In this document: piece by piece, positions 1-64,000 of the stretch
Position numbering within the stretch: position 1 is the stretch's first letter
Layout: the number at the start of each line of letters is the position of its first letter
NCBI GenBank assembly: GCA_964435835.1
Contig: CAYSZX010000002.1
Coordinates: 8,282-72,281 of the forward strand
DNA from: an uncultured Candidatus Saccharibacteria bacterium
GTDB lineage: Bacteria; Patescibacteriota; Minisyncoccia; Minisyncoccales; JANBVM01
Length of the DNA stretch: 64,000 nt
Direction: 5' to 3'
Program-made: the position numbers and the translations under genes
The notes under the pieces: generated by a model
Told to the model about the DNA's origin: nothing
The model's database searches: none
What the model saw: the letters and a program-made list of their open reading frames with translations, nothing else

Positions 1-639
1 ACCTATAATTTTATTGTTTTTAATAGCACAAATTAATTTAGGTATAGATTTATTTTTACTAATAATTTTTTTATACAGAAAATTAAAACCATTGAGTTCA
101 GATTCTTTTCCAAGACTAGATAAAGAGTTTTGGCTTTTTTTGCTTAATTCCGTGTAATATTTTATATTTTGTAAATAATTAGTAGATGTATTATTTTTTT
201 TATTAATTTTTTTAAAATATACATTCTGAACTCTAAAATTTTCTTTTGGAGCCGGTTTTTTAAATGAGTAAATAATAATATTCTTAATTTTGATTGCACC
301 TAATAATTTTTGGATTTCCCTGTCTTTTAATCCGTTTTTACCATAATGAATTACCTTAAATTTTTTGGCTTTCTGATGATTTTCTACTAGTATAAAAATA
401 TTATCCTTACTGACAAAAGTTATAGGAGTAATGATTTTTTTCTTATTCTTTGTAAACCAGCGCTTGTCTTTATCATAAAATGGAAACGTTTTTCTTTGTT
501 TATTTTTAAAGATATCATTTAATAATCTTTCCGTTGAATTTCTATGTTTATATGTCCATCCAATTGTAGGAATATAAACAATATCCTGATCTTTAAACAG
601 TGATGTTAGAAATTTTATTAATTTTTTTATTTTATTCAT
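1..639 (-). CDS. hypothetical protein; N-terminal 213 codons present, 3' end cut by window edge
   Basis: Absent from the ORF track because no stop lies in the window. The minus-strand frame is open from ATG 639-637 (MNKIKKLIKFLTSLFKDQDIVYIPTIGWTYKHRN...) to base 1. The start overlaps the stop of the upstream small ORF (ATGA). Confidence 0.5.
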   Translation of the reverse strand, partial: MNKIKKLIKFLTSLFKDQDIVYIPTIGWTYKHRNSTERLLNDIFKNKQRKTFPFYDKDKRWFTKNKKKIITPITFVSKDNIFILVENHQKAKKFKVIHYGKNGLKDREIQKLLGAIKIKNIIIYSFKKPAPKENFRVQNVYFKKINKKNNTSTNYLQNIKYYTELSKKSQNSLSSLGKESELNGFNFLYKKIISKNKSIPKLICAIKNNKIIG

Positions 640-809
640 TGTTTTATTTTGACATAAAAAATTGGGCTTGTTAAAAAAATCAAGCCCTTTTTATTTAATT
701 TTTCATCTAATATTGGGTAAAGATCTTGTTCTTCTTTTTCAGCGTGCTTTTTAATAACTTTTTGAAAATCAGAAAGATTTAGTTGATATAGAAATTGAAT
801 TAACTCCAT
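636..809 (-). CDS. small hypothetical protein (57 aa), translationally coupled to the downstream ORF
   Basis: ATG 809-807 to TGA 638-636 (MELIQFLYQLNLSDFQKVIKKHAEKEEQDLYPILDEKLNKKGLIFLTSPIFYVKIKQ). It is below the ORF-track length cutoff. There is a 4-nt ATGA overlap with the next ORF. Confidence 0.35.
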   Translation of the reverse strand: MELIQFLYQLNLSDFQKVIKKHAEKEEQDLYPILDEKLNKKGLIFLTSPIFYVKIKQ

Positions 810-841
810 TAGCTATTGTTCAAGGCTAATTAATTATTGTA

Positions 842-868
842 TTAAAAAACCTGAAATTAATCAGGTTT
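842..868 (-). terminator. intrinsic terminator hairpin, copy 1 of an identical 27-nt module
   Basis: On the minus strand AAACCTGA-TTAATT-TCAGGTTT is followed by TTTAAT, about 80 nt downstream of the 948..1778 gene. The same 27-mer recurs at 1889-1915. Confidence 0.6.
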
Positions 869-947
869 ACGAGTCATAAATAATGTTAAAACTGAAATTA
901 TTCTTAATTGTTACATTAAACTGAACTTTTAGCTTTTATTTTTAATT

Positions 948-1778
948 TTAAAGCCAAACTTGTAGTAAAATTAGAAAACCTAAAAACACTATTAAACCTC
1001 CAAGATACTTTTTCATTTTTTGAAGTTTGTTTTTTTCTCTTACGATAGAACCAGCTTTAGCGCCCCAAAAAGAACCATAACATAAGAAAAATATTATCTC
1101 CCAATCGGCAATTCCATTTAATAACCAATACGTCGAAAAAGCAATAATTCCTAGGAAACTACTAGTTAAAGCAGTGGTAGCAGTAGATTTTTTTAATCCT
1201 CTTCCACCGACAATCTGACTTGAAGTCATTATAACTCCAAACCCTCCCCCTCCCAAAGCATTAGTAAAAGCTCCTATTAAACTTAAAATTGCCATCTGAA
1301 AAAAGGAAAAATTGAAAGTTATATCCATTATTAGTAAGATCCCAAGAAGAATATTAACGCTACCAACCCAAGTTTTAATGGCTAAATTTGGAATATTTAC
1401 AGCAAGAAGAACTCCTAAAAAAGTAAAAAAGCCTCCGAAGATAATTGACAACATCCCTATTTTTAAATCTTCACTTGCAGCATCAATAATTACATTTAAA
1501 ATACCTTTTTCTTTAATTTCTTGAAATATATTATTAGATTTAGGAAAATGAAATTTAAAGTTTAGATTTTTTAACTTGTGATGTTGTTTAGCCACAACAA
1601 CACAACCAACTGTTTGTGAAATTAAAACAGAGGGAATTACAACTAGTGGGGGAAATTTTAAAGCAATTAAAAAAGCTGAAACTAATGTTCCGTACAGCAT
1701 CCCAATAGAAGAATCGATTAGTTCAGCTATATAGGCTACAAACATTACTAATAAAATCTGAAATAAACTTAAATCCAT
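948..1778 (-). CDS. TSUP (TauE/SafE-like) family membrane permease
   Basis: 276 aa and polytopic, with a G-rich motif (ALGGGGFGVIMTSSQIVGG) and a two-half repeat architecture typical of TauE/SafE-type anion exporters. Confidence 0.65.
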   Translation of the reverse strand: MDLSLFQILLVMFVAYIAELIDSSIGMLYGTLVSAFLIALKFPPLVVIPSVLISQTVGCVVVAKQHHKLKNLNFKFHFPKSNNIFQEIKEKGILNVIIDAASEDLKIGMLSIIFGGFFTFLGVLLAVNIPNLAIKTWVGSVNILLGILLIMDITFNFSFFQMAILSLIGAFTNALGGGGFGVIMTSSQIVGGRGLKKSTATTALTSSFLGIIAFSTYWLLNGIADWEIIFFLCYGSFWGAKAGSIVREKNKLQKMKKYLGGLIVFLGFLILLQVWL

Positions 1779-1888
1779 AATTTAAAAACTTAAAGTTAAT
1801 TATTTAAATTGTCCTAGCTACTCTATTTTTTTCATTTTTCTTTATAATCATTGGCTTAATTTTATCATTATATTTATTTTTCCTCAAT

Positions 1889-1915
1889 TTAAAAAACCTG
1901 AAATTAATCAGGTTT
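1889..1915 (-). terminator. intrinsic terminator hairpin, copy 2 of the identical 27-nt module
   Basis: The same TTAAAAAACCTGAAATTAATCAGGTTT 27-mer as 842-868, lying 9 nt downstream of the tRNA-Gln 3' end. Confidence 0.6.
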
Positions 1916-1923
1916 TAATAATG

Positions 1924-1994
1924 CTGCGGGGCCAGGATTCGAACCTGAATTAGAGAAGTCAAAGTTCTCCGTCCGACCATTAGACGACCCCGCA
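1924..1994 (-). tRNA. tRNA-Gln (anticodon UUG)
   Basis: Manual cloverleaf of 71 nt: acceptor UGCGGGG/CCCCGCA with U1:A72, D-loop AAUGGUC, anticodon loop CUUUGAC, T-arm UCAGG-UUCGAAU-CCUGG. No CCA is encoded. Confidence 0.85.
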
Positions 1995-2660
1995 TTGTTT
2001 ACAAATACCCTCTATCCAACCAGCAACTTTTCTGTTGAGCTGGGTACTTCTTCTAACTCGAATATTGATTAATCCATAATATTTTTTCTTTTTTCTTCTA
2101 CTTTTAATCTTATTATGTTTAAAATATACATTAATTTTGTTTTTTTGAACAGACAAAATATTAGCCCAATATCTTTTAGCTCTTTGCCAGTTTCCACTTT
2201 CATGAATGTAAAGACTATAAACTAATCTTGATTTAGGAATTGAACAAACCTCTTTAAGCCACTTAGTATAAAGGAGTATCATTCTTGAGTCAGAGTTACT
2301 AAAAGACAAACTTGCTCCAGTTCTGTATTTTTTCTGCTTCTTCCCTTCAGCCCAATAAAGAGCGGCGCCAATTAATTTAAGTTTTTCTTTTGATATTTTT
2401 TCAATTTCTTTTCTTGCTTTTCTCTTTATCTTTTTAGTTCTTTTAATTCTTTGTTCTCTTCTTTTCCTAGCTCCTTTTAAAGCAGCTTTCCTTTTCTTTT
2501 CAGTTAGTCTTTGCTTTTGCCTTTTTGTTAAACCAACACTTCTTAGCCATAAAGATAAAGTTGATTTTGCAACAGGAACTTTTTCTAGTATTTCTCTATA
2601 AGAAAGACCCTTCCTTCTCAATCTTATTGCTTTTCTTTTTTCTTTCTTTTTTGGGATCAT
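1980..2660 (-). CDS. HTH protein with a LAGLIDADG-like (homing-endonuclease-like) C-terminal domain
   Basis: The N-terminus has a resolvase-type HTH (GLSYREILEKVPVAKSTLSLWLR), followed by a K/R-rich linker. The C-terminus has LIGAALYWAEGKK...SFSNSD...YGLINIRV, which resembles single-motif LAGLIDADG folds. The last 15 nt, including the stop, lie inside tRNA-Gln. Confidence 0.4.
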   Translation of the reverse strand: MIPKKKEKRKAIRLRRKGLSYREILEKVPVAKSTLSLWLRSVGLTKRQKQRLTEKKRKAALKGARKRREQRIKRTKKIKRKARKEIEKISKEKLKLIGAALYWAEGKKQKKYRTGASLSFSNSDSRMILLYTKWLKEVCSIPKSRLVYSLYIHESGNWQRAKRYWANILSVQKNKINVYFKHNKIKSRRKKKKYYGLINIRVRRSTQLNRKVAGWIEGICKQCGVV

Positions 2661-2719
2661 TTGAACTACGATTTATATTTTTTTTATTATACCACCGTAG
2701 TTCTATTTTAGGAATAGAT

Positions 2720-3829
2720 TTATTCTATCCCGCAAATTTCAACAACTCCTAACTCCAAAGGTAATTGAGGAATTGGTGAATATTTCATCTTGTTTTGAGC
2801 CTCAAGGAAGATATCAATAATTTCCTTCAACTCTTCCTTTTTAAAGTTTTTTGCTTGTTTTTGCAAGTTTTTAATTTCTTCTTTAGTTAAATTAACTAAA
2901 TAATCTTTTGATGACTCCTCCCCTATTATCTTAGTAATTAAAACTTTTCTTAAATAATTAATTAAGCTTTTAGTAAATTCTTCCAAATCTAATCCTTTAT
3001 TATTTATTTCATTTAAATAATGAATTGCTTCTGATATTTTTTTGTCTTCAAGTAAATCAACAAATTTACTAACTATATCTATTTCAATTAAACCTAATAA
3101 GCTTTTAATATCTTTAATATTAATTTCTTTTTTGGAATCTTTGTAAAAAGTAGCTAATTGATTCAATAATCCCTCAGCATCTCTAATTGCTCCTTCAGAA
3201 TTAGCAGCAATTAATTCTAAACCCTCATCACTAATTTTGATATCTTCCTCTTTAATTATTCTTTTTAATTTTTCAACAATTTGAGGAACAGTTAATCTTT
3301 TAAAATCAAATCTTTGGCATCTTGAAACTATAGTTGGAATCATTTTATGGACTTCAGTAGTAGCTAGGATGAAAATAGCATGTTCAGGAGGTTCTTCTAA
3401 AGTTTTTAAAAGAGCATTAGCTCCATCTTTAGTGAGCTGATGGCACTCATCAATAATAAATATTTTATACTTTGATTTAGTTGGAGAAAATTTAACTCCT
3501 TCTTTCAACTCTCTGATATCATCAATTCCTCGGTGAGAAGCAGCATCCATTTCAACTAAATCAATAGCCTGTCCTTCCGTTATTTCTTTACAAGACGAGC
3601 ATTTATTACAAGGTTCGAATTCTCCCTCTTCCCTATTCTCACAATTAACAGCTTTGGCTAATAATCTAGCTAAAGTAGTTTTTCCTGTTCCTCTTGGACC
3701 AGAAAACAAATAAGCATGAGAAACCATATCTCTTGCTATAGCATTAGTTAAGGTCTTAACAATATGTTTTTGTCCAATAAATTCTTTAAATTTTTGAGGT
3801 CTATATTTTCTATATAATACTAAAGACAT
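2720..3829 (-). CDS. dnaX: DNA polymerase III gamma/tau subunit (short form, 369 aa)
   Basis: YRPQKF..GQ, Walker A GPRGTGKTT, a Cys cluster CNKCSSC, and DEAH-like IIDECHQL. Confidence 0.9.
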   Translation of the reverse strand: MSLVLYRKYRPQKFKEFIGQKHIVKTLTNAIARDMVSHAYLFSGPRGTGKTTLARLLAKAVNCENREEGEFEPCNKCSSCKEITEGQAIDLVEMDAASHRGIDDIRELKEGVKFSPTKSKYKIFIIDECHQLTKDGANALLKTLEEPPEHAIFILATTEVHKMIPTIVSRCQRFDFKRLTVPQIVEKLKRIIKEEDIKISDEGLELIAANSEGAIRDAEGLLNQLATFYKDSKKEINIKDIKSLLGLIEIDIVSKFVDLLEDKKISEAIHYLNEINNKGLDLEEFTKSLINYLRKVLITKIIGEESSKDYLVNLTKEEIKNLQKQAKNFKKEELKEIIDIFLEAQNKMKYSPIPQLPLELGVVEICGIE

Positions 3830-4443
3830 TATTTTTTAAATACTATAAATTTATAACTTAAGAAATTCCAAACAGATCCAACTATAGCAGCAAGAATTGC
3901 TCCAACATTAGCCCATATTGTTTCATTTAGTCCAAATTGAGGACCTAAAGTATTAACTACAAAAGAAGCAGTTCCAACATTAATAAAGAATCCAACAACA
4001 GTTATTGAGAAAAATTGAGTAAATTCCTTTTTTATTTCTGATTTATCTTCTTTTTCAAAAGCTAAGAATTTGTTTCCCCAATATTTAGCAATGGTAGCTA
4101 TTATAAAAGAGGTTCCTTTAAATAAATTATAAGTCCATCCCGTCGCTTTACCAAAAAACCAAAACAAGATATTCATAATACCTAAATCAAATAAGGTAGT
4201 TAAAACTCCAATTAAAAGAAATTTTCCTGCTTGAAAAACAATTAAGAATTTTTTTCCAATCAGATAACAGATATAAAGACCTAGTAAAGATATAATCGGA
4301 AGAAAAACTATCATTAAATATTGTAAGGTGGTCGCCTTGATACCCCAAATAAACTCCACTTGGGAGCTTTCAATAAAACCATAAAGTAAACCTGCTACCC
4401 CTTCTCCGGCTAGCAGAGCGAGAGCAATGTTTTTTATTTTCAT
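3829..4443 (-). CDS. GtrA-family membrane protein
   Basis: 204 aa with 4-5 TM segments and the C-terminal WNFLSYKFIVFKK signature of GtrA-like proteins. Confidence 0.65.
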   Translation of the reverse strand: MKIKNIALALLAGEGVAGLLYGFIESSQVEFIWGIKATTLQYLMIVFLPIISLLGLYICYLIGKKFLIVFQAGKFLLIGVLTTLFDLGIMNILFWFFGKATGWTYNLFKGTSFIIATIAKYWGNKFLAFEKEDKSEIKKEFTQFFSITVVGFFINVGTASFVVNTLGPQFGLNETIWANVGAILAAIVGSVWNFLSYKFIVFKK

Positions 4444-4530
4444 ATTGTTTATCTTATCATTATTTTTTAAAAAATAAAATTAACATAAAAGATCTTTTTT
4501 TTTACTCCTAAATGTGGCAAGATAAATAAT

Positions 4531-5934
4531 ATGTTAAAGTTCTACAACACCCTTACTAAGAAAAAAGAAGAATTCAAGCCCTCAAAAGATAAAGAGGTTG
4601 ATCTTTATACTTGTGGTCCAACTGTTTATTGGTTTGCTCATGTTGGAAACCTAAGAACTTATATTTTTGAAGATTTATTAAAAAGGACTTTAAAATATAA
4701 TGACTATAAAGTAAATCATGTTATGAATATTACTGATGTTGGTCATTTAACTTCAGATTCTGATGGAGGAGAAGATAAAATGGTTAAAGCTTTAAAAAGA
4801 GAAGGTAAAGAATTAAACGAAGAATCTATTTTAGAAATTGCTGATTATTATACTAAAGCTTTTAAAAAGGATTTGGGTTTATTAAATATTCAATACCCCG
4901 ATGTTTTTTGCAAGGCTACAGAAACTATTCCGGAGCAAATAGAGCTAGTAAAAAAGATAATTGAAAATGGCTATGCTTATGAAACAGATCAAGCTGTTTA
5001 TTTCGATACTCATAAATTAGAAAGCTATACAGAGTTAGCCAATCAAGACCTAAAAGGTCTTCAAGAAGGAGTAAGTATTGAAAAGAAAAAAGACAAAAAG
5101 AATCCTACTGATTTTGCCTTATGGATTAAACTAAAGGGCGAACATAAAAATCATATTATGAATTGGGATTCTCCTTGGGGAAAAGGATTTCCTGGTTGGC
5201 ATGTTGAATGTTCAGCTATGAGTATTAAATATTTAGGGGAAGAAATAGACATTCATTGTGGGGGCATTGATCACATTCCAGTTCATCATACCAATGAAAG
5301 GGCTCAAAATATTGCCGCTCTTGGAAAACCAGTAGTTAGATTTTGGATGCATGGAGAATTTCTGATTTCAAAAGAAGAAAAAATGTCAAAGTCAAAAGGT
5401 AACATCATGACTATAGCAGAACTAACAGAAAAAGGAATTGATCCTCTTGCCTACCGCTATTTATGTCTTAATGCCCATTATCGTTCTAAATTATCTTTTT
5501 CTTTAGAATCTTTAAAAAATGCAGAACATTCTTTAGAAAATTTAAAAGAAGAAACAAGAAAATTAAAAAAGGAGAAAGACAATTCTCAAAAAACAAGTTC
5601 TGGAGAATATTTAAAAAAGTTTAAATCTTTTGTTAATGACGATTTAGATATTCCAAAGGCTTTAGCTTTGGCCTGGAAAACGATTAAGGATGATGAAATT
5701 AGCAGCAATGAAAAGTATAATCTTTTAATTGAATTCGATAAGGTTTTTGGTTTAGGGTTAAAAGATATTAAAGAGATAAAAATTCCTGAGGAAGTTAGAA
5801 AGCTAGTTCAAAAAAGAGAAAAATATAGAAAAGAAAAAGAATGGAAAGAAGCTGATAAGGTAAGAAAAAAAATAAATAAATTGGGCTTTAAAGTTGAAGA
5901 CACCCAAAAAGGTTCTCTTATCAAAAAGAAATAA
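4531..5934 (+). CDS. cysS: cysteine--tRNA ligase
   Basis: Class I motifs HVGNLRTY and KMSKSKGN, plus the CysRS core GWHVECSAM. Confidence 0.95.
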
Positions 5935-5956
5935 TTCTAAATCTTTAGTTTTTAAG

Positions 5957-5986
5957 AAAAAAGCAGTATTATTAATGCTGCTTTTT
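5957..5986 (+). terminator. intrinsic terminator after cysS
   Basis: AGCAGU...GCUGCU stem (5962-5982) followed by UUUU. Confidence 0.55.
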
Positions 5987-6001
5987 AAAATAAAGTATTT
6001 C

Positions 6002-6030
6002 TTGCCAATGATTTTTTGCTATGTTAAATT
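6002..6030 (+). promoter_or_regulatory. candidate sigma70-type promoter of dnaB; -10 ends 6 nt before the ATG
   Basis: TTGCCA (6002-6007), 17-nt spacer, TAAATT (6025-6030), then 6 nt to ATG 6037. Confidence 0.35.
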
Positions 6031-6036
6031 TAAACT

Positions 6037-7389
6037 ATGAGTAAAGATTCAAACAAGGTTCCGCCTCAATCTACAGAAGCTGAAAAAGGAATTTTAGGTT
6101 CTTTAATGCTTGATAAATCTGCTGTTACTAAAGTAGCGGATTTTTTAAGTGCAAAAGATTTTTATAGAAAAAAACATCAAGATATTTATCAAGCTTGTAT
6201 AGATCTTTTTGAACAAAATGAACCAATAGATGTTTTATCAGTTTCCAATAGATTAGAAGAGAAAAAACAACTTAAAGATATTGGAGGAAGTAGCTATTTA
6301 ACAGATTTGATTAATTTTGTTCCTACTCCTAGCCATGCTTTAAGTTATGGTAAAAAAGTTTACCATAAAAGGGTTTTAAGAGACTTAATTAGTGCTTCTC
6401 ATGAAATAGCTTCATTGGGTTATAATGAAAAAGAAGGCTTACAAAACCTTTTAGATGAAGCTGAAAGAAGAATTTTTAGTATTGCCCAGAGAAATTTAAC
6501 TAGAAGTTTTACTTCAGTTAAAGATAAATTGGAAGATGCTTTTGATAGATTAGATGAATTATCTAAACAAGATTCAGGATTAAGAGGGGTAAGCACTGGT
6601 TTTCATGATTTAGATAATCTTTTAGCTGGTCTACAAAAATCAGATTTAATAATTCTAGCCGGTAGACCGTCAATGGGTAAAAGTGCACTTGGTCTTGATT
6701 TTGCTCTTAATGCAGCAATTAGAGATGGAACTCCAGTTGGTCTTTTTTCAATGGAGATGTCGAAGGATCAGATTATCGATAGATTTATTGCTAATATTTC
6801 AGGAGTTGATTTATGGAGATTAAGAACAGGAAAATTATCTAATCAAGGAGTCGATAATGATTTTACTAAAATTCAACAGGCCTTAGGAGCATTATCCAAA
6901 GTCCCTATTTATATTGACGATACTTTTTCTACTACTGTTTTACAAATGAAGTCAATGGCTCGTAGATTGCAAGCAGAAAAAGGATTAGGGCTTGTGGTGG
7001 TAGATTATCTTCAGCTAATGGAGCCTTTAGACTCACAAGCTAATCCTGTTCAGCAAGTTTCTGAAAACTCAAGAGCTTTAAAGGGTTTAGCCAGAGAATT
7101 AGAAGTTCCGGTTGTTGTTTTATCTCAGTTATCAAGAGCAGTAGAAAAAAGATCACCTAAGATTCCACGGTTGTCTGACTTAAGACAAAGCGGAAGTATT
7201 GAGCAAGATGCCGATGTTGTTTTGTTTGTTTATCGTGAAGAAGTTTACAGAGATAAAACAAAAAGAAAGAATATAGCAGATATTATTATTGGCAAGCATC
7301 GTAATGGTCCAATTGGTAAAGTAGAGCTTTTCTTTGATAAAAAGAGAGTTAGCTTTAAGAATATTAGTAAAGAAGCTAAAGAGGCTTAA
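6037..7389 (+). CDS. dnaB: replicative DNA helicase
   Basis: N-terminal PPQSTEAEKGILGS, Walker A GRPSMGKSALGLD, and the RecA-like core with DYLQLM. Confidence 0.95.
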   Translation: MSKDSNKVPPQSTEAEKGILGSLMLDKSAVTKVADFLSAKDFYRKKHQDIYQACIDLFEQNEPIDVLSVSNRLEEKKQLKDIGGSSYLTDLINFVPTPSHALSYGKKVYHKRVLRDLISASHEIASLGYNEKEGLQNLLDEAERRIFSIAQRNLTRSFTSVKDKLEDAFDRLDELSKQDSGLRGVSTGFHDLDNLLAGLQKSDLIILAGRPSMGKSALGLDFALNAAIRDGTPVGLFSMEMSKDQIIDRFIANISGVDLWRLRTGKLSNQGVDNDFTKIQQALGALSKVPIYIDDTFSTTVLQMKSMARRLQAEKGLGLVVVDYLQLMEPLDSQANPVQQVSENSRALKGLARELEVPVVVLSQLSRAVEKRSPKIPRLSDLRQSGSIEQDADVVLFVYREEVYRDKTKRKNIADIIIGKHRNGPIGKVELFFDKKRVSFKNISKEAKEA

Positions 7390-7991
7390 TGAATTATCCT
7401 AGAAGTATTCAAAGATTAATTGATTTACTTTCTAAACTTCCTACTGTTGGCCCTAGAACAGCTTCTCGTTTTGTTTTTTATCTTTTAAAAAAACCTCAAA
7501 AAGAAATAAAAGAACTTTCTGAAGCTTTATTGAATTTAAATAAAAACATTAAACAATGCTCTTTGTGTTTTAAGTTCTTCGAGCCTCAAAAAGATGAGGA
7601 AATATGTGAAATTTGCTCTAATCCTAGTAGAAATAAAAAGCAGCTTTGCATAATTGAAAAAGAAGCAGACCTTTTAGCTATTGAGAAGATAAATCAATAC
7701 AAAGGTCTTTATTTTATTTTAGGAGGAACAATTTCTGTTTTGAAAAGAAATACTAAAAGAATAAAGGATAAAGAATTGAAAAAAAGGATTAAGAATGATT
7801 CGAAAATAAAAGAAATAATTATTGCTACTAACCCAACTACTGAAGGACAAGCAACAGCTCTCTATTTAGAAAAAATATTAAAACCCTTTAATAAAAAAAT
7901 CACCCAATTAGCTAAGGGTTTGCCCGTTGGTGGTGAATTGGAGTATGCTGACAACGAGACTTTGTCTAGTGCGTTTAAGGGCCGAAAATAA
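7389..7991 (+). CDS. recR: recombination protein RecR
   Basis: HhH N-terminus (LPTVGPRTASR), C4 zinc finger (CSLC...CEIC), and a Toprim-like C-terminus. Its start overlaps the dnaB stop. Confidence 0.9.
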   Translation: MNYPRSIQRLIDLLSKLPTVGPRTASRFVFYLLKKPQKEIKELSEALLNLNKNIKQCSLCFKFFEPQKDEEICEICSNPSRNKKQLCIIEKEADLLAIEKINQYKGLYFILGGTISVLKRNTKRIKDKELKKRIKNDSKIKEIIIATNPTTEGQATALYLEKILKPFNKKITQLAKGLPVGGELEYADNETLSSAFKGRK

Positions 7992-8071
7992 AACAAGAAG
8001 ATTTGGAAAAAATATAAATCTGCAAGAGTTTTTTATAACCCCTTACTTTTTTAATCTTTTACAAATAGAAA

Positions 8072-8098
8072 AACAGCTTTTTATGGCTGTTATTTTTT
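8072..8098. terminator. bidirectional terminator between convergent recR and rplU
   Basis: AACAGC-8 nt-GCUGUU hairpin flanked by an A-run and a T-run. Confidence 0.55.
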
Positions 8099-8411
8099 AT
8101 TTGAGGTTTATTTTTTTAATTTCAACCAAAGTATAAGGCTGTCGATGTCCTTTTTTAACTTGAGTTCTTTTACTTGGTCGATATTTAAAAACAATAACTT
8201 TATCGTGTTTTCCTTGTTCAAGAACTTTTCCTTTAACTTTAGCTCCTTTAACTAAGGGCTTACCTATTTTTAGTTTTTTGTTTTTTTGAACTAGCAAAAC
8301 CTCATCGAAGATTATCGAATCTTCTTCTTCCTTTTCTACCTTCTCTATTTTAATTTTGTCTCCAGGAGAAACTAAATATTGTTTCCCCCCTGTTTGTATT
8401 ACTGCTAACAT
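8097..8411 (-). CDS. rplU: 50S ribosomal protein L21
   Basis: MLAVIQTGGKQYLVSPGDKI... is a typical L21 N-terminus; 104 aa. Confidence 0.9.
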   Translation of the reverse strand: MLAVIQTGGKQYLVSPGDKIKIEKVEKEEEDSIIFDEVLLVQKNKKLKIGKPLVKGAKVKGKVLEQGKHDKVIVFKYRPSKRTQVKKGHRQPYTLVEIKKINLK

Positions 8412-8413
8412 AT

Positions 8414-9406
8414 TTATTTCTTTAGTTTCTTATTTTCTTTTATTTCGAGCAATTTGTCAACCTTGTTTGAAAATAAACTTAAACGTTTCTTTGATCTGCT
8501 GTAAGCAGATTTTGCATGCTGAAGATGAGTTCCAAGCTTTTCGAAGGTTGAAGAAAGCTTGTTTGCATCTTTATTGATTTTACTTAACCTTTTTAATATT
8601 TTTTGAGTTTGTTTAGATATCTGAGTATCTTTAAACCAATGAACTATTGTTCTTAAGGTTAAGTAAATTGTATTGGGAGAAGTTAAAACTACTTTTTTCT
8701 TCCAAGCATAATCTCCTATATTTCTTTCTTTTAATCCAAACATTATTTCGTAGTAAATTGCCTCAGCAGGAATATACATTAAAGCAAAATCAGTAGTGTC
8801 TTCTGAAGGAACGATGTATTTAGAAGAAATTTCATCTATTCTTTTTTTAATGTCTTTTAAAAATTCCTTTCTGTAATGGTTTTTTTCTTCTTCCTCTTTT
8901 GCCTGAATCATTCTTTTAAAATTATCTGAAGAAAACTTAGAATCAATTGGTAATATTCTATCATTTGGTAATTTTAAAATTACATCTACTATTTTCCCCG
9001 AAGAAAAACTGAATTGACCTTCCCAAAGATCAGAAGGAAAATATTGCGACATAACATATTCTAAAGAAGCTTCTCCCCACTGCCCTCTTAATTTAGGTGA
9101 TTTAAATATTTCCTGGAAAGAAGAAACTTCTTGGACTTTCCCTCTAATTTGCTTTAACCCTTCTCTTATTTCAGTAGTATCTTTGCTAAAACTTTTAATT
9201 TGTTCGTTTAAATTCTTAGAATTCATACTTTGAGCATCTCTGATTTCTTTAGTTTGATTTCTCATTAAATTTTCAAACCTTCTTTCTAATTCTCTAATTG
9301 AATTGCTTTGGTTTTGGTCAATTTGATATTTTCTAATAAAAACAACTAAGGTAATGATAATACCTATTAACAAAAAGAATATTAAACCAATAATTAAATC
9401 ACTCAT
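8414..9406 (-). CDS. rmuC: DNA recombination protein RmuC
   Basis: N-terminal TM segment, coiled coil, and RmuC nuclease-like core (VILKLPNDRILPIDSKF, YIPAEAIYYE). The preferred start is ATG 9406, giving a 1-nt TAATG overlap with the upstream gene; the ORF-track start is 9442. Confidence 0.8.
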   Translation of the reverse strand: MSDLIIGLIFFLLIGIIITLVVFIRKYQIDQNQSNSIRELERRFENLMRNQTKEIRDAQSMNSKNLNEQIKSFSKDTTEIREGLKQIRGKVQEVSSFQEIFKSPKLRGQWGEASLEYVMSQYFPSDLWEGQFSFSSGKIVDVILKLPNDRILPIDSKFSSDNFKRMIQAKEEEEKNHYRKEFLKDIKKRIDEISSKYIVPSEDTTDFALMYIPAEAIYYEIMFGLKERNIGDYAWKKKVVLTSPNTIYLTLRTIVHWFKDTQISKQTQKILKRLSKINKDANKLSSTFEKLGTHLQHAKSAYSRSKKRLSLFSNKVDKLLEIKENKKLKK

Positions 9407-10395
9407 TATTTTATTGTAAAGGAAAAAATCAATTCTGGCCAATTCAAAAAATCGGCCTCTATTAGGATGAAGATTAAGTAAATGGCGATCAATAAGAATG
9501 ATTCTTTTTTAGTAATTTCATGATCAGTTTTTGCAAAAATAAGAAAAAACAAACAAGTTATTATTATAAAAGTAATCCCGTTATAATAAGGAGAAAGATC
9601 ATTAACTATTATTGGTGATATTAAGGCTGTGAGTCCTAAAACTAAAGTTGAATTAGTAACTATTGAGCCCATAATATTACCGATAATCATATCTTTTTGT
9701 TCTAATTTTGTTGATTTTATTCCAAAGATTATTTCAGGCAATGAAGTACCGATAGAGATAAGGAAAAGACTAATTAGTATTTTTGAAAGATTAAAATGTT
9801 CGGCGATTTTTACTGTAGAAGAAACAATTCCTTGAGAGCTTAAAAGAAGAATTATAAAACTTCCAATAAATATTAGTAAACTTTTGAAAAGTAATTTAAA
9901 GCCTACCCAGTCTCTTTTTTTCCCATTAAAAACTTTTTCAAACCTTCTTTCTTGAGAGATAAGATGAAAGTAATAAAAAACAAAGGATCCCAGTAAAATA
10001 AAACTTTCAAGCCGTGAAATACTACCATCTCTTAATAAAAAGAAAGGAATAAGATTATAAAGCATTGCTCGGAAAATTGATCGCTGAATTATTTTCCCTT
10101 TTAATTCAATAGTTCCAGTACTAATAGCTGTTACTCCGATAATAATAGTTGCTGCAATAAGATTTGAACCAATAACCACTCCTAATATTATTTCTGGATG
10201 ATTATTAAAAGCTGAAGTAACACCAAGAAAAACTTCAGGTAAAGAAGTTGACAAACCCATTAAAATAGAAGAAACAACAAAAGCTTTCCATTTTAAGAAT
10301 CGGGAAATATGAACTAAAGAGTCGACAATTTGATTGCCGGCATAACTTAGAGCAAAACAAGAAACAATAAATAATAAAAAGTAAAGTAAAGGCAT
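9406..10395 (-). CDS. CaCA-family Na+/Ca2+ exchanger (YrbG-like)
   Basis: Two alpha-repeat signatures (LSTSLPEVF and GTSLPEIIF) in a 10-TM-like protein. Confidence 0.75.
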   Translation of the reverse strand: MPLLYFLLFIVSCFALSYAGNQIVDSLVHISRFLKWKAFVVSSILMGLSTSLPEVFLGVTSAFNNHPEIILGVVIGSNLIAATIIIGVTAISTGTIELKGKIIQRSIFRAMLYNLIPFFLLRDGSISRLESFILLGSFVFYYFHLISQERRFEKVFNGKKRDWVGFKLLFKSLLIFIGSFIILLLSSQGIVSSTVKIAEHFNLSKILISLFLISIGTSLPEIIFGIKSTKLEQKDMIIGNIMGSIVTNSTLVLGLTALISPIIVNDLSPYYNGITFIIITCLFFLIFAKTDHEITKKESFLLIAIYLIFILIEADFLNWPELIFSFTIK

Positions 10396-10396
10396 T

Positions 10397-11542
10397 TTAA
10401 GAAAAGAAATAAATTAATTCATAAGCCATTCCCAAAACAAAAACTAAAATTAAAGGAAAAATCCAAAAAGTAACTCTTTCTTTCTTTCTTTCTTTTAATT
10501 TTTTATACATTAATAAGATTAAAATTCCGTCAATACTAAAACCTATTCCTCCCAACAAACTTATAACTTGAATAAAATTATCCATTCCAAGAAAAAAGAG
10601 AAATAAGGGCACGAAACAAACAATAAACCAAGATATATTTTTCCCTATTTTTAAATCATACATGAATATGTTTTTTAGAACAAGCCCTGAAGAAACAAAA
10701 GAAGTAAAGGTTGTTAAAAGCCCTAGAATCAAAGCTAAATTGACTATTTCAGCTCTTATTTGGCTTTCTAAGCCAATTAAAGCTGTAGGACTAGTATTCA
10801 CTCCTCTTAAACCTAAAACAAGATAAATAAAGACAAAATAAACAATTGGAGGAATTAGACTAGCAGTAACAATTGTTTCTTCAATCAAATGTTTTTTTCT
10901 ATTTAACATCTCTTCTATGTTTGGAATTAAAGTAGCTCCCCAAAGAGAATAAAGAACCGCCCCATAAGGCAAAAAGGCATCTTTTATTGTTTCAACAGAT
11001 CCTAAAAATAGATTTTCTATTTCAATTGCCTGATAAGAATTATTAAAAATGGCAATTAAAACCAGAAAAAGAAAACCTAAAGCCCAAAAGTTTAATTTAG
11101 CAATTGCTTTAATTCCGAAATAAATAAAGAAAGAAGCAAAAGCAAAATAGATAAGAGTATAAAAAGAATTATTCAAACGAAGAAAAGGAGAAAGTAAACT
11201 TTCTAAAAAAGAACCTCCAACAATTAAATAAGCTAAAAGACCACCTAATCCTACAAAAATTGAAAAGAAGAAAGATATTATTTCCCCTCTTTTTCCTAGA
11301 TAGAATTTTGCGAAACCAGGCATCCTTTTAAAATCAGGAGTATTTAAAGCTACTTCTCCAAAAATTAAATGAACAATTGTTACTATTGTTCCTAATATTA
11401 GAAAATAAATAAGCATGAAAGGAAGTCCAACCTGAAGGGTAATATAGGGTAGCGAAAAAAATCCTACTCCTATAATCATTCCAGCCAAGACTGTGGTTGG
11501 AAGAATAATTTGTTTTAATTCATTCATAATCTTTTCTAACAA
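10397..11542 (-). CDS. amino-acid permease, Trp/Tyr-permease (HAAAP)-like
   Basis: About 11 TM segments. The N-terminus (VLAGMIIGVGFFSLPYITLQVG...FGEVALNTP) resembles TyrP/Mtr-type transporters. Confidence 0.55.
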   Translation of the reverse strand: MLEKIMNELKQIILPTTVLAGMIIGVGFFSLPYITLQVGLPFMLIYFLILGTIVTIVHLIFGEVALNTPDFKRMPGFAKFYLGKRGEIISFFFSIFVGLGGLLAYLIVGGSFLESLLSPFLRLNNSFYTLIYFAFASFFIYFGIKAIAKLNFWALGFLFLVLIAIFNNSYQAIEIENLFLGSVETIKDAFLPYGAVLYSLWGATLIPNIEEMLNRKKHLIEETIVTASLIPPIVYFVFIYLVLGLRGVNTSPTALIGLESQIRAEIVNLALILGLLTTFTSFVSSGLVLKNIFMYDLKIGKNISWFIVCFVPLFLFFLGMDNFIQVISLLGGIGFSIDGILILLMYKKLKERKKERVTFWIFPLILVFVLGMAYELIYFFS

Positions 11543-14153
11543 TAAAATAATGTTTAATGGTTTCTATTAATGAAATATCAAGTATTCCTAAGCCAATAAT
11601 TAACCCCCAATCTTTTAATGAAAGAGAAACTGTTTTTAATAATGATTGTAAAAAAGGATTATAGATAGACAGTATTAAAACAACAAAACCAATTGCGGAA
11701 GCCTTTACTAGAAATTTATTTGATAAAAGATCAATATCCCATAAGTTTTTTCTAAGACTTTTACAAGAAAAAACATAAATTAAAGAATCAAAAGTTAAAC
11801 AAGCGAAAATCAAAGTTCTGATGTATTTTATATTATGCCCTTGGTTTAATAGCCAGAAAAACAAACCAATAAGAATTAATTCTCCTGCAAAACCAATAGC
11901 AAGAATAATTACTTTCATTTCTCTAGTTAAAAGCTTGTCTTTATCTTTTTTATGAACTTTTCTCTTCATCAGATCTTTTTCTTTTGGTTCAAAGGCTAAA
12001 GCAATATCAGGCAGACTGTCTTCGATTAAATTAACCCAAAGAATTTGAACAACCGACAAAGGTAAAGGGTTGTTGGTGATAATACTTGTTCCGATTAATA
12101 AAATTTCAGTGAGGCCATCTGACAACAAGAAAGTAGTAGCTTTTCTAATATTATCTAAAATACCTCTTCCCTCTTTTATAACATCAATAATCACTGAAAA
12201 ATTATCATCTAAAAGAATTAAATCAGAAGCTTCCTGGGCCACCTCTGTTCCAGACCCAACAGCTAATCCAATATCTGCTTTCTTTAAAGCAGTAGCGTCA
12301 TTAATGCCATCTCCGGTCATTGCTACTACCTCTTCTCTATCTTGCCAAGCCTGGATTATTTTATACTTATGTTCAGGGCTTACTCTCGCATAAATAGTGG
12401 TTTTTTCTAACCTTCTTTGAAAATCTTTTTCAGAAATAGAATCTAAATCCTTTCCTTCTAAAATGTTATCTTCATTATTTTTAATACCTATTTCTTTAGC
12501 TACATTTTTAGCTGTTAGTTTGTGATCTCCAGTTATAATTATTACTTTAATGCCTGATTTCTGGCAGATAGAAATTGCATCTTTGACTTCTTTTCTGACC
12601 GGGTCTTTTAAAGCTATAAAACCAGTAAAAATTAAATCTTTTATTTCTTTTTTTAAGGAGTTGTCCTTTAAAGAATCTAAATTTTTTAAATCTTTTTTAT
12701 AGGCCGTTCCTATAATTCTTAATCCTTTTTGAGCTAGCTCATCTAATTTCTTTTTTATAGTTTTTAATTTTTCTTTTTTGATTTTCTTTATCTTGCCTTC
12801 TGATTCATAGAATTTACAATTTTCTAAAACTATTTCTGGAGCTCCTCGAAAATAAATAAACTTATCCTCTTTTTCTTTAAAAGCAATAGCTGTAAATTTG
12901 TCTGTTGAGTTAAAAGGAATTTCGGCTAGTTTTTTAGCTTTATCATTTTTTCTTATTGCTTTTTCTGAAATTGCTTTTTCAAATAAGGCTTTTTCTGTTG
13001 GTGTCCCTCTTACTTTATGAGAGCCTTTTTCAATAAAGGCTTTTGAAAAAAGAGACCCAACCCTTAAATTTAAAATGTAATCTTTTTTACTTGTTTTCTT
13101 CTCAAGCATTTGGCTCGGAGTTAAAACCGTATCTACTTTCATTGTCCCTTCAGTCAAAGTTCCTGTTTTGTCAGTGCAGATAACGGAGGTACTACCTAAT
13201 GTTTCAGTAGAAGAAAGTTTTCTAACTAACCCTCTTTTTTTAAGAATTCTTTTGGTTCCTAAGGCTAAAATAACAGTAATTGTTATAGGTAAAGCTTCTG
13301 GAATACCAGCGACAGCAAGCGCAACAGTTGTTGAAAAAATTTCTAGTAAATCGAATCCATGTAAAAGGCCTTCAATGAAAATTATTAAGCAAACAAAAAG
13401 AATAACTATACTAATTACTTTTGAAAGATTTTTTATTTTTCTTTGAAAAGGAGTTTTTGTTTCTCGAGATTCTTTTATGTTTTTAGCTATTCTGCCTATT
13501 TCTGTTTCTTCTCCTGTGGAAAAAACAACAGCCTTCCCTTCTCCCTGTTCTATTATTGTTCCCATAAAGGCAATGTTTTCTCTGTCAGCTAAAATGGTTT
13601 CTTCTGGTAAAATACCTTCGTTCTTATTCGAAGGAATCCATTCACCGGTTAAGGCCATTTCATTGATTTTTAGCTTTTTACTCTCTATTATTCTTGCATC
13701 TGCAGGAACTTTATTTCCTTCTTCCAGGATAATGATATCGCCAGGCACTAATTTTTCTGTATTAATAATTTTAAAACTTCCATTACGTAAAACCTTAGTG
13801 GTATGTTGAACTACTTTCTTTAAATTTTTTAAGATATCATTTGCCTTTTTTTCCTGTAAAAATCCTATAATTGCACTAATTAATACTGTAATAGTAATAA
13901 TACTGGCATCGGTTATTTCTCCGACTAAAAAGCTAACAAAGCTAGCTATTACTAGAATATAAACTAAAGGACTTTTAAATTGTTCTAAGAAAAGTCTTAA
14001 ATTCGAAAAAGCCTTTTTTTCAGGCAGTTTGTTTTTTCCAAATTCTTTTCTTCTAAAAATAGCATTCTTTTCAGACAACCCTTTTTTTAGATTTGTCTTT
14101 AAAGTTTTAACTATTTCTTTTCCTGATAAATTGTGCCAAGAAATTTGAGCCAT
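11520..14153 (-). CDS. P-type cation-transporting ATPase (P2/Ca2+-type)
   Basis: TGEW actuator motif, phosphorylation site ICTDKTGTLT, hinge MTGDGINDA; 877 aa. It lies next to the CaCA exchanger. Confidence 0.9.
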   Translation of the reverse strand: MAQISWHNLSGKEIVKTLKTNLKKGLSEKNAIFRRKEFGKNKLPEKKAFSNLRLFLEQFKSPLVYILVIASFVSFLVGEITDASIITITVLISAIIGFLQEKKANDILKNLKKVVQHTTKVLRNGSFKIINTEKLVPGDIIILEEGNKVPADARIIESKKLKINEMALTGEWIPSNKNEGILPEETILADRENIAFMGTIIEQGEGKAVVFSTGEETEIGRIAKNIKESRETKTPFQRKIKNLSKVISIVILFVCLIIFIEGLLHGFDLLEIFSTTVALAVAGIPEALPITITVILALGTKRILKKRGLVRKLSSTETLGSTSVICTDKTGTLTEGTMKVDTVLTPSQMLEKKTSKKDYILNLRVGSLFSKAFIEKGSHKVRGTPTEKALFEKAISEKAIRKNDKAKKLAEIPFNSTDKFTAIAFKEKEDKFIYFRGAPEIVLENCKFYESEGKIKKIKKEKLKTIKKKLDELAQKGLRIIGTAYKKDLKNLDSLKDNSLKKEIKDLIFTGFIALKDPVRKEVKDAISICQKSGIKVIIITGDHKLTAKNVAKEIGIKNNEDNILEGKDLDSISEKDFQRRLEKTTIYARVSPEHKYKIIQAWQDREEVVAMTGDGINDATALKKADIGLAVGSGTEVAQEASDLILLDDNFSVIIDVIKEGRGILDNIRKATTFLLSDGLTEILLIGTSIITNNPLPLSVVQILWVNLIEDSLPDIALAFEPKEKDLMKRKVHKKDKDKLLTREMKVIILAIGFAGELILIGLFFWLLNQGHNIKYIRTLIFACLTFDSLIYVFSCKSLRKNLWDIDLLSNKFLVKASAIGFVVLILSIYNPFLQSLLKTVSLSLKDWGLIIGLGILDISLIETIKHYFIVRKDYE

Positions 14154-14200
14154 TTATTTATTTTAACAGAAAAAACTTTTTAAGAAAGCTTTTAATAATG

Positions 14201-14272
14201 TGACCCCACCGAGAGTCGAACTCGGGTTACAAGATTGAGAATCTTGCGTCCTAACCACTAGACGATGGGGCC
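14201..14272 (-). tRNA. tRNA-Glu (anticodon CUC)
   Basis: Manual cloverleaf of 72 nt: acceptor GGCCCCA/UGGGGUC, D-loop AGUGGUUA, anticodon loop UUCUCAA, T-arm CCGAG-UUCGACU-CUCGG. Confidence 0.85.
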
Positions 14273-14841
14273 TGTAGTTTTTTAAAGGCTTGTGATATTT
14301 TAACCAGATTTAATCCTAAACTGGTACTAATAGCAATAGCCCCTAAAACAGTATAAATATTCTCCTTGCTTTTTTTCTCTAAAGCAACAGGAATAATACT
14401 TCCATTGTAATCTATTTTAAAGATTTTTCCATTTTTAACAGGTTTTAAATCTGCTTCTTCTGAAAAACCAAACTTTTTAGGCTTCAAACCAGCTATTTTT
14501 CCAGCTCTTTTAGTTATAGAATTATCAGCATTTAAAATCAAGATTGTTTGATAGGATAAAGACTCTATTGTTTTTTCAATATTTTTTCTGACAGCTTTTA
14601 ATTCGGTGATAACAAAAATTGGTTTTTTAGATCTTTTCAGAAAAAAATCTAATTTTTCAATATTTTTATCATCGGCGGTAAAGATTAAAATATCTTTCCC
14701 TATTTCAAAATATCTTTTTACTATTTGAGAAGTTCTTTCCTTGGTTTTTTCTTTTTGTTCTCCAATAATAACAATTACGGGAACTCTTTTAAAGAAAAAA
14801 ATTAATTTAGATAGGAAATTAGTTTTGTTTTTCATAATCAA
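14251..14841 (-). CDS. degenerate Mur-ligase-like protein (MurF central-domain-like, P-loop lost)
   Basis: It occupies the dcw position after ftsI. VIVIIGEQKEKTKERTS stands in place of the GxxGKT(T/S) P-loop. ILILNADN and ENIYTVLGAIAISTSLGLNL resemble the Mur_ligase_M end. Only 196 aa with no C-terminal domain, and the stop lies inside tRNA-Glu. Confidence 0.45.
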   Translation of the reverse strand: MIMKNKTNFLSKLIFFFKRVPVIVIIGEQKEKTKERTSQIVKRYFEIGKDILIFTADDKNIEKLDFFLKRSKKPIFVITELKAVRKNIEKTIESLSYQTILILNADNSITKRAGKIAGLKPKKFGFSEEADLKPVKNGKIFKIDYNGSIIPVALEKKSKENIYTVLGAIAISTSLGLNLVKISQAFKKLQAPSSSG

Positions 14842-16465
14842 AAGGTATTTGGTATTGACGAATAATATATTCAGCTAATTCCTGAAAAATAGGAATAGCC
14901 GAATATTCAGCAGTTTTAGTTTGTGGGTTGTCTAACTTTACAAGAATTAAAAACTCAGGATTATAAGCAGGAGCAAAACCAATAAAAGACTGAATGGTTT
15001 TATCTGAATAACCTGACTTATCTATTTCTAATGAACCGTAAGATACTTGAGCGGTTCCTGTTTTTCCAGCAATAAAATAGCCAGGCACTTTAGCTTTTTT
15101 TCCAAAACCATTTTCAACAACGCTAACCATCATAGAAACAACTTTTGAAGCTGTTTCATTAGAAATAATTTGTTTTTTTTCTTGATCTTCATAAGGGAAT
15201 TCAACATTATGATCGGCATCTACTATTTTTTCTACTAAATGAGGGGTTACTTCTTTTCCTTCATTGGCCAAAATACAAAAAGCTTTAATTAATTGAATAG
15301 GAGTAATAGCTATTCCTTGGCCAAAAGAAGCTGTTGCTAAATTTACTTTTCTTTGACTTCTTATTGCTTGATTTGGCGAATAAGTTTCAGGAGTATCTAT
15401 TCCTGTTGGTTTAAAAAAGCCAAACCTTTCTAAGTATTCAATAAATAAATCTCCACCTAGTTCTTGTTGGGCAAAAACAGCTCCTGTATTAATAGATTTT
15501 TCTAAAACTTTAGTCATACTGGTATCACCCTGGTAAACTCTTTTTTCATAATTGTAAATAGGGTAATCATTTATTTCTAAATAGCCAGGGTCTTGATAAG
15601 TTGTTTCGGGACTTATTTTTTCCTCCTCTATAGCTGAAGCCATAGTAATAGGCTTAAAAACCGATCCTGGTTCAAACAACTCTTGAGTAGAAAGATTTTT
15701 AAAAATAGCTAGATTATTCTGGGTAGCATATTCTTGGTAGTTATTAGGATCAAAATTAGATAAACTGGCCATTGCTATGATTTCTCCTGAACTAGGATTA
15801 ACAACAATTATTTCTCCGTTTTTAATATTAAAATTATTTTCAGCTTTTTTTAGCAGAGTCTCTGCTTTAAATTGAATATCATGATCAATAGTTAAAAAAA
15901 GATCAGAACCTTTTTTAGTTTTTATACCTCCTTCTTTACTTTTTAAATCATCATTATAGAACTCCTCTAATCCATATTGCCCTTCTTCTGCTCCTAAAAA
16001 ACCAATAACAGGAGAAAGAAATTCTCCCTGCGGATAATATCTTTCTTTATTAGTATTAACGAAAACTCCGTAAATATCTAAATTCTTTATTTTTTCAACT
16101 TCTTCTTTACTTAATCTGTTTTTTATTATTGCGTAAGAAGGATATTTGTTGATTTTTTGCTGGATAATTTCTTTTTCCAGCTTTAAAATTTCACTTAAAT
16201 TGTTAGTTGCTTTTTCAATATCTTTAACTAGTCTTGAGTTAACAAAAACAAAAGATTCTTCAATATTGATAGCTAAAGGCTTATCTTTAGCTAGAAAGAT
16301 TTCACCTCTTTCTTTTAAATCTTTTCCAAGATCTAAATGAAGCCCTTGTGAAAGGGCTTTGTAGCGATCACCTTTTTGGATTTGTAAAATAACTAAGTCG
16401 TGAACAATAACCCCCGAGGCAATAAAAAATATTAAAAGTATGAGATTAATTTTCCATTCCTTCAT
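14819..16465 (-). CDS. ftsI: class B penicillin-binding protein (FtsI/PBP2-type transpeptidase)
   Basis: N-terminal TM segment, SxxK (GSVFKP), SxN (KSINTG), KTG (GKTGTA), and dcw synteny. Confidence 0.9.
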   Translation of the reverse strand: MKEWKINLILLIFFIASGVIVHDLVILQIQKGDRYKALSQGLHLDLGKDLKERGEIFLAKDKPLAINIEESFVFVNSRLVKDIEKATNNLSEILKLEKEIIQQKINKYPSYAIIKNRLSKEEVEKIKNLDIYGVFVNTNKERYYPQGEFLSPVIGFLGAEEGQYGLEEFYNDDLKSKEGGIKTKKGSDLFLTIDHDIQFKAETLLKKAENNFNIKNGEIIVVNPSSGEIIAMASLSNFDPNNYQEYATQNNLAIFKNLSTQELFEPGSVFKPITMASAIEEEKISPETTYQDPGYLEINDYPIYNYEKRVYQGDTSMTKVLEKSINTGAVFAQQELGGDLFIEYLERFGFFKPTGIDTPETYSPNQAIRSQRKVNLATASFGQGIAITPIQLIKAFCILANEGKEVTPHLVEKIVDADHNVEFPYEDQEKKQIISNETASKVVSMMVSVVENGFGKKAKVPGYFIAGKTGTAQVSYGSLEIDKSGYSDKTIQSFIGFAPAYNPEFLILVKLDNPQTKTAEYSAIPIFQELAEYIIRQYQIPFDYEKQN

Positions 16466-16761
16466 TGATTCCTACTAGCAATGGAGTTTTCTAAAACTTC
16501 AATATAACTAATATTTTTTGGCTCAGTAAAATCTTTACTTGAAATATAACTATCTACATGAGCCAAGGAGCTTACCTTGGAAAAATTGATTGTTAAAGAC
16601 TTATTGTATTCCGAAAGACTAAATATTCTGCTTTCGTATTTTGAAATTAAGTATTTTTCTCTAGTGTATAGACCGATTTGAAAAATACAAAAAGTAACAA
16701 GTAATAAAGTTAAAGCAATTAAACAATTAGAGACGATTTTTAAATTTAAAGTAGTTGTCAT
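16462..16761 (-). CDS. ftsL: FtsL-like small bitopic division protein
   Basis: 99 aa with a single TM segment, positioned between rsmH and ftsI with 4-nt overlaps on both sides. The call rests on synteny. Confidence 0.5.
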   Translation of the reverse strand: MTTTLNLKIVSNCLIALTLLLVTFCIFQIGLYTREKYLISKYESRIFSLSEYNKSLTINFSKVSSLAHVDSYISSKDFTEPKNISYIEVLENSIASRNQ

Positions 16762-17633
16762 ATTTTTATTGCCGCTCGAAGTTTAGCACTTCTAGAGCGT
16801 GGGTTATTTTTTATTTCTCTTCGACTTGGTTGAATTGGTTTTTTTGTTAAGATTTTTATTAATTTATTTTTTGATTGTTTTTTAAAATAATTTTTAATAA
16901 TTTTATCTTCCAAGGAATGAAAAGATATGACTACTATCCTTCCTCCTTTTTTAATAATCTTTAAGGCTTGAGGTAAAACCTTTTTTAAATTATTTAATTC
17001 ATTATTCACAGCAATTCTTAGAGCTTGAAATGTCCTAGTAGCAGGGTGTATTTTCTTGTGTCGATACCAGCTAGGAACAGAATTTTTTATTATCTCAACC
17101 AAGCTCTTAGTTGTTTCAATTGCTGATTCTCTTCTTCGCTTTACAATGTTTTTACCAATTCTACTAGCAAACCTTTCCTCTCCGTATCTTTTCAAAATCT
17201 GAATTATTTCTTTTTTATCCCATTCATTAATAATTTCTTTAGCAGTCAAATCTTGATCGGTGTTGTATCTCATGTCTAATTCTTCATTTTCGAGAAAAGA
17301 GAATCCTCTTCCACTTTCATCTATCTGCCAACTTAGAAAGCCAAGGTCAAATAAAATTCCGGACACTGGTTTAAAATCTCTTTTTTCTACAATTTCTTCT
17401 AAATGAATATAAGAATTATTTTCCAATATCAATCTTTTGATTTCTTTTTCTTTCAGTTTTGAATAAACTTTTTTATCCCACTCAATTCCTAATACTTTCC
17501 CTTTCGGTCCATTCTTCTTTAATATTTCTAAAGTGTGTCCTCCCTCCCCTATGGTTGCGTCAATGAAATTTTCGTTTGCTTTTACATCTAGATATTTTAA
17601 AACCTCTTTTTTAAGAACACTTTTGTGCATCAA
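16758..17633 (-). CDS. rsmH: 16S rRNA (cytosine1402-N4)-methyltransferase
   Basis: HKSVL...DATIGEGGHT, FDLGFLSWQIDE, ISFHSLEDK. Confidence 0.95.
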   Translation of the reverse strand: MMHKSVLKKEVLKYLDVKANENFIDATIGEGGHTLEILKKNGPKGKVLGIEWDKKVYSKLKEKEIKRLILENNSYIHLEEIVEKRDFKPVSGILFDLGFLSWQIDESGRGFSFLENEELDMRYNTDQDLTAKEIINEWDKKEIIQILKRYGEERFASRIGKNIVKRRRESAIETTKSLVEIIKNSVPSWYRHKKIHPATRTFQALRIAVNNELNNLKKVLPQALKIIKKGGRIVVISFHSLEDKIIKNYFKKQSKNKLIKILTKKPIQPSRREIKNNPRSRSAKLRAAIKI

Positions 17634-18061
17634 ATATCTAATTCTTTTAATTTACTAGCGATATCTCCTAATTCCTTTTCTGTATCTTTTCTGTATTGCT
17701 TCCATTCTTCCTCATCCCAAATCTCTATCTTATTGGACAAACCTATTATAGTTACGTTCTTTTTTAAAGATGCGTATTCTGTTAGATAATCAGGGATTAA
17801 AATTCTTCCTAACTTATCAAATGTAACGTCTACTGCTCCCGAAAGTAAAACTCTGGAAAACCCTCTTGCATCAATTTGAGTTCCAGGCAGTCTTTCCAAC
17901 TTTTCAGTAAATTTTCCCCATTCTTCCATTGGATAAAGAACTAAACAATTTTCAAGCCATCTGGTTATGACTGCTTTTTCGCCCAATTGCGATCGGAACT
18001 TTGAAGGTATAGAAACTCTTCTCTTATGATCAATTGTGTATGAATATTCTCCTATAAACAT
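17630..18061 (-). CDS. mraZ: transcriptional regulator MraZ
   Basis: MFIGEYSYTIDHKRRVSIPSKFR plus a second SpoVT/AbrB-like repeat (DKLGRILIP). The ATG at 18061 gives the canonical N-terminus; the ORF-track start at 18073 is a GTG four codons upstream. Confidence 0.9.
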   Translation of the reverse strand: MFIGEYSYTIDHKRRVSIPSKFRSQLGEKAVITRWLENCLVLYPMEEWGKFTEKLERLPGTQIDARGFSRVLLSGAVDVTFDKLGRILIPDYLTEYASLKKNVTIIGLSNKIEIWDEEEWKQYRKDTEKELGDIASKLKELDI

Positions 18062-18099
18062 ATTGTTTTCCACAGAATAAGGGGTTTATTAACATATTT

Positions 18100-18135
18100 T
18101 TCCACAATTTCCCACTTATTCTCACTTGTTATCAC
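18100..18135 (-). promoter_or_regulatory. array of four 10-bp-phased GTG(G/A)(G/A/T)A boxes (candidate MraZ operator)
   Basis: Read 5' to 3' on the minus strand the boxes are GTGATA (18135-18130), GTGAGA (18125-18120), GTGGGA (18115-18110) and GTGGAA (18105-18100). The period is exactly 10 bp, and the array ends 39 nt upstream of the mraZ ATG. Confidence 0.55.
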
Positions 18136-18163
18136 TGTATCCTATTTTATGGGGTAAAGTCAA
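18134..18163 (-). promoter_or_regulatory. candidate dcw/mraZ promoter
   Basis: On the minus strand: TTGACT (18163-18158), 18-nt spacer, TACAGT (18139-18134). The -10 overlaps the first GTG box. Confidence 0.35.
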
Positions 18164-18235
18164 GCAAAGATTGACTAAGCTCAAATAAGCTTATTTTTCT
18201 AATTTTTCCACAGGAAATTAACAGCTTTATTTCAA

Positions 18236-18271
18236 AACAAAAACCTCTATTTAAAAAATAGAGGCTTTTTT
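18236..18271. terminator. bidirectional hairpin terminator ending the upstream operon
   Basis: CCUCUAUUU-AAA-AAAUAGAGG perfect 9-bp stem (18244-18264) flanked by A-rich and T-rich runs, 28 nt downstream of the 18292..18648 gene. Confidence 0.65.
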
Positions 18272-18291
18272 ATTATTTTGCTATTTTTCTA

Positions 18292-18648
18292 TTATTCTTT
18301 ATCTGATGGTGTTCTTATTAATTTAATACCAAGTTCAGACATTTTGCTTCCACCAGTTATTATTATCCAAGCTCCTCCTGTCCAAGTGATTAAATTGGCA
18401 AATTTATTGAGAGATTCCAAAGGAATAAGGTTTGATAATTGTTGTGATAACATTTGTCTTATTTGATCTTCAAATCCGCTATCTGTTCCCTCTTCAGGAA
18501 TTTCTTGTATATTACCGAAGTCCATATTAAAGATTTGGGGAACTGGAGTAGCTCCAGTGAAAATATTATAAGTGTAATAAATTGTTGAACCAATAATTAT
18601 TATCCCAGCCGTGAAAGTTAACCATCCTATAATTTTAGTTGCGCTCAT
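18292..18648 (-). CDS. small membrane protein, hypothetical
   Basis: 118 aa with an N-terminal TM segment (IIGWLTFTAGIIIIGSTIYY) and a 4-nt overlap with prmC. Confidence 0.5.
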   Translation of the reverse strand: MSATKIIGWLTFTAGIIIIGSTIYYTYNIFTGATPVPQIFNMDFGNIQEIPEEGTDSGFEDQIRQMLSQQLSNLIPLESLNKFANLITWTGGAWIIITGGSKMSELGIKLIRTPSDKE

Positions 18649-19304
18649 TTTTTTATTTTTACAAAACGATATTTTTTAAACTGATCTTTAAAGAATTTAA
18701 AATTGTTGTAGGTTTGCTTCTTTAAGATCTTTTCTATTCGACCTTTTTGTTGTGGATCAAATTCTAGATATATTATTCCATTTTTTTTCAAAAAGTTAAA
18801 AGCTTCTTTTAAAAATTTCTTAATATGATCAAGGCCTTCCTTACCAGAGAAAAGAGCTATTCCAGGTTCGTATTTTAAAACGGACTTCCCTACTTCTTTT
18901 ATTCTTTTCTCAGCTACATAAGGAGGATTAGCAACTATTAAATCATATTTTTTGTTTAAGGATTGAAAAAAAGAAGATTTGTAAATCTTATATTTATCTT
19001 GCGGTATTTCATTAATTGTTAAATTCTTTTTAATTTGCTTTATAGCCTTAGAGCTGACATCTGTAAAATCTACTCTTTTACATAAATTGGCTGCATTTTT
19101 AAGAATAGCAATTCCAATACATCCAGAACCAGCGAAAATATCTAAAACCATTACTTTCTCCTTGTTTTTTTTAATTTCTTTAATAACTTTTTTAACCCAA
19201 TATTCTGTTTCAGGTCTTGGTATTAAAACTCTTTCTGATAAATCAATCTTACAATTTAAAAAAACAACACTTCCCTTTTTGTAAGCTTTAGGAATTTCTA
19301 TCAT
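18645..19304 (-). CDS. prmC: release-factor glutamine N5-methyltransferase (PrmC/HemK core, N-terminal domain absent)
   Basis: VLIPRPETE, SAM motif LDIFAGSGCIG, catalytic NPPY (VANPPYV), YEPGIALFSG. It is 219 aa, versus about 280 aa for typical PrmC. Confidence 0.8.
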   Translation of the reverse strand: MIEIPKAYKKGSVVFLNCKIDLSERVLIPRPETEYWVKKVIKEIKKNKEKVMVLDIFAGSGCIGIAILKNAANLCKRVDFTDVSSKAIKQIKKNLTINEIPQDKYKIYKSSFFQSLNKKYDLIVANPPYVAEKRIKEVGKSVLKYEPGIALFSGKEGLDHIKKFLKEAFNFLKKNGIIYLEFDPQQKGRIEKILKKQTYNNFKFFKDQFKKYRFVKIKK

Positions 19305-19650
19305 CTGATTCTTTTTTTATCTTTGCTAACTCAACGAGAGTATCATCAGGAATAATAGGTTGTTTGCCCTTAGGGCTAACTCCTGGATAACGCCAGGCAC
19401 TTATCATTTTAGTTACAATTTCATCTTCTGAAGATTGAACAGTCTGATACATTAGCCAAATTTCAGTGGGGTTCTTTTTAGTTCCTGTTTTTTGCATTAC
19501 AGCAATTGTTTTTGGAGCAATACCAAACTCTTTCCTGTCAGGACTTTTAAAAACTCTTCGAATTCGTTGCTTAGACAAACCATATTGTCTCATTTTATTC
19601 TCAATGTGTTTTGTCCAATGAAATCTTTTATGACTTAAAGAAACCTTCAT
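19288..19650 (-). CDS. hypothetical protein (possibly DUF4258-like)
   Basis: 120 aa. TKHIENKMRQYGLSKQRIRRVF loosely resembles the H..ER..ERGIS core of DUF4258. It overlaps both neighbours. Confidence 0.35.
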   Translation of the reverse strand: MKVSLSHKRFHWTKHIENKMRQYGLSKQRIRRVFKSPDRKEFGIAPKTIAVMQKTGTKKNPTEIWLMYQTVQSSEDEIVTKMISAWRYPGVSPKGKQPIIPDDTLVELAKIKKESDDRNS

Positions 19651-20477
19651 TGCAATAAAATATTAGCCTCCTCTACTAATTTGTTGGCTTTTTGTTTTGA
19701 AATACTTGTTTTTTTAGCAATTTGTTTCGGAGATGTTGATAAAAGATCTTTTACGAGAATTATGTTTTCTGCAGCGAAAACATTTTTAAAGCTTTTTTTA
19801 AAAGAAGGAAGAATGGTTATCGGATAAAGATCAGAATCTTCAATTAATTTTTCTAATCCGCCACTTTTTGGATGTCGCCAGCCTAGAAGTTCAACATTAT
19901 TACATTCACAATAATCTACAGCTTTTTTTGTAAATTTGGCATTAGTTACTAAAATAGAATTTGTATGTTCTTTCTTGAAAAGAGGATGTTTACAAATATC
20001 TAAGAATCGAGCATGGTTATAAAGAGCAACTTTTAAATCAACCTTTTCTCCTCGGTTTGCATGATATTTACACTCGCCAATTTTTTTATTATTCCCTTGA
20101 GTACTTACAAAGTCTACTTCATAAGAGGAAATACAAAAACCACGAATGTGCTCGTTTATTTTAACGGTGAAACCGCTGTCTGAAAGAACTGCAACAATGA
20201 ATTTTTCAAAATCAAAACCAGTTGGGCCTAATTTTCTCATTGCTTCTTTTAAAGAAAATTTAATTGCTGATTTCTTTGATTTTTTGCTAAGTAAGTTCTT
20301 AACTATTTTTCCTATTTCTGAGGTCTTAGTGCCTTGATGTACTCTTCTTTTAACTTCTTCTGTTACCTCATTAGCTATTTTTTCAGAAGCTCCACTTCTA
20401 ATACAAGCTTTATATACTTTTTCTGCTGAAAAATCTTCGTTTTCTTTTTCGGAGTTTATTACTTTAAGTTTTTTCAT
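19647..20477 (-). CDS. ATP-cone domain fused to a restriction-endonuclease-like (Mrr/PD-(D/E)xK) domain and a C-terminal HhH
   Basis: Residues 1-85 fit the ATP-cone pattern (DFSAEKVYKACIRSGAS...TSEIGKIVKNLL...AIKF). The middle has FEKFIVAVL..GF...YEVDFV...IGECKYH, a D...ExK nuclease motif. The tail LLSTSPKQIAKKTSISKQKANKLVEEA is HhH-like. Confidence 0.6.
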   Translation of the reverse strand: MKKLKVINSEKENEDFSAEKVYKACIRSGASEKIANEVTEEVKRRVHQGTKTSEIGKIVKNLLSKKSKKSAIKFSLKEAMRKLGPTGFDFEKFIVAVLSDSGFTVKINEHIRGFCISSYEVDFVSTQGNNKKIGECKYHANRGEKVDLKVALYNHARFLDICKHPLFKKEHTNSILVTNAKFTKKAVDYCECNNVELLGWRHPKSGGLEKLIEDSDLYPITILPSFKKSFKNVFAAENIILVKDLLSTSPKQIAKKTSISKQKANKLVEEANILLQ

Positions 20478-20478
20478 T

Positions 20479-20991
20479 TTAATTCGAAAATTGAAAATAA
20501 AAAGGAGAACCGTTCCAACCTTTTGTGGTTGTTTCTAAAATCCCCGTCCCTCCTCCTGGGAGTGGTTTTACTAAAGATAAGTTTTTTTGATTAAGCGAAC
20601 TTTCAAGATTTGCATATAAAACACATTTTTTTCCATCTCTACTTATTTTATAAATATACATCGAAGCATATTCATCACCTGTCTTTGGGTCTTTTATTTT
20701 TTTAAAAGAAGCTTCCTCGGCAATTTTATTTTTTTTAATCATTTCTTTAATTACTATAAATAAATCATATTCTCTATTATCACTGGTTTTATCTGGGACA
20801 AAGCAAGGATTAATTAAAATTTTACCAGCTTGCGATACATGATTTTTTCTTACAGAATCTCTAATTAATTCTTGGGTTTTTCCCGCAAAGAAAAACAAGA
20901 AAATTATTATAAATTCAATTAGTAAAGCAATAACTAAAAGTTCAATAAAATCGGCCCCTTTTGCTTTAACCCAAATATTATTTGTTGGCAT
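20479..20991 (-). CDS. type IV pilin-like (prepilin-type N-terminus) protein
   Basis: From ATG 20991 the sequence reads MPTNNIWVKAKG|ADFIELLVIALLIEF, that is G at -1, E at +5 and a hydrophobic helix. The ORF-track start at 21066 would overlap the upstream gene by 89 nt. Confidence 0.45.
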   Translation of the reverse strand: MPTNNIWVKAKGADFIELLVIALLIEFIIIFLFFFAGKTQELIRDSVRKNHVSQAGKILINPCFVPDKTSDNREYDLFIVIKEMIKKNKIAEEASFKKIKDPKTGDEYASMYIYKISRDGKKCVLYANLESSLNQKNLSLVKPLPGGGTGILETTTKGWNGSPFYFQFSN

Positions 20992-21739
20992 ACTTAGATC
21001 GATTAGGATAATTTCTAACTTTAGAAAGCCATTTTCTATTTGAAAACTCCCAAAGTTTTTTAGCATTTAAAAAAGCTTTCTTGTAATAAGTAGGTTTTTT
21101 TACCTCTTTTATTTCGCAAACTCCTTTTATATCTGTCCATTCATGTTCACACTTCTTCTTTCCGCCTTTAATTTTAGCTTCTTTCCCTTTTTTTCTCTTT
21201 CTTGCTCCACACAATTTACATTCCTGATATTGGTCAATTCTTAACACCCATTGCGTTTCTGCTTTTTTCTTTCCTTTTTCATTGTAAGCTTCAAAATAAG
21301 CAGCAGTTTGCATAAAATGGTCATCCCAAATGCTTTTACTTGTTTTAATATCTAAAACACCAAATTTATTATCTATTTTAGCTAAAACATCCAAAGTTCC
21401 ACTATAATAATGTTTTTTACTTATAACTCTTTGTTCTATTCCTTCCACATCAATTTTATGATTTTTCATCCATTCTAAAAAGGCATCTATCGAAGGACAG
21501 ATCTTTGAATCTATCTTGGGCATTCGGCCTAATAGGATACTTTCTACAGTTTCATGGATTAAATCCCCCCATTCAGTTAACTCCTTTCTTCTCTTTTTCA
21601 TAGCGTAAACACTACCTTGACTAGCAAACCAATTTTCTAGTCCTGGCTTAGAAACAATATTACAAATAGAGGTAACACGAGGATACCAAAAACCGTTGAC
21701 CCTGTGGCCATAATGTTTTTTTAAATATTTAGCTTGCAT
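20978..21739 (-). CDS. PD-(D/E)XK-superfamily nuclease (RecB/Cas4-like fold) with an inserted Cys-rich ribbon
   Basis: GDLIHETVE, YSGTLDVLAK...GVLDIKTSK (D...D-x-K), QTAAYFEAY, and CKLCGARK...CEHEW. Confidence 0.55.
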   Translation of the reverse strand: MQAKYLKKHYGHRVNGFWYPRVTSICNIVSKPGLENWFASQGSVYAMKKRRKELTEWGDLIHETVESILLGRMPKIDSKICPSIDAFLEWMKNHKIDVEGIEQRVISKKHYYSGTLDVLAKIDNKFGVLDIKTSKSIWDDHFMQTAAYFEAYNEKGKKKAETQWVLRIDQYQECKLCGARKRKKGKEAKIKGGKKKCEHEWTDIKGVCEIKEVKKPTYYKKAFLNAKKLWEFSNRKWLSKVRNYPNRSKYANK

Positions 21740-22094
21740 CTGCTATTTTTTGGTTGTCTTTAAGTTTAATTGTGAAGATTGGAACAAGAACAACTAAAAC
21801 GTAATTGATCCAAGTATCAAATTGAGAAAAACTCTCCCAGCCTAAATAACAAGCAGCTACTGCAGCATCTAACAACATCATTACTATTGCCCAGGCAAAA
21901 CCATATTTTATTGCTCCACTTACCGAATCAAGATCTAAATTTTCAGTTAAAAGATAAGTAATGATTATTGCGACCATGAAAACAATTTGCATTATTAAGG
22001 TTGATGATATTTTAAGAGTATTAAGGACAGAATCAGTAATAAAGATTACGTCCCAGATTAATACTCCAAACCCTAAAAATTTAAGTAAATTCAT
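21729..22094 (-). CDS. small integral membrane protein, hypothetical
   Basis: 121 aa with four predicted TM helices and an 11-nt overlap with the downstream nuclease gene. Confidence 0.45.
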   Translation of the reverse strand: MNLLKFLGFGVLIWDVIFITDSVLNTLKISSTLIMQIVFMVAIIITYLLTENLDLDSVSGAIKYGFAWAIVMMLLDAAVAACYLGWESFSQFDTWINYVLVVLVPIFTIKLKDNQKIADAS

Positions 22095-22125
22095 ATTTAA
22101 TGATTATTTTAACAAATTCGACTTT

Positions 22126-23121
22126 TTAATTTTTTCCTACCAGTTGTCCACAAGCGGCAGAAATTTTACTTCCTAAACGGTATCTCTGAGTGACAGTTAC
22201 TTCTTCTTGTTCTAAAATATCTTTGAATTTTTCAATTCTTTTTTTGGAAGAAGCTTCAAATTTCGTTTCGGTAGAATTATAAGGAATTAAATTAACAAAA
22301 CAAAGACGATTTTTAACAATCTTTAATAATTGGTGAGCATGTTTGTCTTGATCATTAACTCCTTTTATCATTATATATTCAAACATTACTCTTCGTCGAG
22401 TCTTCTTTATATATTTATCTATTATTTTCAGCAGTTTATCAAGTGGATATTTCTTATTTATAGGCATTAATTTAGATCTTAATTTATTATTTGGAGCATT
22501 TAAAGAAATAGCCAAGTTAATTTGTTTATCTTCCTTCATTAGTTTTTTTATTCCTTCTGTTATTCCGGCCGTAGAAATAGAAAAAGACCTAATACCTAAA
22601 TTAAAACCATCTTTATTATTTAAAATATCTATCGCCCTCATAACGTTATCATAATTTAAAAATGGCTCCCCCATTCCCATAAAAACAATATTAGTTACTT
22701 TTTCATTTTCTTTTTTTAGATAGCGGGCAAAGAATAAAACTTGTTCTACTATTTCAGAAAAAGTTAGGTCTCTTTTAAAACCTAATTGACCTGTTGCACA
22801 AAAAGAACAATTTAAAGAACAACCAACTTGAGAAGAAACACAAATAGTATTTCTTTCATTGTATCGCATTAATACAGTTTCTATTTTTAAGTCATCTTCT
22901 AAAGTAATAAGAGCTTTTACAGCATTTTCATTTTTGGAAACTTTAGTTTTTACCTTTATTGAAAGGGGAAATTTTTTACTTAATTCTTTTCTTAATTCTA
23001 AAGGTAAAGTAGTAGCTTTTTCCCAGCTTTCAATTAAGTCTTGAAAGATCCACTTTTTAACCTGTTTTATTCTGTAATCTGGTTTATCTTCAAGAAACTT
23101 TTTTATTTTTTCAATATTCAT
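22126..23121 (-). CDS. rlmN: 23S rRNA/tRNA A2503/A37 C2-methyltransferase (radical SAM)
   Basis: CSLNCSFCATG cluster, GMGEPFLNYD, and C-terminal AACGQL. Confidence 0.9.
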   Translation of the reverse strand: MNIEKIKKFLEDKPDYRIKQVKKWIFQDLIESWEKATTLPLELRKELSKKFPLSIKVKTKVSKNENAVKALITLEDDLKIETVLMRYNERNTICVSSQVGCSLNCSFCATGQLGFKRDLTFSEIVEQVLFFARYLKKENEKVTNIVFMGMGEPFLNYDNVMRAIDILNNKDGFNLGIRSFSISTAGITEGIKKLMKEDKQINLAISLNAPNNKLRSKLMPINKKYPLDKLLKIIDKYIKKTRRRVMFEYIMIKGVNDQDKHAHQLLKIVKNRLCFVNLIPYNSTETKFEASSKKRIEKFKDILEQEEVTVTQRYRLGSKISAACGQLVGKN

Positions 23122-23156
23122 TTTTCTATTATTTCAAAAATCTTATTTCTTCTTTT
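23098..23156. repeat. 59-bp direct repeat, copy A (native DUF167 3' end plus rlmN start)
   Basis: 58/59 identical to 28086-28144 at an offset of 4988 bp. The single mismatch is 23125 t versus 28113 c. Confidence 0.95.
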
Positions 23157-23342
23157 GAAACCTCTTTTAATTCTGACTTTTGAATTAGAAACATTAAAAT
23201 AATTACTTAATATCTTTTTAACTTCCTCATTAGCTTTTCCCTGGATTGGTTTACTTTTAATTTTAACGATAAGTTCGTTCTCCGATTTCTTAATTATTTT
23301 TCTCTTATTTGAATCAGGCTTAACCTTAACTTTAATTAACAT
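23118..23342 (-). CDS. DUF167 (YggU-like) family protein
   Basis: 74 aa with VKVKP...GKANEEVKKILSNYF.V..S.V.I..G...R.K, the family pattern. There is a 4-nt overlap with rlmN. Confidence 0.8.
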   Translation of the reverse strand: MLIKVKVKPDSNKRKIIKKSENELIVKIKSKPIQGKANEEVKKILSNYFNVSNSKVRIKRGFKRRNKIFEIIEK

Positions 23343-23381
23343 TTTTTATGAAAATTATTACTCATGATTAAATTATTTTAA

Positions 23382-23777
23382 ATTAAAATAGGGCTTTTTA
23401 CAAATTTAAGAACCTCCTGTTTTACTAACCGCTACAATGGAACTTATCGAAGAGAAGATTTATCTCCAAAGAAGCTTCATGCTTTTGATTTATGTTGTGC
23501 TCAAAATGAAATTATCCATTACCTGATTGATCCTGGAAAACCAGCTCAAAATGGAACTGTTGAAAGATCTCACCGGGAAGACCAAGAGAAATTTTATGAG
23601 AAAAATCGTTTTAAAAATTTAAAAAGTTTGGAAATAAAGTTAAGATTATGGAACAAGGAATACAATAATTTAGAGCATTGTGGTCTTAATGGAAAAACAC
23701 CTCTTGAATTTCTTGAGAATTATGAGAAAAAGAAAGAGAAAATTAAATTAAAAAAACCGACAAATGTCCTTGCCTAA
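23382..23777 (+). pseudogene. C-terminal fragment of a DDE (rve/integrase-core, IS481/IS3-like) transposase
   Basis: The frame is open from 23382 with no start codon: ...FTNRYNGTYRRE...IIHYLIDPGKPAQNGTVERSHREDQEKFY...LRLWNKEYNNLEHCGLNGKTPLEFL*. This retains the NG.VER catalytic-E block and the YN..RPH..L.G.TP tail, but the N-terminal HTH and the first two D residues are missing. Confidence 0.7.
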
Positions 23778-24003
23778 AACAAATGACTTTAATGATGATT
23801 GTAAGACCTATGATTTTTCTCATTTTGGAAGGGAAAATTATGAACAAGTTTTTAATCGTTATCTGAAGGTTTGGGAAGATTGTTACCGTAAGGATCTATT
23901 ATTGATAGGGCATGGTAAAGGATTAGGTTCTCTTTTAGCAGAACTTCAAGAAGGAGCTAGACTTAAAAGAGGCGAATATCGATTTTTATATTATCCGAAA
24001 TAG
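23764..24003 (+). CDS. small ORF, possibly a remnant (histidine-phosphatase-like C-terminal fragment?)
   Basis: 79 aa. DLLLIGHGKGLGSLLAEL loosely resembles the second-His region (V.HG..irall) of PGAM/SixA-type phosphatases. It overlaps the transposase remnant's end. Confidence 0.25.
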   Translation: MSLPKTNDFNDDCKTYDFSHFGRENYEQVFNRYLKVWEDCYRKDLLLIGHGKGLGSLLAELQEGARLKRGEYRFLYYPK

Positions 24004-24064
24004 AAAAACCTTAGGATTATCTTGGAATTTTAAGTTATTTGGTGTAAATTTATTAAAGGTACTT

Positions 24065-24119
24065 GTCCCATTTGTCCCATTTAGCTTTAAAATAACCCTC
24101 GACCCATTAGCTTTAAAAA
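24065..24119. repeat. short direct-repeat cluster in non-coding DNA
   Basis: GTCCCATTT x2 (24065-24082); CCCATTTAGCTTTAAAA (24076-24092) recurs as CCCATTAGCTTTAAAAA (24103-24119). Confidence 0.8.
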
Positions 24120-24148
24120 GGGGAAAAATTTAATTAATTTTTCCCCTT
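24118..24148. other. perfect 13-bp hairpin (possible terminator for the minus-strand DUF218 gene)
   Basis: AAGGGGAAAAATT-TAATT-AATTTTTCCCCTT. On the minus strand it is followed by TTTT; on the plus strand no U-run follows. Confidence 0.4.
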
Positions 24149-24256
24149 AAAATTCCTCTTTTTTGAATTCTGGACCGAACTGCCCTCACATTTATTATGG
24201 TTAACTTTATTAAAAGAATTAAAAGGATATTTCGAGATTAATCTTGATAAATTTAG

Positions 24257-24844
24257 TTAAATAGATTTAGAAGGATCAACTTTTTCCTTTTTAATTTCTT
24301 TAATATCTCCTTTTTTAAGATATTTTTTAATCTTATTGTATTCACTTAATACTTTTTCTTTACCTAATTCCTTTTTAAACCAATTATTTTTATCAAAGTT
24401 ATAAATTTTATATGTGACAAGGAATGTCTTTATTGACTTCGGAAAATGTTTTTTAACAGTCATAAGAGCTCTTCGTGAATGGTAATGTTTTACAAAAATC
24501 ATTATTTTTTTAATTTGCTCGAAGCCTATTTTATTCTCTATTGTTCTTTTTGAAAATAAAACATTTTCTAAAGTATTCGTTGCCCTTTCTTCTAAATAGA
24601 TATCCTTGTTTTTTATACCTAACTTAATTAAATATTTTTTAATCCTTTTTGCTTCATTTTTTTCTGTAACACGATTAGTTCCTCCAGTTACTAATATTTT
24701 AGGCACTAATTTTTCTTTGTATAGTCTATAGACCTTATCAAAGATTTTTAGGTGTCGTGTTCCAAAAATAATTAGTAAATCAACTTTTTGTGGATTTGAT
24801 TTTAAAAAAATATAATCTGTGATTTCTCTGATATCTTCTTTCAT
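24257..24844 (-). CDS. DUF218 (YdcF/ElyC/SanA-like) domain protein
   Basis: LLIIFGT...ILVTGG...EAKRIKKYLIKLGI...IYLEERATNTLENV fits the DUF218 core pattern (GG...sEA...l...Gv....i..E..s.nT.eN). Confidence 0.7.
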   Translation of the reverse strand: MKEDIREITDYIFLKSNPQKVDLLIIFGTRHLKIFDKVYRLYKEKLVPKILVTGGTNRVTEKNEAKRIKKYLIKLGIKNKDIYLEERATNTLENVLFSKRTIENKIGFEQIKKIMIFVKHYHSRRALMTVKKHFPKSIKTFLVTYKIYNFDKNNWFKKELGKEKVLSEYNKIKKYLKKGDIKEIKKEKVDPSKSI

Positions 24845-24870
24845 ATAAGTAGTTTTTAATAGTATAGCAT

Positions 24871-24902
24871 AAAAAAAATGGCATAATTTTTAAATTTATG
24901 CC
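24871..24902 (-). terminator. intrinsic terminator after the radical SAM gene
   Basis: On the minus strand GGCAUAA-9 nt-UUAUGCC is followed by A and then U8. It lies 19 nt downstream of the stop at 24921. Confidence 0.7.
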
Positions 24903-24920
24903 TTTTTATTAAGTTTTTTA

Positions 24921-26588
24921 TTAATCTTCTTTCCATCTATACTTTTCAGGAAAAGTTTGATATTTCTTTATTGTCAGAATAAGATAAATTTCTTTAGTCA
25001 GTTTATCTACTGATGTAAAATCGGATGCGGAAAATGATTTACTTTGTGGAAGATGATCTTGTATAAGGTTTTTCAATTTGCCTAGTTTACTTTTTATTTC
25101 AGTAATTTTATTTGATATGTCTTGACGATTGAATTCGTTGCTCTTCTCCCATCTGATTAAAGATTTTAGCAAATCAACCTCTATATCAAATATTAATTGG
25201 TCTAGAGAGTAAAACACTCGTCGTTTATTGAAAGAAGTTGCTTTTTTAAGTTTCCAAATTTCTGCCTGAAATAATTTCTTAAATGTATCTATCCATTCTG
25301 CATACACTGTTTTTAGAGCCATGTAAATTCGAGTAATGTTAGGTGTTACAAAATATTCATGGTAGGCTTCAAATGGATTTTTTGCGACTAATTTATGTTC
25401 ATCTTCAAGAATTTGTTGGAGAGGAATACCATCAAAGATTCTCAGTGTTTTAGATAGAGTTGGAGTAAAACTGTATTTTTCTAGAAAAGCAATATCTTGC
25501 TCTAAACTTTCTATTGTTGTATAGGGATTGAAAATCAAAAACCCTATCACTAAATCAATGTTATTTTCCTGTAGAATATTAATAGTGTAACAGATTCTTT
25601 TCAGTGTCTCCCCCTTCCGTAAAAGTTGGAGAATTTTGGGGTTAGCGCTTTCAACTCCTATAAGAATTCTTTCGAAGCCTGCTTTTTTCATCAGTGTTGC
25701 TACCTGTGAATTAATGTCGTTTGCTCTACAAAAGGCCATAAGATGTATATCGTCAAGTTGATGATGGATTATCTCTTTACATAAATTTATAACATGTTCT
25801 TGGCCTTTTTTGCCTGGTCCGAAAATATTTGCATCATTGAACTTAAAGACTTTAACTTTGTAGCTGTTTCTTAAATATTTTATTTCATCTACTACGTTTG
25901 TCGGATCTCTAGCACGCCATTTAGGTCCAATTGACATTTTTTCAAAAGAAGCGTTAGTACAAAAGGTACAATTTCCATAACATCCTCTGCTACTTAAAAT
26001 GGTAGCGTAGTTAGTTTTTTCTAAGCATATAGGTAGAAAATCTCGCACTGGCCATGGTAATAGGTCGAGGTCTGGTTTTGTAGTGGGTGGGTTAAAAATA
26101 ATATCTCCCTTTTTCTTAAAAGCAATACCTTTTATGTCTTGCCAATTAGAAAATGAAATGACCGCTTTTACAAGATTATTAAAAGTGATTTCACCTTCGC
26201 CCATTACAATAGAGTTCATTCTTGGTAGTCTTTCAAGGATGGTAGAAGCGCTTAAAGTCGCAGTAATTCCTCCTCCACAAATATGTGCATTCACTTCCTG
26301 TTTTTCTAGCATTTCTATTAAAAGCTTAGTCGATGGTAAAGCCCTTTGAAGAATAGAAAGACCAATAACAGAAGGAGAATAGGAAAGAATTTTACTTAAG
26401 GCTTCTTTTATGGTTAGACACAACAAACCTGCATCGATTATTTTTACTGAAAAACCATTTTGTCTTAATACTGCAGCTATATACATTAAACCCATTGGTT
26501 CCTTAGGATTATAGTCTGGAATTCGACCAGATTGATACATCGGAGGTATTATTAGTAATACATCTACTTTTTTAGTCATTAATCTCAC
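24921..26588 (-). CDS. B12-binding-domain radical SAM protein (class-B-like)
   Basis: N-terminal Rossmann-like B12-binding region (VDVLLIIPP...GLMYIAAVLRQNGFSVKIID...VIGLS), radical SAM cluster SSRGCYGNCTFC, and a ~170-aa helical C-terminal extension. The likely start is ATG 26579, giving an 8-nt overlap with the upstream stop. Confidence 0.85.
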   Translation of the reverse strand: MRLMTKKVDVLLIIPPMYQSGRIPDYNPKEPMGLMYIAAVLRQNGFSVKIIDAGLLCLTIKEALSKILSYSPSVIGLSILQRALPSTKLLIEMLEKQEVNAHICGGGITATLSASTILERLPRMNSIVMGEGEITFNNLVKAVISFSNWQDIKGIAFKKKGDIIFNPPTTKPDLDLLPWPVRDFLPICLEKTNYATILSSRGCYGNCTFCTNASFEKMSIGPKWRARDPTNVVDEIKYLRNSYKVKVFKFNDANIFGPGKKGQEHVINLCKEIIHHQLDDIHLMAFCRANDINSQVATLMKKAGFERILIGVESANPKILQLLRKGETLKRICYTINILQENNIDLVIGFLIFNPYTTIESLEQDIAFLEKYSFTPTLSKTLRIFDGIPLQQILEDEHKLVAKNPFEAYHEYFVTPNITRIYMALKTVYAEWIDTFKKLFQAEIWKLKKATSFNKRRVFYSLDQLIFDIEVDLLKSLIRWEKSNEFNRQDISNKITEIKSKLGKLKNLIQDHLPQSKSFSASDFTSVDKLTKEIYLILTIKKYQTFPEKYRWKED

Positions 26589-27858
26589 TCTCTCTATTAT
26601 TTTTTCTATTTATTTTAATTCCTAAATTTGAAAGTCTAAGATCTAATCTTTCGTAACCGCGATCAATATGATAAATATTGTCAATAATAGTTTTTCCTTT
26701 TGCAGCAAGACCTGCTAATAACAGAGCTGCACCTGCTTGAATATTATGTGCTTTAACATAATTTCCTTTAAGGAAAGGGACTCCTCTTATTATTATTTTA
26801 TCTGACCTTCTTGTGATGTCTGCTCCAAGGCAATTTAATCCTTCAATGTGAGAGAAGCGGTTTTCAAAGATTTTCTCTGTAACAATGCTTGTGCCCTGTG
26901 CTAATGACAAAAGCGTTGTTATTTGAGGTTGAAAATCTGTAGGAAAACCAGGATAAGGTCCAGTAATAATATTGGCTGCTTGGAAAAAAGGGCTTGGTTT
27001 CACCAGCAATTTATTGTCGCTCAAATTTTCTATTTGGACTCCGATCTTTGCCAGTTTGTATCTTGTTATACTTTTATTATCCTGGAAAGGACTTTCCATT
27101 ATTAACTTTCCTCCTGTGATAGCGGTAGCGGCTATAAAAAATTCGGTTTCGATTCGCGATGGTATTGCCACATGTTTTGTAGCTGATAGTTTCTTGACAC
27201 CCTTAATTTTAATAAAGGGGCTACCCGCACCTTTGATTTTTGCTCCCATAGAATTCAAAAAGAGAGCAAGGTCAATAATTTCTGGTTCACACGCAGCATT
27301 AATTAATGTTGTAGTTCCTTTTGCTAAACACGCAGCCAGCATAATGTTTTCGGTTCCGGTGTGACTAGGAAAATCGAGATAATATTTAGTCCCAATTAGG
27401 GATTTGCTTTCAAGCTGTATTATTTCTTTTTCTTGTAGAATATTAGCTCCTAATTCTCTTAATCCATCCAGATGTATATTTATTCTTCGATTACCAATTT
27501 TGCAACCTCCCGGAAATGTTGTTTTTATCTTTCCGAAACGCGACAACACAGGACCAAGTAATAAAACAGATCCTCGCATTCTTTGAACTAAATCAGTCGA
27601 TGGGTTATGCTTTGTCATATTTTCACAATTTATTCTTAATTTTCGGTTTCTAGGATGGTATTTAACACTAGCACCTAATCTAGATAATATATCAGAAAAG
27701 ACTCTAATATCTTTTATGTCTGGTACATTGTAAATAATTGTTTCTCCTTCTTGTGCTAAGATCGCTCCAGCCATAAGAGGTAGAATTCCATTTTTTGCTC
27801 CCAATATCTTAACTTTTCCTCTAATTTTTTCTCTTCCTTGAATTACAAATCTATTCAT
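26572..27858 (-). CDS. MurA-family enolpyruvyl transferase (UDP-GlcNAc 1-carboxyvinyltransferase-like)
   Basis: GAKNG (Lys22 equivalent), RMRGS, PGGCKIGNRR (Cys115/Arg120 equivalents), and an EPSP/MurA two-domain length. The preferred start is ATG 27858, preceded by AGGTGA 5 nt upstream; the ORF-track start at 27867 is a GTG inside that SD. Confidence 0.8.
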   Translation of the reverse strand: MNRFVIQGREKIRGKVKILGAKNGILPLMAGAILAQEGETIIYNVPDIKDIRVFSDILSRLGASVKYHPRNRKLRINCENMTKHNPSTDLVQRMRGSVLLLGPVLSRFGKIKTTFPGGCKIGNRRINIHLDGLRELGANILQEKEIIQLESKSLIGTKYYLDFPSHTGTENIMLAACLAKGTTTLINAACEPEIIDLALFLNSMGAKIKGAGSPFIKIKGVKKLSATKHVAIPSRIETEFFIAATAITGGKLIMESPFQDNKSITRYKLAKIGVQIENLSDNKLLVKPSPFFQAANIITGPYPGFPTDFQPQITTLLSLAQGTSIVTEKIFENRFSHIEGLNCLGADITRRSDKIIIRGVPFLKGNYVKAHNIQAGAALLLAGLAAKGKTIIDNIYHIDRGYERLDLRLSNLGIKINRKNNRESEIND

Positions 27859-27892
27859 AATAATCACCTATTCTGTTTTTAATTTTAAAAGT

Positions 27893-27931
27893 TCTTAATT
27901 TGATTTAAACACGATTCAAATTAAGAGTCAA
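27893..27931 (-). promoter_or_regulatory. candidate promoter of the MurA-like/rSAM cassette with an overlapping 11-bp perfect inverted repeat
   Basis: On the minus strand: TTGACT (27931-27926), 17-nt spacer, TTAAAT (27908-27903). The inverted repeat TCTTAATTTGA (27893-27903) / TCAAATTAAGA (27916-27926) has a 12-nt spacer and straddles the -10 and start region. Confidence 0.35.
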
Positions 27932-27971
27932 TAAAAGATAGTAATGTACAAGAATATTTTAAATCTAAAAT

Positions 27972-28024
27972 AAAAAAGCCCTTGAAAAATACTTTGAAAA
28001 AAAATTGGAGTATTAATTTTCAAG
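27972..28024 (-). terminator. candidate terminator downstream of the NMNAT-like gene
   Basis: Interrupted 13-bp hairpin (CTTGAAAA+ATACT ... AGTAT+TAA bulge+TTTTCAAG). On the minus strand it is followed by GGC and T6. Confidence 0.35.
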
Positions 28025-28085
28025 AAAGTGATGTCGTTGCGATGCAGTTGCAATCTTTTTAATTCTAATTTTTTCTTTTCTACTT

Positions 28086-28144
28086 CTTTTTTATTTTTTC
28101 AATATTCATTTTCCTATTATTTCAAAAATCTTATTTCTTCTTTT
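28086..28144. repeat. 59-bp direct repeat, copy B (displaced copy supplying the last 13 codons and stop of the NMNAT-like ORF)
   Basis: 58/59 identical to 23098-23156. It contains a duplicated rlmN start (ATGAATATTGAAAAAATAAAAAAG) that is not followed by rlmN. Confidence 0.95.
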
Positions 28145-28624
28145 CTTTTTTCTGCTTTTCTTGTTTAGTCTTCTTATTTCAGAAGCAGAAGAGATTAATC
28201 GGTAAAATCCATCAGGAGCCTTATAGTAAAACTTTTTTCTTTTTACAATAACAACTCGAAAGCCTATTTTTTCTAAGTTTTTTATATAATCTTCTTCTAA
28301 TTTATCAGCTTTATAAAAAGTATTTATGGTATTTTCTGTAATTTTGCATTTATTTTTAAGATAAGAGGGCCAGGCTTCTTTATCTTCTATATCTTTTAAA
28401 TCAACTATTCTATATTTTTGGTACTTTAAAATCTTGAGTTGTTTATCAATTCTTTTGTGTCTTTCTTCGATAGAGAAAGGTTTTGAATTTTGAGCAGAAC
28501 CAATACAGATAACTACTTTGTCATTTTCTTTAAAAGCTTTATCTATTAATTTAAGATGTCCGGGATGTAATGGTTGAAATCTTCCTAGAACTAATCCGAG
28601 CCTTTTTTTATCTTTTTTTCTCAT
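28106..28624 (-). CDS. archaeal-type nicotinamide-nucleotide adenylyltransferase-like cytidylyltransferase, chimeric C-terminus
   Basis: GRFQPLHPGHLKLI (the (H/T)xGH motif), ICIGSAQ, and SASEIRR (ISSTxxR-like). The C-terminal ...KRRNKIFEIIGK is encoded by repeat copy B. Confidence 0.7.
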   Translation of the reverse strand: MRKKDKKRLGLVLGRFQPLHPGHLKLIDKAFKENDKVVICIGSAQNSKPFSIEERHKRIDKQLKILKYQKYRIVDLKDIEDKEAWPSYLKNKCKITENTINTFYKADKLEEDYIKNLEKIGFRVVIVKRKKFYYKAPDGFYRLISSASEIRRLNKKSRKKKRRNKIFEIIGK

Positions 28625-28652
28625 TCTTTTTTAATCCAAACTTGATAACTTT

Positions 28653-29015
28653 TTACTGTTTTTTTTGTAATCTTTGTAGTTGAGACTGAGCAGCAATGTT
28701 TTGAATTTTAGCCCTTTCTCTTCTTGTTCTCTTTTTTCTTTCATAGAACATTTTATGTTTCTTTCTTTCCTCCTTTTTTTGAAAAGAAAAGAGAAAAAAA
28801 CCAAATGACAAAAGACTTAACATAAAAAAAGTATATTCAGGAACATTTAAAATAATAGAAGTAATTTTATGAACTAGAAAAAAGATAATTGACATTCCGA
28901 ATAAATTTAAAGGAGTTCCCAGTTCTTTGAAAAGGGCTACTTTTCTTCTTAAAAAAGAATTCAGTAAAAAGCTAGATATTAACCAAATTAAAAAAACAAG
29001 AAACGTATCAATCAT
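28653..29015 (-). CDS. small membrane protein with a basic C-terminal tail, hypothetical
   Basis: 120 aa with three TM segments followed by a K/R-rich tail. Confidence 0.4.
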   Translation of the reverse strand: MIDTFLVFLIWLISSFLLNSFLRRKVALFKELGTPLNLFGMSIIFFLVHKITSIILNVPEYTFFMLSLLSFGFFLFSFQKKEERKKHKMFYERKKRTRRERAKIQNIAAQSQLQRLQKKQ

Positions 29016-29017
29016 TT

Positions 29018-29227
29018 TTATTCTTTTAAATCTTTTTTCACTTCTTTAAATTCGTTTTGGACTTTTTTAAGTCTCTTTTTTAGTTTTTTAATTAAACCTG
29101 CCCCCTCTTTAACTTTTTTTAAACCTTTTTCAATATCAATATCCTTTTGTTTTTCAAACCAATCGACAATTTCTTCTAATTCTTTTAAAGATTTTGATAC
29201 ATTTACTTTTTCTTCTTTTTTATTCAT
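29018..29227 (-). CDS. xseB: exodeoxyribonuclease VII small subunit
   Basis: 69 aa with an LKELEEIVDWFE...IEKGLKKVKEG pattern. It lies directly after xseA with an 8-nt overlap. Confidence 0.8.
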   Translation of the reverse strand: MNKKEEKVNVSKSLKELEEIVDWFEKQKDIDIEKGLKKVKEGAGLIKKLKKRLKKVQNEFKEVKKDLKE

Positions 29228-30488
29228 TGTTTTTATTTATTTTATTAATTTTTGATAAAATACTTCCTTTATGAAGTTTAGTTTTTATTGTTTCTCCTTT
29301 TTTAACGTCCCCGATTTCTTTAATAATTTTACCGTCTTCATCGAAAACTATACTATATCCTAATTTAAGATTTCTTCTGGGATCTAAAGCTTTTAAATAT
29401 CTTTCTTGATTAACAATAATCTTTTTTATTTTTTCAATGTCATTTTCCAAAGACAAAATCAATTTCTTTTCAATTGTTTTTATTTTCTCTCCAACAAGCT
29501 CTTTTTGCCTTCGAAGAATATCAAAAATATTGTAAATATCTTTAGTTAATGATTCAAACTTATTGAAGGTTTGACTAAAACCAAATGAAATTCTTTGTCC
29601 TAATTCACTTAATCTGATGAATCTTGAATCCAAAATACTTTTAAAGCTATTAAATATTCTTTCTTGCCAGTAAGGGATGTTTTCTTCTAAAGAGTCCCAT
29701 GATTGATTTAAATAACTGGCCGCCGCAGTAGGAGTAGAAACAGAAACATCAGCTACTAAAGAAGCTAAAGGAATATCTACTTCATGTCCAATACCACACA
29801 AAGTAGGAATTTCAGAACCATAAATAGTTCTAACTAAAACTTCATTATTAAAGCCTTGTAAAGATTCTAAACTTCCTCCTCCTCTCATTATAACTAAAAC
29901 ATCTAAATTAGGCATATTTTTATTAAACCACTTCACTGCTTTAGTTAAAGATTTGGCTGACTTCTTTCCTTCAACTAAGGCATCTTTAAAATAAATCTTG
30001 TAATTAACATCTCTCAGATTTTTTCTAAAATCATGAATTACCGCTCCATCTTTTGATGTGATTACTCCTATATTTTCAACGAAACTTGGTATTTCTCTTT
30101 TTCTTTCAAATAAGCCTTCAGTTTTTAATTTCTTTTTTAATAATTCATAAGCCTTTTTAAAAGCTCCTTCTCCAGATAATTGAATATCACGAACATTTAA
30201 GTTAAAAGAGCCTCTATTAGCCCTTAATTGAGGTTCTCCGATGACTTTAACCTTCATACCGTCTTCTAACTCTAAACCAAGGGATTGCAGCCTAGAATAA
30301 TAAATACTGCAATGTAAAATAGCTTCTTCATCTTTAATGTCGAAAAAGACAACTCTATCTTTCCAATTTTTAAAGCCAATTATTTCTCCCTCAACCCAAA
30401 CCGGTTCAAGTCTAGAAATTAAAGCATTAATTAGTTTAACAAAATCACCGACACTAAGAACTCTTTTATCTTCTTCTTTGTAAGGCAT
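29220..30488 (-). CDS. xseA: exodeoxyribonuclease VII large subunit
   Basis: N-terminal OB fold (VWVEGEI...K.....FDIKDE), the catalytic region IGVITS..GA...D, RGGGS.E.L..FN, and GHE.D. Confidence 0.9.
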   Translation of the reverse strand: MPYKEEDKRVLSVGDFVKLINALISRLEPVWVEGEIIGFKNWKDRVVFFDIKDEEAILHCSIYYSRLQSLGLELEDGMKVKVIGEPQLRANRGSFNLNVRDIQLSGEGAFKKAYELLKKKLKTEGLFERKREIPSFVENIGVITSKDGAVIHDFRKNLRDVNYKIYFKDALVEGKKSAKSLTKAVKWFNKNMPNLDVLVIMRGGGSLESLQGFNNEVLVRTIYGSEIPTLCGIGHEVDIPLASLVADVSVSTPTAAASYLNQSWDSLEENIPYWQERIFNSFKSILDSRFIRLSELGQRISFGFSQTFNKFESLTKDIYNIFDILRRQKELVGEKIKTIEKKLILSLENDIEKIKKIIVNQERYLKALDPRRNLKLGYSIVFDEDGKIIKEIGDVKKGETIKTKLHKGSILSKINKINKNNE

Positions 30489-30507
30489 CAGTTAAAAGTG
30501 TTATTTT

Positions 30508-31263
30508 TTAATCCCATTCTTCTACTTTAGAAGTTTCTTTTCTATACATACAATAATCACAATCGTCTCCCATTTCTGGAATTTCATTTTGCATTAAGCA
30601 TTTTTTCATATCTTTTAATGTCCCTTCAATCCAGCTATCATCTCCTTCATAAGGAATAACTTTAACTTTAAATTCAATTTTTTTATTGAAAGCTTTATCT
30701 TTTTTGCCATTACAATACACAAAGTAAGTTGTATCAGAAACCTTAAATCCATTCTTTCTTAATAACCATTGATAAATTTCTACCTGTCTTTTGTAAGCTA
30801 TCTGCCAATCAGCATCTAAAGTAACCTCTTTCTTTTTTGATGTCGCCTTGTAATCCGTAACAATTAATTCTTTATCAGGATTGATCCAAACATCATCAAT
30901 AGCTCCAGTTATCAAGAAATTAGTAGGTTCATGTAAATGTCTTACCCCTTTCCAGTTATTTCTCCATTCATCTATTTTTTTATGTTGGAAAGGAATAGCA
31001 TCAATTCCGTATTCTTCCATTAAAGGATGGGCTGATCCGTTTGCTCTGTGAATATCAAATTCATTTTTCAAAAGATTATCTACAGCGCTATTTAGAGTAA
31101 AAGGATAGCCTGGTGGACGCCCTATTCCTAATCTACGATCAAGATAAAAACATTTTGGACAATTTAAAAACAAATCAATTTTTGATCTACTTAATTTAAA
31201 AGGTTTTTTAGATTTAGGTCTAAATAAACCGCTAGTTCTTTTTGAGTTGTAATATTTTGACAT
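30508..31263 (-). CDS. PD-(D/E)XK nuclease, Cas4/RecB-exonuclease-like with Cys cluster
   Basis: N-terminal CPKCFY, ITGAIDDVW...LIVTDYKAT (D...D-x-K), QVEIYQWLL (QxxxY), and C-terminal C...CDYC. Confidence 0.6.
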   Translation of the reverse strand: MSKYYNSKRTSGLFRPKSKKPFKLSRSKIDLFLNCPKCFYLDRRLGIGRPPGYPFTLNSAVDNLLKNEFDIHRANGSAHPLMEEYGIDAIPFQHKKIDEWRNNWKGVRHLHEPTNFLITGAIDDVWINPDKELIVTDYKATSKKKEVTLDADWQIAYKRQVEIYQWLLRKNGFKVSDTTYFVYCNGKKDKAFNKKIEFKVKVIPYEGDDSWIEGTLKDMKKCLMQNEIPEMGDDCDYCMYRKETSKVEEWD

Positions 31264-31266
31264 AAT

Positions 31267-31392
31267 TTAAAGATGATCTTTTGCTAACATAATTATAAAA
31301 AATGAAAGACGGCCAACTATAACTAGTAAAAAATAAAGCACTATCATTCCAAACACAAACGTTTCTAATAGATTTACTAATGAAAAAGTCAT
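31267..31392 (-). CDS. possible 41-aa membrane peptide
   Basis: ATG 31392 to TAA 31267 (MTFSLVNLLETFVFGMIVLYFLLVIVGRLSFFIIMLAKDHL). It fills the gap between two genes. No other support. Confidence 0.25.
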   Translation of the reverse strand: MTFSLVNLLETFVFGMIVLYFLLVIVGRLSFFIIMLAKDHL

Positions 31393-31393
31393 T

Positions 31394-31717
31394 TTATAAT
31401 AATTTTCCTTGATATAATTCTTTGTTAATTTTTAAAGCTTCTTCTTTTCCCTTTACAGTTAAAGAAAAGTAAGAATCTGGACTACCTGAAACTAAACCTT
31501 TATTTCTTAAGTTCCTTAAAGGACGATCTATTTTCCGAGCATCTGGCCATTTATGGCTTTCAAAAGCAATTAATTCAGGCGATAGCTGAAAACATTTTTC
31601 TAACAAAGCTTCAAAATCAGCTTTTTTACTCTCCTTAGATAGTAAAAATAATCCTAAAAGTACTAATTCGTTAATTGATATATTTTTATCAATTTTTCCT
31701 TTAAAAACACCTTTCAT
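31394..31717 (-). CDS. hypothetical protein (107 aa; winged-helix-like?)
   Basis: The start is set at ATG 31717, because the ORF-track N-terminus (to 31804) runs through tRNA-Val. Confidence 0.45.
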   Translation of the reverse strand: MKGVFKGKIDKNISINELVLLGLFLLSKESKKADFEALLEKCFQLSPELIAFESHKWPDARKIDRPLRNLRNKGLVSGSPDSYFSLTVKGKEEALKINKELYQGKLL

Positions 31718-31757
31718 ATTGTTTATTTTATCCTTTTTATCTTTTACTTTCAAATAG

Positions 31758-31829
31758 TGGGCATGACTGGATTTGAACCAATGACCTTTGCAATGTGAAT
31801 GCAATGCTCTACCCCTGAGCTACATACCC
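31758..31829 (-). tRNA. tRNA-Val (anticodon CAC)
   Basis: Manual cloverleaf of 72 nt: acceptor GGGUAUG/CAUGCCC, D-loop AGGGGUA, anticodon loop UUCACAU, T-arm AUUGG-UUCAAAU-CCAGU, discriminator A. Confidence 0.85.
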
Positions 31830-31871
31830 CTTTTTTATTATAAATATATTTTTCAGCTTTTAAAACGCTAT

Positions 31872-31900
31872 TTGTTATTTTAAAAGAAAAATCTTAAAAT
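31872..31900 (+). promoter_or_regulatory. candidate promoter; -10 ends 6 nt before ATG 31907
   Basis: TTGTTA, 17-nt spacer, TAAAAT (31895-31900). Confidence 0.35.
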
Positions 31901-31906
31901 AAAGCA

Positions 31907-33865
31907 ATGAAGATTTTTGAATTTATCTTTAACCCCAAACAAAAAGAAGATTTAATCTTCGATAGTTTTTGTTATAAGCCGGAAAATATTTATGAGAAAA
32001 ACAAAGGGCATCTTTGCATGGTTGGCCTTCTTAGAAATGCTTTACCTACTAATCTTTATCTTATTAAAAAAATAGCTAGAACAATTAAAGATCAATATTT
32101 TAGATCTACTGACTCAAACCTTCAAACTGCTTTTAAAAGAGGCTTAAAAGAAGTAAACAATTTTCTTTCTAAAAAAGCAGACAGAGGAGATACAAGTTGG
32201 CTTGGAGATTTAAGTTTTTTAGCTCTTTCTTTAAAAAAATATAGTTTAATTTTTTCAAAAACAGGCGATATTAAAGTTTTAGTTGTTAGAGACAACAATG
32301 TTGTTGATATTGATAAAAAGACACAATATAATGAAACCTCTCCTTATCCTATCAAACCTTTTGCTAGAGCTATTTCAAGTAAATTAGCTAAAAAAGATTT
32401 AATTTTAATTTTTACTAGGCAGGTTTATGATTTTTTTAAAAAAGAAGGATTGTTAGAAAAAATTATAGAACCTTCCTATTTTAATGAAAAGAAAATAAAA
32501 AAGATTTTAAATAAAAGAAAAAAGAAAGTAGCTAAAGTTAAAGGTGTTTTTCTTGGTATTTCTTTAAAAGAATTAAAAGAAGGAAGTTCGCAAAAGACAA
32601 CATTAAAGAAGTTAAAAAGTGTTCCTTTTAAAGAGATATTTACCTCTTTTCTTGACTCTTTAAAAAAGTTTGAGTTTCCAAAAATAAACTTTCATTTTCC
32701 AAAGAAAAAGAAAAGAAATTTAAAGCTCAAAGCTTTTGATAGGGATTTATCATTTTTTTCAAGGAAAATAAAACCTCTTTTTTCTAAGAAAAAGATTTTA
32801 ATAATAGCTCCAATAATTATTTTGGCTCTCGGGACTGCCTTTTTCTTTTTTCAAAAAGATAAAAGAATTAAAGACTATCAAACCGAATTAATAGAAATAG
32901 AAAGAAAGATTTCAGAAGCTAATGAACTTTACAATTCAAAGGAACTAAAAAAAGCTAACGAATTGTTTCAAGAATCTTGGGTTCAACTTACCGATTTAAA
33001 AACTAAATCTGAGGGTTTTTCGGAAGAACTAACTAATTCTATAACTACTTCAAAAGAAAAGATTGAACCAGAATTATTTGATTTAAATAATGTTAAAGAA
33101 ATTAAAGAACCTAATTTGTTTTTTAACTTTGCAGAAATGGATTTTTCTCCCGAAAGAATTTTATCTTTTAATGATAGGCTTTATTTCTTTAATTCAAAGA
33201 TCAAAAAAGTTTTCTATTTAAATAAAGACAAAGAACCTAAAAACATAAATGTAAATTATAATCTAAATGAGTCAACTTTAATTGATAACTCTATAGTTTT
33301 CTTCTCAAAGCCTGATAAGTTAACGATTTTAAAAGGTTATTTTCCTGGCTACTATTCTTTAAGTTCTTATCCTTCCGATTTCAATTTTGATTTTTTATCT
33401 TCTTTTAGAAATAATATTTACTTTTTAAACAAAATAACTGGAAGAATTATTAAATATCCCTATTTAGGCAATAATCAATGGGGTTCTTTCCAAGAATGGT
33501 TGTCTTCTGATTCTTACTATCAAAATAATATTAATGCCGAATCTTTTGCTATTGATAGATCTATTTGGGTTTTAAATAATAACACAATTTATGAATATTA
33601 TACTGGTGAATTAAAAAACGAAATTAATTTAGACCTCTTCCCTACTATTAAATCTTTTTCTAAGATTTATACTTCTCCAGAATTGTCGAATATTTATATT
33701 TTAGAACCTAAGCAAAAAAGGATTATTATAATTGATAAAGCAGGAGAAGTTATTAGACAGATTCGAAGTGATAAATTTAATAATCTTTTAGATTTAAGTG
33801 TTTTAAGTAATGAAGAAGTCCTCTACTTATTAAACAAACCAAAGATTTATAGTATTGACTTATAA
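31907..33865 (+). CDS. large membrane-anchored hypothetical protein (degenerate PP2C/SpoIIE-like N-domain, TM, coiled coil, repeat-rich C-domain)
   Basis: 652 aa. The N-terminal ~200 aa have a PP2C-like strand pattern (LSFLALSL...SKTGDIKVLVVRD) without metal-binding Asp residues. The TM segment is ILIIAPIIILALGTAFFFF. The C-terminal ~250 aa are beta-rich and Y/F/N-rich. Confidence 0.45.
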   Translation: MKIFEFIFNPKQKEDLIFDSFCYKPENIYEKNKGHLCMVGLLRNALPTNLYLIKKIARTIKDQYFRSTDSNLQTAFKRGLKEVNNFLSKKADRGDTSWLGDLSFLALSLKKYSLIFSKTGDIKVLVVRDNNVVDIDKKTQYNETSPYPIKPFARAISSKLAKKDLILIFTRQVYDFFKKEGLLEKIIEPSYFNEKKIKKILNKRKKKVAKVKGVFLGISLKELKEGSSQKTTLKKLKSVPFKEIFTSFLDSLKKFEFPKINFHFPKKKKRNLKLKAFDRDLSFFSRKIKPLFSKKKILIIAPIIILALGTAFFFFQKDKRIKDYQTELIEIERKISEANELYNSKELKKANELFQESWVQLTDLKTKSEGFSEELTNSITTSKEKIEPELFDLNNVKEIKEPNLFFNFAEMDFSPERILSFNDRLYFFNSKIKKVFYLNKDKEPKNINVNYNLNESTLIDNSIVFFSKPDKLTILKGYFPGYYSLSSYPSDFNFDFLSSFRNNIYFLNKITGRIIKYPYLGNNQWGSFQEWLSSDSYYQNNINAESFAIDRSIWVLNNNTIYEYYTGELKNEINLDLFPTIKSFSKIYTSPELSNIYILEPKQKRIIIIDKAGEVIRQIRSDKFNNLLDLSVLSNEEVLYLLNKPKIYSIDL

Positions 33866-33874
33866 TTTAAGATT

Positions 33875-33905
33875 AAAAAAGAGCCTCGAATATGAGGCTC
33901 TTTTT
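33875..33905. terminator. bidirectional terminator between convergent genes
   Basis: A6-GAGCCUC-GAAUAU-GAGGCUC-U5. Confidence 0.7.
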
Positions 33906-33926
33906 AATTTCTAGATAAGAGAAAAT

Positions 33927-34439
33927 TTATTTTAGTTCTACTTTAGCACCTGCTTCTTCAAATTTCTTTTTAATTTCCTCTGCTTTTTCTTTATCAACAC
34001 CTTCTTGGATTGTTTGAGGCTCATTAGCAATAGCATCAGCTAAATCTTTAGAATCTTTAAGCCCTTTCTTAGTAATATCTCTTATTGCTTTAATAACTTT
34101 AATTTTCTTTCCTCCCAATTCAGTAATAACAATATTGTAAGATTCTTTTTCCTCTTCTCCCTTTTCTCCATTTCCTCCTCCGGCTGTTGCGGCTCCAGCA
34201 ACTACTTGAGGTGCAGCTGAAACCCCAAATTTATCTTCTAATATTTTTACTAATTCTGCTAAATCTAAAACGCTCATTTCTTCAATTTCTTTGACAAGCT
34301 TTTTAAATTTTGCAGGAACTTCTACTTCTTTTTCTTCATCTTCTTTCTTTTCTTCATCTTTGTCTTTTTTGTTTTCTTCTTTCTCTTCCTTTTTCTCTTC
34401 TTCTTTTTTGTTTTCTTCTTTTTTTTCTTCTTTTGCCAT
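33927..34439 (-). CDS. rplL: 50S ribosomal protein L7/L12 with a ~43-aa K/E-rich N-terminal extension
   Basis: The canonical part runs from ...KFKKLVKEIEEMSVLDLAELVKILEDKFGVSAAP to ...EEAGAKVELK. There is no in-frame alternative start between ATG 34439 and the canonical N-terminus. Confidence 0.9.
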   Translation of the reverse strand: MAKEEKKEENKKEEEKKEEKEENKKDKDEEKKEDEEKEVEVPAKFKKLVKEIEEMSVLDLAELVKILEDKFGVSAAPQVVAGAATAGGGNGEKGEEEKESYNIVITELGGKKIKVIKAIRDITKKGLKDSKDLADAIANEPQTIQEGVDKEKAEEIKKKFEEAGAKVELK

Positions 34440-34452
34440 ATTATTTTATTAA

Positions 34453-34971
34453 TTATTTATTATTTTTAATTGCATCTAATGCAAAAACCAGACCTTTTAA
34501 ATTATATTGCAAACTTCTAACAAAACCTTTAACTGGTGAAGAAATGCTTCCCACAAGTCTTCCTAGAAGCTCTTCCTTTGAAGGAAGTTGTGCCAATTCA
34601 ATAAATTTTTCTCTATCTTGAAATTCATTTTCGAAGAATCCACCTAATATCTTTAAATTCTCATTTTCTTTAGTGAAATTATAAATTACTTTAGCAGGAG
34701 CAATTTCATCTTTATAGCCAAAAACTAGAGCTATTTCTCCTTTCATTTCTTCTATATTTTTTTCTAGATTGTTCTTATCTAGAGCTATCTGAATTAATGT
34801 TTTCTTAGCTACTTTCATTTCTCCGTCAACCTCTTCAAGCTTTCTTCTTAAATCAAGCCCTTCTTGAACCTTTAAACCAGAAAAATCAACAAAAAGCATT
34901 GTTGTTTGTTCTTTTATTTTCTCGTTTAATTTTTTAACCGCCTTCTTCTTTTGTTCTTTTGTTTTTGCCAT
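34453..34971 (-). CDS. rplJ: 50S ribosomal protein L10
   Basis: 172 aa with an L10 pattern (LFVDFSGLKV......LR, LLGRLVGSISSP), lying upstream of rplL. Confidence 0.9.
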   Translation of the reverse strand: MAKTKEQKKKAVKKLNEKIKEQTTMLFVDFSGLKVQEGLDLRRKLEEVDGEMKVAKKTLIQIALDKNNLEKNIEEMKGEIALVFGYKDEIAPAKVIYNFTKENENLKILGGFFENEFQDREKFIELAQLPSKEELLGRLVGSISSPVKGFVRSLQYNLKGLVFALDAIKNNK

Positions 34972-34975
34972 ATTT

Positions 34976-35067
34976 AAATAAAAAATTGTGGTTTTTTAAC
35001 CACAGACAAATAAAAAAATTACTATTTTCCCCTCGGTAGGTCTTATGTAACTGCCTACTGTCTGTGG
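34976..35067 (-). promoter_or_regulatory. candidate L10-leader RNA with mutually exclusive helices
   Basis: In the minus-strand RNA, a 9-bp helix CCACAGACA (35067-35059) / UGUCUGUGG (35008-35000) encloses the hairpin GUAGG...CCUAC (35036-35058). It competes with UGUGGUU-AAAA-AACCACA (35004-34987), which is followed by a U-rich run ending at the rplJ ATG. Confidence 0.4.
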
Positions 35068-35141
35068 ATATATTATTATGCTATATTTTTTTTATTTCTT
35101 TGTCAATGAGAATAATAAAATTATTAATTCATTTTAGAAAT

Positions 35142-35666
35142 TTAAGAGTTTAATGCTTTAACCATCTCCTTTCCAAATTCATTAGCAACTTCAGGGCCTC
35201 TTGCCGTAACAATATTACCGTCTCTGATTACAGAAGAAGCCTTATAAATAGCTCCATTCTTTTCTAAGGTTCTAACTGGATGTTGATCCATCGGAGAGTT
35301 CCAAACAGTAGCTCTTTTCCCCTTTAAAATCCCTGCTTTAGCCAAAATTACAGAAGCAATACAAATACCAGCTATAATTTTATTTTTCTTGTGAAAATCT
35401 TTAATAATTTTGTAAGATTTTTCATTATCTAAATGAGGCAAACAACCCCCTCCCCCAATAAAAACAACTGCTTCATAATTATCTACTTCAATATCAGAAA
35501 TAGTTTTATTAATTTTAATTGTCTCTCCAAAAACTCCAACTGCTAATCCTTTCTTGTTAGATACTGTTTCGGTTTTTATTCCTGAGTCTTCAATAATATC
35601 TTCAGGAACTAAATATTCTTGATCTTGAAAATCACGAAAAGCAATTACAAATAATACTTTTTTCAT
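35142..35666 (-). CDS. DJ-1/PfpI family protein
   Basis: 174 aa with the nucleophile elbow AGICIASVILAKAG. Confidence 0.85.
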   Translation of the reverse strand: MKKVLFVIAFRDFQDQEYLVPEDIIEDSGIKTETVSNKKGLAVGVFGETIKINKTISDIEVDNYEAVVFIGGGGCLPHLDNEKSYKIIKDFHKKNKIIAGICIASVILAKAGILKGKRATVWNSPMDQHPVRTLEKNGAIYKASSVIRDGNIVTARGPEVANEFGKEMVKALNS

Positions 35667-36694
35667 TTTAAATATTTTGCTTTAGCTATGTTATGCTCTC
35701 TTAATGTTTGGCTAAATATTGTTTCTCCTTTCGGTGTCGAAAGATAATACCAATAATCAGATTTTTCCGGATAAATAGCGGCTATAATACTGTCTAACCC
35801 AGGATTACATATGGGTCCTAAGGGTAATCCTTTGTATTCGTAGGTATTATAAGGAGAATCTATTTCTAAATCTGATTGTAAAATTTCTGATTTCTTTCCT
35901 GTAATATAAAGAACTGTTGGGTCTACTTGTAAAGCTATATTGTTTTTTAATCTCTTCCAAAGAATACCTGATACTATTCTTTTCTCTTCTTCTTTGGTTA
36001 CTTCTTTTTCTATTAAGGAAGCCATAGTAATAATTTCAAAAATAGTTTTACCTTGACTTTCAATTTCTTTTCTTAAATTATTATTTAATTTTTTATCAAA
36101 ATTAGATAAAGCTCTATTAACAAACTCTTCAAGACTAAATCCCTTTTCTAATTCATAAGTATCAGGAAAAATAAAACCTTCTAAGCTAACTTTTTCGGTT
36201 TTGTCTTTTAAAAAGTCATAATTAAACTTCTTAGATTCAGGATAATTAGAGGTTTGGGAAAGATCAACGGCCGGTAAACCTGCTAATTCAAACAACTCTT
36301 CAGCCTGAAATAGCCCTTTTCCTTCTAAATAAAAAGCGATATCTCTTAAGTTCCATCCTTCAGGAATAGTAATTATTTCTTTTGCTATTTCTCCCTTGAG
36401 AAATTTATCAGTAACCTCATAAATACTCATTGAAGGAGTTAAATAATAATAACCAGCTTGAAGGTCAGGACGATTCCCGCTTCCAAAAACATAAAAACTA
36501 AAAAAGAAAGGATTTTGAATTATTCCTTTTTCTTTTAAATTATTAGCAATATTAATTACACTTTCTCCTTTTTTAACGGAAAATAATTGCTTGTTTTGAT
36601 TATTATTTTTGGAGAAAAAAATATTGTATCCAAAATAAATAATAACTCCTAAGATAATAAAAAAAATTGCTATCTCTTTATTTCTTTTATTCAT
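35663..36694 (-). CDS. mltG: endolytic murein transglycosylase MltG (YceG-like)
   Basis: N-terminal TM segment, IPEGWNLRDIA, ASLIEKE, and the YNTY..GLP.GPI.NPG pattern. Confidence 0.9.
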   Translation of the reverse strand: MNKRNKEIAIFFIILGVIIYFGYNIFFSKNNNQNKQLFSVKKGESVINIANNLKEKGIIQNPFFFSFYVFGSGNRPDLQAGYYYLTPSMSIYEVTDKFLKGEIAKEIITIPEGWNLRDIAFYLEGKGLFQAEELFELAGLPAVDLSQTSNYPESKKFNYDFLKDKTEKVSLEGFIFPDTYELEKGFSLEEFVNRALSNFDKKLNNNLRKEIESQGKTIFEIITMASLIEKEVTKEEEKRIVSGILWKRLKNNIALQVDPTVLYITGKKSEILQSDLEIDSPYNTYEYKGLPLGPICNPGLDSIIAAIYPEKSDYWYYLSTPKGETIFSQTLREHNIAKAKYLK

Positions 36695-36764
36695 ATCACA
36701 AATTATTTACTAAAAAGAAAAAATACAATTATTTCAAAAATTGATCTTAAAATAAGTCTACTCT

Positions 36765-37076
36765 TCATTTCTCTTTTTTATAAAGAGACGATTGCTTAAT
36801 GATAATCTTATAAATATTTTCAATAAAATCTCCTCCTGCATATCCAATAATAAAAGACATGGCAGGATCAAAAGCGCCATGTAAAGTAAATCCTAAACTC
36901 TTAACAGACATACTGATTAAAAGACCAGTAATTCCGGAAATGAAAGTAGTAGCTAAAAAATAAGGAAGTTTAAAACCAACATTCTTATAGGAAAATTGAT
37001 ATTTAATATAGCCTACTAAACCTCTAACCATACCTCCTCCAAAGCCAGCAATTAAAATTGAAAACATTATATTCAT
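36765..37076 (-). CDS. small membrane protein, hypothetical
   Basis: The start is set at ATG 37076 (MNIMFSILIAGFGGG...), because the ORF-track N-terminus runs into tRNA-Trp. Confidence 0.45.
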   Translation of the reverse strand: MNIMFSILIAGFGGGMVRGLVGYIKYQFSYKNVGFKLPYFLATTFISGITGLLISMSVKSLGFTLHGAFDPAMSFIIGYAGGDFIENIYKIIIKQSSLYKKEK

Positions 37077-37081
37077 ATTCT

Positions 37082-37155
37082 TGGCAGGGGCGAAGGGATT
37101 TGCACCCCTATCATTGGTTTTGGAGACCAATATTCTGCTATTGAACTACGCCCCC
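37082..37155 (-). tRNA. tRNA-Trp (anticodon CCA), CCA end encoded; non-canonical A18/G55
   Basis: Manual cloverleaf of 74 nt: acceptor GGGGGCG/CGCCCCU, D-loop AAUAGCA, anticodon loop CUCCAAA, T-arm AGGGG-UGCAAAU-CCCUU. Confidence 0.8.
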
Positions 37156-37164
37156 ACATATTAA

Positions 37165-37326
37165 TTATTTTTTGGTTTCCTTATGTAAAGTATGTTTTTT
37201 GCACCACTTGCAAAACTTTTTAAGTTCTAACTTACCTTCAACTCCCTTTGACTTATGAATACGATAATTAATTCTATCACATTCATCACATTTCATTTTA
37301 ACATAAACCTTTTTTCTTTTGGCCAT
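37165..37326 (-). CDS. rpmG: 50S ribosomal protein L33
   Basis: Not in the ORF track (53 aa): MAKRKKVYVKMKCDECDRINYRIHKSKGVEGKLELKKFCKWCKKHTLHKETKK. It has CxxC...CxxC zinc ribbons typical of L33. Confidence 0.85.
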   Translation of the reverse strand: MAKRKKVYVKMKCDECDRINYRIHKSKGVEGKLELKKFCKWCKKHTLHKETKK

Positions 37327-37354
37327 AAATTTAAAAAAATTAAATAATAAACGG

Positions 37355-37428
37355 AGCCTGAGAGCGGAGTTGCACCGCTGGCCTCGTCTTTACCAAAGAC
37401 GTGCTCTAACTAACTGAGCTACCCAGGC
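37355..37428 (-). tRNA. tRNA-Thr (anticodon GGU); non-canonical A18/G55
   Basis: Manual cloverleaf of 74 nt: acceptor GCCUGGG/CUCAGGC, D-loop AGUUAGUUA, anticodon loop UUGGUAA, T-arm AGCGG-UGCAACU-CCGCU. Confidence 0.8.
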
Positions 37429-37437
37429 TAATTAGTG

Positions 37438-37520
37438 TGGGTGGTGAGGGATTTGCACCCCCGTAGGCGAATGCCTGCTCTTTTACAGAGAGCCCGGTTT
37501 GTCTGCTTCCGTAACCACCC
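37438..37520 (-). tRNA. tRNA-Tyr (anticodon GUA), long variable arm; non-canonical A18/G55
   Basis: Manual cloverleaf of 83 nt: acceptor GGGUGGU/ACCACCC, D-arm CGG-AAGCAGACAAA-CCG, anticodon loop CUGUAAA, variable arm AGGCAUUCGCCUAC, T-arm GGGGG-UGCAAAU-CCCUC. Confidence 0.8.
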
Positions 37521-37574
37521 ATCAATAAATCATCTTACTTTATTTTTAATTAGATATCAATTGTTTTTTTAGCT

Positions 37575-38252
37575 CTACTTTTTTATTTCTTTGGCTCTCT
37601 TTTCCTTCCATTCTTTAATCTTTTTATGGTTTCCTGATAATAACACTTTTGGTACTTTCCATTCAACTCCTTTTTTACTTTTAAAAATTTCTGGCCTAGT
37701 ATATTGAGGATATTCAATAAAACCTTCCCCTTTTTTTCTTTCATCTAAAAAAGATTCTTTTCCTAAAACTTCTGGTATTAATCTAGAAATTGATTCTACT
37801 AAAACCATAGCTGGAACCTCCCCTCCCATCAAATCATATTCCCCTATTGATAATTCTAAATCAGCTACATGTTTAGCAACTCTTTCATCTACTCCTTCAT
37901 ATCTTCCGCAGATAAGAATTATTTGTTCCATTTTACTTAAAGAAGTAGCTTTGCTTTGATTGTACTTTTTACCTCGAGGAGTAAAAAGAACTATCTTTCT
38001 TTCTTTAGGTTTGATATCTTTTCTTTTAATATCTTCAACTGCTCTATAAATTGGACCAATCTTAAAAACCATTCCCAAACCTCCACCGTAAGGTTTATCA
38101 TCAACGGTTTTTCTTTTGTCTTTAGTCCACTCTCTTAAATTATGGACGTTAACTTTAATTAATTCTTCCTCCTGAGCTTTTTTAATTAAACTAGCCTCAA
38201 GATAGGAATCAAAAATCTCAGGGAAAATTGTAAGAATATCGAATTGTAACAT
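37575..38252 (-). CDS. trmD: tRNA (guanine37-N1)-methyltransferase
   Basis: FDILTIFPE, DDKPYGGGLGMV, ICGRYEGVDERV, LSIGEYDLMGGE. Confidence 0.95.
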   Translation of the reverse strand: MLQFDILTIFPEIFDSYLEASLIKKAQEEELIKVNVHNLREWTKDKRKTVDDKPYGGGLGMVFKIGPIYRAVEDIKRKDIKPKERKIVLFTPRGKKYNQSKATSLSKMEQIILICGRYEGVDERVAKHVADLELSIGEYDLMGGEVPAMVLVESISRLIPEVLGKESFLDERKKGEGFIEYPQYTRPEIFKSKKGVEWKVPKVLLSGNHKKIKEWKEKRAKEIKK

Positions 38253-38254
38253 AT

Positions 38255-38297
38255 TTTAAATAAAAACAGCGTTATTAATATAAAATAACACTGTTTT
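38255..38297 (-). terminator. terminator between the KH-domain gene and trmD
   Basis: Long hairpin (ACAGUGUUAUU / AAUAACGCUGU, one mismatch) followed on the minus strand by UUUUAUUU. Confidence 0.55.
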
Positions 38298-38318
38298 CGT
38301 TTAGAGTAAATATAGGAA

Positions 38319-38639
38319 TTATAACTTTAAGTCGTCTAAGTCTTTATCGTCTGAAGACTTATTTTCCTTTCTTCCTTTTGAAGAACCTTCAGGCTCTTCA
38401 ATTTTAAGGTTTACTCTTGCGTGATTTTTAAGCCCAACAATTCTAACTAAACTTCTGATTGCTTTAGCAGTAGATCCTCCTCTACCAATCACTTGTCCCA
38501 TATCTTCTGGATGAACCCTTAAAGAAAGTAAAACACCCATTTCATCAACTTTCCTGTCAATTTCAACATCTTCAGGATTGTCAACAATGTTTTTGATTAT
38601 AAATTCGAGAAATTCTTTGTCTTTTTCTTCTTTTGCCAT
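38319..38639 (-). CDS. KH-domain RNA-binding protein (YlqC/UPF0109-like) with an acidic/basic C-terminal tail
   Basis: VIGRGGSTAKAIRSLV (GxxG loop), in its canonical position in the rpsP-trmD cluster. Confidence 0.8.
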   Translation of the reverse strand: MAKEEKDKEFLEFIIKNIVDNPEDVEIDRKVDEMGVLLSLRVHPEDMGQVIGRGGSTAKAIRSLVRIVGLKNHARVNLKIEEPEGSSKGRKENKSSDDKDLDDLKL

Positions 38640-38766
38640 TTTCTTACAATCTATTATTTATTCCAGTAGCTCGACCTTTCCATCTTTTTGCCGTTATCGT
38701 TCAGTAAAAAACTAACGACTTTAAAGCTACTTATATATCATAATTATAATTTTTCTTTCTAAGATG

Positions 38767-39585
38767 TCAAGATTCGATCTCGTATTTTTTAATCATTTTT
38801 GAAAACATTTGAAGTCTTTCTTGCCAATCTTTTTCTTGATTTTCTATTTTATTTAAACTTTCTATTTGTTTTTTAATTCTTTTGATAAAGATACTAAAAG
38901 TTTTTTGGTCATTCTTTTTATAGCCAAAATTCTTAATGCCTGCTTTTAAATTTTCTTTAGAAAAAGGAAGGTAAAAAACAGGAATTTGCTTTAGTTGAGC
39001 AGCTTCAATTTTTCCGTTTCCCTTTATCTTAAATCCATATTTTAATTCACCTTTTTCTTTGCCAGTATTAATTTTTTGCACTTTCTTTATTTTTTCCTTA
39101 AGTTTTTCTAGGTTAAACTTTTCAGAAGCCACTTCATCAAAGGCGCAAATTGTTTTACCACTTTTCTTATGAATAAGAACATTATCTATCCCATTACTAA
39201 AATCATCATATTCTGAACTCCTAAAAACATAAAAATCATTTCCTAAGAATTTATTAAAAATTGCTGTTTTTAATAATTCCAGTTGCTCGCCATAACTTTC
39301 TCCCCTTTCTTTTTTCTTTCCAAATTTTTCTTTTAAGATATCAACGGTTTTCTGGTCTTTTTTTGACTCTTTTCTTGGGAAAAATTCTGAACGATAATCA
39401 ACTCTACAATCTTTTGTTAAAGGGAACCCTTTTTCTTCGTTTAATTCTTTACTAATTTCTTTAACTTTACTTTTTATTTCTTGAATTTTTTCAAAATAAC
39501 TTTCTGCTTTTTCCTTGCTTTTTCCATAATATTCTTTTTCTGTCTTCCACCCTTTTTGTTTATATTTTTCTATTAAAGAAGCCAT
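38767..39585 (-). CDS. hypothetical lysine-rich protein (272 aa)
   Basis: No recognisable motif. It has its own promoter-like element (minus strand TTGATA, 16-nt spacer, TATTAT at ~39619-39646) and sits between rpsP and the KH gene. Confidence 0.5.
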   Translation of the reverse strand: MASLIEKYKQKGWKTEKEYYGKSKEKAESYFEKIQEIKSKVKEISKELNEEKGFPLTKDCRVDYRSEFFPRKESKKDQKTVDILKEKFGKKKERGESYGEQLELLKTAIFNKFLGNDFYVFRSSEYDDFSNGIDNVLIHKKSGKTICAFDEVASEKFNLEKLKEKIKKVQKINTGKEKGELKYGFKIKGNGKIEAAQLKQIPVFYLPFSKENLKAGIKNFGYKKNDQKTFSIFIKRIKKQIESLNKIENQEKDWQERLQMFSKMIKKYEIES

Positions 39586-39702
39586 GTAATTATTTAAAAT
39601 TAGATAATCTTTGTTTTTATAATATAAAAAAATTAAGAATTATCAATCTTTTGAATTAAAAAACTGCCCACAAGATAGACAGTTTTTAATTTTGGAATTT
39701 TT

Positions 39703-40116
39703 TTATTTTGCAGAATCGTCTTCTTTTTCTTCTTCTTTTTGTTCTTTCTCTTCTTTCTTTTCTGCTTTTTCTTCCTTTTTCTCTTCTTCTTTTTCACTCT
39801 CTTCTTTTTTTTCTGTTTTTTCCTGTTCTTTTTCTTCCTTCTTTTTCTTTGTCTTGCTGTGCTTTTTCTTCTTTTCTCCCTCTATGATACCTTTTTCAAC
39901 TAAAAGATTATAAACAGTATCGGAAGGTTGAGCTCCGACAGAAAGCCAATATTTAATTCTCTCTTCTTTTAATTCCTTTTCTTTAGTTAAAGGATTATAA
40001 AAACCGACCTCTTCTTTAAATCTTCCTCTATGTGGAGGATTACTTTTCTTCGTAACAACAATTTTAAAAGAGGGTTGATTTTTCTTACCTACTCTATAAA
40101 GTCTAATTTTTAACAT
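39703..40116 (-). CDS. rpsP: 30S ribosomal protein S16 with a ~55-aa K/E-rich C-terminal extension
   Basis: MLKIRLYRVGKKNQPSFKIVV...YWLSVGAQPS, then a KKKEEKEQEK... tail. Confidence 0.9.
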   Translation of the reverse strand: MLKIRLYRVGKKNQPSFKIVVTKKSNPPHRGRFKEEVGFYNPLTKEKELKEERIKYWLSVGAQPSDTVYNLLVEKGIIEGEKKKKHSKTKKKKEEKEQEKTEKKEESEKEEEKKEEKAEKKEEKEQKEEEKEDDSAK

Positions 40117-40131
40117 AAATTATTTATTATA

Positions 40132-40821
40132 TTACCACTTCTTAATTTCTAATGCTTTTTTAGCGGCCTCTTCTTCAGCTTCTTGCTTAGAAGATCCTTC
40201 TCCTTGAGCAATAAGTTCATCCTTTAGAAATATCCCTATAATGAAATGCTTATCATGATCAGGACCCCATTCTTTAACAACTTTATACTTAGGAGTAATT
40301 TGAACTTTTTCTTGAGCTATTTCTTGAAAGCGGGACTTAGCATCTCTGAAAAGTCCGTTTTCTATTATTTTAGGCAATTCTTTCATTACGTTTTCTTTAA
40401 TAAATTTCTCAGCAGTCTCGTATCCCTGGTCTAAATAAATAGCTCCAATAACAGCTTCCATTGTATCACCTAAAATAAACTTTCTTGCTTTTTTACCTCC
40501 TCTAGCTTCTCCTTTAGAAAGAAATAAAAAATTATTAAAATTTAAATTTTTAGCTATTCTAGAAAGAATTTGAGTATTAACCAAAGATGCTCTCCAACTT
40601 GTTAACTCACCTTCCGATTCATTAGGATATTTTTTAAATAATTGATCGGTAACTACTAATTCAAGAACGGCGTCTCCTAGAAACTCGAGCCTTTCATTTT
40701 GATTTAATGGAAAACCAGGATTTTCATTTAAAAAAGAACGATGAACAAAAGCTTGTTTTAAAAGATTTTTATCTTTAAATTTAATTGCTAACTCATCTTC
40801 TATTTTTGAAAAATCTTTCAT
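40132..40821 (-). CDS. rnc: ribonuclease III
   Basis: [14 protein letters not shown] signature plus a C-terminal dsRBD (GPDHDKHF...[18 protein letters not shown]). Confidence 0.9.
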
Positions 40822-41318
40822 TTTTCTTTCTTTTCTTTTTTATTTTCTTCTTCTTTGTCTATATTTTCATCCAAGTCTTCTTTAGTAATTTCCCCTTCTT
40901 CTTTTAAAAGATCAAAGACGGTCCCTAAAACACCGTTAATAAACTTACCAGAATTTTCTCCTCCAAATGATTTAGCTAATTCGATTGCTTCATTGATAGC
41001 TACTTTAGGCGGAACTGCTTTCTTGTCTGCGTATAACAACTCATAAATTCCTAACCTTAAAACATTTCGATCAACAATTGAAATCTGGCCTATTGGCCAT
41101 TGAGGAGCTGATTTTTTAATAATAGCATCAATTTCTTTTAAATGATCTATAACTCCTACCACTAATGACCAGACAAATGTTTTATTATCTTTCAATCCTG
41201 GACCAAAATCTTCAATATTTCTTTTAGTAATCTTTTTTAGGTCTTCTTCTTGATTTGAAAAATCCCATTCATAAAGAGATTGCATTGCTATACTCCTTGC
41301 TAAATGTCTAGAAGCCAT
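40818..41318 (-). CDS. nusB: transcription antitermination factor NusB, acidic/basic C-terminal tail
   Basis: [29 protein letters not shown], and [12 protein letters not shown] pattern. Confidence 0.85.
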
Positions 41319-41320
41319 AA

Positions 41321-41584
41321 TTATTTTTTAGATAATTTTCCTAAGTCAAGAGATCTTTCCTTGCCCTTCTTTTTCTCTTCATTTTTCTTTTTTTTCTCCT
41401 TTTCTTCATCCGAGACAGTTATTACTTGTTTTCCCTTGTAATAACCACAAAATGGGCAAATTCTATGCGGTAAAGTTGATTTACCACATTTAGAACATTC
41501 AACTAAATTAGGCTTCTTTAAATAAATATGAAGCCTTCTTTTATCTCTTCTTGATTTGGTTGTTCTTTTCTTTGGTGCTGTCAT
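41321..41584 (-). CDS. rpmF: 50S ribosomal protein L32 with a K/E-rich C-terminal extension
   Basis: N-terminus [14 protein letters not shown], and a zinc ribbon CSKCG...CPFCGYYKG. Confidence 0.85.
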
Positions 41585-41629
41585 AATTTGAAATTTGATT
41601 GTTAATTTTTACATTTTATTCTTTAAAAA

Positions 41630-42268
41630 TCAAGACTCCTGGAAAAATTCTTTAACAGGATTAAAAGTTTTTCTATGAATTTCACAAGGCCCGTATTTTT
41701 TAATCATAGCAAAATGCTTTTTTGTTCCGTACCCTTTATGATTTTTAAAACCATATAAGGGATATTTTTTGTCATATTTTTCCATTATTTTGTCCCTTTT
41801 TACTTTAGCGATAATAGAAGCTATGGCTATTGAAAAAATCTTTATATCTCCTTTTGTTATAAATTTCTGACAACGATTAAAGTTGATTTTAAAATTACCA
41901 TCTAAAAGTAAAAAGTCAACAGACTTAAATTTCATTTTACTTTCTAAGTCTATTACAGATTTTTTCATTGCTAGTTTAGTAGCTTCTAGAATATTAATAT
42001 TATCTATAACTTTTTCGGAAACAATACCTATTCCCCACTCTATTTCAGGGCTTTTCATTAAAGAGTCAAAAATTTTTAATCTTTTTTTAGGGCTTATCTT
42101 TTTAGAATCTTTTATTAAATTAGAAAATTTAACTTTCTTTTTTAATAAAACAGCTGAAGCAACAACAGGTCCTGCTAAAGGACCTCTTCCTGCCTCATCA
42201 ATCCCAACAACTCTTTCTATTCCTCTATCCCATAATTTATTTTCTTCTTGAAGATTTGGATATTTCAT
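41630..42268 (-). CDS. rnhB: ribonuclease HII
   Basis: VGIDEAGRGPLAGPVV, DSKK....R, LLLDG, ASIIAKV.RD. The preferred start is ATG 42268; the ORF-track start is 42334. Confidence 0.9.
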   Translation of the reverse strand: MKYPNLQEENKLWDRGIERVVGIDEAGRGPLAGPVVASAVLLKKKVKFSNLIKDSKKISPKKRLKIFDSLMKSPEIEWGIGIVSEKVIDNINILEATKLAMKKSVIDLESKMKFKSVDFLLLDGNFKINFNRCQKFITKGDIKIFSIAIASIIAKVKRDKIMEKYDKKYPLYGFKNHKGYGTKKHFAMIKKYGPCEIHRKTFNPVKEFFQES

Positions 42269-42305
42269 TATTGCTTTATTATAACAAAAATTTAAATTAC
42301 TTTTT

Positions 42306-42334
42306 TTGACAAATAAAGAACTTATCGTTATCAT
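42306..42334 (+). promoter_or_regulatory. candidate promoter of the small + strand gene
   Basis: TTGACA (42306-42311), 17-nt spacer, TATCAT (42329-42334). A GGTGA SD-like element lies 6 nt before ATG 42351. Confidence 0.4.
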
Positions 42335-42350
42335 ATTTGTGGTGATTTAA

Positions 42351-42542
42351 ATGAAAAAAAGGGGAGAAAAAAAGAATAATAAATTTGATTTTTCGCAACT
42401 AAATCGAAGATATTTGAAAAGTCAAATAAAAACAACAAAAAAAATACTAAGAAAAGAATGGGTTCAAAAAACTTCATTCTTTAAAAATTATTTTTCTGTA
42501 AAGTTAGAAGCTTTGCAAAAAGAAATAAACAAAAGGCTTTAA
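42351..42542 (+). CDS. small basic protein (63 aa), hypothetical
   Basis: It has its own promoter-like element, an SD-like GGTGA and a downstream terminator, which supports a real transcription unit. Confidence 0.45.
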   Translation: MKKRGEKKNNKFDFSQLNRRYLKSQIKTTKKILRKEWVQKTSFFKNYFSVKLEALQKEINKRL

Positions 42543-42558
42543 AAAGCCTATTTTTTTT
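42534..42558 (+). terminator. intrinsic terminator after the small gene
   Basis: AGGCU-UUAAAA-AGCCU followed by A and then U8. Confidence 0.55.
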
Positions 42559-42585
42559 AAAAAAAGGAAAAAATAAAGATATTTT

Positions 42586-42614
42586 TTGACTTGTTGCTTT
42601 CTTAAAAGTAAAAT
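42586..42614 (+). promoter_or_regulatory. candidate dnaE promoter; -10 ends 8 nt before the ATG
   Basis: TTGACT (42586-42591), 17-nt spacer, TAAAAT (42609-42614), ATG at 42623. Confidence 0.4.
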
Positions 42615-42622
42615 GAATTATT

Positions 42623-45600
42623 ATGAATTTTACTCACCTACATGTTCATACTCACTATTCTCTTTTAGATGGACTTCCTAAAATAGATGAACTTTTAGAT
42701 CACGTTAAAGAATTAGGAATGGACTCAGTAGCAATTACTGATCATGGAGTTCTTTATGGAGCCATTGAATTTTATAAGAAAGCTAAAAAGAAAGGAATTA
42801 AACCAATCATTGGATCTGAAATGTATATGGCTTATGAAGGAATGGAACAACAAAGACCTAATATTGATAATAAAAGATATCATTTAGTTTTACTGGTAAA
42901 AAACAAAAAGGGTTATAAAAACCTAGTTAAACTAATAACCAAAGCTCACCTAGAGGGATTTTACTATAAACCAAGAATTGACGAAAAATTACTAGCTAAA
43001 CATTCAGAAGGACTAATTGGTTTAACTGCTTGCGTTCAGGGTAAAGTTCCTCAATTAATTATTGCTGGTAAATATGAGGAAGCAAAAAAAGCTGCTTTAA
43101 AATATCAAGAAATACTTGGAAAAGGCAACTTTTATTTAGAAATTCAACGTCATCCTAATATAGAAAATCAAAAAATTGCCAATGAGGGAATAATTAAACT
43201 TTCGCAAGAATTAGATATTCCTTTAATAGCAACCAATGATTCTCATTATTTGAAACCCGAAGACGCGGAAGCTCAAGATATATTAATGTTAATTAACACC
43301 GGGGCTGATTTAGATGATCCCGAACGATTAACAATGAAGATGGATGATTTTTCTATTGGGTCTCCAGAAAAAATGATGAAAGATTTTAAAGAACATCCAG
43401 AAGCTATTAAAAACACTCAGGAAATTGTAAAAAAATGTAATTTTGAATTTGAATTAGGTAAAACAAAACTTCCTGCTTTTGAAACACCAGACGGACAATC
43501 AGCTAAAGAATATCTAAGAGAATTATGCTTAAAAGGAATTAAAAAATTCTATGGAGAAAATCCAGGCAAAGAAGTAATGAATAGATTAAACCATGAATTA
43601 AAAATTATTGATGAAATGGGTTTTTCTGCTTATTTTTTAATTGTTCAAGATTTTGTTAAATGGGCCAGAGAACAAAGAATTGTTGTCGGACCAGGCAGAG
43701 GATCAGCTGGCGGCTCAATCGTTGCTTACACTACAGAAATTACTACAATTGATCCAATTAAATGGGGACTTCTCTTTGAAAGATTCTTAAATCCAGCTAG
43801 AGTATCAATGCCTGATATTGATTTAGATTTTACTGACAGAAGAAGAGATGAAGTAATGAATTATGTTGCTGAAAAATATGGCAGAGATCATGTTGCTCAA
43901 ATTTGTACTTTTGGAACTATGGCCGCAAGAGGTTCAATTAGAGATGTTGGTAGATCTTTGGGGTATAGTTATGATTTCTGTGACCGAATTGCAAAAATGA
44001 TTCCAACAGGTTCTAGTTTAGATGAAGCTTTGGAAAAAGTTACTCAATTAAGAAATCTTTATGAGACTAGAGGAAAAGTAAAAAAACTAATCGATCTTTC
44101 AAAGAAGCTAGAAGGAGTTAATCGTCATATTTCTACTCATGCTTGTGCTGCAGTAATTGCAAAAAACCCTTTAGACGATATAGTTCCTCTTCAACACCCT
44201 AGTCAAAGCAAAAAGGAAATTATTACTCAATATGAAATGCATGGCATTGAAGACCTAGGTCTTCTTAAAATGGATTTCTTAGGTTTAAAAAATTTAACAA
44301 TTATTGAAGATACTTTAGCTAGAATTTATGCAGTTCGCCATGAAAGTATAGATATTAATAAAATTCCTTTAGATGATGAAAAAACCTACAAATTACTTCA
44401 AAAAGGAAAAACAATAGGAGTTTTTCAATTAGAATCAGCTGGTTTTAGAAAATATTTAAAACAATTAGAGCCAACTAGCTTAGAAGATGTTATTGTTATG
44501 ATTGCTTTATACCGACCTGGCCCAATGTCTTTTATTCCCGAATATATTGGAAGAAAGAAAGGAGAAAGAGAGGTTAAATATATTCATCCGAAATTAGAAA
44601 AGATTTTAAATAAAACCTATGGATTGCCTGTTTATCAGGAAGATTTAATGAAAATAGCTCAGGAATTAGCTGGGTTCAGTCTTTCTGAAGCTGATATTTT
44701 AAGAAAAGCAATAGGAAAGAAAATCCGTTCTTTATTAATGAAACAAAAGAAAAAGCTTATTCAGGGGATGAGAGACAATGGAATCAGTGAAAAAGTAGCT
44801 CAAAAGATATGGGAATGGATATTACCTTTTGCCCAGTATGGATTTAATCGTAGTCATTCCTGTGCTTATGCTTTTATTGCTTATCAAACAGCTTACCTTA
44901 AAGCTAATTATCCAGTTGAATTCATGTCTGCTTTATTAACATCAGAAAAGTCTGATGTCGATAGAATTGGTGATTTGATTCAGGAATGTGAAAAAATGGG
45001 AATTGAGGTTTTGGCTCCCGACATTAATGAAAGCTGGAGAAACTTTACCGTGGTTCCTGAAACTAACAAAATCAGGTTTGGTTTATTAGCAGTAAAGAAC
45101 GTTGGAGCTAAAATTGTTGAATCAATTGTTCAAGAAAGAAAAGAAAATGGACCTTTTAAATCAATGAACGGCTTTGCCACTCGAATTAAACCAAAAGACT
45201 TAAATAAAAGAGCCTTGGAAAGCTTGATCAAAGCAGGAGCTTTTGACGAATTTAAAGAAAGAAATTTATTGTTAAAAAATATTCCAACAATTACTGAAAG
45301 AAGTCGAGAAAAAGCAAAGAAACAAAAAACTGGTCAAAAAGGTCTTTTTGCAGGGATGAAGTTTGATGAAAAGCTTAATTTTCAACCCGCTGATCCAGTT
45401 ACTGATGAACAAAAACTATTATGGGAAAAAGAGCTTTTAGGATTATTTATTAGCTCTCATCCTCTAGATGAATTTGACCAAGTGTTAGAAAAAGAAACTA
45501 CTGAAATTTCTGAGCTTGGTTCTATAAAAAGCAATAGAGCAACAGTTGGGGGTATTATTTTAAAAATAAAAAAGATAATTACCAAAAGAACCAAAAAACC

Positions 45601-45787
45601 AATGTGTTTTCTTACTTTAGAAGATTTATCCGGAAGAGTTGAAGTCGTAGTCTTCCCTTCTATTTATGATAAATATTTTGATTTATTAGAAGAAAATAAT
45701 ATTGTTTTAATTAGTGGTAAGATAGACAGAAAAGAAGATACTCCTAAAATACTTTGTGGTGAAATTAAAGCAATCAAAGAAGCTTGA
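42623..45787 (+). CDS. dnaE: DNA polymerase III alpha subunit
   Basis: PHP domain FTHLHVHTHYSLLDG, the polymerase core (GPGRGSAGGS, PDIDLDF), an HhH, and an OB fold; 1054 aa. Confidence 0.95.
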   Translation: MNFTHLHVHTHYSLLDGLPKIDELLDHVKELGMDSVAITDHGVLYGAIEFYKKAKKKGIKPIIGSEMYMAYEGMEQQRPNIDNKRYHLVLLVKNKKGYKNLVKLITKAHLEGFYYKPRIDEKLLAKHSEGLIGLTACVQGKVPQLIIAGKYEEAKKAALKYQEILGKGNFYLEIQRHPNIENQKIANEGIIKLSQELDIPLIATNDSHYLKPEDAEAQDILMLINTGADLDDPERLTMKMDDFSIGSPEKMMKDFKEHPEAIKNTQEIVKKCNFEFELGKTKLPAFETPDGQSAKEYLRELCLKGIKKFYGENPGKEVMNRLNHELKIIDEMGFSAYFLIVQDFVKWAREQRIVVGPGRGSAGGSIVAYTTEITTIDPIKWGLLFERFLNPARVSMPDIDLDFTDRRRDEVMNYVAEKYGRDHVAQICTFGTMAARGSIRDVGRSLGYSYDFCDRIAKMIPTGSSLDEALEKVTQLRNLYETRGKVKKLIDLSKKLEGVNRHISTHACAAVIAKNPLDDIVPLQHPSQSKKEIITQYEMHGIEDLGLLKMDFLGLKNLTIIEDTLARIYAVRHESIDINKIPLDDEKTYKLLQKGKTIGVFQLESAGFRKYLKQLEPTSLEDVIVMIALYRPGPMSFIPEYIGRKKGEREVKYIHPKLEKILNKTYGLPVYQEDLMKIAQELAGFSLSEADILRKAIGKKIRSLLMKQKKKLIQGMRDNGISEKVAQKIWEWILPFAQYGFNRSHSCAYAFIAYQTAYLKANYPVEFMSALLTSEKSDVDRIGDLIQECEKMGIEVLAPDINESWRNFTVVPETNKIRFGLLAVKNVGAKIVESIVQERKENGPFKSMNGFATRIKPKDLNKRALESLIKAGAFDEFKERNLLLKNIPTITERSREKAKKQKTGQKGLFAGMKFDEKLNFQPADPVTDEQKLLWEKELLGLFISSHPLDEFDQVLEKETTEISELGSIKSNRATVGGIILKIKKIITKRTKKPMCFLTLEDLSGRVEVVVFPSIYDKYFDLLEENNIVLISGKIDRKEDTPKILCGEIKAIKEA

Positions 45788-45788
45788 T

Positions 45789-45816
45789 TTGACAATAATT
45801 CTCTCTCATTTACAAT
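45789..45816 (+). promoter_or_regulatory. candidate promoter of the thrS leader; -10 ends 6 nt before the leader-peptide ATG
   Basis: TTGACA (45789-45794), 16-nt spacer, TACAAT (45811-45816). Confidence 0.4.
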
Positions 45817-45822
45817 AAGTCT

Positions 45823-45891
45823 ATGTTAATTAGTTATCGAAAAATTAAAAAAAGAACTTCTGTTATTACCACCACTAAGAACCCTTTTTGA
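45823..45891 (+). CDS. candidate thrS leader peptide (22 aa, 4 Thr codons, 3 consecutive)
   Basis: ATG TTA ATT AGT TAT CGA AAA ATT AAA AAA AGA ACT TCT GTT ATT ACC ACC ACT AAG AAC CCT TTT TGA = MLISYRKIKKRTSVITTTKNPF. The stop lies inside the antiterminator 5' strand. Confidence 0.5.
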   Translation: MLISYRKIKKRTSVITTTKNPF

Positions 45892-45959
45892 AAGAGGTTG
45901 ATTTTTCCCAATCATGATTATTCTAATTAGCCTCTTTCAAAAGGGGCTTTGTTTTTATT
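45882..45959 (+). promoter_or_regulatory. terminator/antiterminator attenuator upstream of thrS
   Basis: The terminator is an 8-bp stem (45929-45936 pairing with 45941-45948), loop UCAA, then UUGUUUUUAUU. The alternative helix pairs 45882-45897 (CCCUUUUUGAAAGAGG) with 45931-45946 (CCUCUUUCAAAAGGGG): 16 bp including one G.U. Confidence 0.6.
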
Positions 45960-45965
45960 AAAAGA

Positions 45966-47714
45966 ATGTTTTTTATGTTAAAATTAATAAATAAAATTAT
46001 GAAATCAAAAATAGAAAAAATTCGTCATTCCTTAGCTCATGTTTTAGCTGCCGCTGTTCAAGAACTTTACCCTAAAGTTAAGTTTGGTATCGGACCAGCT
46101 ATAGATAATGGTTTTTATTATGATTTTGAATTTCCAAAATCTATAAGTGAAGACAATTTATCAAAAATAGAAAAGAAAATGAAAGAAATAATCAAAAAAG
46201 ACATTTCTTTCAAAAAAGTTAAATTAAATGAAAAAGAGATAGAAGAAAAATTCAAAAATCAACCCTACAAGCAAGAACTAATAGAAGAATTAGAAGAAAA
46301 GCCTACTTTTTATAAAAGTGGTGATTTTATTGATCTTTGTAAGGGATCTCACGTCAAATCAACTAAAGAAATAAATCCTAAAGCTTTTAAATTAGAAAAA
46401 ATTGCGGGAGCTTATTGGAAAGGAGATGAAAATAATAAAATGTTAACTAGAATATATGGATTAGCATTTGAAACAGAAAAGGCATTAAAAGAGTATTTAG
46501 ACTTTCAAGAAGAAGCTAAAAAGAGAGATCATGTCCGTTTAGGTAAAAAAATGAAACTATTTTTATTTGATGAAAAAGTTGGACCAGGACTACCTATTTG
46601 GCAACCAAAAGGAGCAACCCTTATTCAAATAATGAAAGATTATTTAAAAGAAGAATTAATTAAAGAAAATTATAAGTGGTTAATTACTCCTCACATAGGG
46701 AAAATTGATATTTGGAAAACTTCTGGCCATTGGGATTTTTATCAAGATAGCCTTTATTCTCCTATGGAAATTGACGAAGATAAATACATTGTTAAGCCCA
46801 TGAATTGCCCTTTTCATATCAAAGTTTACAAATCAGAGATAAGAAGCTATAGAGATTTACCTATTAAATACGCTGAATTTGGAACTGTTTATCGTTATGA
46901 GAAATCAGGCGAATTACATGGTTTAACAAGAGTAAGAGGATTTACTCAAGATGATGCTCATGTTTGGTGTACAGAAGATCAATTATTTAAAGAAATAGAA
47001 AAATTATTAAAGCATAGCTTCCACATCTTTAATGTCTTTGGTTTTGAAGAATTCCAAGTTTACCTTTCAACTCGTCCTGATAAATATATAGGAACAGAAA
47101 AGAAATGGGAAAAAGCTACAGAAGCTTTAAAAAAGACTTTAAAGAAAGAAAGTATTGATTTCTTAATAGACGAAGGAGGAGGTGCTTTTTATGGTCCTAA
47201 AATTGATATTAAAGTTAAAGATTCTTTAGGAAGAGCTCATCAATGCACAACTATTCAAATAGATTTCAACTTACCAGAAAGATTTGAAATGTTTTACATT
47301 AACGAAAAAGGAGAAAAACAACGACCATTTATGATTCATCGAGCATTGCTTGGTTCTTTTGAAAGATTTTTGGGTGTTTTACTAGAAAACTATGGAGGAG
47401 AGCTACCTCTTTGGTTATCTCCAAAACAAATGTGGGTTATTCCAATCAGTTCAAAGAATTTAGAATACGCTCAAAAAGTTCAAGAAAGACTTCAAGAAAA
47501 TAAATTCAGATCAGTTTTAAAGGATGAAGACGAAACTCTTTCCAAAAAAATAAGAAAAGGAGAAATTCAAAAGATACCTTATCTTTTAGTGGTTGGCGGA
47601 AAAGAAGAAAAAAATAAAACAATCAGTCCAAGATATAAAGGAAAAGATCTAGGTTCAATGAAATTAAAAAAATTCATTAATGAAAGAAAGACAGATATTA
47701 AAAATAAAAAATAA
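45966..47714 (+). CDS. thrS: threonine--tRNA ligase (no N-terminal TGS domain)
   Basis: It starts directly in the editing/second-additional domain (IRHSLAHVLAAAV...GPAIDNGFYYDFE), with class II motifs (RDHVRLGK, FRYE.SG, HRALLGSFERF). Alternative starts are at 45975 and 45999. Confidence 0.95.
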   Translation: MFFMLKLINKIMKSKIEKIRHSLAHVLAAAVQELYPKVKFGIGPAIDNGFYYDFEFPKSISEDNLSKIEKKMKEIIKKDISFKKVKLNEKEIEEKFKNQPYKQELIEELEEKPTFYKSGDFIDLCKGSHVKSTKEINPKAFKLEKIAGAYWKGDENNKMLTRIYGLAFETEKALKEYLDFQEEAKKRDHVRLGKKMKLFLFDEKVGPGLPIWQPKGATLIQIMKDYLKEELIKENYKWLITPHIGKIDIWKTSGHWDFYQDSLYSPMEIDEDKYIVKPMNCPFHIKVYKSEIRSYRDLPIKYAEFGTVYRYEKSGELHGLTRVRGFTQDDAHVWCTEDQLFKEIEKLLKHSFHIFNVFGFEEFQVYLSTRPDKYIGTEKKWEKATEALKKTLKKESIDFLIDEGGGAFYGPKIDIKVKDSLGRAHQCTTIQIDFNLPERFEMFYINEKGEKQRPFMIHRALLGSFERFLGVLLENYGGELPLWLSPKQMWVIPISSKNLEYAQKVQERLQENKFRSVLKDEDETLSKKIRKGEIQKIPYLLVVGGKEEKNKTISPRYKGKDLGSMKLKKFINERKTDIKNKK

Positions 47715-47735
47715 AAATTTATTAAATTAAATAAT

Positions 47736-48842
47736 ATGAAAAAAGTAATTTTTACTATTCTATTTTGTTCTCTACTCTTCTCCTCTCTAAATCCTATAAA
47801 TGGAGAAGAAGCAGACGCTACAGAAATGTTAAATGTTGATGAAGAGGTTCAGGCTTCTGATTTAGAAATTAAAGAACCAACTCTTCTCCCTGGTCATCCT
47901 TTTTATTTTTTAAAAGAGTGGGGACACAACATAAGATTATTTTTTACCTTTAACTCTATTGAAAAAGCAGAACTTAAATTAAAATTTGTTAATGAAAAAT
48001 TACTTGAGTTAAAGAAAATGACTGAAACGGATATTAACAATCAAGTTATAGAAAAGGCAATTCAAGATTATCAAGAAAGGATTAGAAAAGTAGTAACAGC
48101 AATTGAAAAAATTAAAGACGAATCGGAAGACCAAGAAAAAGTAAAAAACTTTTCTGAAAAATACACTAAACAACAAATTCTACATCAAAAGATTCTTCAA
48201 AGATTAGAAGAACAAGCTCCTGAACAAGCAGTGGGGAAAATTAAGGAAGCACAAGAAGAACATTTGGAAAAATTTGGAGAAGTTTTATCTAAACTTGAAA
48301 AAAGTGAAAATATTCCTGAACTTATTAATCAAGTGTTAAGCAATATAGAAGGAAGTAGCTTAAAAGAAATAAAAGAAGTGGAAATATTAAAAGAAATAAA
48401 AGGGGTATTTTCTCCAGAAATCCAAAGAAGACTAGAAGAAAAGATTGAAAAAAGAATAAATAACTTAAAAGAAAAATTGGAAGAATCTTCTTCAGAAGAC
48501 CAAGAAAAAGTTAAAAAGTATATAGAGAAAAGTAGCGGTGGAACAGAAATCTATTTAAATCTCATTGATAGCTTTAAAGACGAACTTATCCAAGATAATT
48601 TAAAGGAGCTCATTAATAGTATCGGAGGAATGAGTTTACAAGAAATAAAAGATAGGAATATAAAAATTGATTCAGGGCAAATAGAAAATTTAATGGATAA
48701 AGACGAAATTCAAGTAAAAGATTTAACTGTCCAAGAAATGATTCAAATTCTCAACGAATTAGAAAAAACAGATGTCGAAAGTATTCAAAAACAGATTGAA
48801 GAAATGATGGACAACATTCTCGAAAATCAAAGCAATCAATAG
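47736..48842 (+). CDS. secreted coiled-coil protein (DUF5667-like N-terminal region)
   Basis: Signal peptide MKKVIFTILFCSLLFSSLNP, then PGHPFYFLKEWGHNIRLFF..., then long E/K-rich helices. Confidence 0.5.
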   Translation: MKKVIFTILFCSLLFSSLNPINGEEADATEMLNVDEEVQASDLEIKEPTLLPGHPFYFLKEWGHNIRLFFTFNSIEKAELKLKFVNEKLLELKKMTETDINNQVIEKAIQDYQERIRKVVTAIEKIKDESEDQEKVKNFSEKYTKQQILHQKILQRLEEQAPEQAVGKIKEAQEEHLEKFGEVLSKLEKSENIPELINQVLSNIEGSSLKEIKEVEILKEIKGVFSPEIQRRLEEKIEKRINNLKEKLEESSSEDQEKVKKYIEKSSGGTEIYLNLIDSFKDELIQDNLKELINSIGGMSLQEIKDRNIKIDSGQIENLMDKDEIQVKDLTVQEMIQILNELEKTDVESIQKQIEEMMDNILENQSNQ

Positions 48843-48864
48843 TTCTCTTTAGACAAGAACATAC

Positions 48865-48897
48865 AAAAAACAGCTTTTTAAAGGCTGTTTTTGTTTT
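48865..48897 (+). terminator. intrinsic terminator
   Basis: A6-CAGCUUU-UUA-AAGGCUG-U5. Confidence 0.55.
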
Positions 48898-48930
48898 AAT
48901 AAAAACTCTTTTCTTGTTATAACTAAAAAT

Positions 48931-51129
48931 ATGAAAAAGTATTTTATTCAAACTTATGGTTGCCAACAAAACGAATCTGATTCTGAACGAATAGCTTCTG
49001 TTTTAAAAAAGATGAATTACAAGTCTGCTTCATCAAAAAATGAAGCTGATTTAATTATAGTAAACGCTTGTTCTATAAGAGAATCAGCAATTGATAGAAT
49101 GAGAGGATTAGCTTCCAAATTAAAGAAATTAAAAGAAAAAAATTCAAAAATTAAGACAATTTTAACGGGTTGCTTACTTAAAAAATCAAAAAAAGAATTT
49201 AAAAATTACTTTGATTTTATTTTACCTATAAAAACTCTTCAAAATTGGTCTGAAATATTAAAAAAAGAAAAAGCCTACCCTTTCTTTAATCCAAGGGATA
49301 AGAAGTTTAATAAAGAGTTTGGTGTGGACTATTTTGATATTAAGCCCAATAGAGAAAATAAATATTCCGCTTTAATCTCTATTTCTTCTGGTTGTAATAA
49401 TTTTTGCTCTTATTGTGTAGTTCCCCGCACCCGTGGACCTTTAATCTGTAGAGAGCATGAAAAAATAATTAATGAAGCTAAAAAAGCAATTAAAAAAGGA
49501 GTCAAAGAAATATGGCTTCTTGGAGAAAATGTTAATGATTACAAATCTCCAAGCAATAAATCAATTAATTTTGCTAAATTGTTAGAAAAAATAGATACCC
49601 TTCTAGGAAATTTCTGGATTAGATTTACTAGTCCGCACCCTAAAAACTTTTCACAGGAATTAATAGATCAACTTGCTAAAACTAAAAAGTTAGCTAAATA
49701 TATTCATGTTCCTGTTCAGTCTGGCAACAATCAAATTTTAAAAAGAATGAGTAGGTCTTATACTATCCAGAACTATAAAAAAATTATTAAGGAAATAAGA
49801 GAAAAAATACCAGACGTAGCTATTTCAACCGATATTATTGTTGGTTTTCCTGGCGAAACAAAAGAACAATTCAAAGACACTTTAAAATTATTCAAAGAAT
49901 TGAAATTTGATATGGCTTATATAGCAGAATATTCTGAAAGAAACGAAACAAAAGCAGCAGAAATGGAAAATAACATTTCTTTTCAAGAGAAAAAAAGAAG
50001 AAAGAAAAAACTTACTAGAATTTTAAAAGAGACTGCTTTAGAGAACAATAAGAAATATGTTGGTAAAATAGTTAAAGTTTTAATTGATAAAGAAACTAAA
50101 GAGTTTTTATATGGAAAAACTGAAAAATACAAGACAGTTAAAATTCAAAAAGATAAAATCACTGCTTTGGGAAGTTTTGCCAAAGTAAAAATAAAGAAAG
50201 CTCTTCCTTGGGGATTAAAAGGAGAAAAGGTTCCTCCTAAATTAGTAGTTGTTTTAGGGCCCACAGCTTCTGGAAAAACTGAAACAAGTATTAAATTAGC
50301 TCAAAAATTTAACGGAGAAATTGTTTCAGCTGATTCTAAACAGGTTTATAAGGAAGTATCTATTGGAACAGCTAAACCAACCGAAAAAGAAAGAAAAGCT
50401 GTTAAACATCATTTAATTGACTTTATTTCTCTGGAGAAAGACTTTAATGTGGCTAAGTATAAAAAACTTGCCCTAAAGGCTATTAAGAAGGTCTTAAAGA
50501 AAGAAAAACAGCCCTTTTTAGTCGGAGGTTCTGCTCTTTACATTAAATCAGTAGTCAAAAATTTTTCTTTAACCGAAACTCCACCCAACAAGAAGCTGCG
50601 AAAGAAACTTAGTAATAAAAGTGTAAAAGAGCTTTTTGAAATTTACAAGAAATTAGATCCAAAAGGAGCTAAAAAAATAGCAAAAGAAAATAAAAGAAGA
50701 TTAATAAGAGCTATAGAGGTTTGCGAGGAAAGCGGTAAATCTTTTTGGCAACAAAGAAAAAAGAAAAATCCTTTATTTGATGTTTTTAAAATTGGTATTA
50801 AACCTAATAAGAAAAAACTAAAAGAAAGAATAACCAAAAGGACAGAAAAAATGTTTAAACAAGGATTAGAAAAAGAAGCCATTAAAATAATTAAAAAAAT
50901 GGGTCCGTGCCCTTCTCTCAAAATAATTGGATATCAAGAATGGTTCCCTTTTTATCCTGATTTTTCTATTACTGAAAAAGACAGAGAAAAAGTAAAAGAA
51001 AAAATCATCCTTCATACTTTACAATTTAGTAAAGATCAGATGACTTGGTACAAAAAAGATAAGGAAATTAACTGGGTGCAAAATTACAAAGAAGCAAAAG
51101 AATTAATCCAAAAATTTTTAAGAAATTAA
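48931..51129 (+). CDS. miaB-miaA: fusion protein: MiaB (tRNA-i6A37 methylthiotransferase) N-terminal ~430 aa plus MiaA (tRNA dimethylallyltransferase) C-terminal ~300 aa
   Basis: MiaB part: YGCQQNESDSE (UPF0004), radical SAM CNNFCSYC, and a TRAM domain (VGKIVKVLID...). MiaA part: VVLGPTASGKT, SADSKQVYKEVSIGTAKP, HHLIDF. It is a single uninterrupted 732-codon ORF. Confidence 0.85.
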   Translation: MKKYFIQTYGCQQNESDSERIASVLKKMNYKSASSKNEADLIIVNACSIRESAIDRMRGLASKLKKLKEKNSKIKTILTGCLLKKSKKEFKNYFDFILPIKTLQNWSEILKKEKAYPFFNPRDKKFNKEFGVDYFDIKPNRENKYSALISISSGCNNFCSYCVVPRTRGPLICREHEKIINEAKKAIKKGVKEIWLLGENVNDYKSPSNKSINFAKLLEKIDTLLGNFWIRFTSPHPKNFSQELIDQLAKTKKLAKYIHVPVQSGNNQILKRMSRSYTIQNYKKIIKEIREKIPDVAISTDIIVGFPGETKEQFKDTLKLFKELKFDMAYIAEYSERNETKAAEMENNISFQEKKRRKKKLTRILKETALENNKKYVGKIVKVLIDKETKEFLYGKTEKYKTVKIQKDKITALGSFAKVKIKKALPWGLKGEKVPPKLVVVLGPTASGKTETSIKLAQKFNGEIVSADSKQVYKEVSIGTAKPTEKERKAVKHHLIDFISLEKDFNVAKYKKLALKAIKKVLKKEKQPFLVGGSALYIKSVVKNFSLTETPPNKKLRKKLSNKSVKELFEIYKKLDPKGAKKIAKENKRRLIRAIEVCEESGKSFWQQRKKKNPLFDVFKIGIKPNKKKLKERITKRTEKMFKQGLEKEAIKIIKKMGPCPSLKIIGYQEWFPFYPDFSITEKDREKVKEKIILHTLQFSKDQMTWYKKDKEINWVQNYKEAKELIQKFLRN

Positions 51130-52586
51130 CTTTCCAATTTCTCTCTTAATATTTTTTTCACTTTTTTAATATTAACTCTCCCCTTCGTTTCTTTCATTGC
51201 TTGGCCAATTAAAAACTGAAAAGCGTTTTCTTTACCTGATTTAAAATCAGAAACAGCTTCTTCATTTTTTTCTAAAATTTCTTCAATAATATTATTAATT
51301 TTCTCTTGGCTATCGATCTTACTTAACCCTTTCTTTTCAATAATAGAAGAAGGGCTTTTTCCTGTTTTAAACATTTCTTTTAAAACTTTCTTAGCTATCT
51401 TACTTGATATCTTCTTTTTTTGAATTAAAAGAATAAAATCAGTAAAATCTTCAGGAGAAAATAATATTTTATCTTGGCTTGATTGTTTAATTAATCCTTG
51501 TAAATCAGTAGTAATATAATTAGAAGTTAATTTAATACTTTCTTTAAGTTCTTTTTTAGATATTTTATTCTTTAAAATACTCATAACTTTCCCAAAGAAA
51601 TTACCCATTTCTCGGTTTCGAACGAAAAACTTAACATCTTGTTTTTTTAAATTGTATACTTTTTTTAACTTCTCCCTTTTTTCACCAGGAAGCTCTGATA
51701 TTTCTTCTTTAATTTTTTTAATTTCTTCCTCTGAAAATACTAATGGTGGTAAATCTGGTTCTGGTAAATATCGATAGTCATGAGCTTCCTCTTTGTGCCT
51801 TTGAGAAATTGTTATCTCTTTGTCCGCATTCCAACCTCTAGTCTCCTGAACTATCTCTTTTCCTTCCCTAAGTCGATTTGCTTGCCTCTTAACTTCATAT
51901 TTAATGGCTTTTTGAACCGATTTAAAAGAGTTTAAATTTTTAACCTCTACTCTATTATTAGATAAATTAATTTTATCTTTCTTTGATAAGGAAATATTAA
52001 CTTCTACTCTCATTTGTCCTTTTTCCATGTCAGCATGAGAAATATCTAGATGACGTAAAATTAATTGCAGTTCTTTAGCAAAAGCAACAGCTTCCTTAGC
52101 TGATCTAATATCTGGCTCAGTGACTAGTTCCATTAAAGGTACCCCAGCTCTATTAAAATCTACAAGGCTATAATTTCCATCAGTATGAATTAATTTGCCT
52201 GCATCTTCTTCTAAATGAATTCTTCTAATATTAATTTTCTTATTTTCTATTTCTAAATAACCTTTTTTACATAAAGGCATTTCATATTGAGATATCTGAT
52301 AACCTTTAGGTAAATCAGGATAAAAATAATTTTTTCTATCAAATTTAGAAATTTTATTTATTTTGCAATTCAAAGCCAGTCCAATCTTAATAACTTTTTC
52401 AACTGCTTTTTGATTGATAACTGGAAGGGTTCCTGGGTGTCCAAGACAAACAGGACAAATATTAGTATTTGGTTTAGCTTTAAACTTGTTAGGACAAGAA
52501 CAAAACATTTTTGAACTAGTTTTCAGTTCAGAATGTATTTCTAATCCTATAACTGGTTGAAAATCTTTTTCTGACATTTTTACCAA
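51126..52586 (-). CDS. gatB: Asp/Glu-tRNA amidotransferase subunit B
   Basis: VIGLEIHSELKT.SKMFCSC, NRAGVPLMELVTEPD, and a C-terminal YqeY-like domain. Confidence 0.95.
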   Translation of the reverse strand: MVKMSEKDFQPVIGLEIHSELKTSSKMFCSCPNKFKAKPNTNICPVCLGHPGTLPVINQKAVEKVIKIGLALNCKINKISKFDRKNYFYPDLPKGYQISQYEMPLCKKGYLEIENKKINIRRIHLEEDAGKLIHTDGNYSLVDFNRAGVPLMELVTEPDIRSAKEAVAFAKELQLILRHLDISHADMEKGQMRVEVNISLSKKDKINLSNNRVEVKNLNSFKSVQKAIKYEVKRQANRLREGKEIVQETRGWNADKEITISQRHKEEAHDYRYLPEPDLPPLVFSEEEIKKIKEEISELPGEKREKLKKVYNLKKQDVKFFVRNREMGNFFGKVMSILKNKISKKELKESIKLTSNYITTDLQGLIKQSSQDKILFSPEDFTDFILLIQKKKISSKIAKKVLKEMFKTGKSPSSIIEKKGLSKIDSQEKINNIIEEILEKNEEAVSDFKSGKENAFQFLIGQAMKETKGRVNIKKVKKILREKLES

Positions 52587-53824
52587 TCTAAATTTTCGTA
52601 AATAGGAAACTTTTTACAAATATTTTGAACACTTTCTTTAATTTCTTTTCCTATTTCTTCTTTATTATAGTTCTTAATAAACTTCACTATCCATCTTACA
52701 ATCTGTCTTGCTTCTTTCTCCCCCATTCCTCTAGTTGAAATCGATGGAGATCCTATTCTTATACCAGAAGGATTAAAAGGAGATCTTTTATCAAAGGGAA
52801 TAGTATTTTTGTTAGCATAAATATTAACCTTTTCTAATCCATCCTGGATATCCTGAGAACTTAAATCAAATTGAGTAATATCGATTACAAATAAATGATT
52901 ATCTGTTCCCCTACTAACAACTCTTACTCCTTGTTTTTTAAATTCATTAACCATAGCTTTAGCATTAGAAGCAGTTCTTTCCTGGCATTTTTTAAACGAC
53001 TTTTGCATTGCTTCTAAAAAACAAACGGCTTTAGCAGCTATAATGTGCTCTAAAGGACCTCCCTGTAAGCCTGGAAACACTCCCCTATTTATTTTCTCAG
53101 ATAATTCTTTTTTACATAAAATAATAGCGCCTCGTGGTCCTCTAAGTGTTTTATGAGTAGTAGTTGTTACTACATCACAATAAGGAAAAGGATGGGGATG
53201 AATTCCAGCTACAACCAATCCAGCAATATGAGAAATGTCACCCATTAAATAAGCTCCAACCTCATCAGCTATTTCTTTGAATTTTTTAAAATCGATTATT
53301 TTAGAATAAGCAGTAGTTGAAGCAACAATTAGTTTAGGTTTAAACTTCAAAGCTTTTTCTCTAACTTCATTAAAATCAATCATTTCTGTTTCTTTGTCTA
53401 CTCCATAATGCTCAAAGTTATAGTATTGACCTGAAAAATTAACTGGAGAACCATGAGTTAAATGGCCACCAGCCGTTAAATCAAATCCTAAAACTCTATC
53501 CCCAGGCTCTAATAAAGCTAAATAAACAGCAGCATTTGCTTGAGAACCAGAATGAGATTGAACATTAGCATGTTCAGCTTTAAATAACTTTTTAGCTCTT
53601 TTAATAGCTAAAGCTTCTGCCTGATCAATAAATTCATTCCCCCCATAATATCTTTTCCCGGGATAACCTTCAGCGTATTTATTAGTTAAAGCACTAGCAG
53701 TTGCTTTTAAAACAGCTGGACTAGTATAATTTTGAGAAGCAATTAAACAAATTCCTTCTTTTTGACGCTTAGTCTCTTTCTTAATTACCTGGTAAATTTT
53801 TGGATCTTCTTTTTTTAAACTCAT
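52580..53824 (-). CDS. glyA: serine hydroxymethyltransferase
   Basis: LIASQNYTSPAV, VQSHSGSQAN, and the PLP lysine block TTTTHKTLRGPRG. Confidence 0.95.
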   Translation of the reverse strand: MSLKKEDPKIYQVIKKETKRQKEGICLIASQNYTSPAVLKATASALTNKYAEGYPGKRYYGGNEFIDQAEALAIKRAKKLFKAEHANVQSHSGSQANAAVYLALLEPGDRVLGFDLTAGGHLTHGSPVNFSGQYYNFEHYGVDKETEMIDFNEVREKALKFKPKLIVASTTAYSKIIDFKKFKEIADEVGAYLMGDISHIAGLVVAGIHPHPFPYCDVVTTTTHKTLRGPRGAIILCKKELSEKINRGVFPGLQGGPLEHIIAAKAVCFLEAMQKSFKKCQERTASNAKAMVNEFKKQGVRVVSRGTDNHLFVIDITQFDLSSQDIQDGLEKVNIYANKNTIPFDKRSPFNPSGIRIGSPSISTRGMGEKEARQIVRWIVKFIKNYNKEEIGKEIKESVQNICKKFPIYENLDW

Positions 53825-53910
53825 TTTTTTATTTTTAATATCAACAAACCTTTTAAGTATTAGAATTATTTTACCTTCTTAGGTATTTAAAGACAAGAAA
53901 AAACAATTTT

Positions 53911-53944
53911 AAAAATTAAAAACCACCAAGTATTTACTTAGTGG
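53911..53944 (-). terminator. terminator after the thyX-like gene
   Basis: On the minus strand CCACUAAG-6 nt-CUUGGUGG (one mismatch) is followed by UUUUUAAUUUUU. Confidence 0.55.
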
Positions 53945-53954
53945 ATTAAAAAAA

Positions 53955-55184
53955 TTATATCTTGAATGTTTTATAGTTCTCTTCCAAAACATCCAAGCAC
54001 TTCTTTAAATTTGAAGGTTTCCGCCCTCCCCATTTTGTAAAGGCAGGACAAACCGCCTCTTTTGTTTTAAATGTTTCGGGCTCCCTGCATTTCCCTTCTC
54101 TCCAGCAATTTGGACCAATGTCTTTTTTTAAAGCTGGATAATTTTCGGCCAACTTTCTAGTTAAAGGAACTCCTAGCGAACTCCTTATCTCCCATTGAGC
54201 AACTCCTTCGGATCTTGCTCTTGAAGTTTTTATTATTCCAAACCCTTTCGCATAAATCTTCGCTTTTGCCTGTTGTCCTAATAATAGAGAATAAGCAAAA
54301 CTTGCTTTCTTGTCTTTAATCAACTCTAATTGTTTCTTCTGAGCTTTTTTTGCTAACTCTCTGTATATCTCTTCTCCTTTTTTAGGAAAAGTTGGCGGAA
54401 CAACAAAAGTCCCTCTTCTAGCAATACCTTCTAGTGATTCAATATTACACAGAAATTGTCTCTGTCGCACCAGTTGAGCATACATGGATAAGCTTCCTAC
54501 AATACCCATATTTAAAGACAAAGAATGGATATCGTCAGACTGATAGTCAAGCATCGTTTCTTCAGAAATCTCCTCTTTTCCCCAAAAATTCCATTGTGAA
54601 GATTCTTTTTCTTTGGGTATCTCCAAAAAATAATCCTTTACTTCTTCTTTTATCCTCTTCCCTATTTCTTTTAATTCGCTTAGAGGCGTATTCTCTAAGG
54701 AATTCGCTATTTTCACTAAATAACGAGGAGGAGTAAAAAATATCATTCTTGTCAGTGTAGCTTCCGGAAGAACATATCGAGCATCTTGAATGGGAATACC
54801 TAAATCAAGTAATTTTTCATACCCTTTAAATAATTCACCGCCAAAATCACCAAGTTCTTCTCTGTAATTATTCGCTTTAATTAATCTTAGAGAGGCTTCA
54901 ATTCCAGCCCCAAAAATCAAATTAGGAGCGTTTACATTTCGCCAGAAATAAATAGCTGCTAATCTAGAAATATCCTCTAGAGATACGGCAAAGCCTCCGA
55001 AATCAGCTGGAATCATATGTCCATATCCTAAGACTGCTTTTACAAGCCTTTTAGACTTTTCAGGATTATCTTTGCATTCTTTTAGAATTTGGGATATGCT
55101 CCCTTTCTCTATTGGAGTCCGAGAAATTTTAGCCGCGGTTGCAGCTAAAAAAACAGGGTTTTCTTTTAACAAAGATACTTTCAT
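53955..55184 (-). CDS. ThyX-like (Thy1-fold) protein, internally duplicated and divergent
   Basis: Half 1: AAKISRT, GYGHMIPADF, ISRLAAIYFWRNVNAP, DARYVLPEATLTR. Half 2: SLSMYAQLVRQRQFLCNIES, LLLGQQAK, SEGVAQWEIRS. A Cys-rich tail follows. Neither half has an intact RHRxxS motif. Confidence 0.5.
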   Translation of the reverse strand: MKVSLLKENPVFLAATAAKISRTPIEKGSISQILKECKDNPEKSKRLVKAVLGYGHMIPADFGGFAVSLEDISRLAAIYFWRNVNAPNLIFGAGIEASLRLIKANNYREELGDFGGELFKGYEKLLDLGIPIQDARYVLPEATLTRMIFFTPPRYLVKIANSLENTPLSELKEIGKRIKEEVKDYFLEIPKEKESSQWNFWGKEEISEETMLDYQSDDIHSLSLNMGIVGSLSMYAQLVRQRQFLCNIESLEGIARRGTFVVPPTFPKKGEEIYRELAKKAQKKQLELIKDKKASFAYSLLLGQQAKAKIYAKGFGIIKTSRARSEGVAQWEIRSSLGVPLTRKLAENYPALKKDIGPNCWREGKCREPETFKTKEAVCPAFTKWGGRKPSNLKKCLDVLEENYKTFKI

Positions 55185-55277
55185 TTTTTCTTTTCACCTT
55201 TTTTTAAAAAATCTAGTTTCACTTTTATCAGGTCTAAAACCTCTGCCAAGCTAATTATATCTTTCTTTCTATTAATC

Positions 55278-56003
55278 CTAATCATTTTCTAGTTGATTAT
55301 ATTTTTCTATTATTTTTTTATGAATTGCCTGAATAGACATTAATTTTTCATCTTTTACGCATTCTATCACTGCAAAACTGTCAGGAAATCTATTAGCTAA
55401 TTCCAAATAAGACTTCAAGGCATTATCTAAATGTTTTAAATCTACTTCATGAATATCTCTTTTTTTATCCCCCAAAAAACCTGCTTTTTGTTTTTTCTTT
55501 TCTTTATCTGTTATATTACCACTCAATTTATTAGCAATTTGAGGAGACGTTTTTAAGATAAAAACTATATCTGGTTTAGGTATTTTGAAAAGATTGTATT
55601 CAAGATCATAAAGCCATTTTAAAAAAGCAGTTCTCTTGTTTGGGTTATCAATTTTACCACCTTGATGGCCAGCATTAGAAGAAACATATCTATCAGCAAT
55701 AACAACTTTTTCCCCTTTAAGCCATTCCCTAATATCAAAAGAGGCGTCATACCTATCACAGGCATAAAAAATAGAAGCCCGATAAGGGCCAACCTTCTCA
55801 GCGCTTCCATATTCTCCTTTTAAATAATTCTCAATTAAACCAGAGCTCTTTTTACCATACTGAGGAAAACTAATTTCAATAACGTCTTCCCCTTTTTCTT
55901 TTAAATATTTTCGAAAAAGTTTACCTTGAGTAGATTTCCCCGAACCATCTATTCCTTCAAAAACAATAAATTTTCCTTTCCTTTTTTTCTTCATTGTCCT
56001 CAT
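55278..56003 (-). CDS. tmk: thymidylate kinase
   Basis: P-loop FEGIDGSGKST, DRY (CDRYDAS), and a LID-like region. Confidence 0.9.
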   Translation of the reverse strand: MRTMKKKRKGKFIVFEGIDGSGKSTQGKLFRKYLKEKGEDVIEISFPQYGKKSSGLIENYLKGEYGSAEKVGPYRASIFYACDRYDASFDIREWLKGEKVVIADRYVSSNAGHQGGKIDNPNKRTAFLKWLYDLEYNLFKIPKPDIVFILKTSPQIANKLSGNITDKEKKKQKAGFLGDKKRDIHEVDLKHLDNALKSYLELANRFPDSFAVIECVKDEKLMSIQAIHKKIIEKYNQLEND

Positions 56004-56020
56004 TATAAATTATTTTTTGA

Positions 56021-56045
56021 AAAAGAAAAAGAAGCCTTTAAGGCT
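56021..56045 (-). terminator. weak hairpin between the dCMP deaminase gene and tmk
   Basis: AGCCU-UAA-AGGCU followed on the minus strand by UCUUUUUCUUUUUC. Confidence 0.3.
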
Positions 56046-56070
56046 CCTTTTTTGTGGAAAATAACACTTG

Positions 56071-56598
56071 TTACTTTTTATTTTGGTCATCCCCATACTT
56101 ATATTGATCATCTAGCATGTCATTTTTACTCCAATCTTTAACCCAGTCTTTAATTTTAAAAATTTTATAACTGCCGTCCTCTAATGAGCAAATAACTCTT
56201 TTCAACCCAGCGTTAATAATCATCTTTTTACAGATAAAACAAGGGAAAAAATTAATTGGTTTATTTTCTTCTCTTTCTGCATAAAGAAACATATCACCGC
56301 TTAAAATACTACTTCCTGATCTAGCCGCATTAATAATTGCATTTTGTTCAGCATGAACACTTCTACACAATTCATATTTCTCTCCGTGAGGAATTTTTAA
56401 TTCTCTTCTTAAGCAATTACCTCGCTCAAAGCAATCTTTTGTTTTTCTAGGAGCCCCAATGTAACCAGTAGCAACAATTACATCATCTTTAATAATAACT
56501 GCTCCTCCTCTAATACTTAAACAAGTCGATCTTTTAGCGACTTGTTTAGCAATATCCAAATAATATTGATCCTTAGAGGGTCTTTTTTTAGTTTTCAT
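56071..56598 (-). CDS. deoxycytidylate (dCMP) deaminase, ComEB/Dcd-like
   Basis: Zinc motifs HAEQNAI and PCFICKKMI; 175 aa. Confidence 0.85.
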   Translation of the reverse strand: MKTKKRPSKDQYYLDIAKQVAKRSTCLSIRGGAVIIKDDVIVATGYIGAPRKTKDCFERGNCLRRELKIPHGEKYELCRSVHAEQNAIINAARSGSSILSGDMFLYAEREENKPINFFPCFICKKMIINAGLKRVICSLEDGSYKIFKIKDWVKDWSKNDMLDDQYKYGDDQNKK

Positions 56599-56600
56599 AA

Positions 56601-57023
56601 TTATTTCTTAACCTCTACCCCCATATTTTTAGCAGTGGCAGCAATAATTTTCTTAGCTTTTTCTAAATCACGAGTATTTAAATCTGACATTTTCTTCTTA
56701 GCTATTTCTTCCAGTTGTTGATCAGTTATTTTTCCTACTTTTTCTTTATTAGGCTCTCCAGAACCTTTTTCAATACCAGCTGCTTTTTTAATTAAATCAG
56801 TACTTAAAGGTTCTTTTATCTTTAAATCATAACTTCTATCTTCATAAATAGTAACAACAGTAGGAATAACGCCTTCTTTATCTTTAGTTGCTTGATTAAA
56901 TTTTTGACAAATTTCAGACATATTTACTCCATGAGGAGCTAAAGCAGGACCAACTGGAGGAGCTGGATTAGCTTTTCCGGCCGGAATTTGTAATTTTACA
57001 ATAGATTTTACTTTTTTAGGCAT
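56601..57023 (-). CDS. rplK: 50S ribosomal protein L11
   Basis: [24 protein letters not shown]; 140 aa. Confidence 0.95.
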
Positions 57024-57033
57024 AATTTTTAAA

Positions 57034-57579
57034 TTAAAGTTTTTGAATTTGAAGAGAATCTAATTCAACAGGAGTATCTCTTCCAAACATATTAACTAAC
57101 ACTTTTATTTTTTCTCTTTCCTCATCAATTTCTGAAACTTTTCCTTCGAAACCTTTAAAAGGACCATCCGTAATTTTAACTAGTTCGCCTGGCTTAACCA
57201 AAATCTTAGGTTTAGGCTCTTCTATTTTCATTCTTTCTTGTAAATTTTCAATTTCTTCTTTTGAAACAGGAACAGGTGTAGTTCCCGACCCAACAAAACC
57301 AGTAACGTTTGGTGTATTTCTTACAACATACCAGGAATCATCAGTTACAATCATTTCCACTAAAACATAACCAGGATAGATTTTTTCTTCAATAGTTTTT
57401 CTCTTTCCGTTTTTTATCTTAATCTTTTTTTCTTTAGGAACAATAACATTAAATATTTTGTCCTCCATATCTAAAGACTTGATTCTTTGCCTTAAATTCT
57501 TAGCAACAGAATCCTCATATCCTGAATATGTATGTAAAACATACCAATTTCTCTCTTGATTTACTTTTTGTTTAGACAT
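57034..57579 (-). CDS. nusG: transcription termination/antitermination factor NusG
   Basis: [14 protein letters not shown] domain plus the KOW motif ([13 protein letters not shown]). Confidence 0.9.
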
Positions 57580-57580
57580 G

Positions 57581-57778
57581 TTAAGAAATCAAAATATTTA
57601 AAAGCTTACTAAACATATAATCAAGACCGCCCAGAAAAACAGCTACTACAAAAGAAATACCAACAACAGCCATGGTATTTTTTATTGTTGCTTCTCTGCT
57701 TGGCCAATTTACTTTTTTCATTTCGTTTTTAACCTCATTGAAAAAAGTCCCAATTTTAGTGAAAATGTTAGTTTTCAT
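57581..57778 (-). CDS. secE: preprotein translocase subunit SecE
   Basis: 65 aa with E.K.V.WPS and a single TM segment, lying upstream of nusG. Confidence 0.8.
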   Translation of the reverse strand: MKTNIFTKIGTFFNEVKNEMKKVNWPSREATIKNTMAVVGISFVVAVFLGGLDYMFSKLLNILIS

Positions 57779-57784
57779 AATTTA

Positions 57785-59698
57785 TTAAACATCAAGATTT
57801 TGAACTTTCTCAGCATAATTTTGAATAAATTTCTTTCTCAAAGCAACTTCCTTCCCCATTAAAGTGTCAAAGATTTGGTCTGCTTCTCTTGCATCTTCAA
57901 TCGTTACTTGTAAAAGTTTTCTATTTTCAGGGTTCATTGTTGTTTTCCAAAGCTCTTCTGGGTTCATTTCACCTAATCCCTTATATCTTTGAATAGATCT
58001 GTTAATATCACCCAGTTCCTTTAACTTATCTAATTTCTCCTGTTCTGTAAAGGCATAAAGAGTTTTTTTACCAGCTTGAATTTTGTAAAGAGGTGGACAG
58101 GCAACATAAATGTAACCATTTTCAATTAGTGGCTTAAAGTAACGGAAGAATAAAGTTAACAACAAGGTTTTAATGTGGTTACCATCAGAGTCAGCATCAC
58201 ACATGATAACAACTTTATGATATCTCAATTTTTCAATATTAAAATCATCAGCAATAGCTGTTCCTAAAGCAATAACTAATGATTTGATTTCTTTTGAATT
58301 AAGCATTCGATGAAGACGAGCTCTTTCTACATTTAATATCTTTCCTCTTAAAGGTAAAATTGCTTGAAAATGTCGATCTCTAGCTTGACGAGAACTTCCT
58401 CCTGCTGATTGCCCCTCAACAATATAAATCTCTGATTCTTCTGGTTTACGAGATGAACACCCAGCCAACTTTCCTGGTAAAGCTAATCCCTTCAGTGTTT
58501 TTTTCTGCAAAATAGTATCTTTAGCTGCTTTAGCTGCTTTTCTAGCTTTTTGAGTCAAGATGAATTTTCTAATAATCTTTTTAGCAGTTCGAGGATTTCT
58601 TTCTAAAAAATCAAATAATTTTAAACTAATTACTTGTTGAACAGCAGTTTTAGCTTCCGGATTGCCCAATTTAGCTTTAGTCTGCCCTTCAAATTGAGGA
58701 TCAGAAATTTTAATGGAAATAACAGCTGTTAAGCCCTCACGAACATCCCTTCCTCTAAAGTTATCATCTTTTTCTTTTAAAAACTCATTTTTTCTAGCAT
58801 ACCTATTAACTGTTCTAGTTAAAGCAGATCTGAATCCAGTTAAATGACTTCCTCCTCCGCTGGTATGAATATTATTAACAAATGTATTTTCAGAAGACTC
58901 ATAATCATCAGTATAAATAAAGGCTACTTCTACTACAATCCCATCTTCTTTTTTATTGCAATAAAAAACATCTTTATGAGTTAAATCTTTATTACCAATA
59001 AGATATTTAAGATAAGAAGTTATTCCGCCCTCAAAGAAAAAAGTATAATCAATTGGAGGTTTGATTGTCTCATCTCTAAAAATTACTTTTAAACCTTTGG
59101 TTAAATAAGCTTGCTGGCGAAGATAATTTTTAATTTTCTTTTTATTAAACTTTAAGTCACGAAATATCTCTGAATCAGGTTCAAAAACGATGGTTGTTCC
59201 TGTTTTTTTACAGTTGCCTACTTTTTTCAATTTTGAAGTAGCTTTTCCTTTTGAATACTCTTGTGAATATTCTTTACCGTCTCGACAAACAGTTACCTTT
59301 AAATAAGTCGACAAGGCCGAAACAACAGAAATACCAACTCCATGCAATCCTCCAGTTGATTTATAAGCTTTTCCGTCAAATTTACCTCCAGCGTGAAGAG
59401 TGGTCATAATGGTTTCCAAGGCTGACTTTTTAGTTTCTTTATGCTTATCAACTGGAATACCTCTTCCATTATCTTCTACCTTAACTCTATTATCAGGAAG
59501 AAAGGTAACCTTTATTTCATCACAATAACCCATAATGGCTTCATCAACACTATTTCCGACCACCTCAACAATCAAATGATGCAAACCTTCACTGCCCGTG
59601 GAACCAATATACATTCCAGGTCTTTTTCTAATAGGAGTTAAACCTTTTAGAACTTGAATATCTTTTGCCGTATAATTTGATTTTCTCTTTTTTGCCAT
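57785..59698 (-). CDS. gyrB: DNA gyrase subunit B
   Basis: GHKL ATPase (GLHHLIVEVVGNSVDEA, GGLHGVG), Toprim (VEGQSAGGS, DADSDGNHI), and the PLRGKILNVE motif. Confidence 0.95.
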   Translation of the reverse strand: MAKKRKSNYTAKDIQVLKGLTPIRKRPGMYIGSTGSEGLHHLIVEVVGNSVDEAIMGYCDEIKVTFLPDNRVKVEDNGRGIPVDKHKETKKSALETIMTTLHAGGKFDGKAYKSTGGLHGVGISVVSALSTYLKVTVCRDGKEYSQEYSKGKATSKLKKVGNCKKTGTTIVFEPDSEIFRDLKFNKKKIKNYLRQQAYLTKGLKVIFRDETIKPPIDYTFFFEGGITSYLKYLIGNKDLTHKDVFYCNKKEDGIVVEVAFIYTDDYESSENTFVNNIHTSGGGSHLTGFRSALTRTVNRYARKNEFLKEKDDNFRGRDVREGLTAVISIKISDPQFEGQTKAKLGNPEAKTAVQQVISLKLFDFLERNPRTAKKIIRKFILTQKARKAAKAAKDTILQKKTLKGLALPGKLAGCSSRKPEESEIYIVEGQSAGGSSRQARDRHFQAILPLRGKILNVERARLHRMLNSKEIKSLVIALGTAIADDFNIEKLRYHKVVIMCDADSDGNHIKTLLLTLFFRYFKPLIENGYIYVACPPLYKIQAGKKTLYAFTEQEKLDKLKELGDINRSIQRYKGLGEMNPEELWKTTMNPENRKLLQVTIEDAREADQIFDTLMGKEVALRKKFIQNYAEKVQNLDV

Positions 59699-59701
59699 AA
59701 T

Positions 59702-61732
59702 TTATTTTCTTACTTCCCAATTTATATTATTTTCTAAATTTTCAACTATTTTATTATGTAATTTGTCTATCTCATCAGAAGACAAAGTCTTCTCTTGAGA
59801 TTGATAAACAATATGAAAAGCTAAACTCTTTTTTTCATCAGATATTTTCTCATAAATATCAAACAAATCAACGTCATTTATTAACTCCTTTCCCGTATTA
59901 TTTATTACATTTAACACTTCTATTACTTTAACTTTCCGAGGAACTATAATAGATAAATCCCTAACCGCTGTTGGATAAGGAGAAACAGGCTGGTATTCAT
60001 TTTCTTCGGTCATTAATTCCTGTAAAATTTCAAAATCAATATCAAACATTACCACTTTCCCCTTTATATTTAAAGACTTCAAAATTCTTTCTGAGATATG
60101 ACCAATAAAACCAACCTCTTTATTATTAATTCTAATTTCAGCTGATTTATTAATATTCCAAATAGACATTTTACTTTCTTCCGGAGTTGCTTCGTAAGTA
60201 TCATAATAATAATTACTAATTCCCAGTTTTTCCAACAAAACATCAATAATTCCTTTGAGATTGTAAAAAGATTCACTATCTTTCTTTTGAGCAATAAATC
60301 CAGCTAAAGCTTCTTTTTCTCTAGACTTTTTAAATATCTTTCCCAATTCAAATACCTGGAATCTATCAAAATTTTTAAAACCTTCTTTAACATTTTCTAG
60401 AAGATTTGGAATTAAGCTTGGTCGTAAATATTGATATTCAGCACTAATCGGATTATCTGTTTCAACCAATTCTTCTTTTTTATAATCAAATAAATCAGCT
60501 TGGGTTTGATTAATAAAAGAATAATTATAAATCTCAGTAAATTTTAGTTCTTTTAATATGTCTTTAGTTTTATCTTTCCAAAAAATATTGACATTCCTTT
60601 CAGGAAAAGATAAATCTCCAGCAGGAAACCTTTCAGGAATCTTTTGATAACCATAAAGTCTGCCAATCTCTTCAATCAAATCAGCTGGAAGCTTAACATC
60701 TAATCTAAAAGTAGGTATTTCTACTTTAATAACCTCCTTCTTTTCATCTAAAACTTTAAAATGACCTCTTTCTAAAAGATCAACAATTTTCTTTTGAGAA
60801 ATATCTATCCCTAATAAGCTTTGAACGTTTTTCACTCTTAAATTAATATTCCATGGTGATTTTTTCCGAGGATAGATATCAATAACACCCGAAGCTATTT
60901 TTCCTTTGGCTAATTTCTGGATTAATTGAGCCGATCTATCAATAGCTTTTTTAGTTAAATTAGGATCTAATCCATGTTCAAAAACCCAAGAAGCATCTGT
61001 TTTTAAATTAATTTTCTTTGACCCTTTTCTAATTAATGTTCCATCAAAATTAGCTGATTCGATAATAATTACTTTTGTTGAATCAGTAATTCCGGCCTTA
61101 TTACCACCTTTCACTCCAGCAATACCAAGAGGGTCTTTCGGATCGCTAATAATTAAAACATCTTCGTCTAAAAGATATTCTTTATTATCAAAACTAGTAA
61201 CTTTTTCTTTTTCTTTTGCCCGCCTAACGATAATTTTTTGATCAGATATCTTGTCAGCATCAAAGGCATGAAGGGGTTGTCCAGTTTCCAACATTACATA
61301 ATTTAAACTATCAACTACATTATTAATTGGTTGTAAACCCAAAGACTTCAATCTATCCTTCATCCACCTAGGAGAAGGTTTAATTTTTAAATTAGTAATA
61401 GTACGAGCCGTATAACGTAAACAATCTTTTTTATCTTTTATTTCGACATCTATTAAATCTTTTGTTTTCTGACTTTTGTTTTCTTTTAAATCAAATTCTT
61501 TATCTTTTAAATCGAAATCTAAAATAGAAGCAATTTCTCTTGCTATTCCTAAATGACAAAGACAATCAGATCCCCTGTTAGGTCGTACATCTATATCCAG
61601 TAATACATCATCTTCCTTAGTAATAATTTCATCAACTTCAAAACTATGCAAAACAATCAGTTTTGCTAATTTATCTACTTTGGGTAATTTTTTATTAAAA
61701 AATGTTTGTAACCAATTATAGGAAAATAACAT
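59702..61732 (-). CDS. pheT: phenylalanine--tRNA ligase beta subunit (lacks the N-terminal OB-fold tRNA-binding domain)
   Basis: MLFSYNWLQ...FEVDEI runs directly into LDIDVRPNRGDCL; B3/4, B5 and FDX-ACB-like regions are present. It is 676 aa, versus about 790 aa typically. Confidence 0.9.
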   Translation of the reverse strand: MLFSYNWLQTFFNKKLPKVDKLAKLIVLHSFEVDEIITKEDDVLLDIDVRPNRGSDCLCHLGIAREIASILDFDLKDKEFDLKENKSQKTKDLIDVEIKDKKDCLRYTARTITNLKIKPSPRWMKDRLKSLGLQPINNVVDSLNYVMLETGQPLHAFDADKISDQKIIVRRAKEKEKVTSFDNKEYLLDEDVLIISDPKDPLGIAGVKGGNKAGITDSTKVIIIESANFDGTLIRKGSKKINLKTDASWVFEHGLDPNLTKKAIDRSAQLIQKLAKGKIASGVIDIYPRKKSPWNINLRVKNVQSLLGIDISQKKIVDLLERGHFKVLDEKKEVIKVEIPTFRLDVKLPADLIEEIGRLYGYQKIPERFPAGDLSFPERNVNIFWKDKTKDILKELKFTEIYNYSFINQTQADLFDYKKEELVETDNPISAEYQYLRPSLIPNLLENVKEGFKNFDRFQVFELGKIFKKSREKEALAGFIAQKKDSESFYNLKGIIDVLLEKLGISNYYYDTYEATPEESKMSIWNINKSAEIRINNKEVGFIGHISERILKSLNIKGKVVMFDIDFEILQELMTEENEYQPVSPYPTAVRDLSIIVPRKVKVIEVLNVINNTGKELINDVDLFDIYEKISDEKKSLAFHIVYQSQEKTLSSDEIDKLHNKIVENLENNINWEVRK

Positions 61733-61733
61733 A

Positions 61734-62762
61734 TTAAAATTGATTTAAAAACTTCAAATCACTACTATAGAAAAGCCTGATATCGTTTATTTTATATTTA
61801 ATCATTGCTAATCTATCAACTCCAACTCCGAAAGCAAAACCCTGCCATTCTTTAGGATTAACTCCTGAATTCTTAAGAACGTTAGGGTGAACCATTCCTG
61901 CCCCTAAAAGCTCTAACCAACCAGTTCCGCTGCAAGTACTGCACTTCTCTCCTTCTCCTTCACAAACAGGACAAGTACAATCAATTTCAAAAGAAGGTTC
62001 AGTAAAAGGAAAATAGCCAGGTCTAAAACGTGTTTTTATATCCTCATCTTTAAAAAATCTTCTTAAAGAATCAGTCATAATAGTTTTAAGATTGACCACT
62101 GAAACATCTTTATCAACCATCAAGCCCTCAAATTGATAAAAGTTAATTTCATGCCTAGAATCTGTTGCTTCATGTCTAAAAACTCTTCCCGGGACAATAA
62201 TTTTTAATGGCGGTTGATTTTCTTCCATATATCTAACCTGGACAGGCGAAGTATGAGTTCGCATTAAAAATCTCCCTTTAGATGAAGCTTTTTTCTTTAA
62301 AAATAAGGTATCTTGAATATCACGAGCCGGATGATCTTTCTGGAAGTTCAAAGCATCGAAATTATACCATTCATTTTCTATTTGTGGCCCTTCCACTACT
62401 TCAAATCCTGCTTTTTGAAAAATATTAGTTATTTCTCTTTGAGTCTGAGTTAAAGGATGTAAATGACCAATAAGAGGTTTTCTACCAGGAATTGTAACGT
62501 CAATTCCTTTTTCTTTTTTATTACTTTCCAAGGCTAATTCTTTCTTTTTTTTCTCAAATAGTTTTTCTAATTTCTTTTTTAGTTTATTTGCCTTCTTCCC
62601 CTTCTTAATCCTTTCTTTTTCCGGTAAGTCTTTTAATCCTTTTAAAATTAAAGAAAGCTTCCCTTTTTTCCCTAAATAATCCTTAAAAACCCTATTTAAT
62701 TCTTTTAGGGTTTTTGCTTTTTCAATTCTTTTTTCCGCCTTAATTTTAATATTTCCAACCAT
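61734..62762 (-). CDS. pheS: phenylalanine--tRNA ligase alpha subunit
   Basis: HPL, MRTHTSPVQVR, FRPGYFPFTEPS, GAGMVHPNVL, GFAFGVGVDRL. Confidence 0.95.
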   Translation of the reverse strand: MVGNIKIKAEKRIEKAKTLKELNRVFKDYLGKKGKLSLILKGLKDLPEKERIKKGKKANKLKKKLEKLFEKKKKELALESNKKEKGIDVTIPGRKPLIGHLHPLTQTQREITNIFQKAGFEVVEGPQIENEWYNFDALNFQKDHPARDIQDTLFLKKKASSKGRFLMRTHTSPVQVRYMEENQPPLKIIVPGRVFRHEATDSRHEINFYQFEGLMVDKDVSVVNLKTIMTDSLRRFFKDEDIKTRFRPGYFPFTEPSFEIDCTCPVCEGEGEKCSTCSGTGWLELLGAGMVHPNVLKNSGVNPKEWQGFAFGVGVDRLAMIKYKINDIRLFYSSDLKFLNQF

Positions 62763-62837
62763 TTTTTTACTGTTTTAATTTTACCTTAAATAGGCTTAAA
62801 AAGCAACCTTAAAAAAGGCCTATTTTTTAACACTTTT

Positions 62838-63785
62838 CTATCTTAATTGATTAAGTATTTTTTTAACTTTTTCTATACTGTCAAAGTCATAAATAGAGAT
62901 AAAAATCACTTCCTTATTCATTTTTCTAAAACTACTTCTTATTTTTGGAATTCTATTAGAGTCTATTAAATCGCTTTTACTAATAAAAATATATTCTTTT
63001 TTATTTAACAATCTTTGATTGTATTTACCTAATTCTCTTCTAATTGTTTTATAGTCCTTAATTGGTTTTTTTGATTCACCAGAAACCAAATGAAAAAGGA
63101 CTTTAGTTCTTTCAATATGGCGTAGAAATTTAATACCTAACCCTTTTCCTTTAGAGGCTCCTTTAATTAACCCCGGAATATCAGCTAAAATAATTTTATA
63201 ATAAGCACCCAAGTGAGGCTCTAAAGTTGTAAAAGGATAGCTACCAACTTTACTTTTTGCACTAGTTAACTCATTTAATAAACTAGATTTGCCCGAGTTT
63301 GGTAGTCCAATTAAACCAACATCAGCAATAAATTTTAATTCTAAGCCTAATTTACATTTTTCTCCTGGCCTTCCTGGCTGAGCTTCTCTGGGGGTAGTAT
63401 TAGTTGACGATCTTAATAAGAAGTTCCCTTTTCCTCCTTTCCCGCCTCGAGCAACTAAAAGAGCCTGCCCTTCTTCTGTAATTTCATATTGAACTTTCTT
63501 TTTATAATGATAAACAATAGTTCCTATTGGAACTTTTAAATAAACATCTTTACCAGAATGCCCATCTCTAAATTTAGATCTACCATCTTCTCCATCCTCA
63601 GCTTTAATTTTTTTCTTATATCTAAATTGCTTTAGAGCTTCTATATCTCTAATTCCTTTAATATAAACGTCACCGCCTCGACCACCATTGCCTCCCGTCG
63701 GTCCTTTTCCTCTTTGTCGGAAACCAACTGCTCCATCGCCTCCATCACCTGCTGAAACTTTAATTTTTACATTGTCGATTAACAT
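62838..63785 (-). CDS. obg: GTPase Obg
   Basis: Obg fold (MLIDNVKIKVSAGDGGDG...GGRGGDV) and G domain (GLPNSGKSSLL, DIPGLI, SKSD). The preferred start is ATG 63785. Confidence 0.9.
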   Translation of the reverse strand: MLIDNVKIKVSAGDGGDGAVGFRQRGKGPTGGNGGRGGDVYIKGIRDIEALKQFRYKKKIKAEDGEDGRSKFRDGHSGKDVYLKVPIGTIVYHYKKKVQYEITEEGQALLVARGGKGGKGNFLLRSSTNTTPREAQPGRPGEKCKLGLELKFIADVGLIGLPNSGKSSLLNELTSAKSKVGSYPFTTLEPHLGAYYKIILADIPGLIKGASKGKGLGIKFLRHIERTKVLFHLVSGESKKPIKDYKTIRRELGKYNQRLLNKKEYIFISKSDLIDSNRIPKIRSSFRKMNKEVIFISIYDFDSIEKVKKILNQLR

Positions 63786-63823
63786 AATAATTAATATTAA
63801 CAAAAAAAGTATTATTTACAATT

Positions 63824-63846
63824 TAAAAAACCAGCTATGGCTGGTT
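63824..63846 (-). terminator. terminator after the partial upstream gene
   Basis: On the minus strand AACCAGC-CAUA-GCUGGUU is followed by UUUU. Confidence 0.6.
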
Positions 63847-63869
63847 ATTTCTTCAAAAAAACAGAAAGA

Positions 63870-64000
63870 TTATTTTCGTCTATCAGCACTCCAAGCATCA
63901 TCCCACCATGTACTTGGTCTGTGTTTTCTAACCTCTTGAGCTATTTTTTTAGCTAATTTAGTATAAAGTCTTTTTTTGTGTTTATTTTCTTCCTTTGCAC
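63870..64000 (-). CDS. C-terminal 43 codons of an unidentified basic protein (5' end outside the window)
   Basis: Open frame ...AKEENKHKKRLYTKLAKKIAQEVRKHRPSTWWDDAWSADRRK* with stop TAA at 63872-63870. Confidence 0.4.
   Translation of the reverse strand, partial: AKEENKHKKRLYTKLAKKIAQEVRKHRPSTWWDDAWSADRRK

Follow-up and report, generated by a model that had tools for sequence, protein, structure and literature searches.

A murA-linked radical SAM-DUF218 locus of Patescibacteria and a possible undescribed step in cell-envelope or nucleotide-sugar metabolism

Organization of the cassette

The DNA analysed here (a stretch of 64 kb, hereafter the window) comes from a small-genome Patescibacteria bacterium, and its minus strand carries a cassette of murA, a gene for a B12-domain radical SAM enzyme (rSAM), a hairpin with a T-run, and a DUF218 gene. 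The murA gene (26572-27858, 428 aa) extends from the ATG at 27858 to the stop at 26572; the program-made ORF opens earlier, at GTG 27867. The rSAM gene (24921-26579, minus strand, 552 aa) runs from ATG 26579 to the stop at 24921, its start lying over the murA stop in an overlap of 8 nt, ATGACTAA (26579-26572). The DUF218 gene (24257-24844, minus strand) encodes 195 aa and matches PF02698 at 72 bits. The ORFs, the 8-nt overlap, the Shine-Dalgarno sequence (SD), the inverted repeat, the hairpin with its T-run and the DUF218 gene, all reported in a first-pass annotation of this DNA, were found again on re-inspection. Within the 64-kb window, neither murB-G, nor a second murA, nor genes for cobalamin uptake or processing were found.

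The region upstream of murA (27859..27931, minus strand) contains a candidate promoter, TTGACT-N17-TTAAAT (TTGACT 27931-27926, TTAAAT 27908-27903), identified as a sequence match; a 10-bp inverted repeat overlapping it (CTTAATTTGA at 27925-27916 and TCAAATTAAG at 27903-27894); the motif AACTTTTAAAA; and the SD AGGTGA (27869-27864), 5 nt before the murA ATG. The region has no match in Rfam. The promoter and operator-like repeat proposed earlier are both present as elements, but in this AT-rich stretch sigma-70-like matches occur locally at chance frequency (25 found vs 23.5 +/- 5.8 expected), and the case for the candidate promoter therefore comes from its conservation among relatives, not from the match. 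In relatives belonging to the window's MurA clade, whether or not they carry the cassette, the -35/-10 elements and the SD recur together with a sequence-variable hairpin and a conserved motif, G[AC]AC.TT.AC.

Behind the rSAM stop (24921) lies an intrinsic-terminator-like hairpin followed by T8 (24871..24902, minus strand), composed of a 7-bp stem (GGCATAA, 24902-24896, pairing with TTATGCC, 24886-24880), a 9-nt loop, and the T-run at 24878-24871. A consensus terminator scan missed it because the scan's loops were limited to 3-8 nt. Homologous hairpins with T-runs, much stronger than that of the window, occupy the equivalent spacer of 19 related loci. Among relatives in clade A, one of the two main clades of the gene pair, a GC-rich hairpin and T-run are conserved in position, and for most of these spacers the fold energy of the whole spacer lies between about -13 and -29 kcal/mol. 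Right after the T-run, 16 nt before the DUF218 ATG, stands an extended -10-like element, TGCTATACT (24861..24869, minus strand), and TGnTA(t/a)a(a/t)T recurs at the equivalent position in 19 of 20 clade-A spacers. The element would give the DUF218 gene its own promoter. Since a conserved terminator stands between them, the rSAM and DUF218 proteins of clade A are not simply co-translated subunits. In the window lineage, comparative genomics shows the rSAM-DUF218 module attached to an ordinary murA; murA and rSAM are translationally coupled within one transcription unit ending at the conserved terminator, and the DUF218 gene comes directly after it.

A 59-nt direct repeat, absent from 88 related loci, brackets murA-rSAM-DUF218-orf79-DUF167. 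Its upstream copy (28086..28144) provides the last 13 codons of an NMNAT-like ORF and leaves behind a 9-codon remnant of the RlmN start, while the downstream copy (23098..23156) spans the junction between the DUF167 3' end and the RlmN 5' start. The copies are 4,988 bp apart and identical at 58 of 59 positions; no such repeat is expected by chance.

MurA and the enolpyruvyl transferase model

The window MurA matches PF00275 and exceeds the TIGR01072 equivalog cutoff (463 bits vs 392.7). Solved MurAs in the PDB give scores of 250-354 bits, with Firmicutes MurA or MurA1 as the top matches, vs 102 bits for NikO. The active-site equivalents K22, N23, R91, C115, R120, D305, R331 and R397 (E. coli numbering, validated against 1uae) are all kept, including the Lys22, Cys115 and Arg120 equivalents singled out in the first-pass annotation. 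Judged by these features, which it has in common with MurA1/MurAA-type enzymes, the protein is an orthodox UDP-N-acetylglucosamine 1-carboxyvinyltransferase. It differs from that type in being joined in an operon to a radical SAM gene, and in several residues: N123, T/S162-H163-T164 and Q371 characterize its Patescibacteria clade, whereas N369 and I370, both linked to fosfomycin resistance in E. coli, occur in the window protein alone (which thus bears D369N, L370I and R371Q). The same MurA clade is also present, as stand-alone murA, in Patescibacteria genomes without the cassette. Cassettes of clade B contain a MurA of a strongly divergent subtype (30% identity), and hence there is no dedicated transferase co-evolving with rSAM.

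These data bear on the model first advanced for the locus, in which a specialised transferase would attach enolpyruvate to UMP or to a sugar nucleotide, after which the radical SAM enzyme cyclises the product or C-methylates its enolpyruvyl group, following the logic of NikO/NikJ and PolA/PolH in octosyl acid formation (nikkomycin/polyoxin). The gene order, with the enolpyruvyl transferase ahead of the radical SAM enzyme, is indeed the same, enolpyruvyl groups are radical acceptors (NikJ/PolH, MqnE), and the tight murA-rSAM translational coupling is kept in clade A. Against this stand the MurA scores, the cassette-free occurrence of the clade, the divergent subtype of clade B, and the lack here of any other nucleoside-antibiotic gene. 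Moreover, rSAM has a class-B architecture with a B12 domain and is closest to OxsB/BchE by profile and structure searches, while NikJ/PolH are not known to be B12-domain enzymes. Neither a NikO/PolA-like transferase nor a NikJ/PolH-type partner is upheld, and the model appears highly improbable.

The radical SAM enzyme and its DUF218 partner

Profile searches assign rSAM a B12-binding domain (PF02310) and PF04055, and C200, C204 and C207 are invariant in its family. The protein scores under every NCBIfam cutoff; its best match is BchE, the anaerobic Mg-protoporphyrin IX monomethyl ester cyclase (residues 12-460), at 154 bits, far under the cutoff of 481. Unlike BchE, it ends in a family-specific C-terminal domain (approximately residues 400-552) with a conserved TFPExYRWxxD tail, and no tetrapyrrole pathway was seen in any retrieved locus. 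The nearest solved relative by family profile is OxsB of oxetanocin A biosynthesis (E 6.8e-38; runner-up 1.2e-12), with MgmA as the second-best profile match. OxsB is also the closest fold to the AF2 model (pLDDT 93; TMq 0.73 over full length), sharing the B12-type Rossmann domain, the radical SAM barrel and a C-terminal helical bundle. Identity is 18%, however, and the alignment begins at OxsB residue 142, the N-terminal domain I being absent from rSAM. OxsB may simply be the one enzyme with a solved structure in the wide BchE-like class-B group, of which about 20,000 representative proteins match at E<=1e-10, and the BchE profile reaches a comparable score. Set against thousands of Patescibacteria genomes, the proteins matching rSAM at full length fall into just about 8 representative clusters (50% identity). 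In terms of sequence, rSAM is a compact, Patescibacteria-restricted, uncharacterised class-B family.

The DUF218 protein also falls under every NCBIfam cutoff. Its AF2 model (pLDDT 88.6) best matches E. coli YdcF (3ca8), a cytoplasmic, SAM-binding member of the family, and by this model it is a cytoplasmic protein of the YdcF type. T29, E85, E93, H122, R124 and R125 are invariant; they include Thr, His and Glu residues such as those of the SanA triad. In the periplasmic paralogues SanA and ElyC, which modulate peptidoglycan and ECA precursor flux, a Thr/His/Glu triad is needed (PMC12176290). The cassette form shares with the family (YdcF, SanA, ElyC) the PF02698 match and cell-envelope precursors as a genomic theme, but it is short (185-195 aa), lacks a membrane anchor, and has a radical SAM gene as its genomic partner. 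It had been viewed as an appendage past the terminator; instead it is the near-obligate partner of rSAM (45 of 47 evaluable loci), and MurA is absent from the locus in many lineages.

Gene neighbourhoods and a possible role of the module

Sixty-one non-redundant Patescibacteria loci with 489 neighbouring ORFs were compared. DUF218 lies downstream of rSAM and co-directional with it in 26/26 clade-A and 19/21 clade-B evaluable loci; the clade-B pair shows a 16-nt overlap. Besides DUF218, only MurA, histidine phosphatase, SPASM rSAM and RlmN are neighbours in at least four loci. The murA gene, the sole widely recurring non-core gene, is near the pair in 21 of the 61. The order murA>rSAM>DUF218 with the 8-nt overlap is found in 12 of 16 strictly evaluable clade-A loci, rSAM>DUF218>murA with gaps of 8-28 nt in three (L019, L054, L059), and rSAM>HisP>rSAM2>DUF218>murA in L020; murA is thus upstream of the pair in one clade and downstream of DUF218 in another, and in the rSAM tree each state is basal to its clade. 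Adjacency of MurA and rSAM is shared by many genomes, with differing gene orders; a lack of conservation, which would have counted against the first-pass proposal, was not observed. In the extended cassettes of some relatives, the SPASM rSAM and the histidine phosphatase separate rSAM from DUF218, and two clades have them in opposite orders. The cassette is real and conserved but, given these insertions, only partly "self-contained" as once described. Neither the literature, in which the rSAM-DUF218 pairing is described nowhere, nor any curated family covers the module, in keeping with the earlier view that it is undescribed.

Gene order might nevertheless reflect synteny without a functional link: a housekeeping murA, with rSAM-DUF218 serving an unrelated process (RNA or protein modification, lipid tailoring) and inherited beside murA in two lineages. 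The murA linkage could be reduced to two ancestral arrangements passed on by descent, and the RlmN-linked sister clade, Kazan, Komeilibacteria and about half of clade B lack it. The orthodox, elsewhere cassette-free MurA fits this explanation, as do class-B enzymes that modify proteins (MgmA, Mmp10) and translation-related neighbours: RlmN, which lies 0.5-4 kb away in six non-redundant loci (the window among them), TGT directly upstream of the cassette in Kazan, and, in L069, a TsaB-like gene immediately downstream. RlmN is, however, usually divergent or behind other genes and limited to one clade and the window, a pattern that itself fits plain synteny. The close spacing of murA, in three gene orders and on both sides of the pair, argues for more than inheritance. 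The remaining neighbours are enriched for envelope functions: MreB, two GT4 genes and a second murA (L008), Amidase_2/SpoIID (L069), an NDP-sugar nucleotidyltransferase (L014), MurJ (L090) and Peptidase_M23 (L023). Synteny alone thus seems rather unlikely.

Adjacency to murA in two clades and the lack of murB in the window could also suggest that rSAM-DUF218 replaces the flavoenzyme MurB, converting enolpyruvyl-UDP-GlcNAc to UDP-MurNAc where flavin supply is limited. Such a bypass is hardly credible: the family is rare and accessory, and the pair is often far from murA and decays in some genomes (the DUF218 subfamily occurs without an intact rSAM in L089 and L091, and rSAM is disrupted in L090). 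FAD-dependent ThyX-like genes are present, and flavins are therefore available.

The parallel with OxsB extends to partners. OxsB and AlsB (albucidin) act on deoxyadenosine nucleotides and need the phosphohydrolase OxsA and the second radical SAM enzyme AlsA, respectively (PMC13331322). Dependence on a small partner protein is common to these systems and the cassette, and the extended cassettes hold both kinds, their second rSAM and phosphatase being comparable to AlsA and OxsA. The module might then use a common nucleotide to make a nucleoside-analogue antimetabolite directed against hosts or competitors; OxsA-like processing or self-protection would fall to DUF218 and the phosphatase, and the murA linkage would be incidental or protective. 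Variable flanks, local decay of the module, the bracketing direct repeat and the fosfomycin-resistance-type substitutions in the window MurA agree with such a role. The low identity and missing N-terminal domain of rSAM do not, and the partner is DUF218 rather than an HD-domain phosphohydrolase, the second rSAM is SPASM-type whereas AlbA/AlsA is annotated as biotin-synthase-like, and linkage is to murA instead of nucleotide-reductase genes. There is no transporter or recurring resistance gene, PADLOC gave no defence-system match, and the family diverged along with its Patescibacteria lineages rather than by patchy transfer. Secondary metabolism of this kind is accordingly given a low probability.

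The reading we favour, tentatively, is that rSAM-DUF218 could be an accessory two-enzyme module, co-regulated with murA, that modifies an envelope precursor, either a nucleotide or a nucleotide sugar; the substrate class is suggested by gene neighbourhood and remote homology only. Counting against this reading are the low identity to OxsB, the lineages lacking murA linkage, the clade-A terminator between rSAM and DUF218, the loci in which this DUF218 subfamily occurs apart from an intact rSAM, the translation-related neighbours, and the lack of cobalamin uptake or processing genes in the window. rSAM would carry out a methylation or an OxsB-like rearrangement on this precursor, the leading candidates being UDP-GlcNAc or enolpyruvyl-UDP-GlcNAc, which are the substrate and the product of MurA, or another UDP-sugar close to them. 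DUF218, which has an alpha/beta fold of the nucleotide-binding kind and conserved residues of the Thr/His/Glu type, would supply, hold or process the nucleotide-linked intermediate, and in extended cassettes the SPASM enzyme and histidine phosphatase would add further steps. The module would be dispensable and lie outside core peptidoglycan synthesis. For these Patescibacteria, the murA-rSAM-DUF218 locus suggests a hitherto undescribed step in cell-envelope or nucleotide-sugar metabolism, and not a nikkomycin-like pathway.

Conservation of the cassette across related loci

In the window, the cassette lies on the minus strand and consists of murA (ATG at 27858 to stop at 26572, 428 aa), a B12-binding/radical SAM gene (rSAM; ATG at 26579 to stop at 24921, 552 aa), and a DUF218 gene (24844-24257, 195 aa). 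The window has a G+C content of about 29%, and its housekeeping genes (RsmH, an FtsI-type PBP, MltG/YceG, several aminoacyl-tRNA synthetases, GyrB, DnaB, and Obg) make up a gene content typical for a Patescibacteria (CPR) chromosome. Among the remaining genes, a 732-aa single ORF (48931-51129, plus strand) fuses MiaB (UPF0004, Radical_SAM, TRAM) to MiaA (IPPT), the enzymes that act one after the other in ms2i6A37 tRNA modification, and a 409-aa ORF (53955-55184, minus strand), to which the ThyX (Thy1) model aligns at residues 117-184 only, probably encodes an atypical or divergent ThyX-like protein.

Related loci, gathered from species-representative genomes (22 loci), from metagenomes (56 loci), and in several cases by exact-protein look-up, reduce to 61 non-redundant rSAM-carrying loci. 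When the 489 ORFs within 5 kb were clustered all-against-all, few families recurred: DUF218, MurA (21 loci), a histidine phosphatase (7), a SPASM radical SAM protein (4), and RlmN (4 loci by clustering, 6 by tblastn); all other neighbour families vary among the 61 loci. The rSAM-DUF218 pair is conserved. In clade A (rSAM identity to the window protein of 50% or more), all 26 evaluable loci have a co-directional DUF218 gene downstream of rSAM; the same holds for 19 of the 21 loci of clade B (40-49%) and for one of the three loci of the most divergent clade.

Tight operonic linkage to murA recurs as well, in different gene orders. In clade A, murA is located directly upstream of rSAM in 12 of the 16 strictly evaluable loci, usually with the same 8-nt overlap as in the window, where the murA stop and the rSAM start share ATGACTAA, as initially described. 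In clade B, murA follows DUF218 after a gap of 8-28 nt (L019, L054, and L059), and one locus (L020) has the order rSAM-HisP-rSAM2-DUF218-murA, where HisP denotes the histidine phosphatase and rSAM2 the SPASM radical SAM protein. In the rSAM neighbour-joining tree, an upstream murA is ancestral to clade A, with sporadic losses, and the window forms the deepest clade-A branch; a downstream murA is basal in clade B, and in a sister clade murA is missing and RlmN is close by. The main rival to a functional tie with MurA, considered rather unlikely, is that such linkage represents inherited synteny and that the pair acts elsewhere, on RNA, protein, or lipid.

The rSAM2 and HisP genes, their identities confirmed by Pfam, are optional components of the cassette. 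They sit between rSAM and DUF218 in both deep clades, in opposite orders, and the window cassette contains neither. Extended cassettes are found in L020 (2029-3817), L035, L040, L042, L053, and L076. HisP is a branch-1 histidine phosphatase, with a best NCBIfam match (CobC-like) below cutoff. Neighbours other than the core genes are often envelope-related, for instance an Amidase_2/SpoIID protein (L069), an NDP-sugar nucleotidyltransferase (L014), Peptidase_M23 (L023), a downstream MurJ (L090), and, in L008, MreB, two GT4 genes, and a second murA. The latter locus (1993-8002) thus carries two MurA copies, in the order murA (39% identity)-mreB-GT4-GT4-murA (51% identity)-rSAM-DUF218.

Decay of the module was assessed with three DUF218 homologues on contigs outside the rSAM list. 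In L089, DUF218 occurs alone, with no rSAM nearby; in L091 (5001-10024), it is accompanied only by a distant 228-aa fragment with a B12 domain, and a corrinoid adenosyltransferase of the CobA/BtuR type is encoded in the vicinity; and in L090 (3075-4936), rSAM is disrupted (split or frameshifted) and adjoins an rve transposase. The dependence between rSAM and DUF218 is asymmetric, and the module decays in some loci.

Identity of the encoded proteins

The first-pass annotation had likened the transferase to NikO/PolA and the cassette to the NikO/NikJ (PolA/PolH) route. In whole-protein HMM comparisons, the window MurA passes the TIGR01072 murA equivalog cutoff (463.1 vs 392.7 bits) and scores 479.8 bits against NF006873 (cutoff 297); against PDB sequences, it scores 250-354 bits with 32 distinct MurA sequences and 102 bits with NikO (4fqd). 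Together with the occurrence of the same MurA clade outside cassettes, these scores rule out a NikO/PolA-like transferase. The nikkomycin/polyoxin analogy, attractive but unsupported, is hereby corrected, and as an account of the whole cassette it is very improbable.

Alignment to E. coli MurA, the numbering of which was verified (the reference is 419/419 identical to PDB 1uae), indicates that K22, N23, R91, C115, R120, D305, R331, and R397 are all kept in the window protein, among them the K22, C115, and R120 equivalents already recognized from the sequence. The D369-L370-R371 segment is not kept and reads N369-I370-Q371. Q371 is common to the entire Patescibacteria MurA clade, cassette-free members included; N369 and I370 are seen in the window protein alone among 35 aligned MurAs. 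According to Takahata 2010, as relayed in PMC10352792, the substitutions D369N and L370I increase the fosfomycin MICs of clinical E. coli; as they are tolerated there, they constitute no argument against MurA activity of the window protein.

The nearest MurA relatives (49-56% identity) form a clade of Patescibacteria, and sequences from other phyla appear below about 47%. Four clade members on long contigs (L085-L088) have neither rSAM nor DUF218 as a neighbour and share N123, T/S162-H163-T164, and Q371 with the window protein, which therefore represents the normal MurA of the lineage. A cassette-specific paralogue was rejected on these grounds and also because clade-B cassettes use another MurA subtype with S-V-G and R371, about 30% identical to the window MurA (384-389 bits against NF006873). 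The window protein is thus best regarded as an ordinary MurA, predicted to move the enolpyruvyl group of PEP onto the 3'-OH of UDP-GlcNAc. In one cassette-free locus (L087, 6001-9331), murA is followed by a sulfotransferase gene and, 1 kb away on the opposite strand, by a second EPSP_synthase-family gene.

The rSAM protein has the domains of class-B radical SAM enzymes (PF02310, 67 bits, cutoff 32.1; PF04055, 63 bits, cutoff 29.5), and its C200-x3-C204-x2-C207 motif is invariant in 28 sequences. Cobalamin binding is predicted from this architecture; AprD4, which is also among the structural matches to rSAM, has a B12-type fold but is not known to contain the cobalamin cofactor. Every curated NCBIfam cutoff is missed by far, the best match being BchE (TIGR02026, 154.5 vs 481.35 bits). 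A word-indexed search retrieved 631 homologues at E≤1e-10; the best 120 of these are mostly full-length (about 550 aa, 38-60% identity), and their named sources are almost always Patescibacteria. In an exhaustive HMMER scan of 1.84 billion representatives, about eight clusters (50% identity) score above 390 bits in alignments that span all or nearly all of the protein. Beyond this sharp family boundary, generic class-B proteins score about 250 bits and their alignments are confined to residues 1 to about 400, so that the C-terminal domain, which ends in a nearly invariant TFPExYRWxxD motif, is specific to the family.

The nearest characterised homologue of rSAM is OxsB. It is the best structural match to the AlphaFold model (pLDDT 93, pTM 0.91), with a TMq of 0.73 over all domains at 18% identity, followed by TsrM, CysS, TokK, AprD4, and MgmA; in a comparison of the rSAM family profile with PDB sequences, it reaches an E-value of 6.8e-38, the next best being 1.2e-12. 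OxsB and AlsB, which is 44% similar to it, remodel deoxyadenosine nucleotides, OxsB needing the phosphohydrolase OxsA and AlsB the second radical SAM protein AlsA (PMC13331322). Members of that family have four domains, including the N-terminal domain I, and close sequence similarity, whereas the profile alignment of rSAM covers only residues 142-498 of OxsB, domain I is absent, and identity is 18%. The cassettes also lack an OxsA-type HD protein and have DUF218 as the constant partner, the SPASM protein and the His_Phos_1 phosphatase being confined to a minority of loci. As AlbA/AlsA is annotated as biotin-synthase-like, the parallel between AlsA and the extended cassettes is compositional only. 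An OxsB-like antimetabolite pathway, to which the structural match and the additional genes could point, has a low probability.

Three further roles of rSAM were considered and rejected. Glutamine C-methylation of MurA Q371, by analogy with MgmA, is contradicted by the occurrence of Q371 without the cassette and of cassette-linked MurAs with R371. A part in the anaerobic B12 lower-ligand pathway is contradicted by scores far below the cutoffs for a BzaD-like rSAM (115 vs 450) and a CobC-like phosphatase (124 vs 163), nor did ThiC-like or CobT genes turn up. A defence system finds no PADLOC match: rSAM has only a weak generic radical SAM match (PDC-M51A, 46 bits), and the PADLOC defence models gave nothing for MurA and DUF218.

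The DUF218 protein matches PF02698 with 72 bits (gathering 27.6) and has no hydrophobic N-terminal segment. In a Foldseek search with its model (pLDDT 88.6), the top match is E. coli YdcF (PDB ID: 3ca8, E 3.8e-8, TMq 0.60), a cytoplasmic, SAM-binding member of the DUF218 family; SAM binding by the window protein is a prediction. Members of the cassette-linked family have about 185 aa and are 52-65% identical, and T29, E85, E93, H122, R124, and R125 are invariant in 21 of them. The periplasmic E. coli paralogues SanA and ElyC act on the flux of peptidoglycan and ECA precursors, a Thr/His/Glu triad is required for SanA function, and no biochemical activity is known for these two DUF218 proteins (PMC12176290). 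In the cassette-linked family, T29, H122, E85, and E93 would be the candidate counterparts of this triad.

Putative transcription signals and a genome-specific repeat

The clade-A spacer between rSAM and DUF218 measures 53-91 nt and nearly always contains a strong hairpin with a T-run; most loci have a whole-spacer fold energy of about -13 to -29 kcal/mol, and the window one of -9 kcal/mol. The terminator proposed downstream of the rSAM stop was recovered as a 7-bp hairpin followed by T8, which a generic scan had missed only because of its 9-nt loop. Directly after the T-run, 19 of 20 spacers carry TGnTA(t/a)a(a/t)T, a candidate extended -10-like motif present in the window as TGCTATACT; terminator and motif occupy 24861-24902 on the minus strand and are conserved in clade-A spacers. 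Several loci have no more than 7-10 nt between this motif and the first in-frame ATG, which was taken as the DUF218 start in an uncurated call; such spacing points to an mRNA that is leaderless or has a very short leader. We infer that a single transcription unit comprises murA and rSAM, and that DUF218 has its own transcript or depends on read-through. A 16-nt overlap joins rSAM and DUF218 in clade B.

Upstream of murA, both the AGGTGA Shine-Dalgarno sequence (5 nt ahead of the ATG) and the 10-bp inverted repeat reported earlier are present. Generic promoter matches occur in the AT-rich window DNA at chance frequency (25 found vs 23.5 expected). The murA leaders of relatives show, in this order, TTGACA-N17-TATAAT, a hairpin of locus-specific sequence, a conserved G[AC]AC.TT.AC motif, and AAGGAG. 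The layout of -35/-10, hairpin, conserved motif, and strong Shine-Dalgarno sequence is found in the window (27859-27931) and in L001, L003, L008, L023, L034, L036, L037, L042, L044, L045, L085, and L087, and is a candidate cis-regulatory leader. Because this layout also precedes murA in the cassette-free L085 and L087, the repeat, which the first-pass annotation had read as an operator-like element of the cassette, is part of the leader of murA itself; its overlap with the best promoter candidate of the window makes operator and leader hairpin indistinguishable here. A known RNA element was rejected, as no Rfam family matches the murA leader or the rSAM-DUF218 spacer. RNAalifold yielded no consensus for the MAFFT-aligned murA leaders because their hairpins differ in length, and these were assessed by per-sequence folds.

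A 59-nt direct repeat (58/59 identical; 23098-23156 and 28086-28144, spacing 4,988 bp) brackets exactly murA-rSAM-DUF218-orf79-DUF167. Its sequence is the stretch where the 3' end of DUF167 meets the 5' start of RlmN; the upstream copy now forms the C-terminus of an NMNAT-like ORF, and nine codons of the RlmN start persist there as a remnant. As no copy was found in any of the related loci, the repeat records an event that is recent and confined to this genome. Integration is one candidate origin, with no integrase inside the bracketed unit, and a collapsed tandem duplication is another; the repeat is also a candidate substrate for amplification or excision. The enclosed orf79 (23764-24003, plus strand, 79 aa), located between DUF218 and DUF167 on the opposite strand, gives no match in Pfam, and the related loci contain no homologue of it.

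Possible function and significance

The favoured reading of the pair, held tentatively and at slightly less than even confidence, is that rSAM would tailor a nucleotide-linked envelope precursor by radical methylation or rearrangement, the MurA substrate or product being the leading candidate, and that DUF218 would act as a nucleotide-binding partner or processing enzyme. The narrower proposal that the pair acts directly on UDP-GlcNAc or enolpyruvyl-UDP-GlcNAc, so that an altered building block (of the muramic-acid type or another UDP-sugar) is made and the wall or surface glycan differs, is improbable, and a bypass of MurB by the cassette is hardly to be expected. Both rSAM and DUF218 belong to known superfamilies, and the curated NCBIfam families cover neither; the pairing itself is described in none of the papers searched. 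Searches for DUF218/YdcF together with radical SAM, or for this module in Patescibacteria, found nothing, and those combining Patescibacteria with cobalamin, radical SAM with peptidoglycan, or CPR with MurA and MurB found nothing relevant.

The chemistry of cobalamin-type radical SAM enzymes is unusual. Very few non-methylating ones are understood, and a compact, well-delimited family with OxsB as its nearest relative would widen this set. As a near-obligate neighbour of a defined enzyme, DUF218 offers a route to its substrate; if the narrower proposal of direct action on the MurA substrate or product is correct, the long-sought activity of the DUF218 (SanA/ElyC/YdcF) fold would be the handling of nucleotide- or pyrophosphate-linked envelope precursors, and some Patescibacteria would build a wall or surface glycan of distinct chemistry. 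Patescibacteria (CPR) make up a major part of bacterial diversity; their genomes are minimal, and most members are uncultured. A conserved, lineage-specific enzyme pair tied to the first committed step of peptidoglycan synthesis constitutes a testable lead on how their envelopes may differ.

Follow-up and report, generated by a model that had tools for sequence, protein, structure and literature searches.

The window analysed here is a stretch of 64,000 nucleotides (64 kb, about 29% G+C), for which ARAGORN predicts six tRNA genes, every one of them on the minus strand. Three of them, for Tyr, Thr and Trp, are clustered in the order trmD, Tyr, Thr, rpmG (L33), Trp, and in all three A18 and G55 stand where the canonical tRNA elbow has G18 and U55. 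G18, G19, Psi55 and C56 are taught as invariant residues of tRNA. The remaining three tRNAs (Val, Glu and Gln) are canonical and serve as internal controls. The features, in window coordinates, are as follows.

37575..38252, minus strand: trmD, tRNA m1G37 methyltransferase, directly upstream of tRNA-Tyr (Pfam PF01746, E = 1.7e-50)
37437..37520, minus strand: tRNA-Tyr(GUA), A18/G55 variant (ARAGORN; RF00005, 45.7 bits; RNAfold)
37503..37504, minus strand: A18 (37504) and G19 (37503) of tRNA-Tyr (comparison of canonical and variant orthologues, GAGUGGCCAAA in L007 vs GAGUAGUCAAA in L008)
37451..37457, minus strand: T-loop of tRNA-Tyr, U54-G55-C56-A57-A58-A59-U60, G55 at 37456 (ARAGORN, RF00005)
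37353..37428, minus strand: tRNA-Thr(GGU), A18/G55 variant (ARAGORN; RF00005, 61.3 bits)
37410..37411, minus strand: A18 (37411) and G19 (37410) of tRNA-Thr (RF00005 alignment)
37368..37374, minus strand: T-loop of tRNA-Thr, UGCAACU, G55 at 37373 (ARAGORN, RF00005)
37165..37326, minus strand: rpmG, ribosomal protein L33, between tRNA-Thr and tRNA-Trp (Pfam PF00471, E = 7.9e-17)
37082..37155, minus strand: tRNA-Trp(CCA), A18/G55 variant (ARAGORN; RF00005, 63.6 bits; alignment with 13 orthologues)
37138..37139, minus strand: A18 (37139) and G19 (37138) of tRNA-Trp (RF00005 alignment)
37098..37104, minus strand: T-loop of tRNA-Trp, UGCAAAU, G55 at 37103 (ARAGORN, RF00005)
31757..31829, minus strand: tRNA-Val(CAC), canonical GG/UUC, internal control (ARAGORN, Rfam)
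14200..14272, minus strand: tRNA-Glu(CUC), canonical GG/UUC, internal control (ARAGORN, Rfam)
1923..1994, minus strand: tRNA-Gln(UUG), canonical GG/UUC, internal control (ARAGORN, Rfam)

None of the three variant D-loops (AAUAGCA in Trp, AGUUAGUUA in Thr and AAGCAGACAAA in Tyr) contains GG. The T-loops are seven nucleotides long, are flanked by the G53-C61 pair and read U-G-C-A-A. In each of the three tRNAs, U54, C56, A58, G19, G53-C61 and all four stems are intact, and the anticodon loops (CUGUAAA in Tyr, UUGGUAA in Thr and CUCCAAA in Trp) carry U33 and a purine at position 37. tRNA-Tyr has a long variable arm, discriminator A73 and no encoded CCA, and its cloverleaf is the minimum-free-energy fold except for the register of the T-arm. 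tRNA-Trp has discriminator G73 and an encoded CCA. All three form ARAGORN cloverleaves and align to positions 1-71 of the RF00005 model above its gathering score of 29 bits, which places them in the tRNA family; the gathering run on the whole window reported only Trp of the three, and Thr and Tyr were reported in a separate 600-base search.

The numbering of the D-loops was settled in two ways. The RF00005 covariance model puts the A-G of Trp and of Thr directly beneath the model's G18-G19. For the Tyr D-loop, the model places the insertion otherwise, with low posterior, so that G-A lies beneath GG. Here the canonical orthologues decide the matter, since GAGUGGCCAAA in L007, set against GAGUAGUCAAA in L008, shows that A18 replaces the first G of GG. 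Thus, realignment brings out no G18 or U55 equivalents, by the covariance model for Trp and Thr and by the orthologues for Tyr. A sequence-only reading of this DNA had described AG in the D-loop and UGC in the T-loop of Tyr, Thr and Trp, normal GG and UUC in Gln, Glu and Val, intact stems and sensible anticodons, and ARAGORN and RF00005 bear out each of these points.

The same reading held that the variant tRNAs cannot carry Psi55 or Gm18, and the chemistry leaves no other outcome: pseudouridine derives from U and Gm from G, so neither modification is possible at G55 or A18. TruB acts on U55 and TrmH on G18, and all three tRNAs offer G55 and A18 instead. No tRNA modification is said to be more universally conserved than Psi55 (PMC7912444). 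A tblastn search with an approximate E. coli TruB query gave no match in the window or in the loci of close relatives, a result that speaks for these loci and is silent on the clade as a whole. The same approximate query matched TruB solely in two distant Patescibacteria loci (L030 and L045).

The host is a tiny groundwater-type bacterium of the Patescibacteria (Parcubacteria/Paceibacteria-like). The TrmD homologues that have organism names belong to the Patescibacteria group or are labelled plainly as "bacterium", and the nearest species representatives, with TrmD 64-66% identical, are labelled Parcubacteria, Staskawiczbacteria or Paceibacterota. Downstream of the tRNA cluster lie a small ORF, YceG/MltG, a DJ-1 family protein, an L10 leader, L10 and L7/L12. 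Besides TrmD, the window encodes another position-37 tRNA-modification enzyme, a MiaB-MiaA fusion, together with an RlmN-like radical SAM enzyme; the host keeps up its tRNAs. The gene for L11 is present in the window, and no L1 gene stands at either of its usual places, after L11 or before L10. T-box control of thrS was also considered and rejected: the window has no T-box or other tRNA-sensing leader, and the sole leader above the Rfam threshold is the L10 leader.

With trmD as the anchor gene, relatives were gathered as 80 TrmD loci from species-representative genomes and, by exact-protein look-up, 11 further loci from closer metagenomic relatives. The gene order trmD-Tyr-Thr-rpmG-Trp is common to the relatives and amounts to a conserved housekeeping setting, of which rpmG is a marker. 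Eight of these loci (L081-L086, L089 and L091), which represent six distinct genomes whose TrmD is 71-91% identical, show A18-G19 together with U54-G55-C56 in each of Tyr, Thr(GGU) and Trp, and the neighbouring bases of the D-loop and position 59 of the T-loop vary among the six genomes. At the same site, all three tRNAs are canonical in L007 and L087/88, and mixed sets of canonical and variant tRNAs are found in L001, L003, L006, L008, L010 and L044. By isoacceptor, A18/G55 occurs in Tyr of L002-L006, L008, L010, L012, L015 and L044 and in Thr(GGU) of L001, L004, L005 and L012, and in Trp it is limited to the clade of the window. This clade is monophyletic in a neighbour-joining tree of TrmD, a rough guide as it rests on a single short protein. 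On the same tree, and with the same reserve, Thr(GGU) flips among U55, C55 and G55, and residue 18 tracks residue 55 in every case: G55 goes with A, and U55 or C55 goes with G. Canonical and variant orthologue pairs differ exactly at columns 18 and 55. The set of switched isoacceptors varies between close relatives, and the choice of Tyr, Thr and Trp in the clade of the window looks like historical contingency. Neither the 64 kb window nor, in any of the relatives, the DNA up to 10 kb from the cluster contains further, canonical copies of Tyr, Thr(GGU) or Trp. Furthermore, an alignment of 14 Trp genes (that of the window and its 13 orthologues) has compensatory changes in 16 of the 21 stem pairs, which argues that these are functional tRNAs under purifying selection.

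The dependence of residue 18 on residue 55 extends far beyond this site. As A-G is nonstandard as a pair, the 18:55 relation was scored with contingency tables. When four samples were pooled (1,592 distinct tRNAs), A18-G19 was present in 120/125 tRNAs with G55C56 and in 12/1,467 of the others. The corresponding table of G55C56 against A18G19 (120/5/12/1455) gives a Fisher p = 3e-159, a value that ignores relatedness among the tRNAs. The pattern is well outside what chance would give, and the switch has many independent origins.

Viral contigs were scanned with a D-arm pattern that demanded A at the position of G18 and left the T-loop free, which yielded 717 distinct tRNAs. Among those whose D-loop lacks GG, 47 have G55-C56 and 6 have U55-C56, and 635/717 combine GG with U55-C56. 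The G55 tRNAs from viral contigs score above the Rfam tRNA threshold and belong to at least 16 amino-acid families. When N was allowed at position 18, which makes the scan less biased, 3 of 537 tRNAs had G55, or approximately 0.6%. One viral contig has G55 in 9/20 of its tRNAs and also carries its own RNase P RNA. In metagenome contigs, the same A-demanding D-arm pattern found 45 G55C56 tRNAs, 43 of which have A-G at 18-19 under a stricter rule. A recurrent gene among them is that for Met(CAU). It has A18/G55 in contig L340, in which the named relatives of LigA are Paceibacterota, Parcubacteria, Taylorbacteria and Minisyncoccia, and its orthologues are canonical in three relatives (L453-L455), which makes it another independent switch. 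Named cultured phages were also checked, by BLAST of the window and viral G55 tRNAs against GenBank phages, followed by ARAGORN; A18/G55 was not found in them, and all tRNAs were canonical in the five examined with ARAGORN (Enterococcus phage EF24C, Gordonia phages Boopy and Yvonnetastic, Streptomyces phage Shady and Serratia phage 92A1). A18/G55 is frequent in the sampled loci of Parcubacteria/Paceibacteria-type Patescibacteria. Taken together, comparison of the genes indicates repeated origins of the switch, both in Patescibacteria (Tyr, Thr, Trp and Met(CAU)) and in viral contigs (at least 16 amino-acid families).

Residue 57 shifts along with the other two. A57 accompanies G55 in 27/28 bacterial and 35/49 viral tRNAs, and accompanies U55 in 23/65 bacterial and 178/655 viral tRNAs. 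This shift fits the stacking of residue 18 on residue 57. Other elements of the elbow hold still: C56 is invariant in the G55 tRNAs (28/28 in relatives and 49/49 in viral contigs), and G19-C56, U54-A58 and G53-C61 are present in 28/28 G55 tRNAs of relatives. Position 59 in these 28 tRNAs is A in 15, G in 8, C in 4 and U in 1. Residue 18 strictly follows residue 55, residue 57 shifts with them, and G19-C56, U54-A58 and G53-C61 are retained; together these observations speak for a preserved elbow. The sequence-only reading had called the pattern a selected covariation and not decay; the strict co-occurrence of A18 and G55 in four independent samples, their conservation in the clade along with compensatory stem changes, and the canonical orthologues at the syntenic site all speak in its favor.

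We therefore consider it very probable that these are ordinary working genes for tRNA-Tyr, tRNA-Thr(GGU) and tRNA-Trp, in which a compensated A18-G55 contact takes the place of G18-Psi55. The comparative data mark A18/G55 as a heritable state that is kept by selection and arises recurrently, and it is an alternative design, not damage. In canonical tRNA, G18 intercalates between residues 57 and 58 and bonds with Psi55, and the G19-C56 pair provides a flat outer face with which the ribosome, RNase P and T-boxes engage (PMC4810234). In the variant tRNAs, the reverse-Hoogsteen U54-A58 pair, the Watson-Crick G19-C56 pair with its flat outer face and the closing G53-C61 pair would all be retained. 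The U-turn role of U55 would pass to G55, and A18 would still stack in the gap between 57 and 58, with its amino group standing in for the G18 donor to the carbonyl of residue 55 and with A57 favored as the stacking neighbor. The hydrogen-bond geometry of A18-G55 is thus a predicted one. Intercalation of a base between T-loop positions 4 and 5 in the tRNAs of the window is supported indirectly, by the covariation at 18, 55 and 57. Evolution suggests that A18/G55 may be functionally equivalent to G18/U55, and the three variants are presumably expressed and aminoacylated.

Compared with the canonical bacterial elongator elbow (G18-Psi55, G19-C56 and T54-A58), the tRNAs of the window are alike in the cloverleaf, the seven-nucleotide T-loop, U54, C56, A58, G53-C61 and G19; they differ in having A18 and G55, along with the strong preference for A57 that G55 tRNAs display. 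Their T-loop has counterparts in other RNAs. The U-turn signature of T-loops is (g/u)NR (PMC2175325), and the T-loops of T-boxes read UGxRA (PMC7583486). UGCAA in all three tRNAs carries the signature of the motif, namely U at position 1, G or U at 2, a purine at 4 and A at 5. The U54-G55-C56-A57-A58 of the window fits the U-(G/U)-N-R-A of the generalised T-loop of rRNA, RNase P RNA and T-box Stem I (PMC2175325; PMC7583486), and would belong to the U-G-N-R-A type commonly seen in rRNA, RNase P and T-box RNAs. In generalised T-loops, a purine from outside the loop fills the gap between positions 4 and 5 (PMC4810234), a part that A18 would play here. However, the generalised T-loops belong to large RNAs, whereas in the window the G-type sits in cellular tRNA, for which the U-type had been regarded as invariant.

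The A/G combination itself recurs in the tymovirus valine-accepting tRNA-like structure (RF00233; TYMV TLS), in which a consensus D-loop CAGU accompanies the T-arm GGGGUGCAACUCCC. Its D- and T-loops are described as associating in almost the same way as those of tRNA (PMC4810234), with a contact between A38 of the D-loop and the T-loop (PMC6265322). By analogy, this element appears to be a solved precedent for an A/G elbow. It is, however, a pseudoknotted 3'-UTR element of plant RNA viruses, whereas the genes of the window are tRNAs; these score 18.3, 13.5 and 12.4 bits against RF00233, far from its gathering score of 40, and the resemblance is confined to the D-loop A-G and the T-arm. Another precedent, for a lineage- and isoacceptor-specific covarying swap of 'invariant' tertiary pairs in functional cytosolic tRNAs, is eukaryotic tRNA-Ala (R15/A48 with A54/A58; PMC7566577). 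The positions there are 15/48 and 54/58 and not 18/55, in another domain of life and in a single isoacceptor family. Elbow-less or reduced mitochondrial tRNAs also depart from G18, G19, U55 and C56. In contrast to the tRNAs of the window, which keep G19-C56 and whose 18 and 55 covary strictly, they lose the interaction of the D- and T-loops or whole arms. Full-text searches outside subscription-only literature turned up no account of A18/G55 in the tRNAs of cells or phages. This agrees with the sequence-only reading, to which the pattern was new, with the qualification that the tymovirus A/G combination and the G-type T-loops of RNAs other than tRNA were already on record.

Why the variant exists is a separate matter from what it is. 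Our default explanation for its spread is a neutral one, in which a rare double change became fixed while the constraint on position 55 was relaxed. Alternatively, A18/G55 could have been selected because it alters how the tRNA is seen by a factor that reads the elbow or the T-loop, in the manner of an escape or a mark; candidates are a T-loop-cleaving toxin, a phage or host nuclease, TruB/TrmA acting as chaperones, RNase P and the L1 stalk. The sequence-only reading had likewise proposed, as a speculation, that RNase P, the L1 stalk, L5, T-box RNAs or nucleases may recognise these tRNAs differently. Such a cause would be compatible with a remade elbow contact. It could account for the enrichment of the variant where conflict over tRNA is plausible, namely in uncultivated viral contigs and in episymbiotic Patescibacteria, and for the confinement of the switch to some isoacceptors in each genome. 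The RNase P RNA encoded by the viral contig with so many G55 tRNAs, and the window's L11 without L1 at either usual place, point the same way. Yet the present analysis identified no nuclease, toxin or modified reader. Moreover, G19-C56, the pair on which known readers of the elbow stack (PMC4810234), is the same here as in canonical tRNA, the switched set differs between close relatives in a way more like drift than a targeted response, and the named cultured phages that were checked are all canonical. We thus regard selection by such a reader as unlikely.

A different reading of the structure itself is that the T-arm forms a GCAA (GNRA) tetraloop closed by a U54-N59 pair on a shifted stem, with no canonical elbow. 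Indeed, the minimum-free-energy T-arm from RNAfold is a register-shifted GCAA hairpin for both Trp and Tyr, and the preference for A57 with G55 is what a GNRA loop would have. The Thr tRNA, however, cannot form this hairpin owing to its C59. Position 59 takes all four bases in the G55 tRNAs of relatives, so the U54-N59 pair is not maintained, and an invariant C56 and a retained G19 would be needless for the 'N' of GNRA. Furthermore, the strict dependence on residue 18 makes sense only if the two loops touch. This fold is therefore improbable.

Decay is less credible still. Were the three genes redundant pseudogenes, with canonical copies elsewhere doing the work, they would hardly occupy a single conserved syntenic site that holds canonical genes in relatives, and their intact stems, compensatory evolution and high Rfam scores would be out of place. 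The two-site state is kept across six genomes despite differences at 9-29% of the residues of TrmD, and random decay would not strike 18 and 55 jointly 120 times; we give this possibility very little weight. Gene conversion between the clustered T-arms of Tyr and Trp was considered as well and is neither favored nor rejected; in several genomes the two T-loops are unlike each other at position 59, and a separate event would be needed for the D-loop. That the loops were misnumbered and conceal true G18 and U55 equivalents, for which the ambiguous, low-posterior Rfam alignment of the Tyr D-loop could be cited, is the least believable of all, given D-loops that lack GG, seven-nucleotide T-loops bounded by G53-C61 and orthologues that differ at exactly 18 and 55.

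With the compensated A18-G55 contact as the preferred reading, the genes of the window are ordinary tRNA genes and not a new kind of system; the novelty lies at positions that are held to be invariant. In the text of PMC4117946 that was searched, single mutations at G18 or U55 of yeast SUP4oc were never tolerated, and a G18A+U55G double mutant is not mentioned in that same portion. The tRNAs described here thus amount to a natural compensatory-mutation experiment on a tertiary contact at which mutagenesis in the laboratory found single changes intolerable. The rule that joins A18 to G55, usually with A57, covers more than 100 tRNAs from bacteria and uncultivated viral contigs, and is a possible design rule for engineered tRNAs. 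It also urges caution with annotation and quality filters that penalise tRNAs for a missing GG or TPsiC.

More speculatively, A18-G55 could be a second general solution for the elbow, the spread of which is tied to lost or relaxed readers of position 55 or the elbow (TruB/Psi55 and perhaps L1) or to escape from a T-loop nuclease; we put this forward as a tentative idea that is more likely wrong than right. If true, these bacteria would be the first cells known to rely on housekeeping tRNAs that by design have no Psi55, and the 18/55/57 rule would be usable for orthogonal or modification-evading tRNAs. The variant tRNAs offer a direct test of the importance of TruB/Psi55 and of other elbow readers, in a whole bacterial clade whose housekeeping tRNAs lack U55 and would be rescued by a matched change at residue 18.

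Some tRNAs of bacterial relatives, and about 10 tRNAs of viral contigs, depart from U55 in a second way: their T-loop reads U54-C55-C56. The bacterial cases lie at TrmD loci of species-representative genomes.

C55 tRNAs of the bacterial relatives, each with the T-loop U54-C55-C56
L002:11118-11190, tRNA-Thr(GGU)
L006:1867-1939, tRNA-Thr(GGU)
L015:3738-3810, tRNA-Thr(GGU)
L047:12530-12602, tRNA-Thr(GGU)
L012:6081-6153, tRNA-Ile(GAU)
L068:20247-20321, tRNA-Arg(UCG)

Residue 57 of the C55 tRNAs is mostly G (5/6 bacterial, 10/11 viral). The tRNA-Thr genes of loci L044 and L006 differ at only 6 bases, U55C and A57G among them. G18-G19 is ordinary in all C55 tRNAs, bacterial and viral. Thus U, C and G can all occupy position 55 in these lineages, and the identity of residue 18 follows a rule.

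Position 57 is a third co-varying site, adjoining the intercalated residue 18. Specifically, A57 occurs in 27 of the 28 bacterial and 35 of the 49 viral G55 tRNAs, compared with about a third of U55 tRNAs; the window tRNA-Trp provides an example (A57-A58, 37100-37101). Viral contigs showed a further elbow covariation, in which G18-A19 D-loops (...UGAU...) accompany U55-U56 T-loops (UUUAAUU or UUUGAUU). In these UGAU-type tRNAs, exemplified by L092:1063-1136 and by tRNAs on L117, L127 and L175, A19-U56 takes the place of G19-C56.

For two of the window tRNAs, RNAfold predicted a register-shifted T hairpin of six pairs, with U54-A59 closing a GCAA tetraloop.

Predicted register-shifted T hairpins in the window
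37098-37109, tRNA-Trp
37451-37462, tRNA-Tyr

This GCAA hairpin may compete with the T-loop during folding of Trp and Tyr; canonical UUCRA loops have no such competitor.

L092 (IMGVR_UViG_3300032046_000144), a 30.6-kb contig classed as viral, carries a tRNA array of 20 genes by ARAGORN and more by Rfam, and nine of its tRNAs are A18/G55. Embedded in this array is a short bacterial class A RNase P RNA (L092:2590-2867, reverse strand, ~278 nt; RF00010, 143 bits). This RNA is either virus-borne or part of a cellular fragment mis-classed as viral.

Several other genes of the window and its relatives deserve mention.

36765-37130, reverse, mechanically listed 121-aa ORF overlapping tRNA-Trp
48931-51129, forward, single 732-aa ORF: UPF0004, radical SAM and TRAM, then MiaA (IPP transferase)
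53955-55184, reverse, ThyX (Thy1)-like ORF, 409 aa
L089:2323-6804, reverse, DnaE (Pol III alpha), 1,493 aa, with a LAGLIDADG endonuclease in its intein

The usual gene after tRNA-Trp, at the place of the 121-aa ORF, is secE. In relatives the gene called there encodes 100-102 aa, and the gene at this site had no Pfam match. The ThyX-like ORF adjoins the genes of thymidylate kinase and dCMP deaminase. It matches the family only partially, in two stretches (69 bits), and seems to be a ThyX of unusual length or divergence. DnaE measures 1,054 aa in the window, against 1,493 aa in the one intein-bearing relative.

The 732-aa ORF fuses a MiaB-type methylthiotransferase to MiaA, the two enzymes that make ms2i6A37. 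This modification is expected on the window tRNA-Tyr and tRNA-Trp, which carry A36-A37-A38.

The usual nusG-rplK-rplA-rplJ-rplL block is broken up in the window.

33927-34439, rplL (L12)
34453-34971, rplJ (L10)
34971-35085, L10 leader
56601-57023, rplK (L11)
57034-57579, nusG

The gene after L11 encodes a dCMP deaminase. L10/L12 are placed 22 kb away, behind a gene of the DJ-1 family. Nowhere within the 64-kb window was an L1 gene detectable; L1 has been reported absent from some Parcubacteria. The tRNA elbow is a contact site of the ribosomal L1 stalk, so the absence of L1 from the window may be linked to the elbow variant.

Follow-up and report, generated by a model that had tools for sequence, protein, structure and literature searches.

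Our analysis points to a ribosome-mediated (leader-peptide) transcription attenuator that would sense charged tRNA-Thr and control thrS, encoded between dnaE and thrS in the window, by which we mean the whole 64,000-nucleotide stretch of DNA that was analysed. We assign this reading, which draws on sequence, on comparison with relatives and on structure modelling, a probability of about 0.85. The sequence, comparative and in silico features by which leader-peptide attenuators are recognised were all found, the dependence on ribosome position being seen in silico. The locus comprises the following features.

42623-45787, dnaE (Pfam)
45789-45816, + strand, sigma-70-type promoter (-35 box TTGACA at 45789-45794, 16-nt spacer, -10 box TACAAT at 45811-45816)
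45823-45891, + strand, leader ORF of 22 codons, MLISYRKIKKRTSVITTTKNPF, from ATG at 45823 to TGA at 45889-45891
45868-45876, + strand, putative regulatory Thr codons ACC ACC ACT (codons 16-18), at which a ribosome short of Thr-tRNA(Thr) is proposed to stall
45882-45903, + strand, antiterminator 5′ strand (segment 1, 45882-45889, the ORF end and first stop base; segment 2, 45890-45903)
45925-45946, + strand, antiterminator 3′ strand, which takes in the terminator's 5′ arm and loop together with most of its 3′ arm
45929-45948, + strand, intrinsic terminator hairpin (8-bp stem 45929-45936/45941-45948, loop UCAA)
45949-45959, + strand, U-rich terminator tail, TTGTTTTTATT
45999-47714, + strand, thrS, the putative regulated gene, encoding by Pfam a ThrRS with editing (SAD), class II core and anticodon-binding domains

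A first-pass annotation of this DNA, made from its letters, had proposed the promoter TTGACA-16-TACAAT between dnaE and thrS, followed by a 22-codon ORF with tandem ACC ACC ACT, and both are indeed there; Pfam agrees on the two flanking genes as well. The promoter matches 11 of the 12 consensus positions, is the top promoter-like site within 45000-46500 and begins 2 nt past the dnaE stop codon. Of 18 related leaders, 14 have a near-consensus TTGACA box at the corresponding position, 15-18 nt 5′ of the -10 box. All 20 loci of the family (the window and 19 others, described below) have a short ORF, from ATG to stop, 5′ of thrS. In the window its ATG lies about 6-7 nt 3′ of the -10 box and no Shine-Dalgarno sequence was found for it; -10 box and ATG are separated by 6-10 nt in most of the family and by 6-14 nt overall. 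Because the ATG is so near the -10 box and a Shine-Dalgarno sequence is missing, the mRNA of the mini-ORF is probably leaderless. The tandem Thr codons of the window number three only, and those of a close relative (L164) two.

The thrS start is probably the ATG at 45999, as judged from sequence comparison. The thrS frame has two further ATGs upstream, at 45966 and 45975, but neither finds support in relatives: the related ThrRS proteins align from MKSKIEKIRHS onward, and reading from the corresponding upstream ATG meets an in-frame stop codon in two loci (L161 and L165). On these grounds of homology and in-frame stops we prefer 45999 to 45966. The terminator had been described as ending 7 nt before the first thrS ATG; the spacing from the U-tract to 45966 is right, but that ATG is most likely not the start. 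No TGS domain was found in the window ThrRS by Pfam.

Two mutually exclusive structures can form downstream of the Thr codons, since the antiterminator helix overlaps the whole terminator. The terminator is a canonical intrinsic one with the 8-bp stem and UCAA loop that had been annotated, and its stem is directly followed by the tail TTGTTTTTAT. The competing pairing was originally given as 16 bp, 45882-45897 with 45931-45946; these bases do pair, and the full helix extends to 22 bp, 45882-45903 with 45925-45946, comprising 19 Watson-Crick and 3 G-U pairs. This helix is the minimum-free-energy structure (-31.4 kcal/mol, z = -2.98, none of 200 shuffles as good) and ranks second among the inverted repeats of the whole 64-kb window. 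The stop codon, TGA at 45889-45891, sits inside its 5′ strand. We computed -30.3 kcal/mol for the window antiterminator, -16.6 kcal/mol for its ribosome-free part and -9.7 kcal/mol for the terminator alone.

We then computed partition functions for 18 leaders with the bases covered by a ribosome masked. For the window, the probability of the terminator was 0.00 with no ribosome, 0.00 with a ribosome stalled at any of the Thr codons and 0.93 with a ribosome at the stop codon. A sharp antiterminator-to-terminator switch (at most 0.03 versus at least 0.90) was obtained in 16 of the 18 leaders. The two exceptions, L001 and L100, have weak terminators (-5.2 and -3.1 kcal/mol, respectively), and their modelled switch is unconvincing. 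The logic put forward in the first-pass annotation, read-through upon stalling and termination once the ribosome reaches the stop, thus agrees with the modelled footprints. Both of the alternative structures it envisaged were recovered along with their ribosome-dependent exchange, but the state free of ribosomes favours the antiterminator: strongly so in the window leader (-30.3 versus -13.0 kcal/mol), and equilibrium folding yields the antiterminator in 17 of the 18 leaders. Classical super-attenuation would therefore need a kinetic trap, for which the window offers a weak local hairpin within the antiterminator 5′ strand, 45883-45888 with 45892-45897 (-3.4 kcal/mol). As this is the only such hairpin on offer, we rejected a classical upstream protector hairpin. 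A strong four-segment layout is seen in L116 alone: there a GU-rich segment farther downstream pairs with the Thr codons.

The proposed sequence of events would be the following. Transcription would start from the promoter just past dnaE, its first base probably being the A of the ATG at 45823 or a neighbour of that A, and a ribosome would translate the 22-codon ORF close behind RNA polymerase. When Thr-tRNA(Thr) is plentiful, the ribosome would arrive at the UGA at 45889-45891, where its footprint of approximately 45874-45901 would hide the antiterminator 5′ strand (45882-45903). With that strand covered, 45929-45948 would fold as the terminator and transcription would end in the U-tract at 45949-45959. 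When Thr-tRNA(Thr) is scarce, the ribosome would stall with ACC, ACC or ACU (45868-45876) in its A site. Its front edge would then reach only about 45880-45886, and therefore at least 45887-45903 would stay unpaired and available for pairing with 45925-45941, a segment that includes the whole terminator 5′ arm. The terminator being blocked, polymerase would continue into thrS (start at 45999) and more ThrRS would be made.

The annotation had staked its proposal in part on conservation of the mini-ORF and its Thr run in relatives and on compensatory changes in the helices, and the results bear it out on both counts. We found 19 further distinct loci, in Parcubacteria that are Nealsonbacteria-like, as is the ultra-small bacterium of the window, in which thrS is preceded by a short ORF carrying Thr codons, by the same alternative hairpins and by a terminator; with the window they make 20 loci, with two to eight consecutive Thr codons. 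Leader ORFs homologous to that of the window occur in L161, L162, L164, L165 and L166, and the homologous leader peptides of the closest relatives are MLVTYRKTKKRITVITTTKNPF, MLITHRKIKKRIAIITTTKNLF, MIFVYKIKITTKNPF, MLIAYKKITTITTTKSPFARG and MLKKITITLTTKSPF. The leaders of a sister group have five to eight consecutive Thr residues, as in MIKFTITTTTTTTTSF. Among the protein relatives whose contigs were looked up (64-79% identity, the seven closest among them), 10 of 11 carry the element. At 18 of the 20 loci a canonical hairpin has 4-7 consecutive U after it, and the distance from the end of the element to the thrS start ranges from 40 to 270 nt. In many relatives of comparable ThrRS identity dnaE and thrS almost abut and have no leader between them, so the element is dispensable.

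The runs are specific to threonine. Across 140 distinct thrS upstream regions, homopolymer runs of at least four residues in sense-strand short ATG ORFs consisted of Thr only and occurred at nine loci; the antisense strand of the same regions gave none, and no Thr run of at least four was present in 1.08 Mb of control sequence. Within the ACN codons of the leaders the A and C are invariant and the third base varies, with ACA used 35 times, ACU 32, ACC 31 and ACG once. Some candidates were set aside: L115/L120 (MKYLITTTLGFNTNPL), with neither a terminator nor a match to the covariance model described below, was treated as chance, and L082 and L131 were rejected as members, being due to chance or a piece of an upstream gene. 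A scan of all intergenic regions of the window found no comparable leader ORF before cysS (4531-5934) or pheST (59702-62762, minus strand).

A covariance model was trained solely on nine sister-group leaders, with the window element left out. Its best match in the 64 kb was the window element itself, at 45862-45962 (35.6 bits, E ~2.4e-6), and it also retrieved L116, which was absent from the training set. Because the inner helix is out of register in a MAFFT alignment of the full leader set (A1), we replaced that alignment by covariance-model-based and subclade alignments and by an alignment-free chimera test. In the alignment of the window subclade, 93.7% of the antiterminator cells and 93.8% of the terminator cells are paired, with double (compensatory) changes in 4 of 22 antiterminator pairs and 2 of 8 terminator pairs. 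In L166 a change at one terminator position (column 68) is accompanied by changes at columns 34 and 83, its two alternative partners. Family-wide, double changes were seen in 12 of 23 antiterminator pairs, with a covariation score that none of 500 shuffles reached, and the terminator is 96.9% paired. The pair that joins the end of the leader to the 3′ arm of the terminator changes across the family from U-A (11 sequences) to C-G (6 sequences); inside the terminator, the same 3′-arm change yields wobble only (U-A in 11, U-G in 5). In the chimera test, cognate 5′ and 3′ halves folded 8 kcal/mol better than chimeras (permutation p < 5e-5).

A plainer account of the locus would be a dnaE terminator next to an ordinary thrS promoter, with the mini-ORF and its Thr codons arising by chance in AT-rich intergenic DNA. 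The terminator does sit 3′ of dnaE and would stop dnaE transcripts too, the lack of any leader in many relatives is compatible with it, and chance three-Thr short ORFs exist elsewhere, as L082, L131 and L115/L120 seem to be. Yet the promoter lies upstream of the terminator and not downstream, and its transcripts must cross the terminator; in-frame runs of 4-8 Thr recur at independent loci, where no other amino acid forms them and the control sequence has none; and the stop codon lies without exception within the 5′ strand of the terminator's competitor helix, which co-varies. Taken with the match of a covariance model that had left the window out, the Thr enrichment and the covariation strongly disfavour this account, which we regard as very improbable. 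Slightly less so, although still very unlikely, is that Thr-tRNA is sensed by stalling as proposed and that the output is something other than intrinsic termination: Rho-dependent polarity, mRNA stability, or an sRNA or peptide that comes from the terminated leader and acts in trans. The weak terminator hairpins of L001 and L100 would fit such an output, and there is precedent in Sinorhizobium, where attenuator-derived sRNAs and leader peptides have trans functions (PMC6614838, PMC7298713). Against it, the canonical hairpin with its U run recurs at nearly all loci (18 of 20, as given above), and the alternative pairing is aimed specifically at the terminator hairpin.

The remaining alternatives dispense with the translating ribosome. 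The ACN run might serve as the specifier codon or codons of a T-box-like sensor, read by the anticodon of uncharged tRNA-Thr, whose binding would stabilise the antiterminator. Its physiological logic and output would be those of the B. subtilis thrS and thrZ T-boxes, which respond to tRNA-Thr charging, belong to the same gene and act by antitermination before an intrinsic terminator; there the tRNA binds the RNA directly and not via a ribosome. A UGGU in some inner-helix 5′ strands (L081, L001, L169 and L161) could pair with the NCCA end, but it is not conserved, the corresponding sequences being GGUUGAUU in the window, GGCUAGUU in L100 and L108 and GGUCAACU in L024. The T-box family (RF00230) was absent at E <= 10 from 45600-46100, in line with the first-pass annotation, which saw no T-box consensus, and at gathering score from the whole window and 17 related loci; the element has no stem I, specifier loop or T-box sequence. 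Moreover, the Thr codons always stand in frame between an ATG 6-14 nt past the -10 box and a stop inside the switch helix, an arrangement that only translation requires. We consider a T-box-like sensor extremely improbable, and give as little credence to a ThrRS-binding site, at which the enzyme would autoregulate by binding a tRNA-like hairpin and favouring termination or blocking translation. The E. coli thrS operator, a tRNA mimic that binds protein and prevents the initiation of translation, is likewise a cis-acting 5′ RNA controlling thrS, and a conserved hairpin does lie directly upstream of thrS in the family. In the family, in contrast to that operator, the inner-hairpin loop is variable in length (5-21 nt) and in sequence, and inspection found no conserved anticodon-like NGU motif. 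The window element lies well upstream of the start codon, and because the elements end 40-270 nt before thrS, a ribosome-binding site cannot be occluded. Binding of ThrRS would, in addition, leave the Thr-codon ORF unexplained. ThrRS autoregulation in E. coli is mentioned in PMC2965389.

None of the families in Rfam 15 matches the element. A search of 45600-46100 at E <= 10 returned noise only, namely miRNA-like hairpins and the threonine leader Thr_leader (RF00506), at 14 bits (E = 6.3) against a gathering score of 55; 17 related loci gave no gathering-level match to RF00506 or to any other family. A close functional parallel is E. coli pheM-pheST, where a short ORF with tandem cognate codons precedes mutually exclusive antiterminator and terminator hairpins, and low charged tRNA leads to stalling, read-through and more synthetase. 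The locus described here has the same layout, tandem cognate codons before an aminoacyl-tRNA synthetase gene and then mutually exclusive hairpins. It differs in amino acid and gene, has no sequence homology to pheM-pheST and belongs to Patescibacteria/CPR (Candidate Phyla Radiation) rather than Gammaproteobacteria; its ORF, without a Shine-Dalgarno sequence, is probably leaderless, and its ribosome-free equilibrium is read-through. A second relative in kind is thrL (Thr_leader, RF00506), the enterobacterial attenuator of thrABC, whose leader peptide likewise senses Thr-tRNA via a Thr run and whose output is likewise an intrinsic terminator. It controls Thr biosynthesis and not thrS and senses Ile too, and the window element, at 14 versus 55 bits, is not a member of that family. 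To our knowledge, well-supported leader-peptide attenuation of synthetase genes comprises few cases: pheST, some trpS, leuS and hisS. For thrS, two controls are established, a translational operator in E. coli and the T-box of Gram-positive bacteria.

Attenuation of pheM-pheST is cited as precedent in PMC1262725, which describes leader-peptide control of trpS (trpS2) and leuS in Streptomyces; Bacillus hisS paralogues are a further case (PMC2965389). In S. lividans, alaS, trpS, leuS and thrS have leaderless leader peptides upstream (PMC8079986). The operator and the T-box were the thrS controls named in the first-pass annotation, correctly as regards the established ones; the weak S. lividans thrS candidate has to be added to them, and the Streptomyces and Bacillus cases are precedents for leader-peptide control of synthetase genes beyond those it listed. 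This candidate, "thrL" (MKRVRPFLETTPGFVPAR), has two Thr only and no clear terminator, and its authors call termination unclear (PMC8079986). The actinobacterial leaders resemble the proposed attenuators of the Parcubacterial family in preceding synthetase genes, in one instance thrS, and in lying on leaderless transcripts, as the Parcubacterial ones probably do; they are unrelated to that family in sequence and lineage. The family differs from the S. lividans thrS candidate in its up to eight consecutive Thr, its canonical terminator and the comparative support of 20 loci. Our literature search for leader peptides of thrS and for leader-peptide attenuators of CPR/Patescibacteria yielded the S. 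lividans candidate only, and none from CPR.

The element is most likely an undescribed member of the classical attenuator kind, for which we found no earlier description for thrS in this lineage; the attenuation concept itself is unchanged by the finding. We lean, by a modest degree, towards the stronger claim that it is the founding example of an undescribed, CPR-restricted set of Thr leader-peptide attenuators with a leaderless mini-ORF, ON by default at equilibrium, in which thrS is repressed only by translating ribosomes. Within the literature searched and Rfam 15, it would be the first ribosome-mediated attenuator of thrS with solid comparative support, and the first for CPR. It would stand as a third, independently evolved control of thrS, with 20 loci behind the claim, as an RNA family missing from Rfam, and as a Thr-responsive switch that is portable and, at about 140 nt, compact.

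The finding would also place attenuation in the Candidate Phyla Radiation, where gene regulation is almost unknown and genetics is not yet possible. It implies that ribosomes follow close behind RNA polymerase, and that charged tRNA-Thr is monitored in cells that probably import amino acids; we know of no studies of transcription-translation coupling in CPR bacteria. If the proposed mechanism is true, it would mean tight coupling of transcription and translation and leaderless initiation by 70S ribosomes in these ultra-small, amino-acid-auxotrophic symbionts, and would provide a sequence-defined handle on how they sense the threonine supplied by their hosts.

The region between dnaE and thrS holds what we read, with a probability of about 0.85, as a classical ribosome-mediated attenuator that would sense Thr-tRNA(Thr) and control thrS, a reading that rests on sequence comparison and folding models. 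The promoter, ORF, Thr codons, stop and terminator claimed in the first-pass annotation were all found in the sequence, and the following features make up the locus.

42623-45787: dnaE, Pfam-confirmed (1054 aa, without an intein)
45789-45794 and 45811-45816: promoter, TTGACA and TACAAT separated by a 16-nt spacer (11 of 12 positions match)
45823-45891: leader ORF, 22 codons, peptide MLISYRKIKKRTSVITTTKNPF
45868-45876: regulatory Thr codons, ACC ACC ACT
45889-45891: leader ORF stop, TGA
45882-45903 with 45925-45946: antiterminator, 22-bp helix, -30.3 kcal/mol
45890-45903 with 45925-45938: downstream part of the antiterminator alone, -16.6 kcal/mol
45929-45936 with 45941-45948: terminator stem, loop UCAA, tail TTGTTTTTAT, -9.7 kcal/mol
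45883-45897: weak local hairpin, -13.0 kcal/mol together with the terminator

The promoter is the top promoter-like site of the region. The 16-bp pairing described in the first-pass annotation is real, but it is contained in a full helix of 22 bp, which is the minimum-free-energy fold (z = -2.98) and ranks second among the inverted repeats of the 64-kb window.

Genome and metagenome collections were scanned with ThrRS, returning 160 loci, and the 450 nt upstream of thrS were searched for short ORFs with Thr runs. This search yielded a clear leader family of ten loci, and inspection of the contigs that encode the nearest ThrRS relatives added five with peptides homologous to the window's leader peptide (L161, L162, L164, L165 and L166; with the window, the window subclade) as well as four others.

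Leader peptides at loci of related Parcubacteria (L, locus handle)
Thr-run search
L001: MSKNLSNRITTTTTTS
L024: MLICLKKFNITTTTTSF
L081: MIKFTITTTTTTTTSF
L100: MAKSLEANITATTTTSL
L108: MRKISSKLTTTTTSF
L113: MLSYLRKFNITTTTTSF
L116: MRKNTTTTTTTRA
L117: MLVIFRKLTLTTTTTSF
L118: MCKSLENFNTTIITTTTTSSRVS
L122: MDDIRKNLTTFTTATTTTSF
Contigs of ThrRS relatives
L161: MLVTYRKTKKRITVITTTKNPF
L162: MLITHRKIKKRIAIITTTKNLF
L164: MIFVYKIKITTKNPF
L165: MLIAYKKITTITTTKSPFARG
L166: MLKKITITLTTKSPF
L168 and L169: MISEFITTTTTTTTSL, MISEIRTTTTTTTTSL
L170 and L171: MKAPTLTNAITTTTTS, MVKFLKNLATTTTTSF

The mini-ORF and its Thr run are thus conserved in relatives, the element being present at 20 distinct loci in total and in 10 of the 11 ThrRS protein relatives whose contigs were examined; a search of the other fetched loci gave no additional members. 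In many other relatives (55-66% ThrRS identity) dnaE and thrS nearly abut and the leader is absent, so that the element is confined to a clade and can be dispensed with. At six loci (L024, L081, L108, L117, L122 and L171) extra spacers of 100-270 nt, absent from the window group, lie between the leader terminator and thrS and hold further GC-richer hairpins; these may represent repeats that were inserted, or a further regulatory RNA.

The evidence speaks against a chance origin of the leader. In short sense-strand ATG ORFs upstream of thrS (140 distinct regions, 42.6 kb), a search for runs of at least four identical residues found only Thr, at nine loci; the antisense strand gave two Leu runs and nothing else, and the remaining 1.08 Mb of locus sequence had no Thr runs on either strand. 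In successive ACN triplets A and C are invariant and the third base varies, the mark of triplets that are read as codons. Finally, a covariance model trained on nine leaders of the sister group (those with longer Thr runs), with the window left out, had its top match in the window at 45862-45962 (+) (35.6 bits, E ~2.4e-6), and also recovered L116, which was outside the training set. Rfam searches of the leader region found no T-box, as the first-pass annotation had held, and nothing else significant; RF00506 (Thr_leader) reached 14 bits, its gathering score being 55, and no family matched when Rfam 15 was run on 17 leader-bearing loci.

All members share a promoter, a Thr-run ORF, a long hairpin and a terminator; the stop codon of the ORF falls within the hairpin's 5′ strand, and the hairpin's 3′ strand takes in both arms of the terminator. 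A near-consensus TTGACA is found in 14 of 18 leaders, and in most the -10 box ends 6-10 nt before the ATG, a Shine-Dalgarno sequence being absent. The ORF ends in codons (CCUCUUUUU for the sister group, CCCUUUUU for the window group) that nearly repeat the terminator 5′ arm and base-pair with the terminator 3′ arm, with an inner helix stacked above this pairing. In an alignment of the six window-subclade sequences, the antiterminator was 93.7% paired with four pairs changed on both sides, and the terminator 93.8% paired with two compensatory pairs, both values above every slid control; the helices of the first-pass annotation do covary. One antiterminator change, G-C to A-U, joins the stop codon's second base to the terminator loop; a synonymous Phe change in L164 (UUU to UUC) turns U-A into C-G; and in L166 a C-to-U in the terminator 5′ arm is matched by changes in both alternative partners. 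Family-wide (17 sequences), double changes affected 12 of 23 antiterminator pairs and none of 500 shuffles reached the covariation score, in an alignment fitted by the covariance model and hence biased towards structure. A between-subclade A-to-G in the terminator 3′ arm is fully compensated at the leader end (U-A in 11, C-G in 6), versus only a wobble pair with the terminator 5′ arm (U-A in 11, U-G in 5). An alignment-free test agreed: the mean folding energy was -26.8 kcal/mol when the 5′ and 3′ halves were cognate and -18.8 kcal/mol for chimeras (permutation p < 5e-5).

We then read the terminator-helix probability from folds in which a 28-nt ribosome footprint was masked (the first A-site base, the 15 nt before it and the 12 nt after it). 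In the window it was 0.00 both in the ribosome-free fold and for a stall at any Thr codon, and rose to 0.93 once the stop codon occupied the A site, bearing out the alternative structures first proposed. In this model the ribosome-free leader settles in the read-through state at equilibrium, which corrects the first-pass annotation. A sharp switch was seen in 16 of 18 leaders (at most 0.03 at early Thr stalls, at least 0.90 at the stop); the result was unclear for L001 and L100, which have weak terminators. L116 is a four-segment variant that, unlike the rest of the family, terminates by default when no ribosome is present; at 2392-2500 its Thr-codon run (MRKNTTTTTTTRA) itself pairs with a downstream GUGGUUUUGUUGU segment, a classical four-segment design. 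Members of the window group carry two spacer codons (Lys-Asn or Lys-Ser) that hold even the last Thr stall off the switch helix. A ribosome stalled at 45868-45876 would leave 45887-45903 free to capture the terminator 5′ arm, allowing read-through into thrS, and one at the UGA would cover 45882-45901 and let the terminator fold. We infer that transcription begins at or near A45823, that the ORF is translated from a leaderless transcript, that translation is coupled to transcription and that termination really occurs.

A tRNA-Thr(GGU) gene at 37353-37428 (-), clustered with tRNAs Tyr and Trp, decodes precisely ACC and ACU, the codons of the window's leader. In the leader 2 of the 3 Thr codons are ACC, against 13% over 15 long genes of the window.

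The window is AT-rich. The proteins that most resemble its ThrRS come from Candidatus Nealsonbacteria and other Parcubacteria (CPR/Patescibacteria); identity is 67% for a complete Nealsonbacteria genome and 79% for relatives from metagenomes. Pfam places SAD editing, class II core and anticodon-binding domains in the ThrRS downstream of dnaE, and the order dnaE, leader, thrS, DUF5667 gene is kept in relatives. The ThrRS of the window organism and its relatives (~570 aa; window thrS 45999-47714 (+)) lacks the N-terminal TGS domain and starts right at the editing-domain HxxxH motif (KIRHSLAH). The dnaE of a close relative (L164 1-1317) encodes 1493 aa with an intein (Intein_splicing and LAGLIDADG domains). 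The thrS start, first placed 7 nt past the terminator, is most probably ATG 45999, because relatives open with MAKIETIRHS or MKKIEKIRHS and the upstream ATG in L161 and L165 runs into a stop; the gap from the terminator end to the gene is therefore probably ~40 nt. A conserved AT-rich stretch, ATGTTAARATTAATAA, occupies 45966-45998 (+) and recurs between terminator and thrS in L161, L165 and L166. It is readable as a second tiny ORF (MLKLINK, MLRLINSKK*, MLLINN*), closed by a stop codon in L161 and L165 and in frame with thrS in the window, where the NCBI gene call begins (579-aa protein); it may serve as a promoter-like element or as one related to translation.

Other features of the window are as follows.

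4531-5934 (+): cysS
59702-61732 (-): pheT, preceded by a 342-aa ORF, 61734-62762 (-), which we take to be pheS
48931-51129 (+): 732-aa ORF, MiaB-like methylthiotransferase (UPF0004, radical SAM and TRAM, residues 3-434) fused to MiaA isopentenyl-tRNA transferase (IPPT, residues 471-710)
34971-35085 (-): ribosomal protein L10 leader RF00557 (50 bits, gathering score 44), upstream of putative rplJ-rplL; the window's only cis-regulatory Rfam match
31907-33865 (+): 652-aa ORF, no Pfam match at E <= 0.001

No leader-peptide-like ORF with cognate codon runs was found at 4444-4530 or 62763-62837, before cysS and pheT/putative pheS; the leader device is not general to the synthetase genes of this genome region. 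MiaB-like and MiaA enzymes catalyze consecutive steps of tRNA A37 modification; the counterparts of the fusion ORF in L168, L170 and L172 (~423-441 aa) lack the IPPT domain.

In its predicted mode of action the element resembles E. coli pheM-pheST and the leader peptides, translated from leaderless transcripts, that precede trpS, leuS and alaS in actinobacteria (PMC1262725, PMC8079986). It shares the sensed amino acid with enterobacterial thrL, but does not belong to RF00506. A thrS leader peptide has been proposed in S. lividans, with two Thr only and no clear terminator (PMC8079986). Leader peptides were long believed limited to Proteobacteria and Actinobacteria, until Bacillus hisS paralogues joined in 2010 (PMC2965389), and in our full-text literature searches no report of such an attenuator from CPR/Patescibacteria came up. 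The feature is genuine, conserved and well supported. As a mechanism it is of an ordinary kind; the gene it targets and the lineage it occurs in are what is new, and Rfam has no entry for it.
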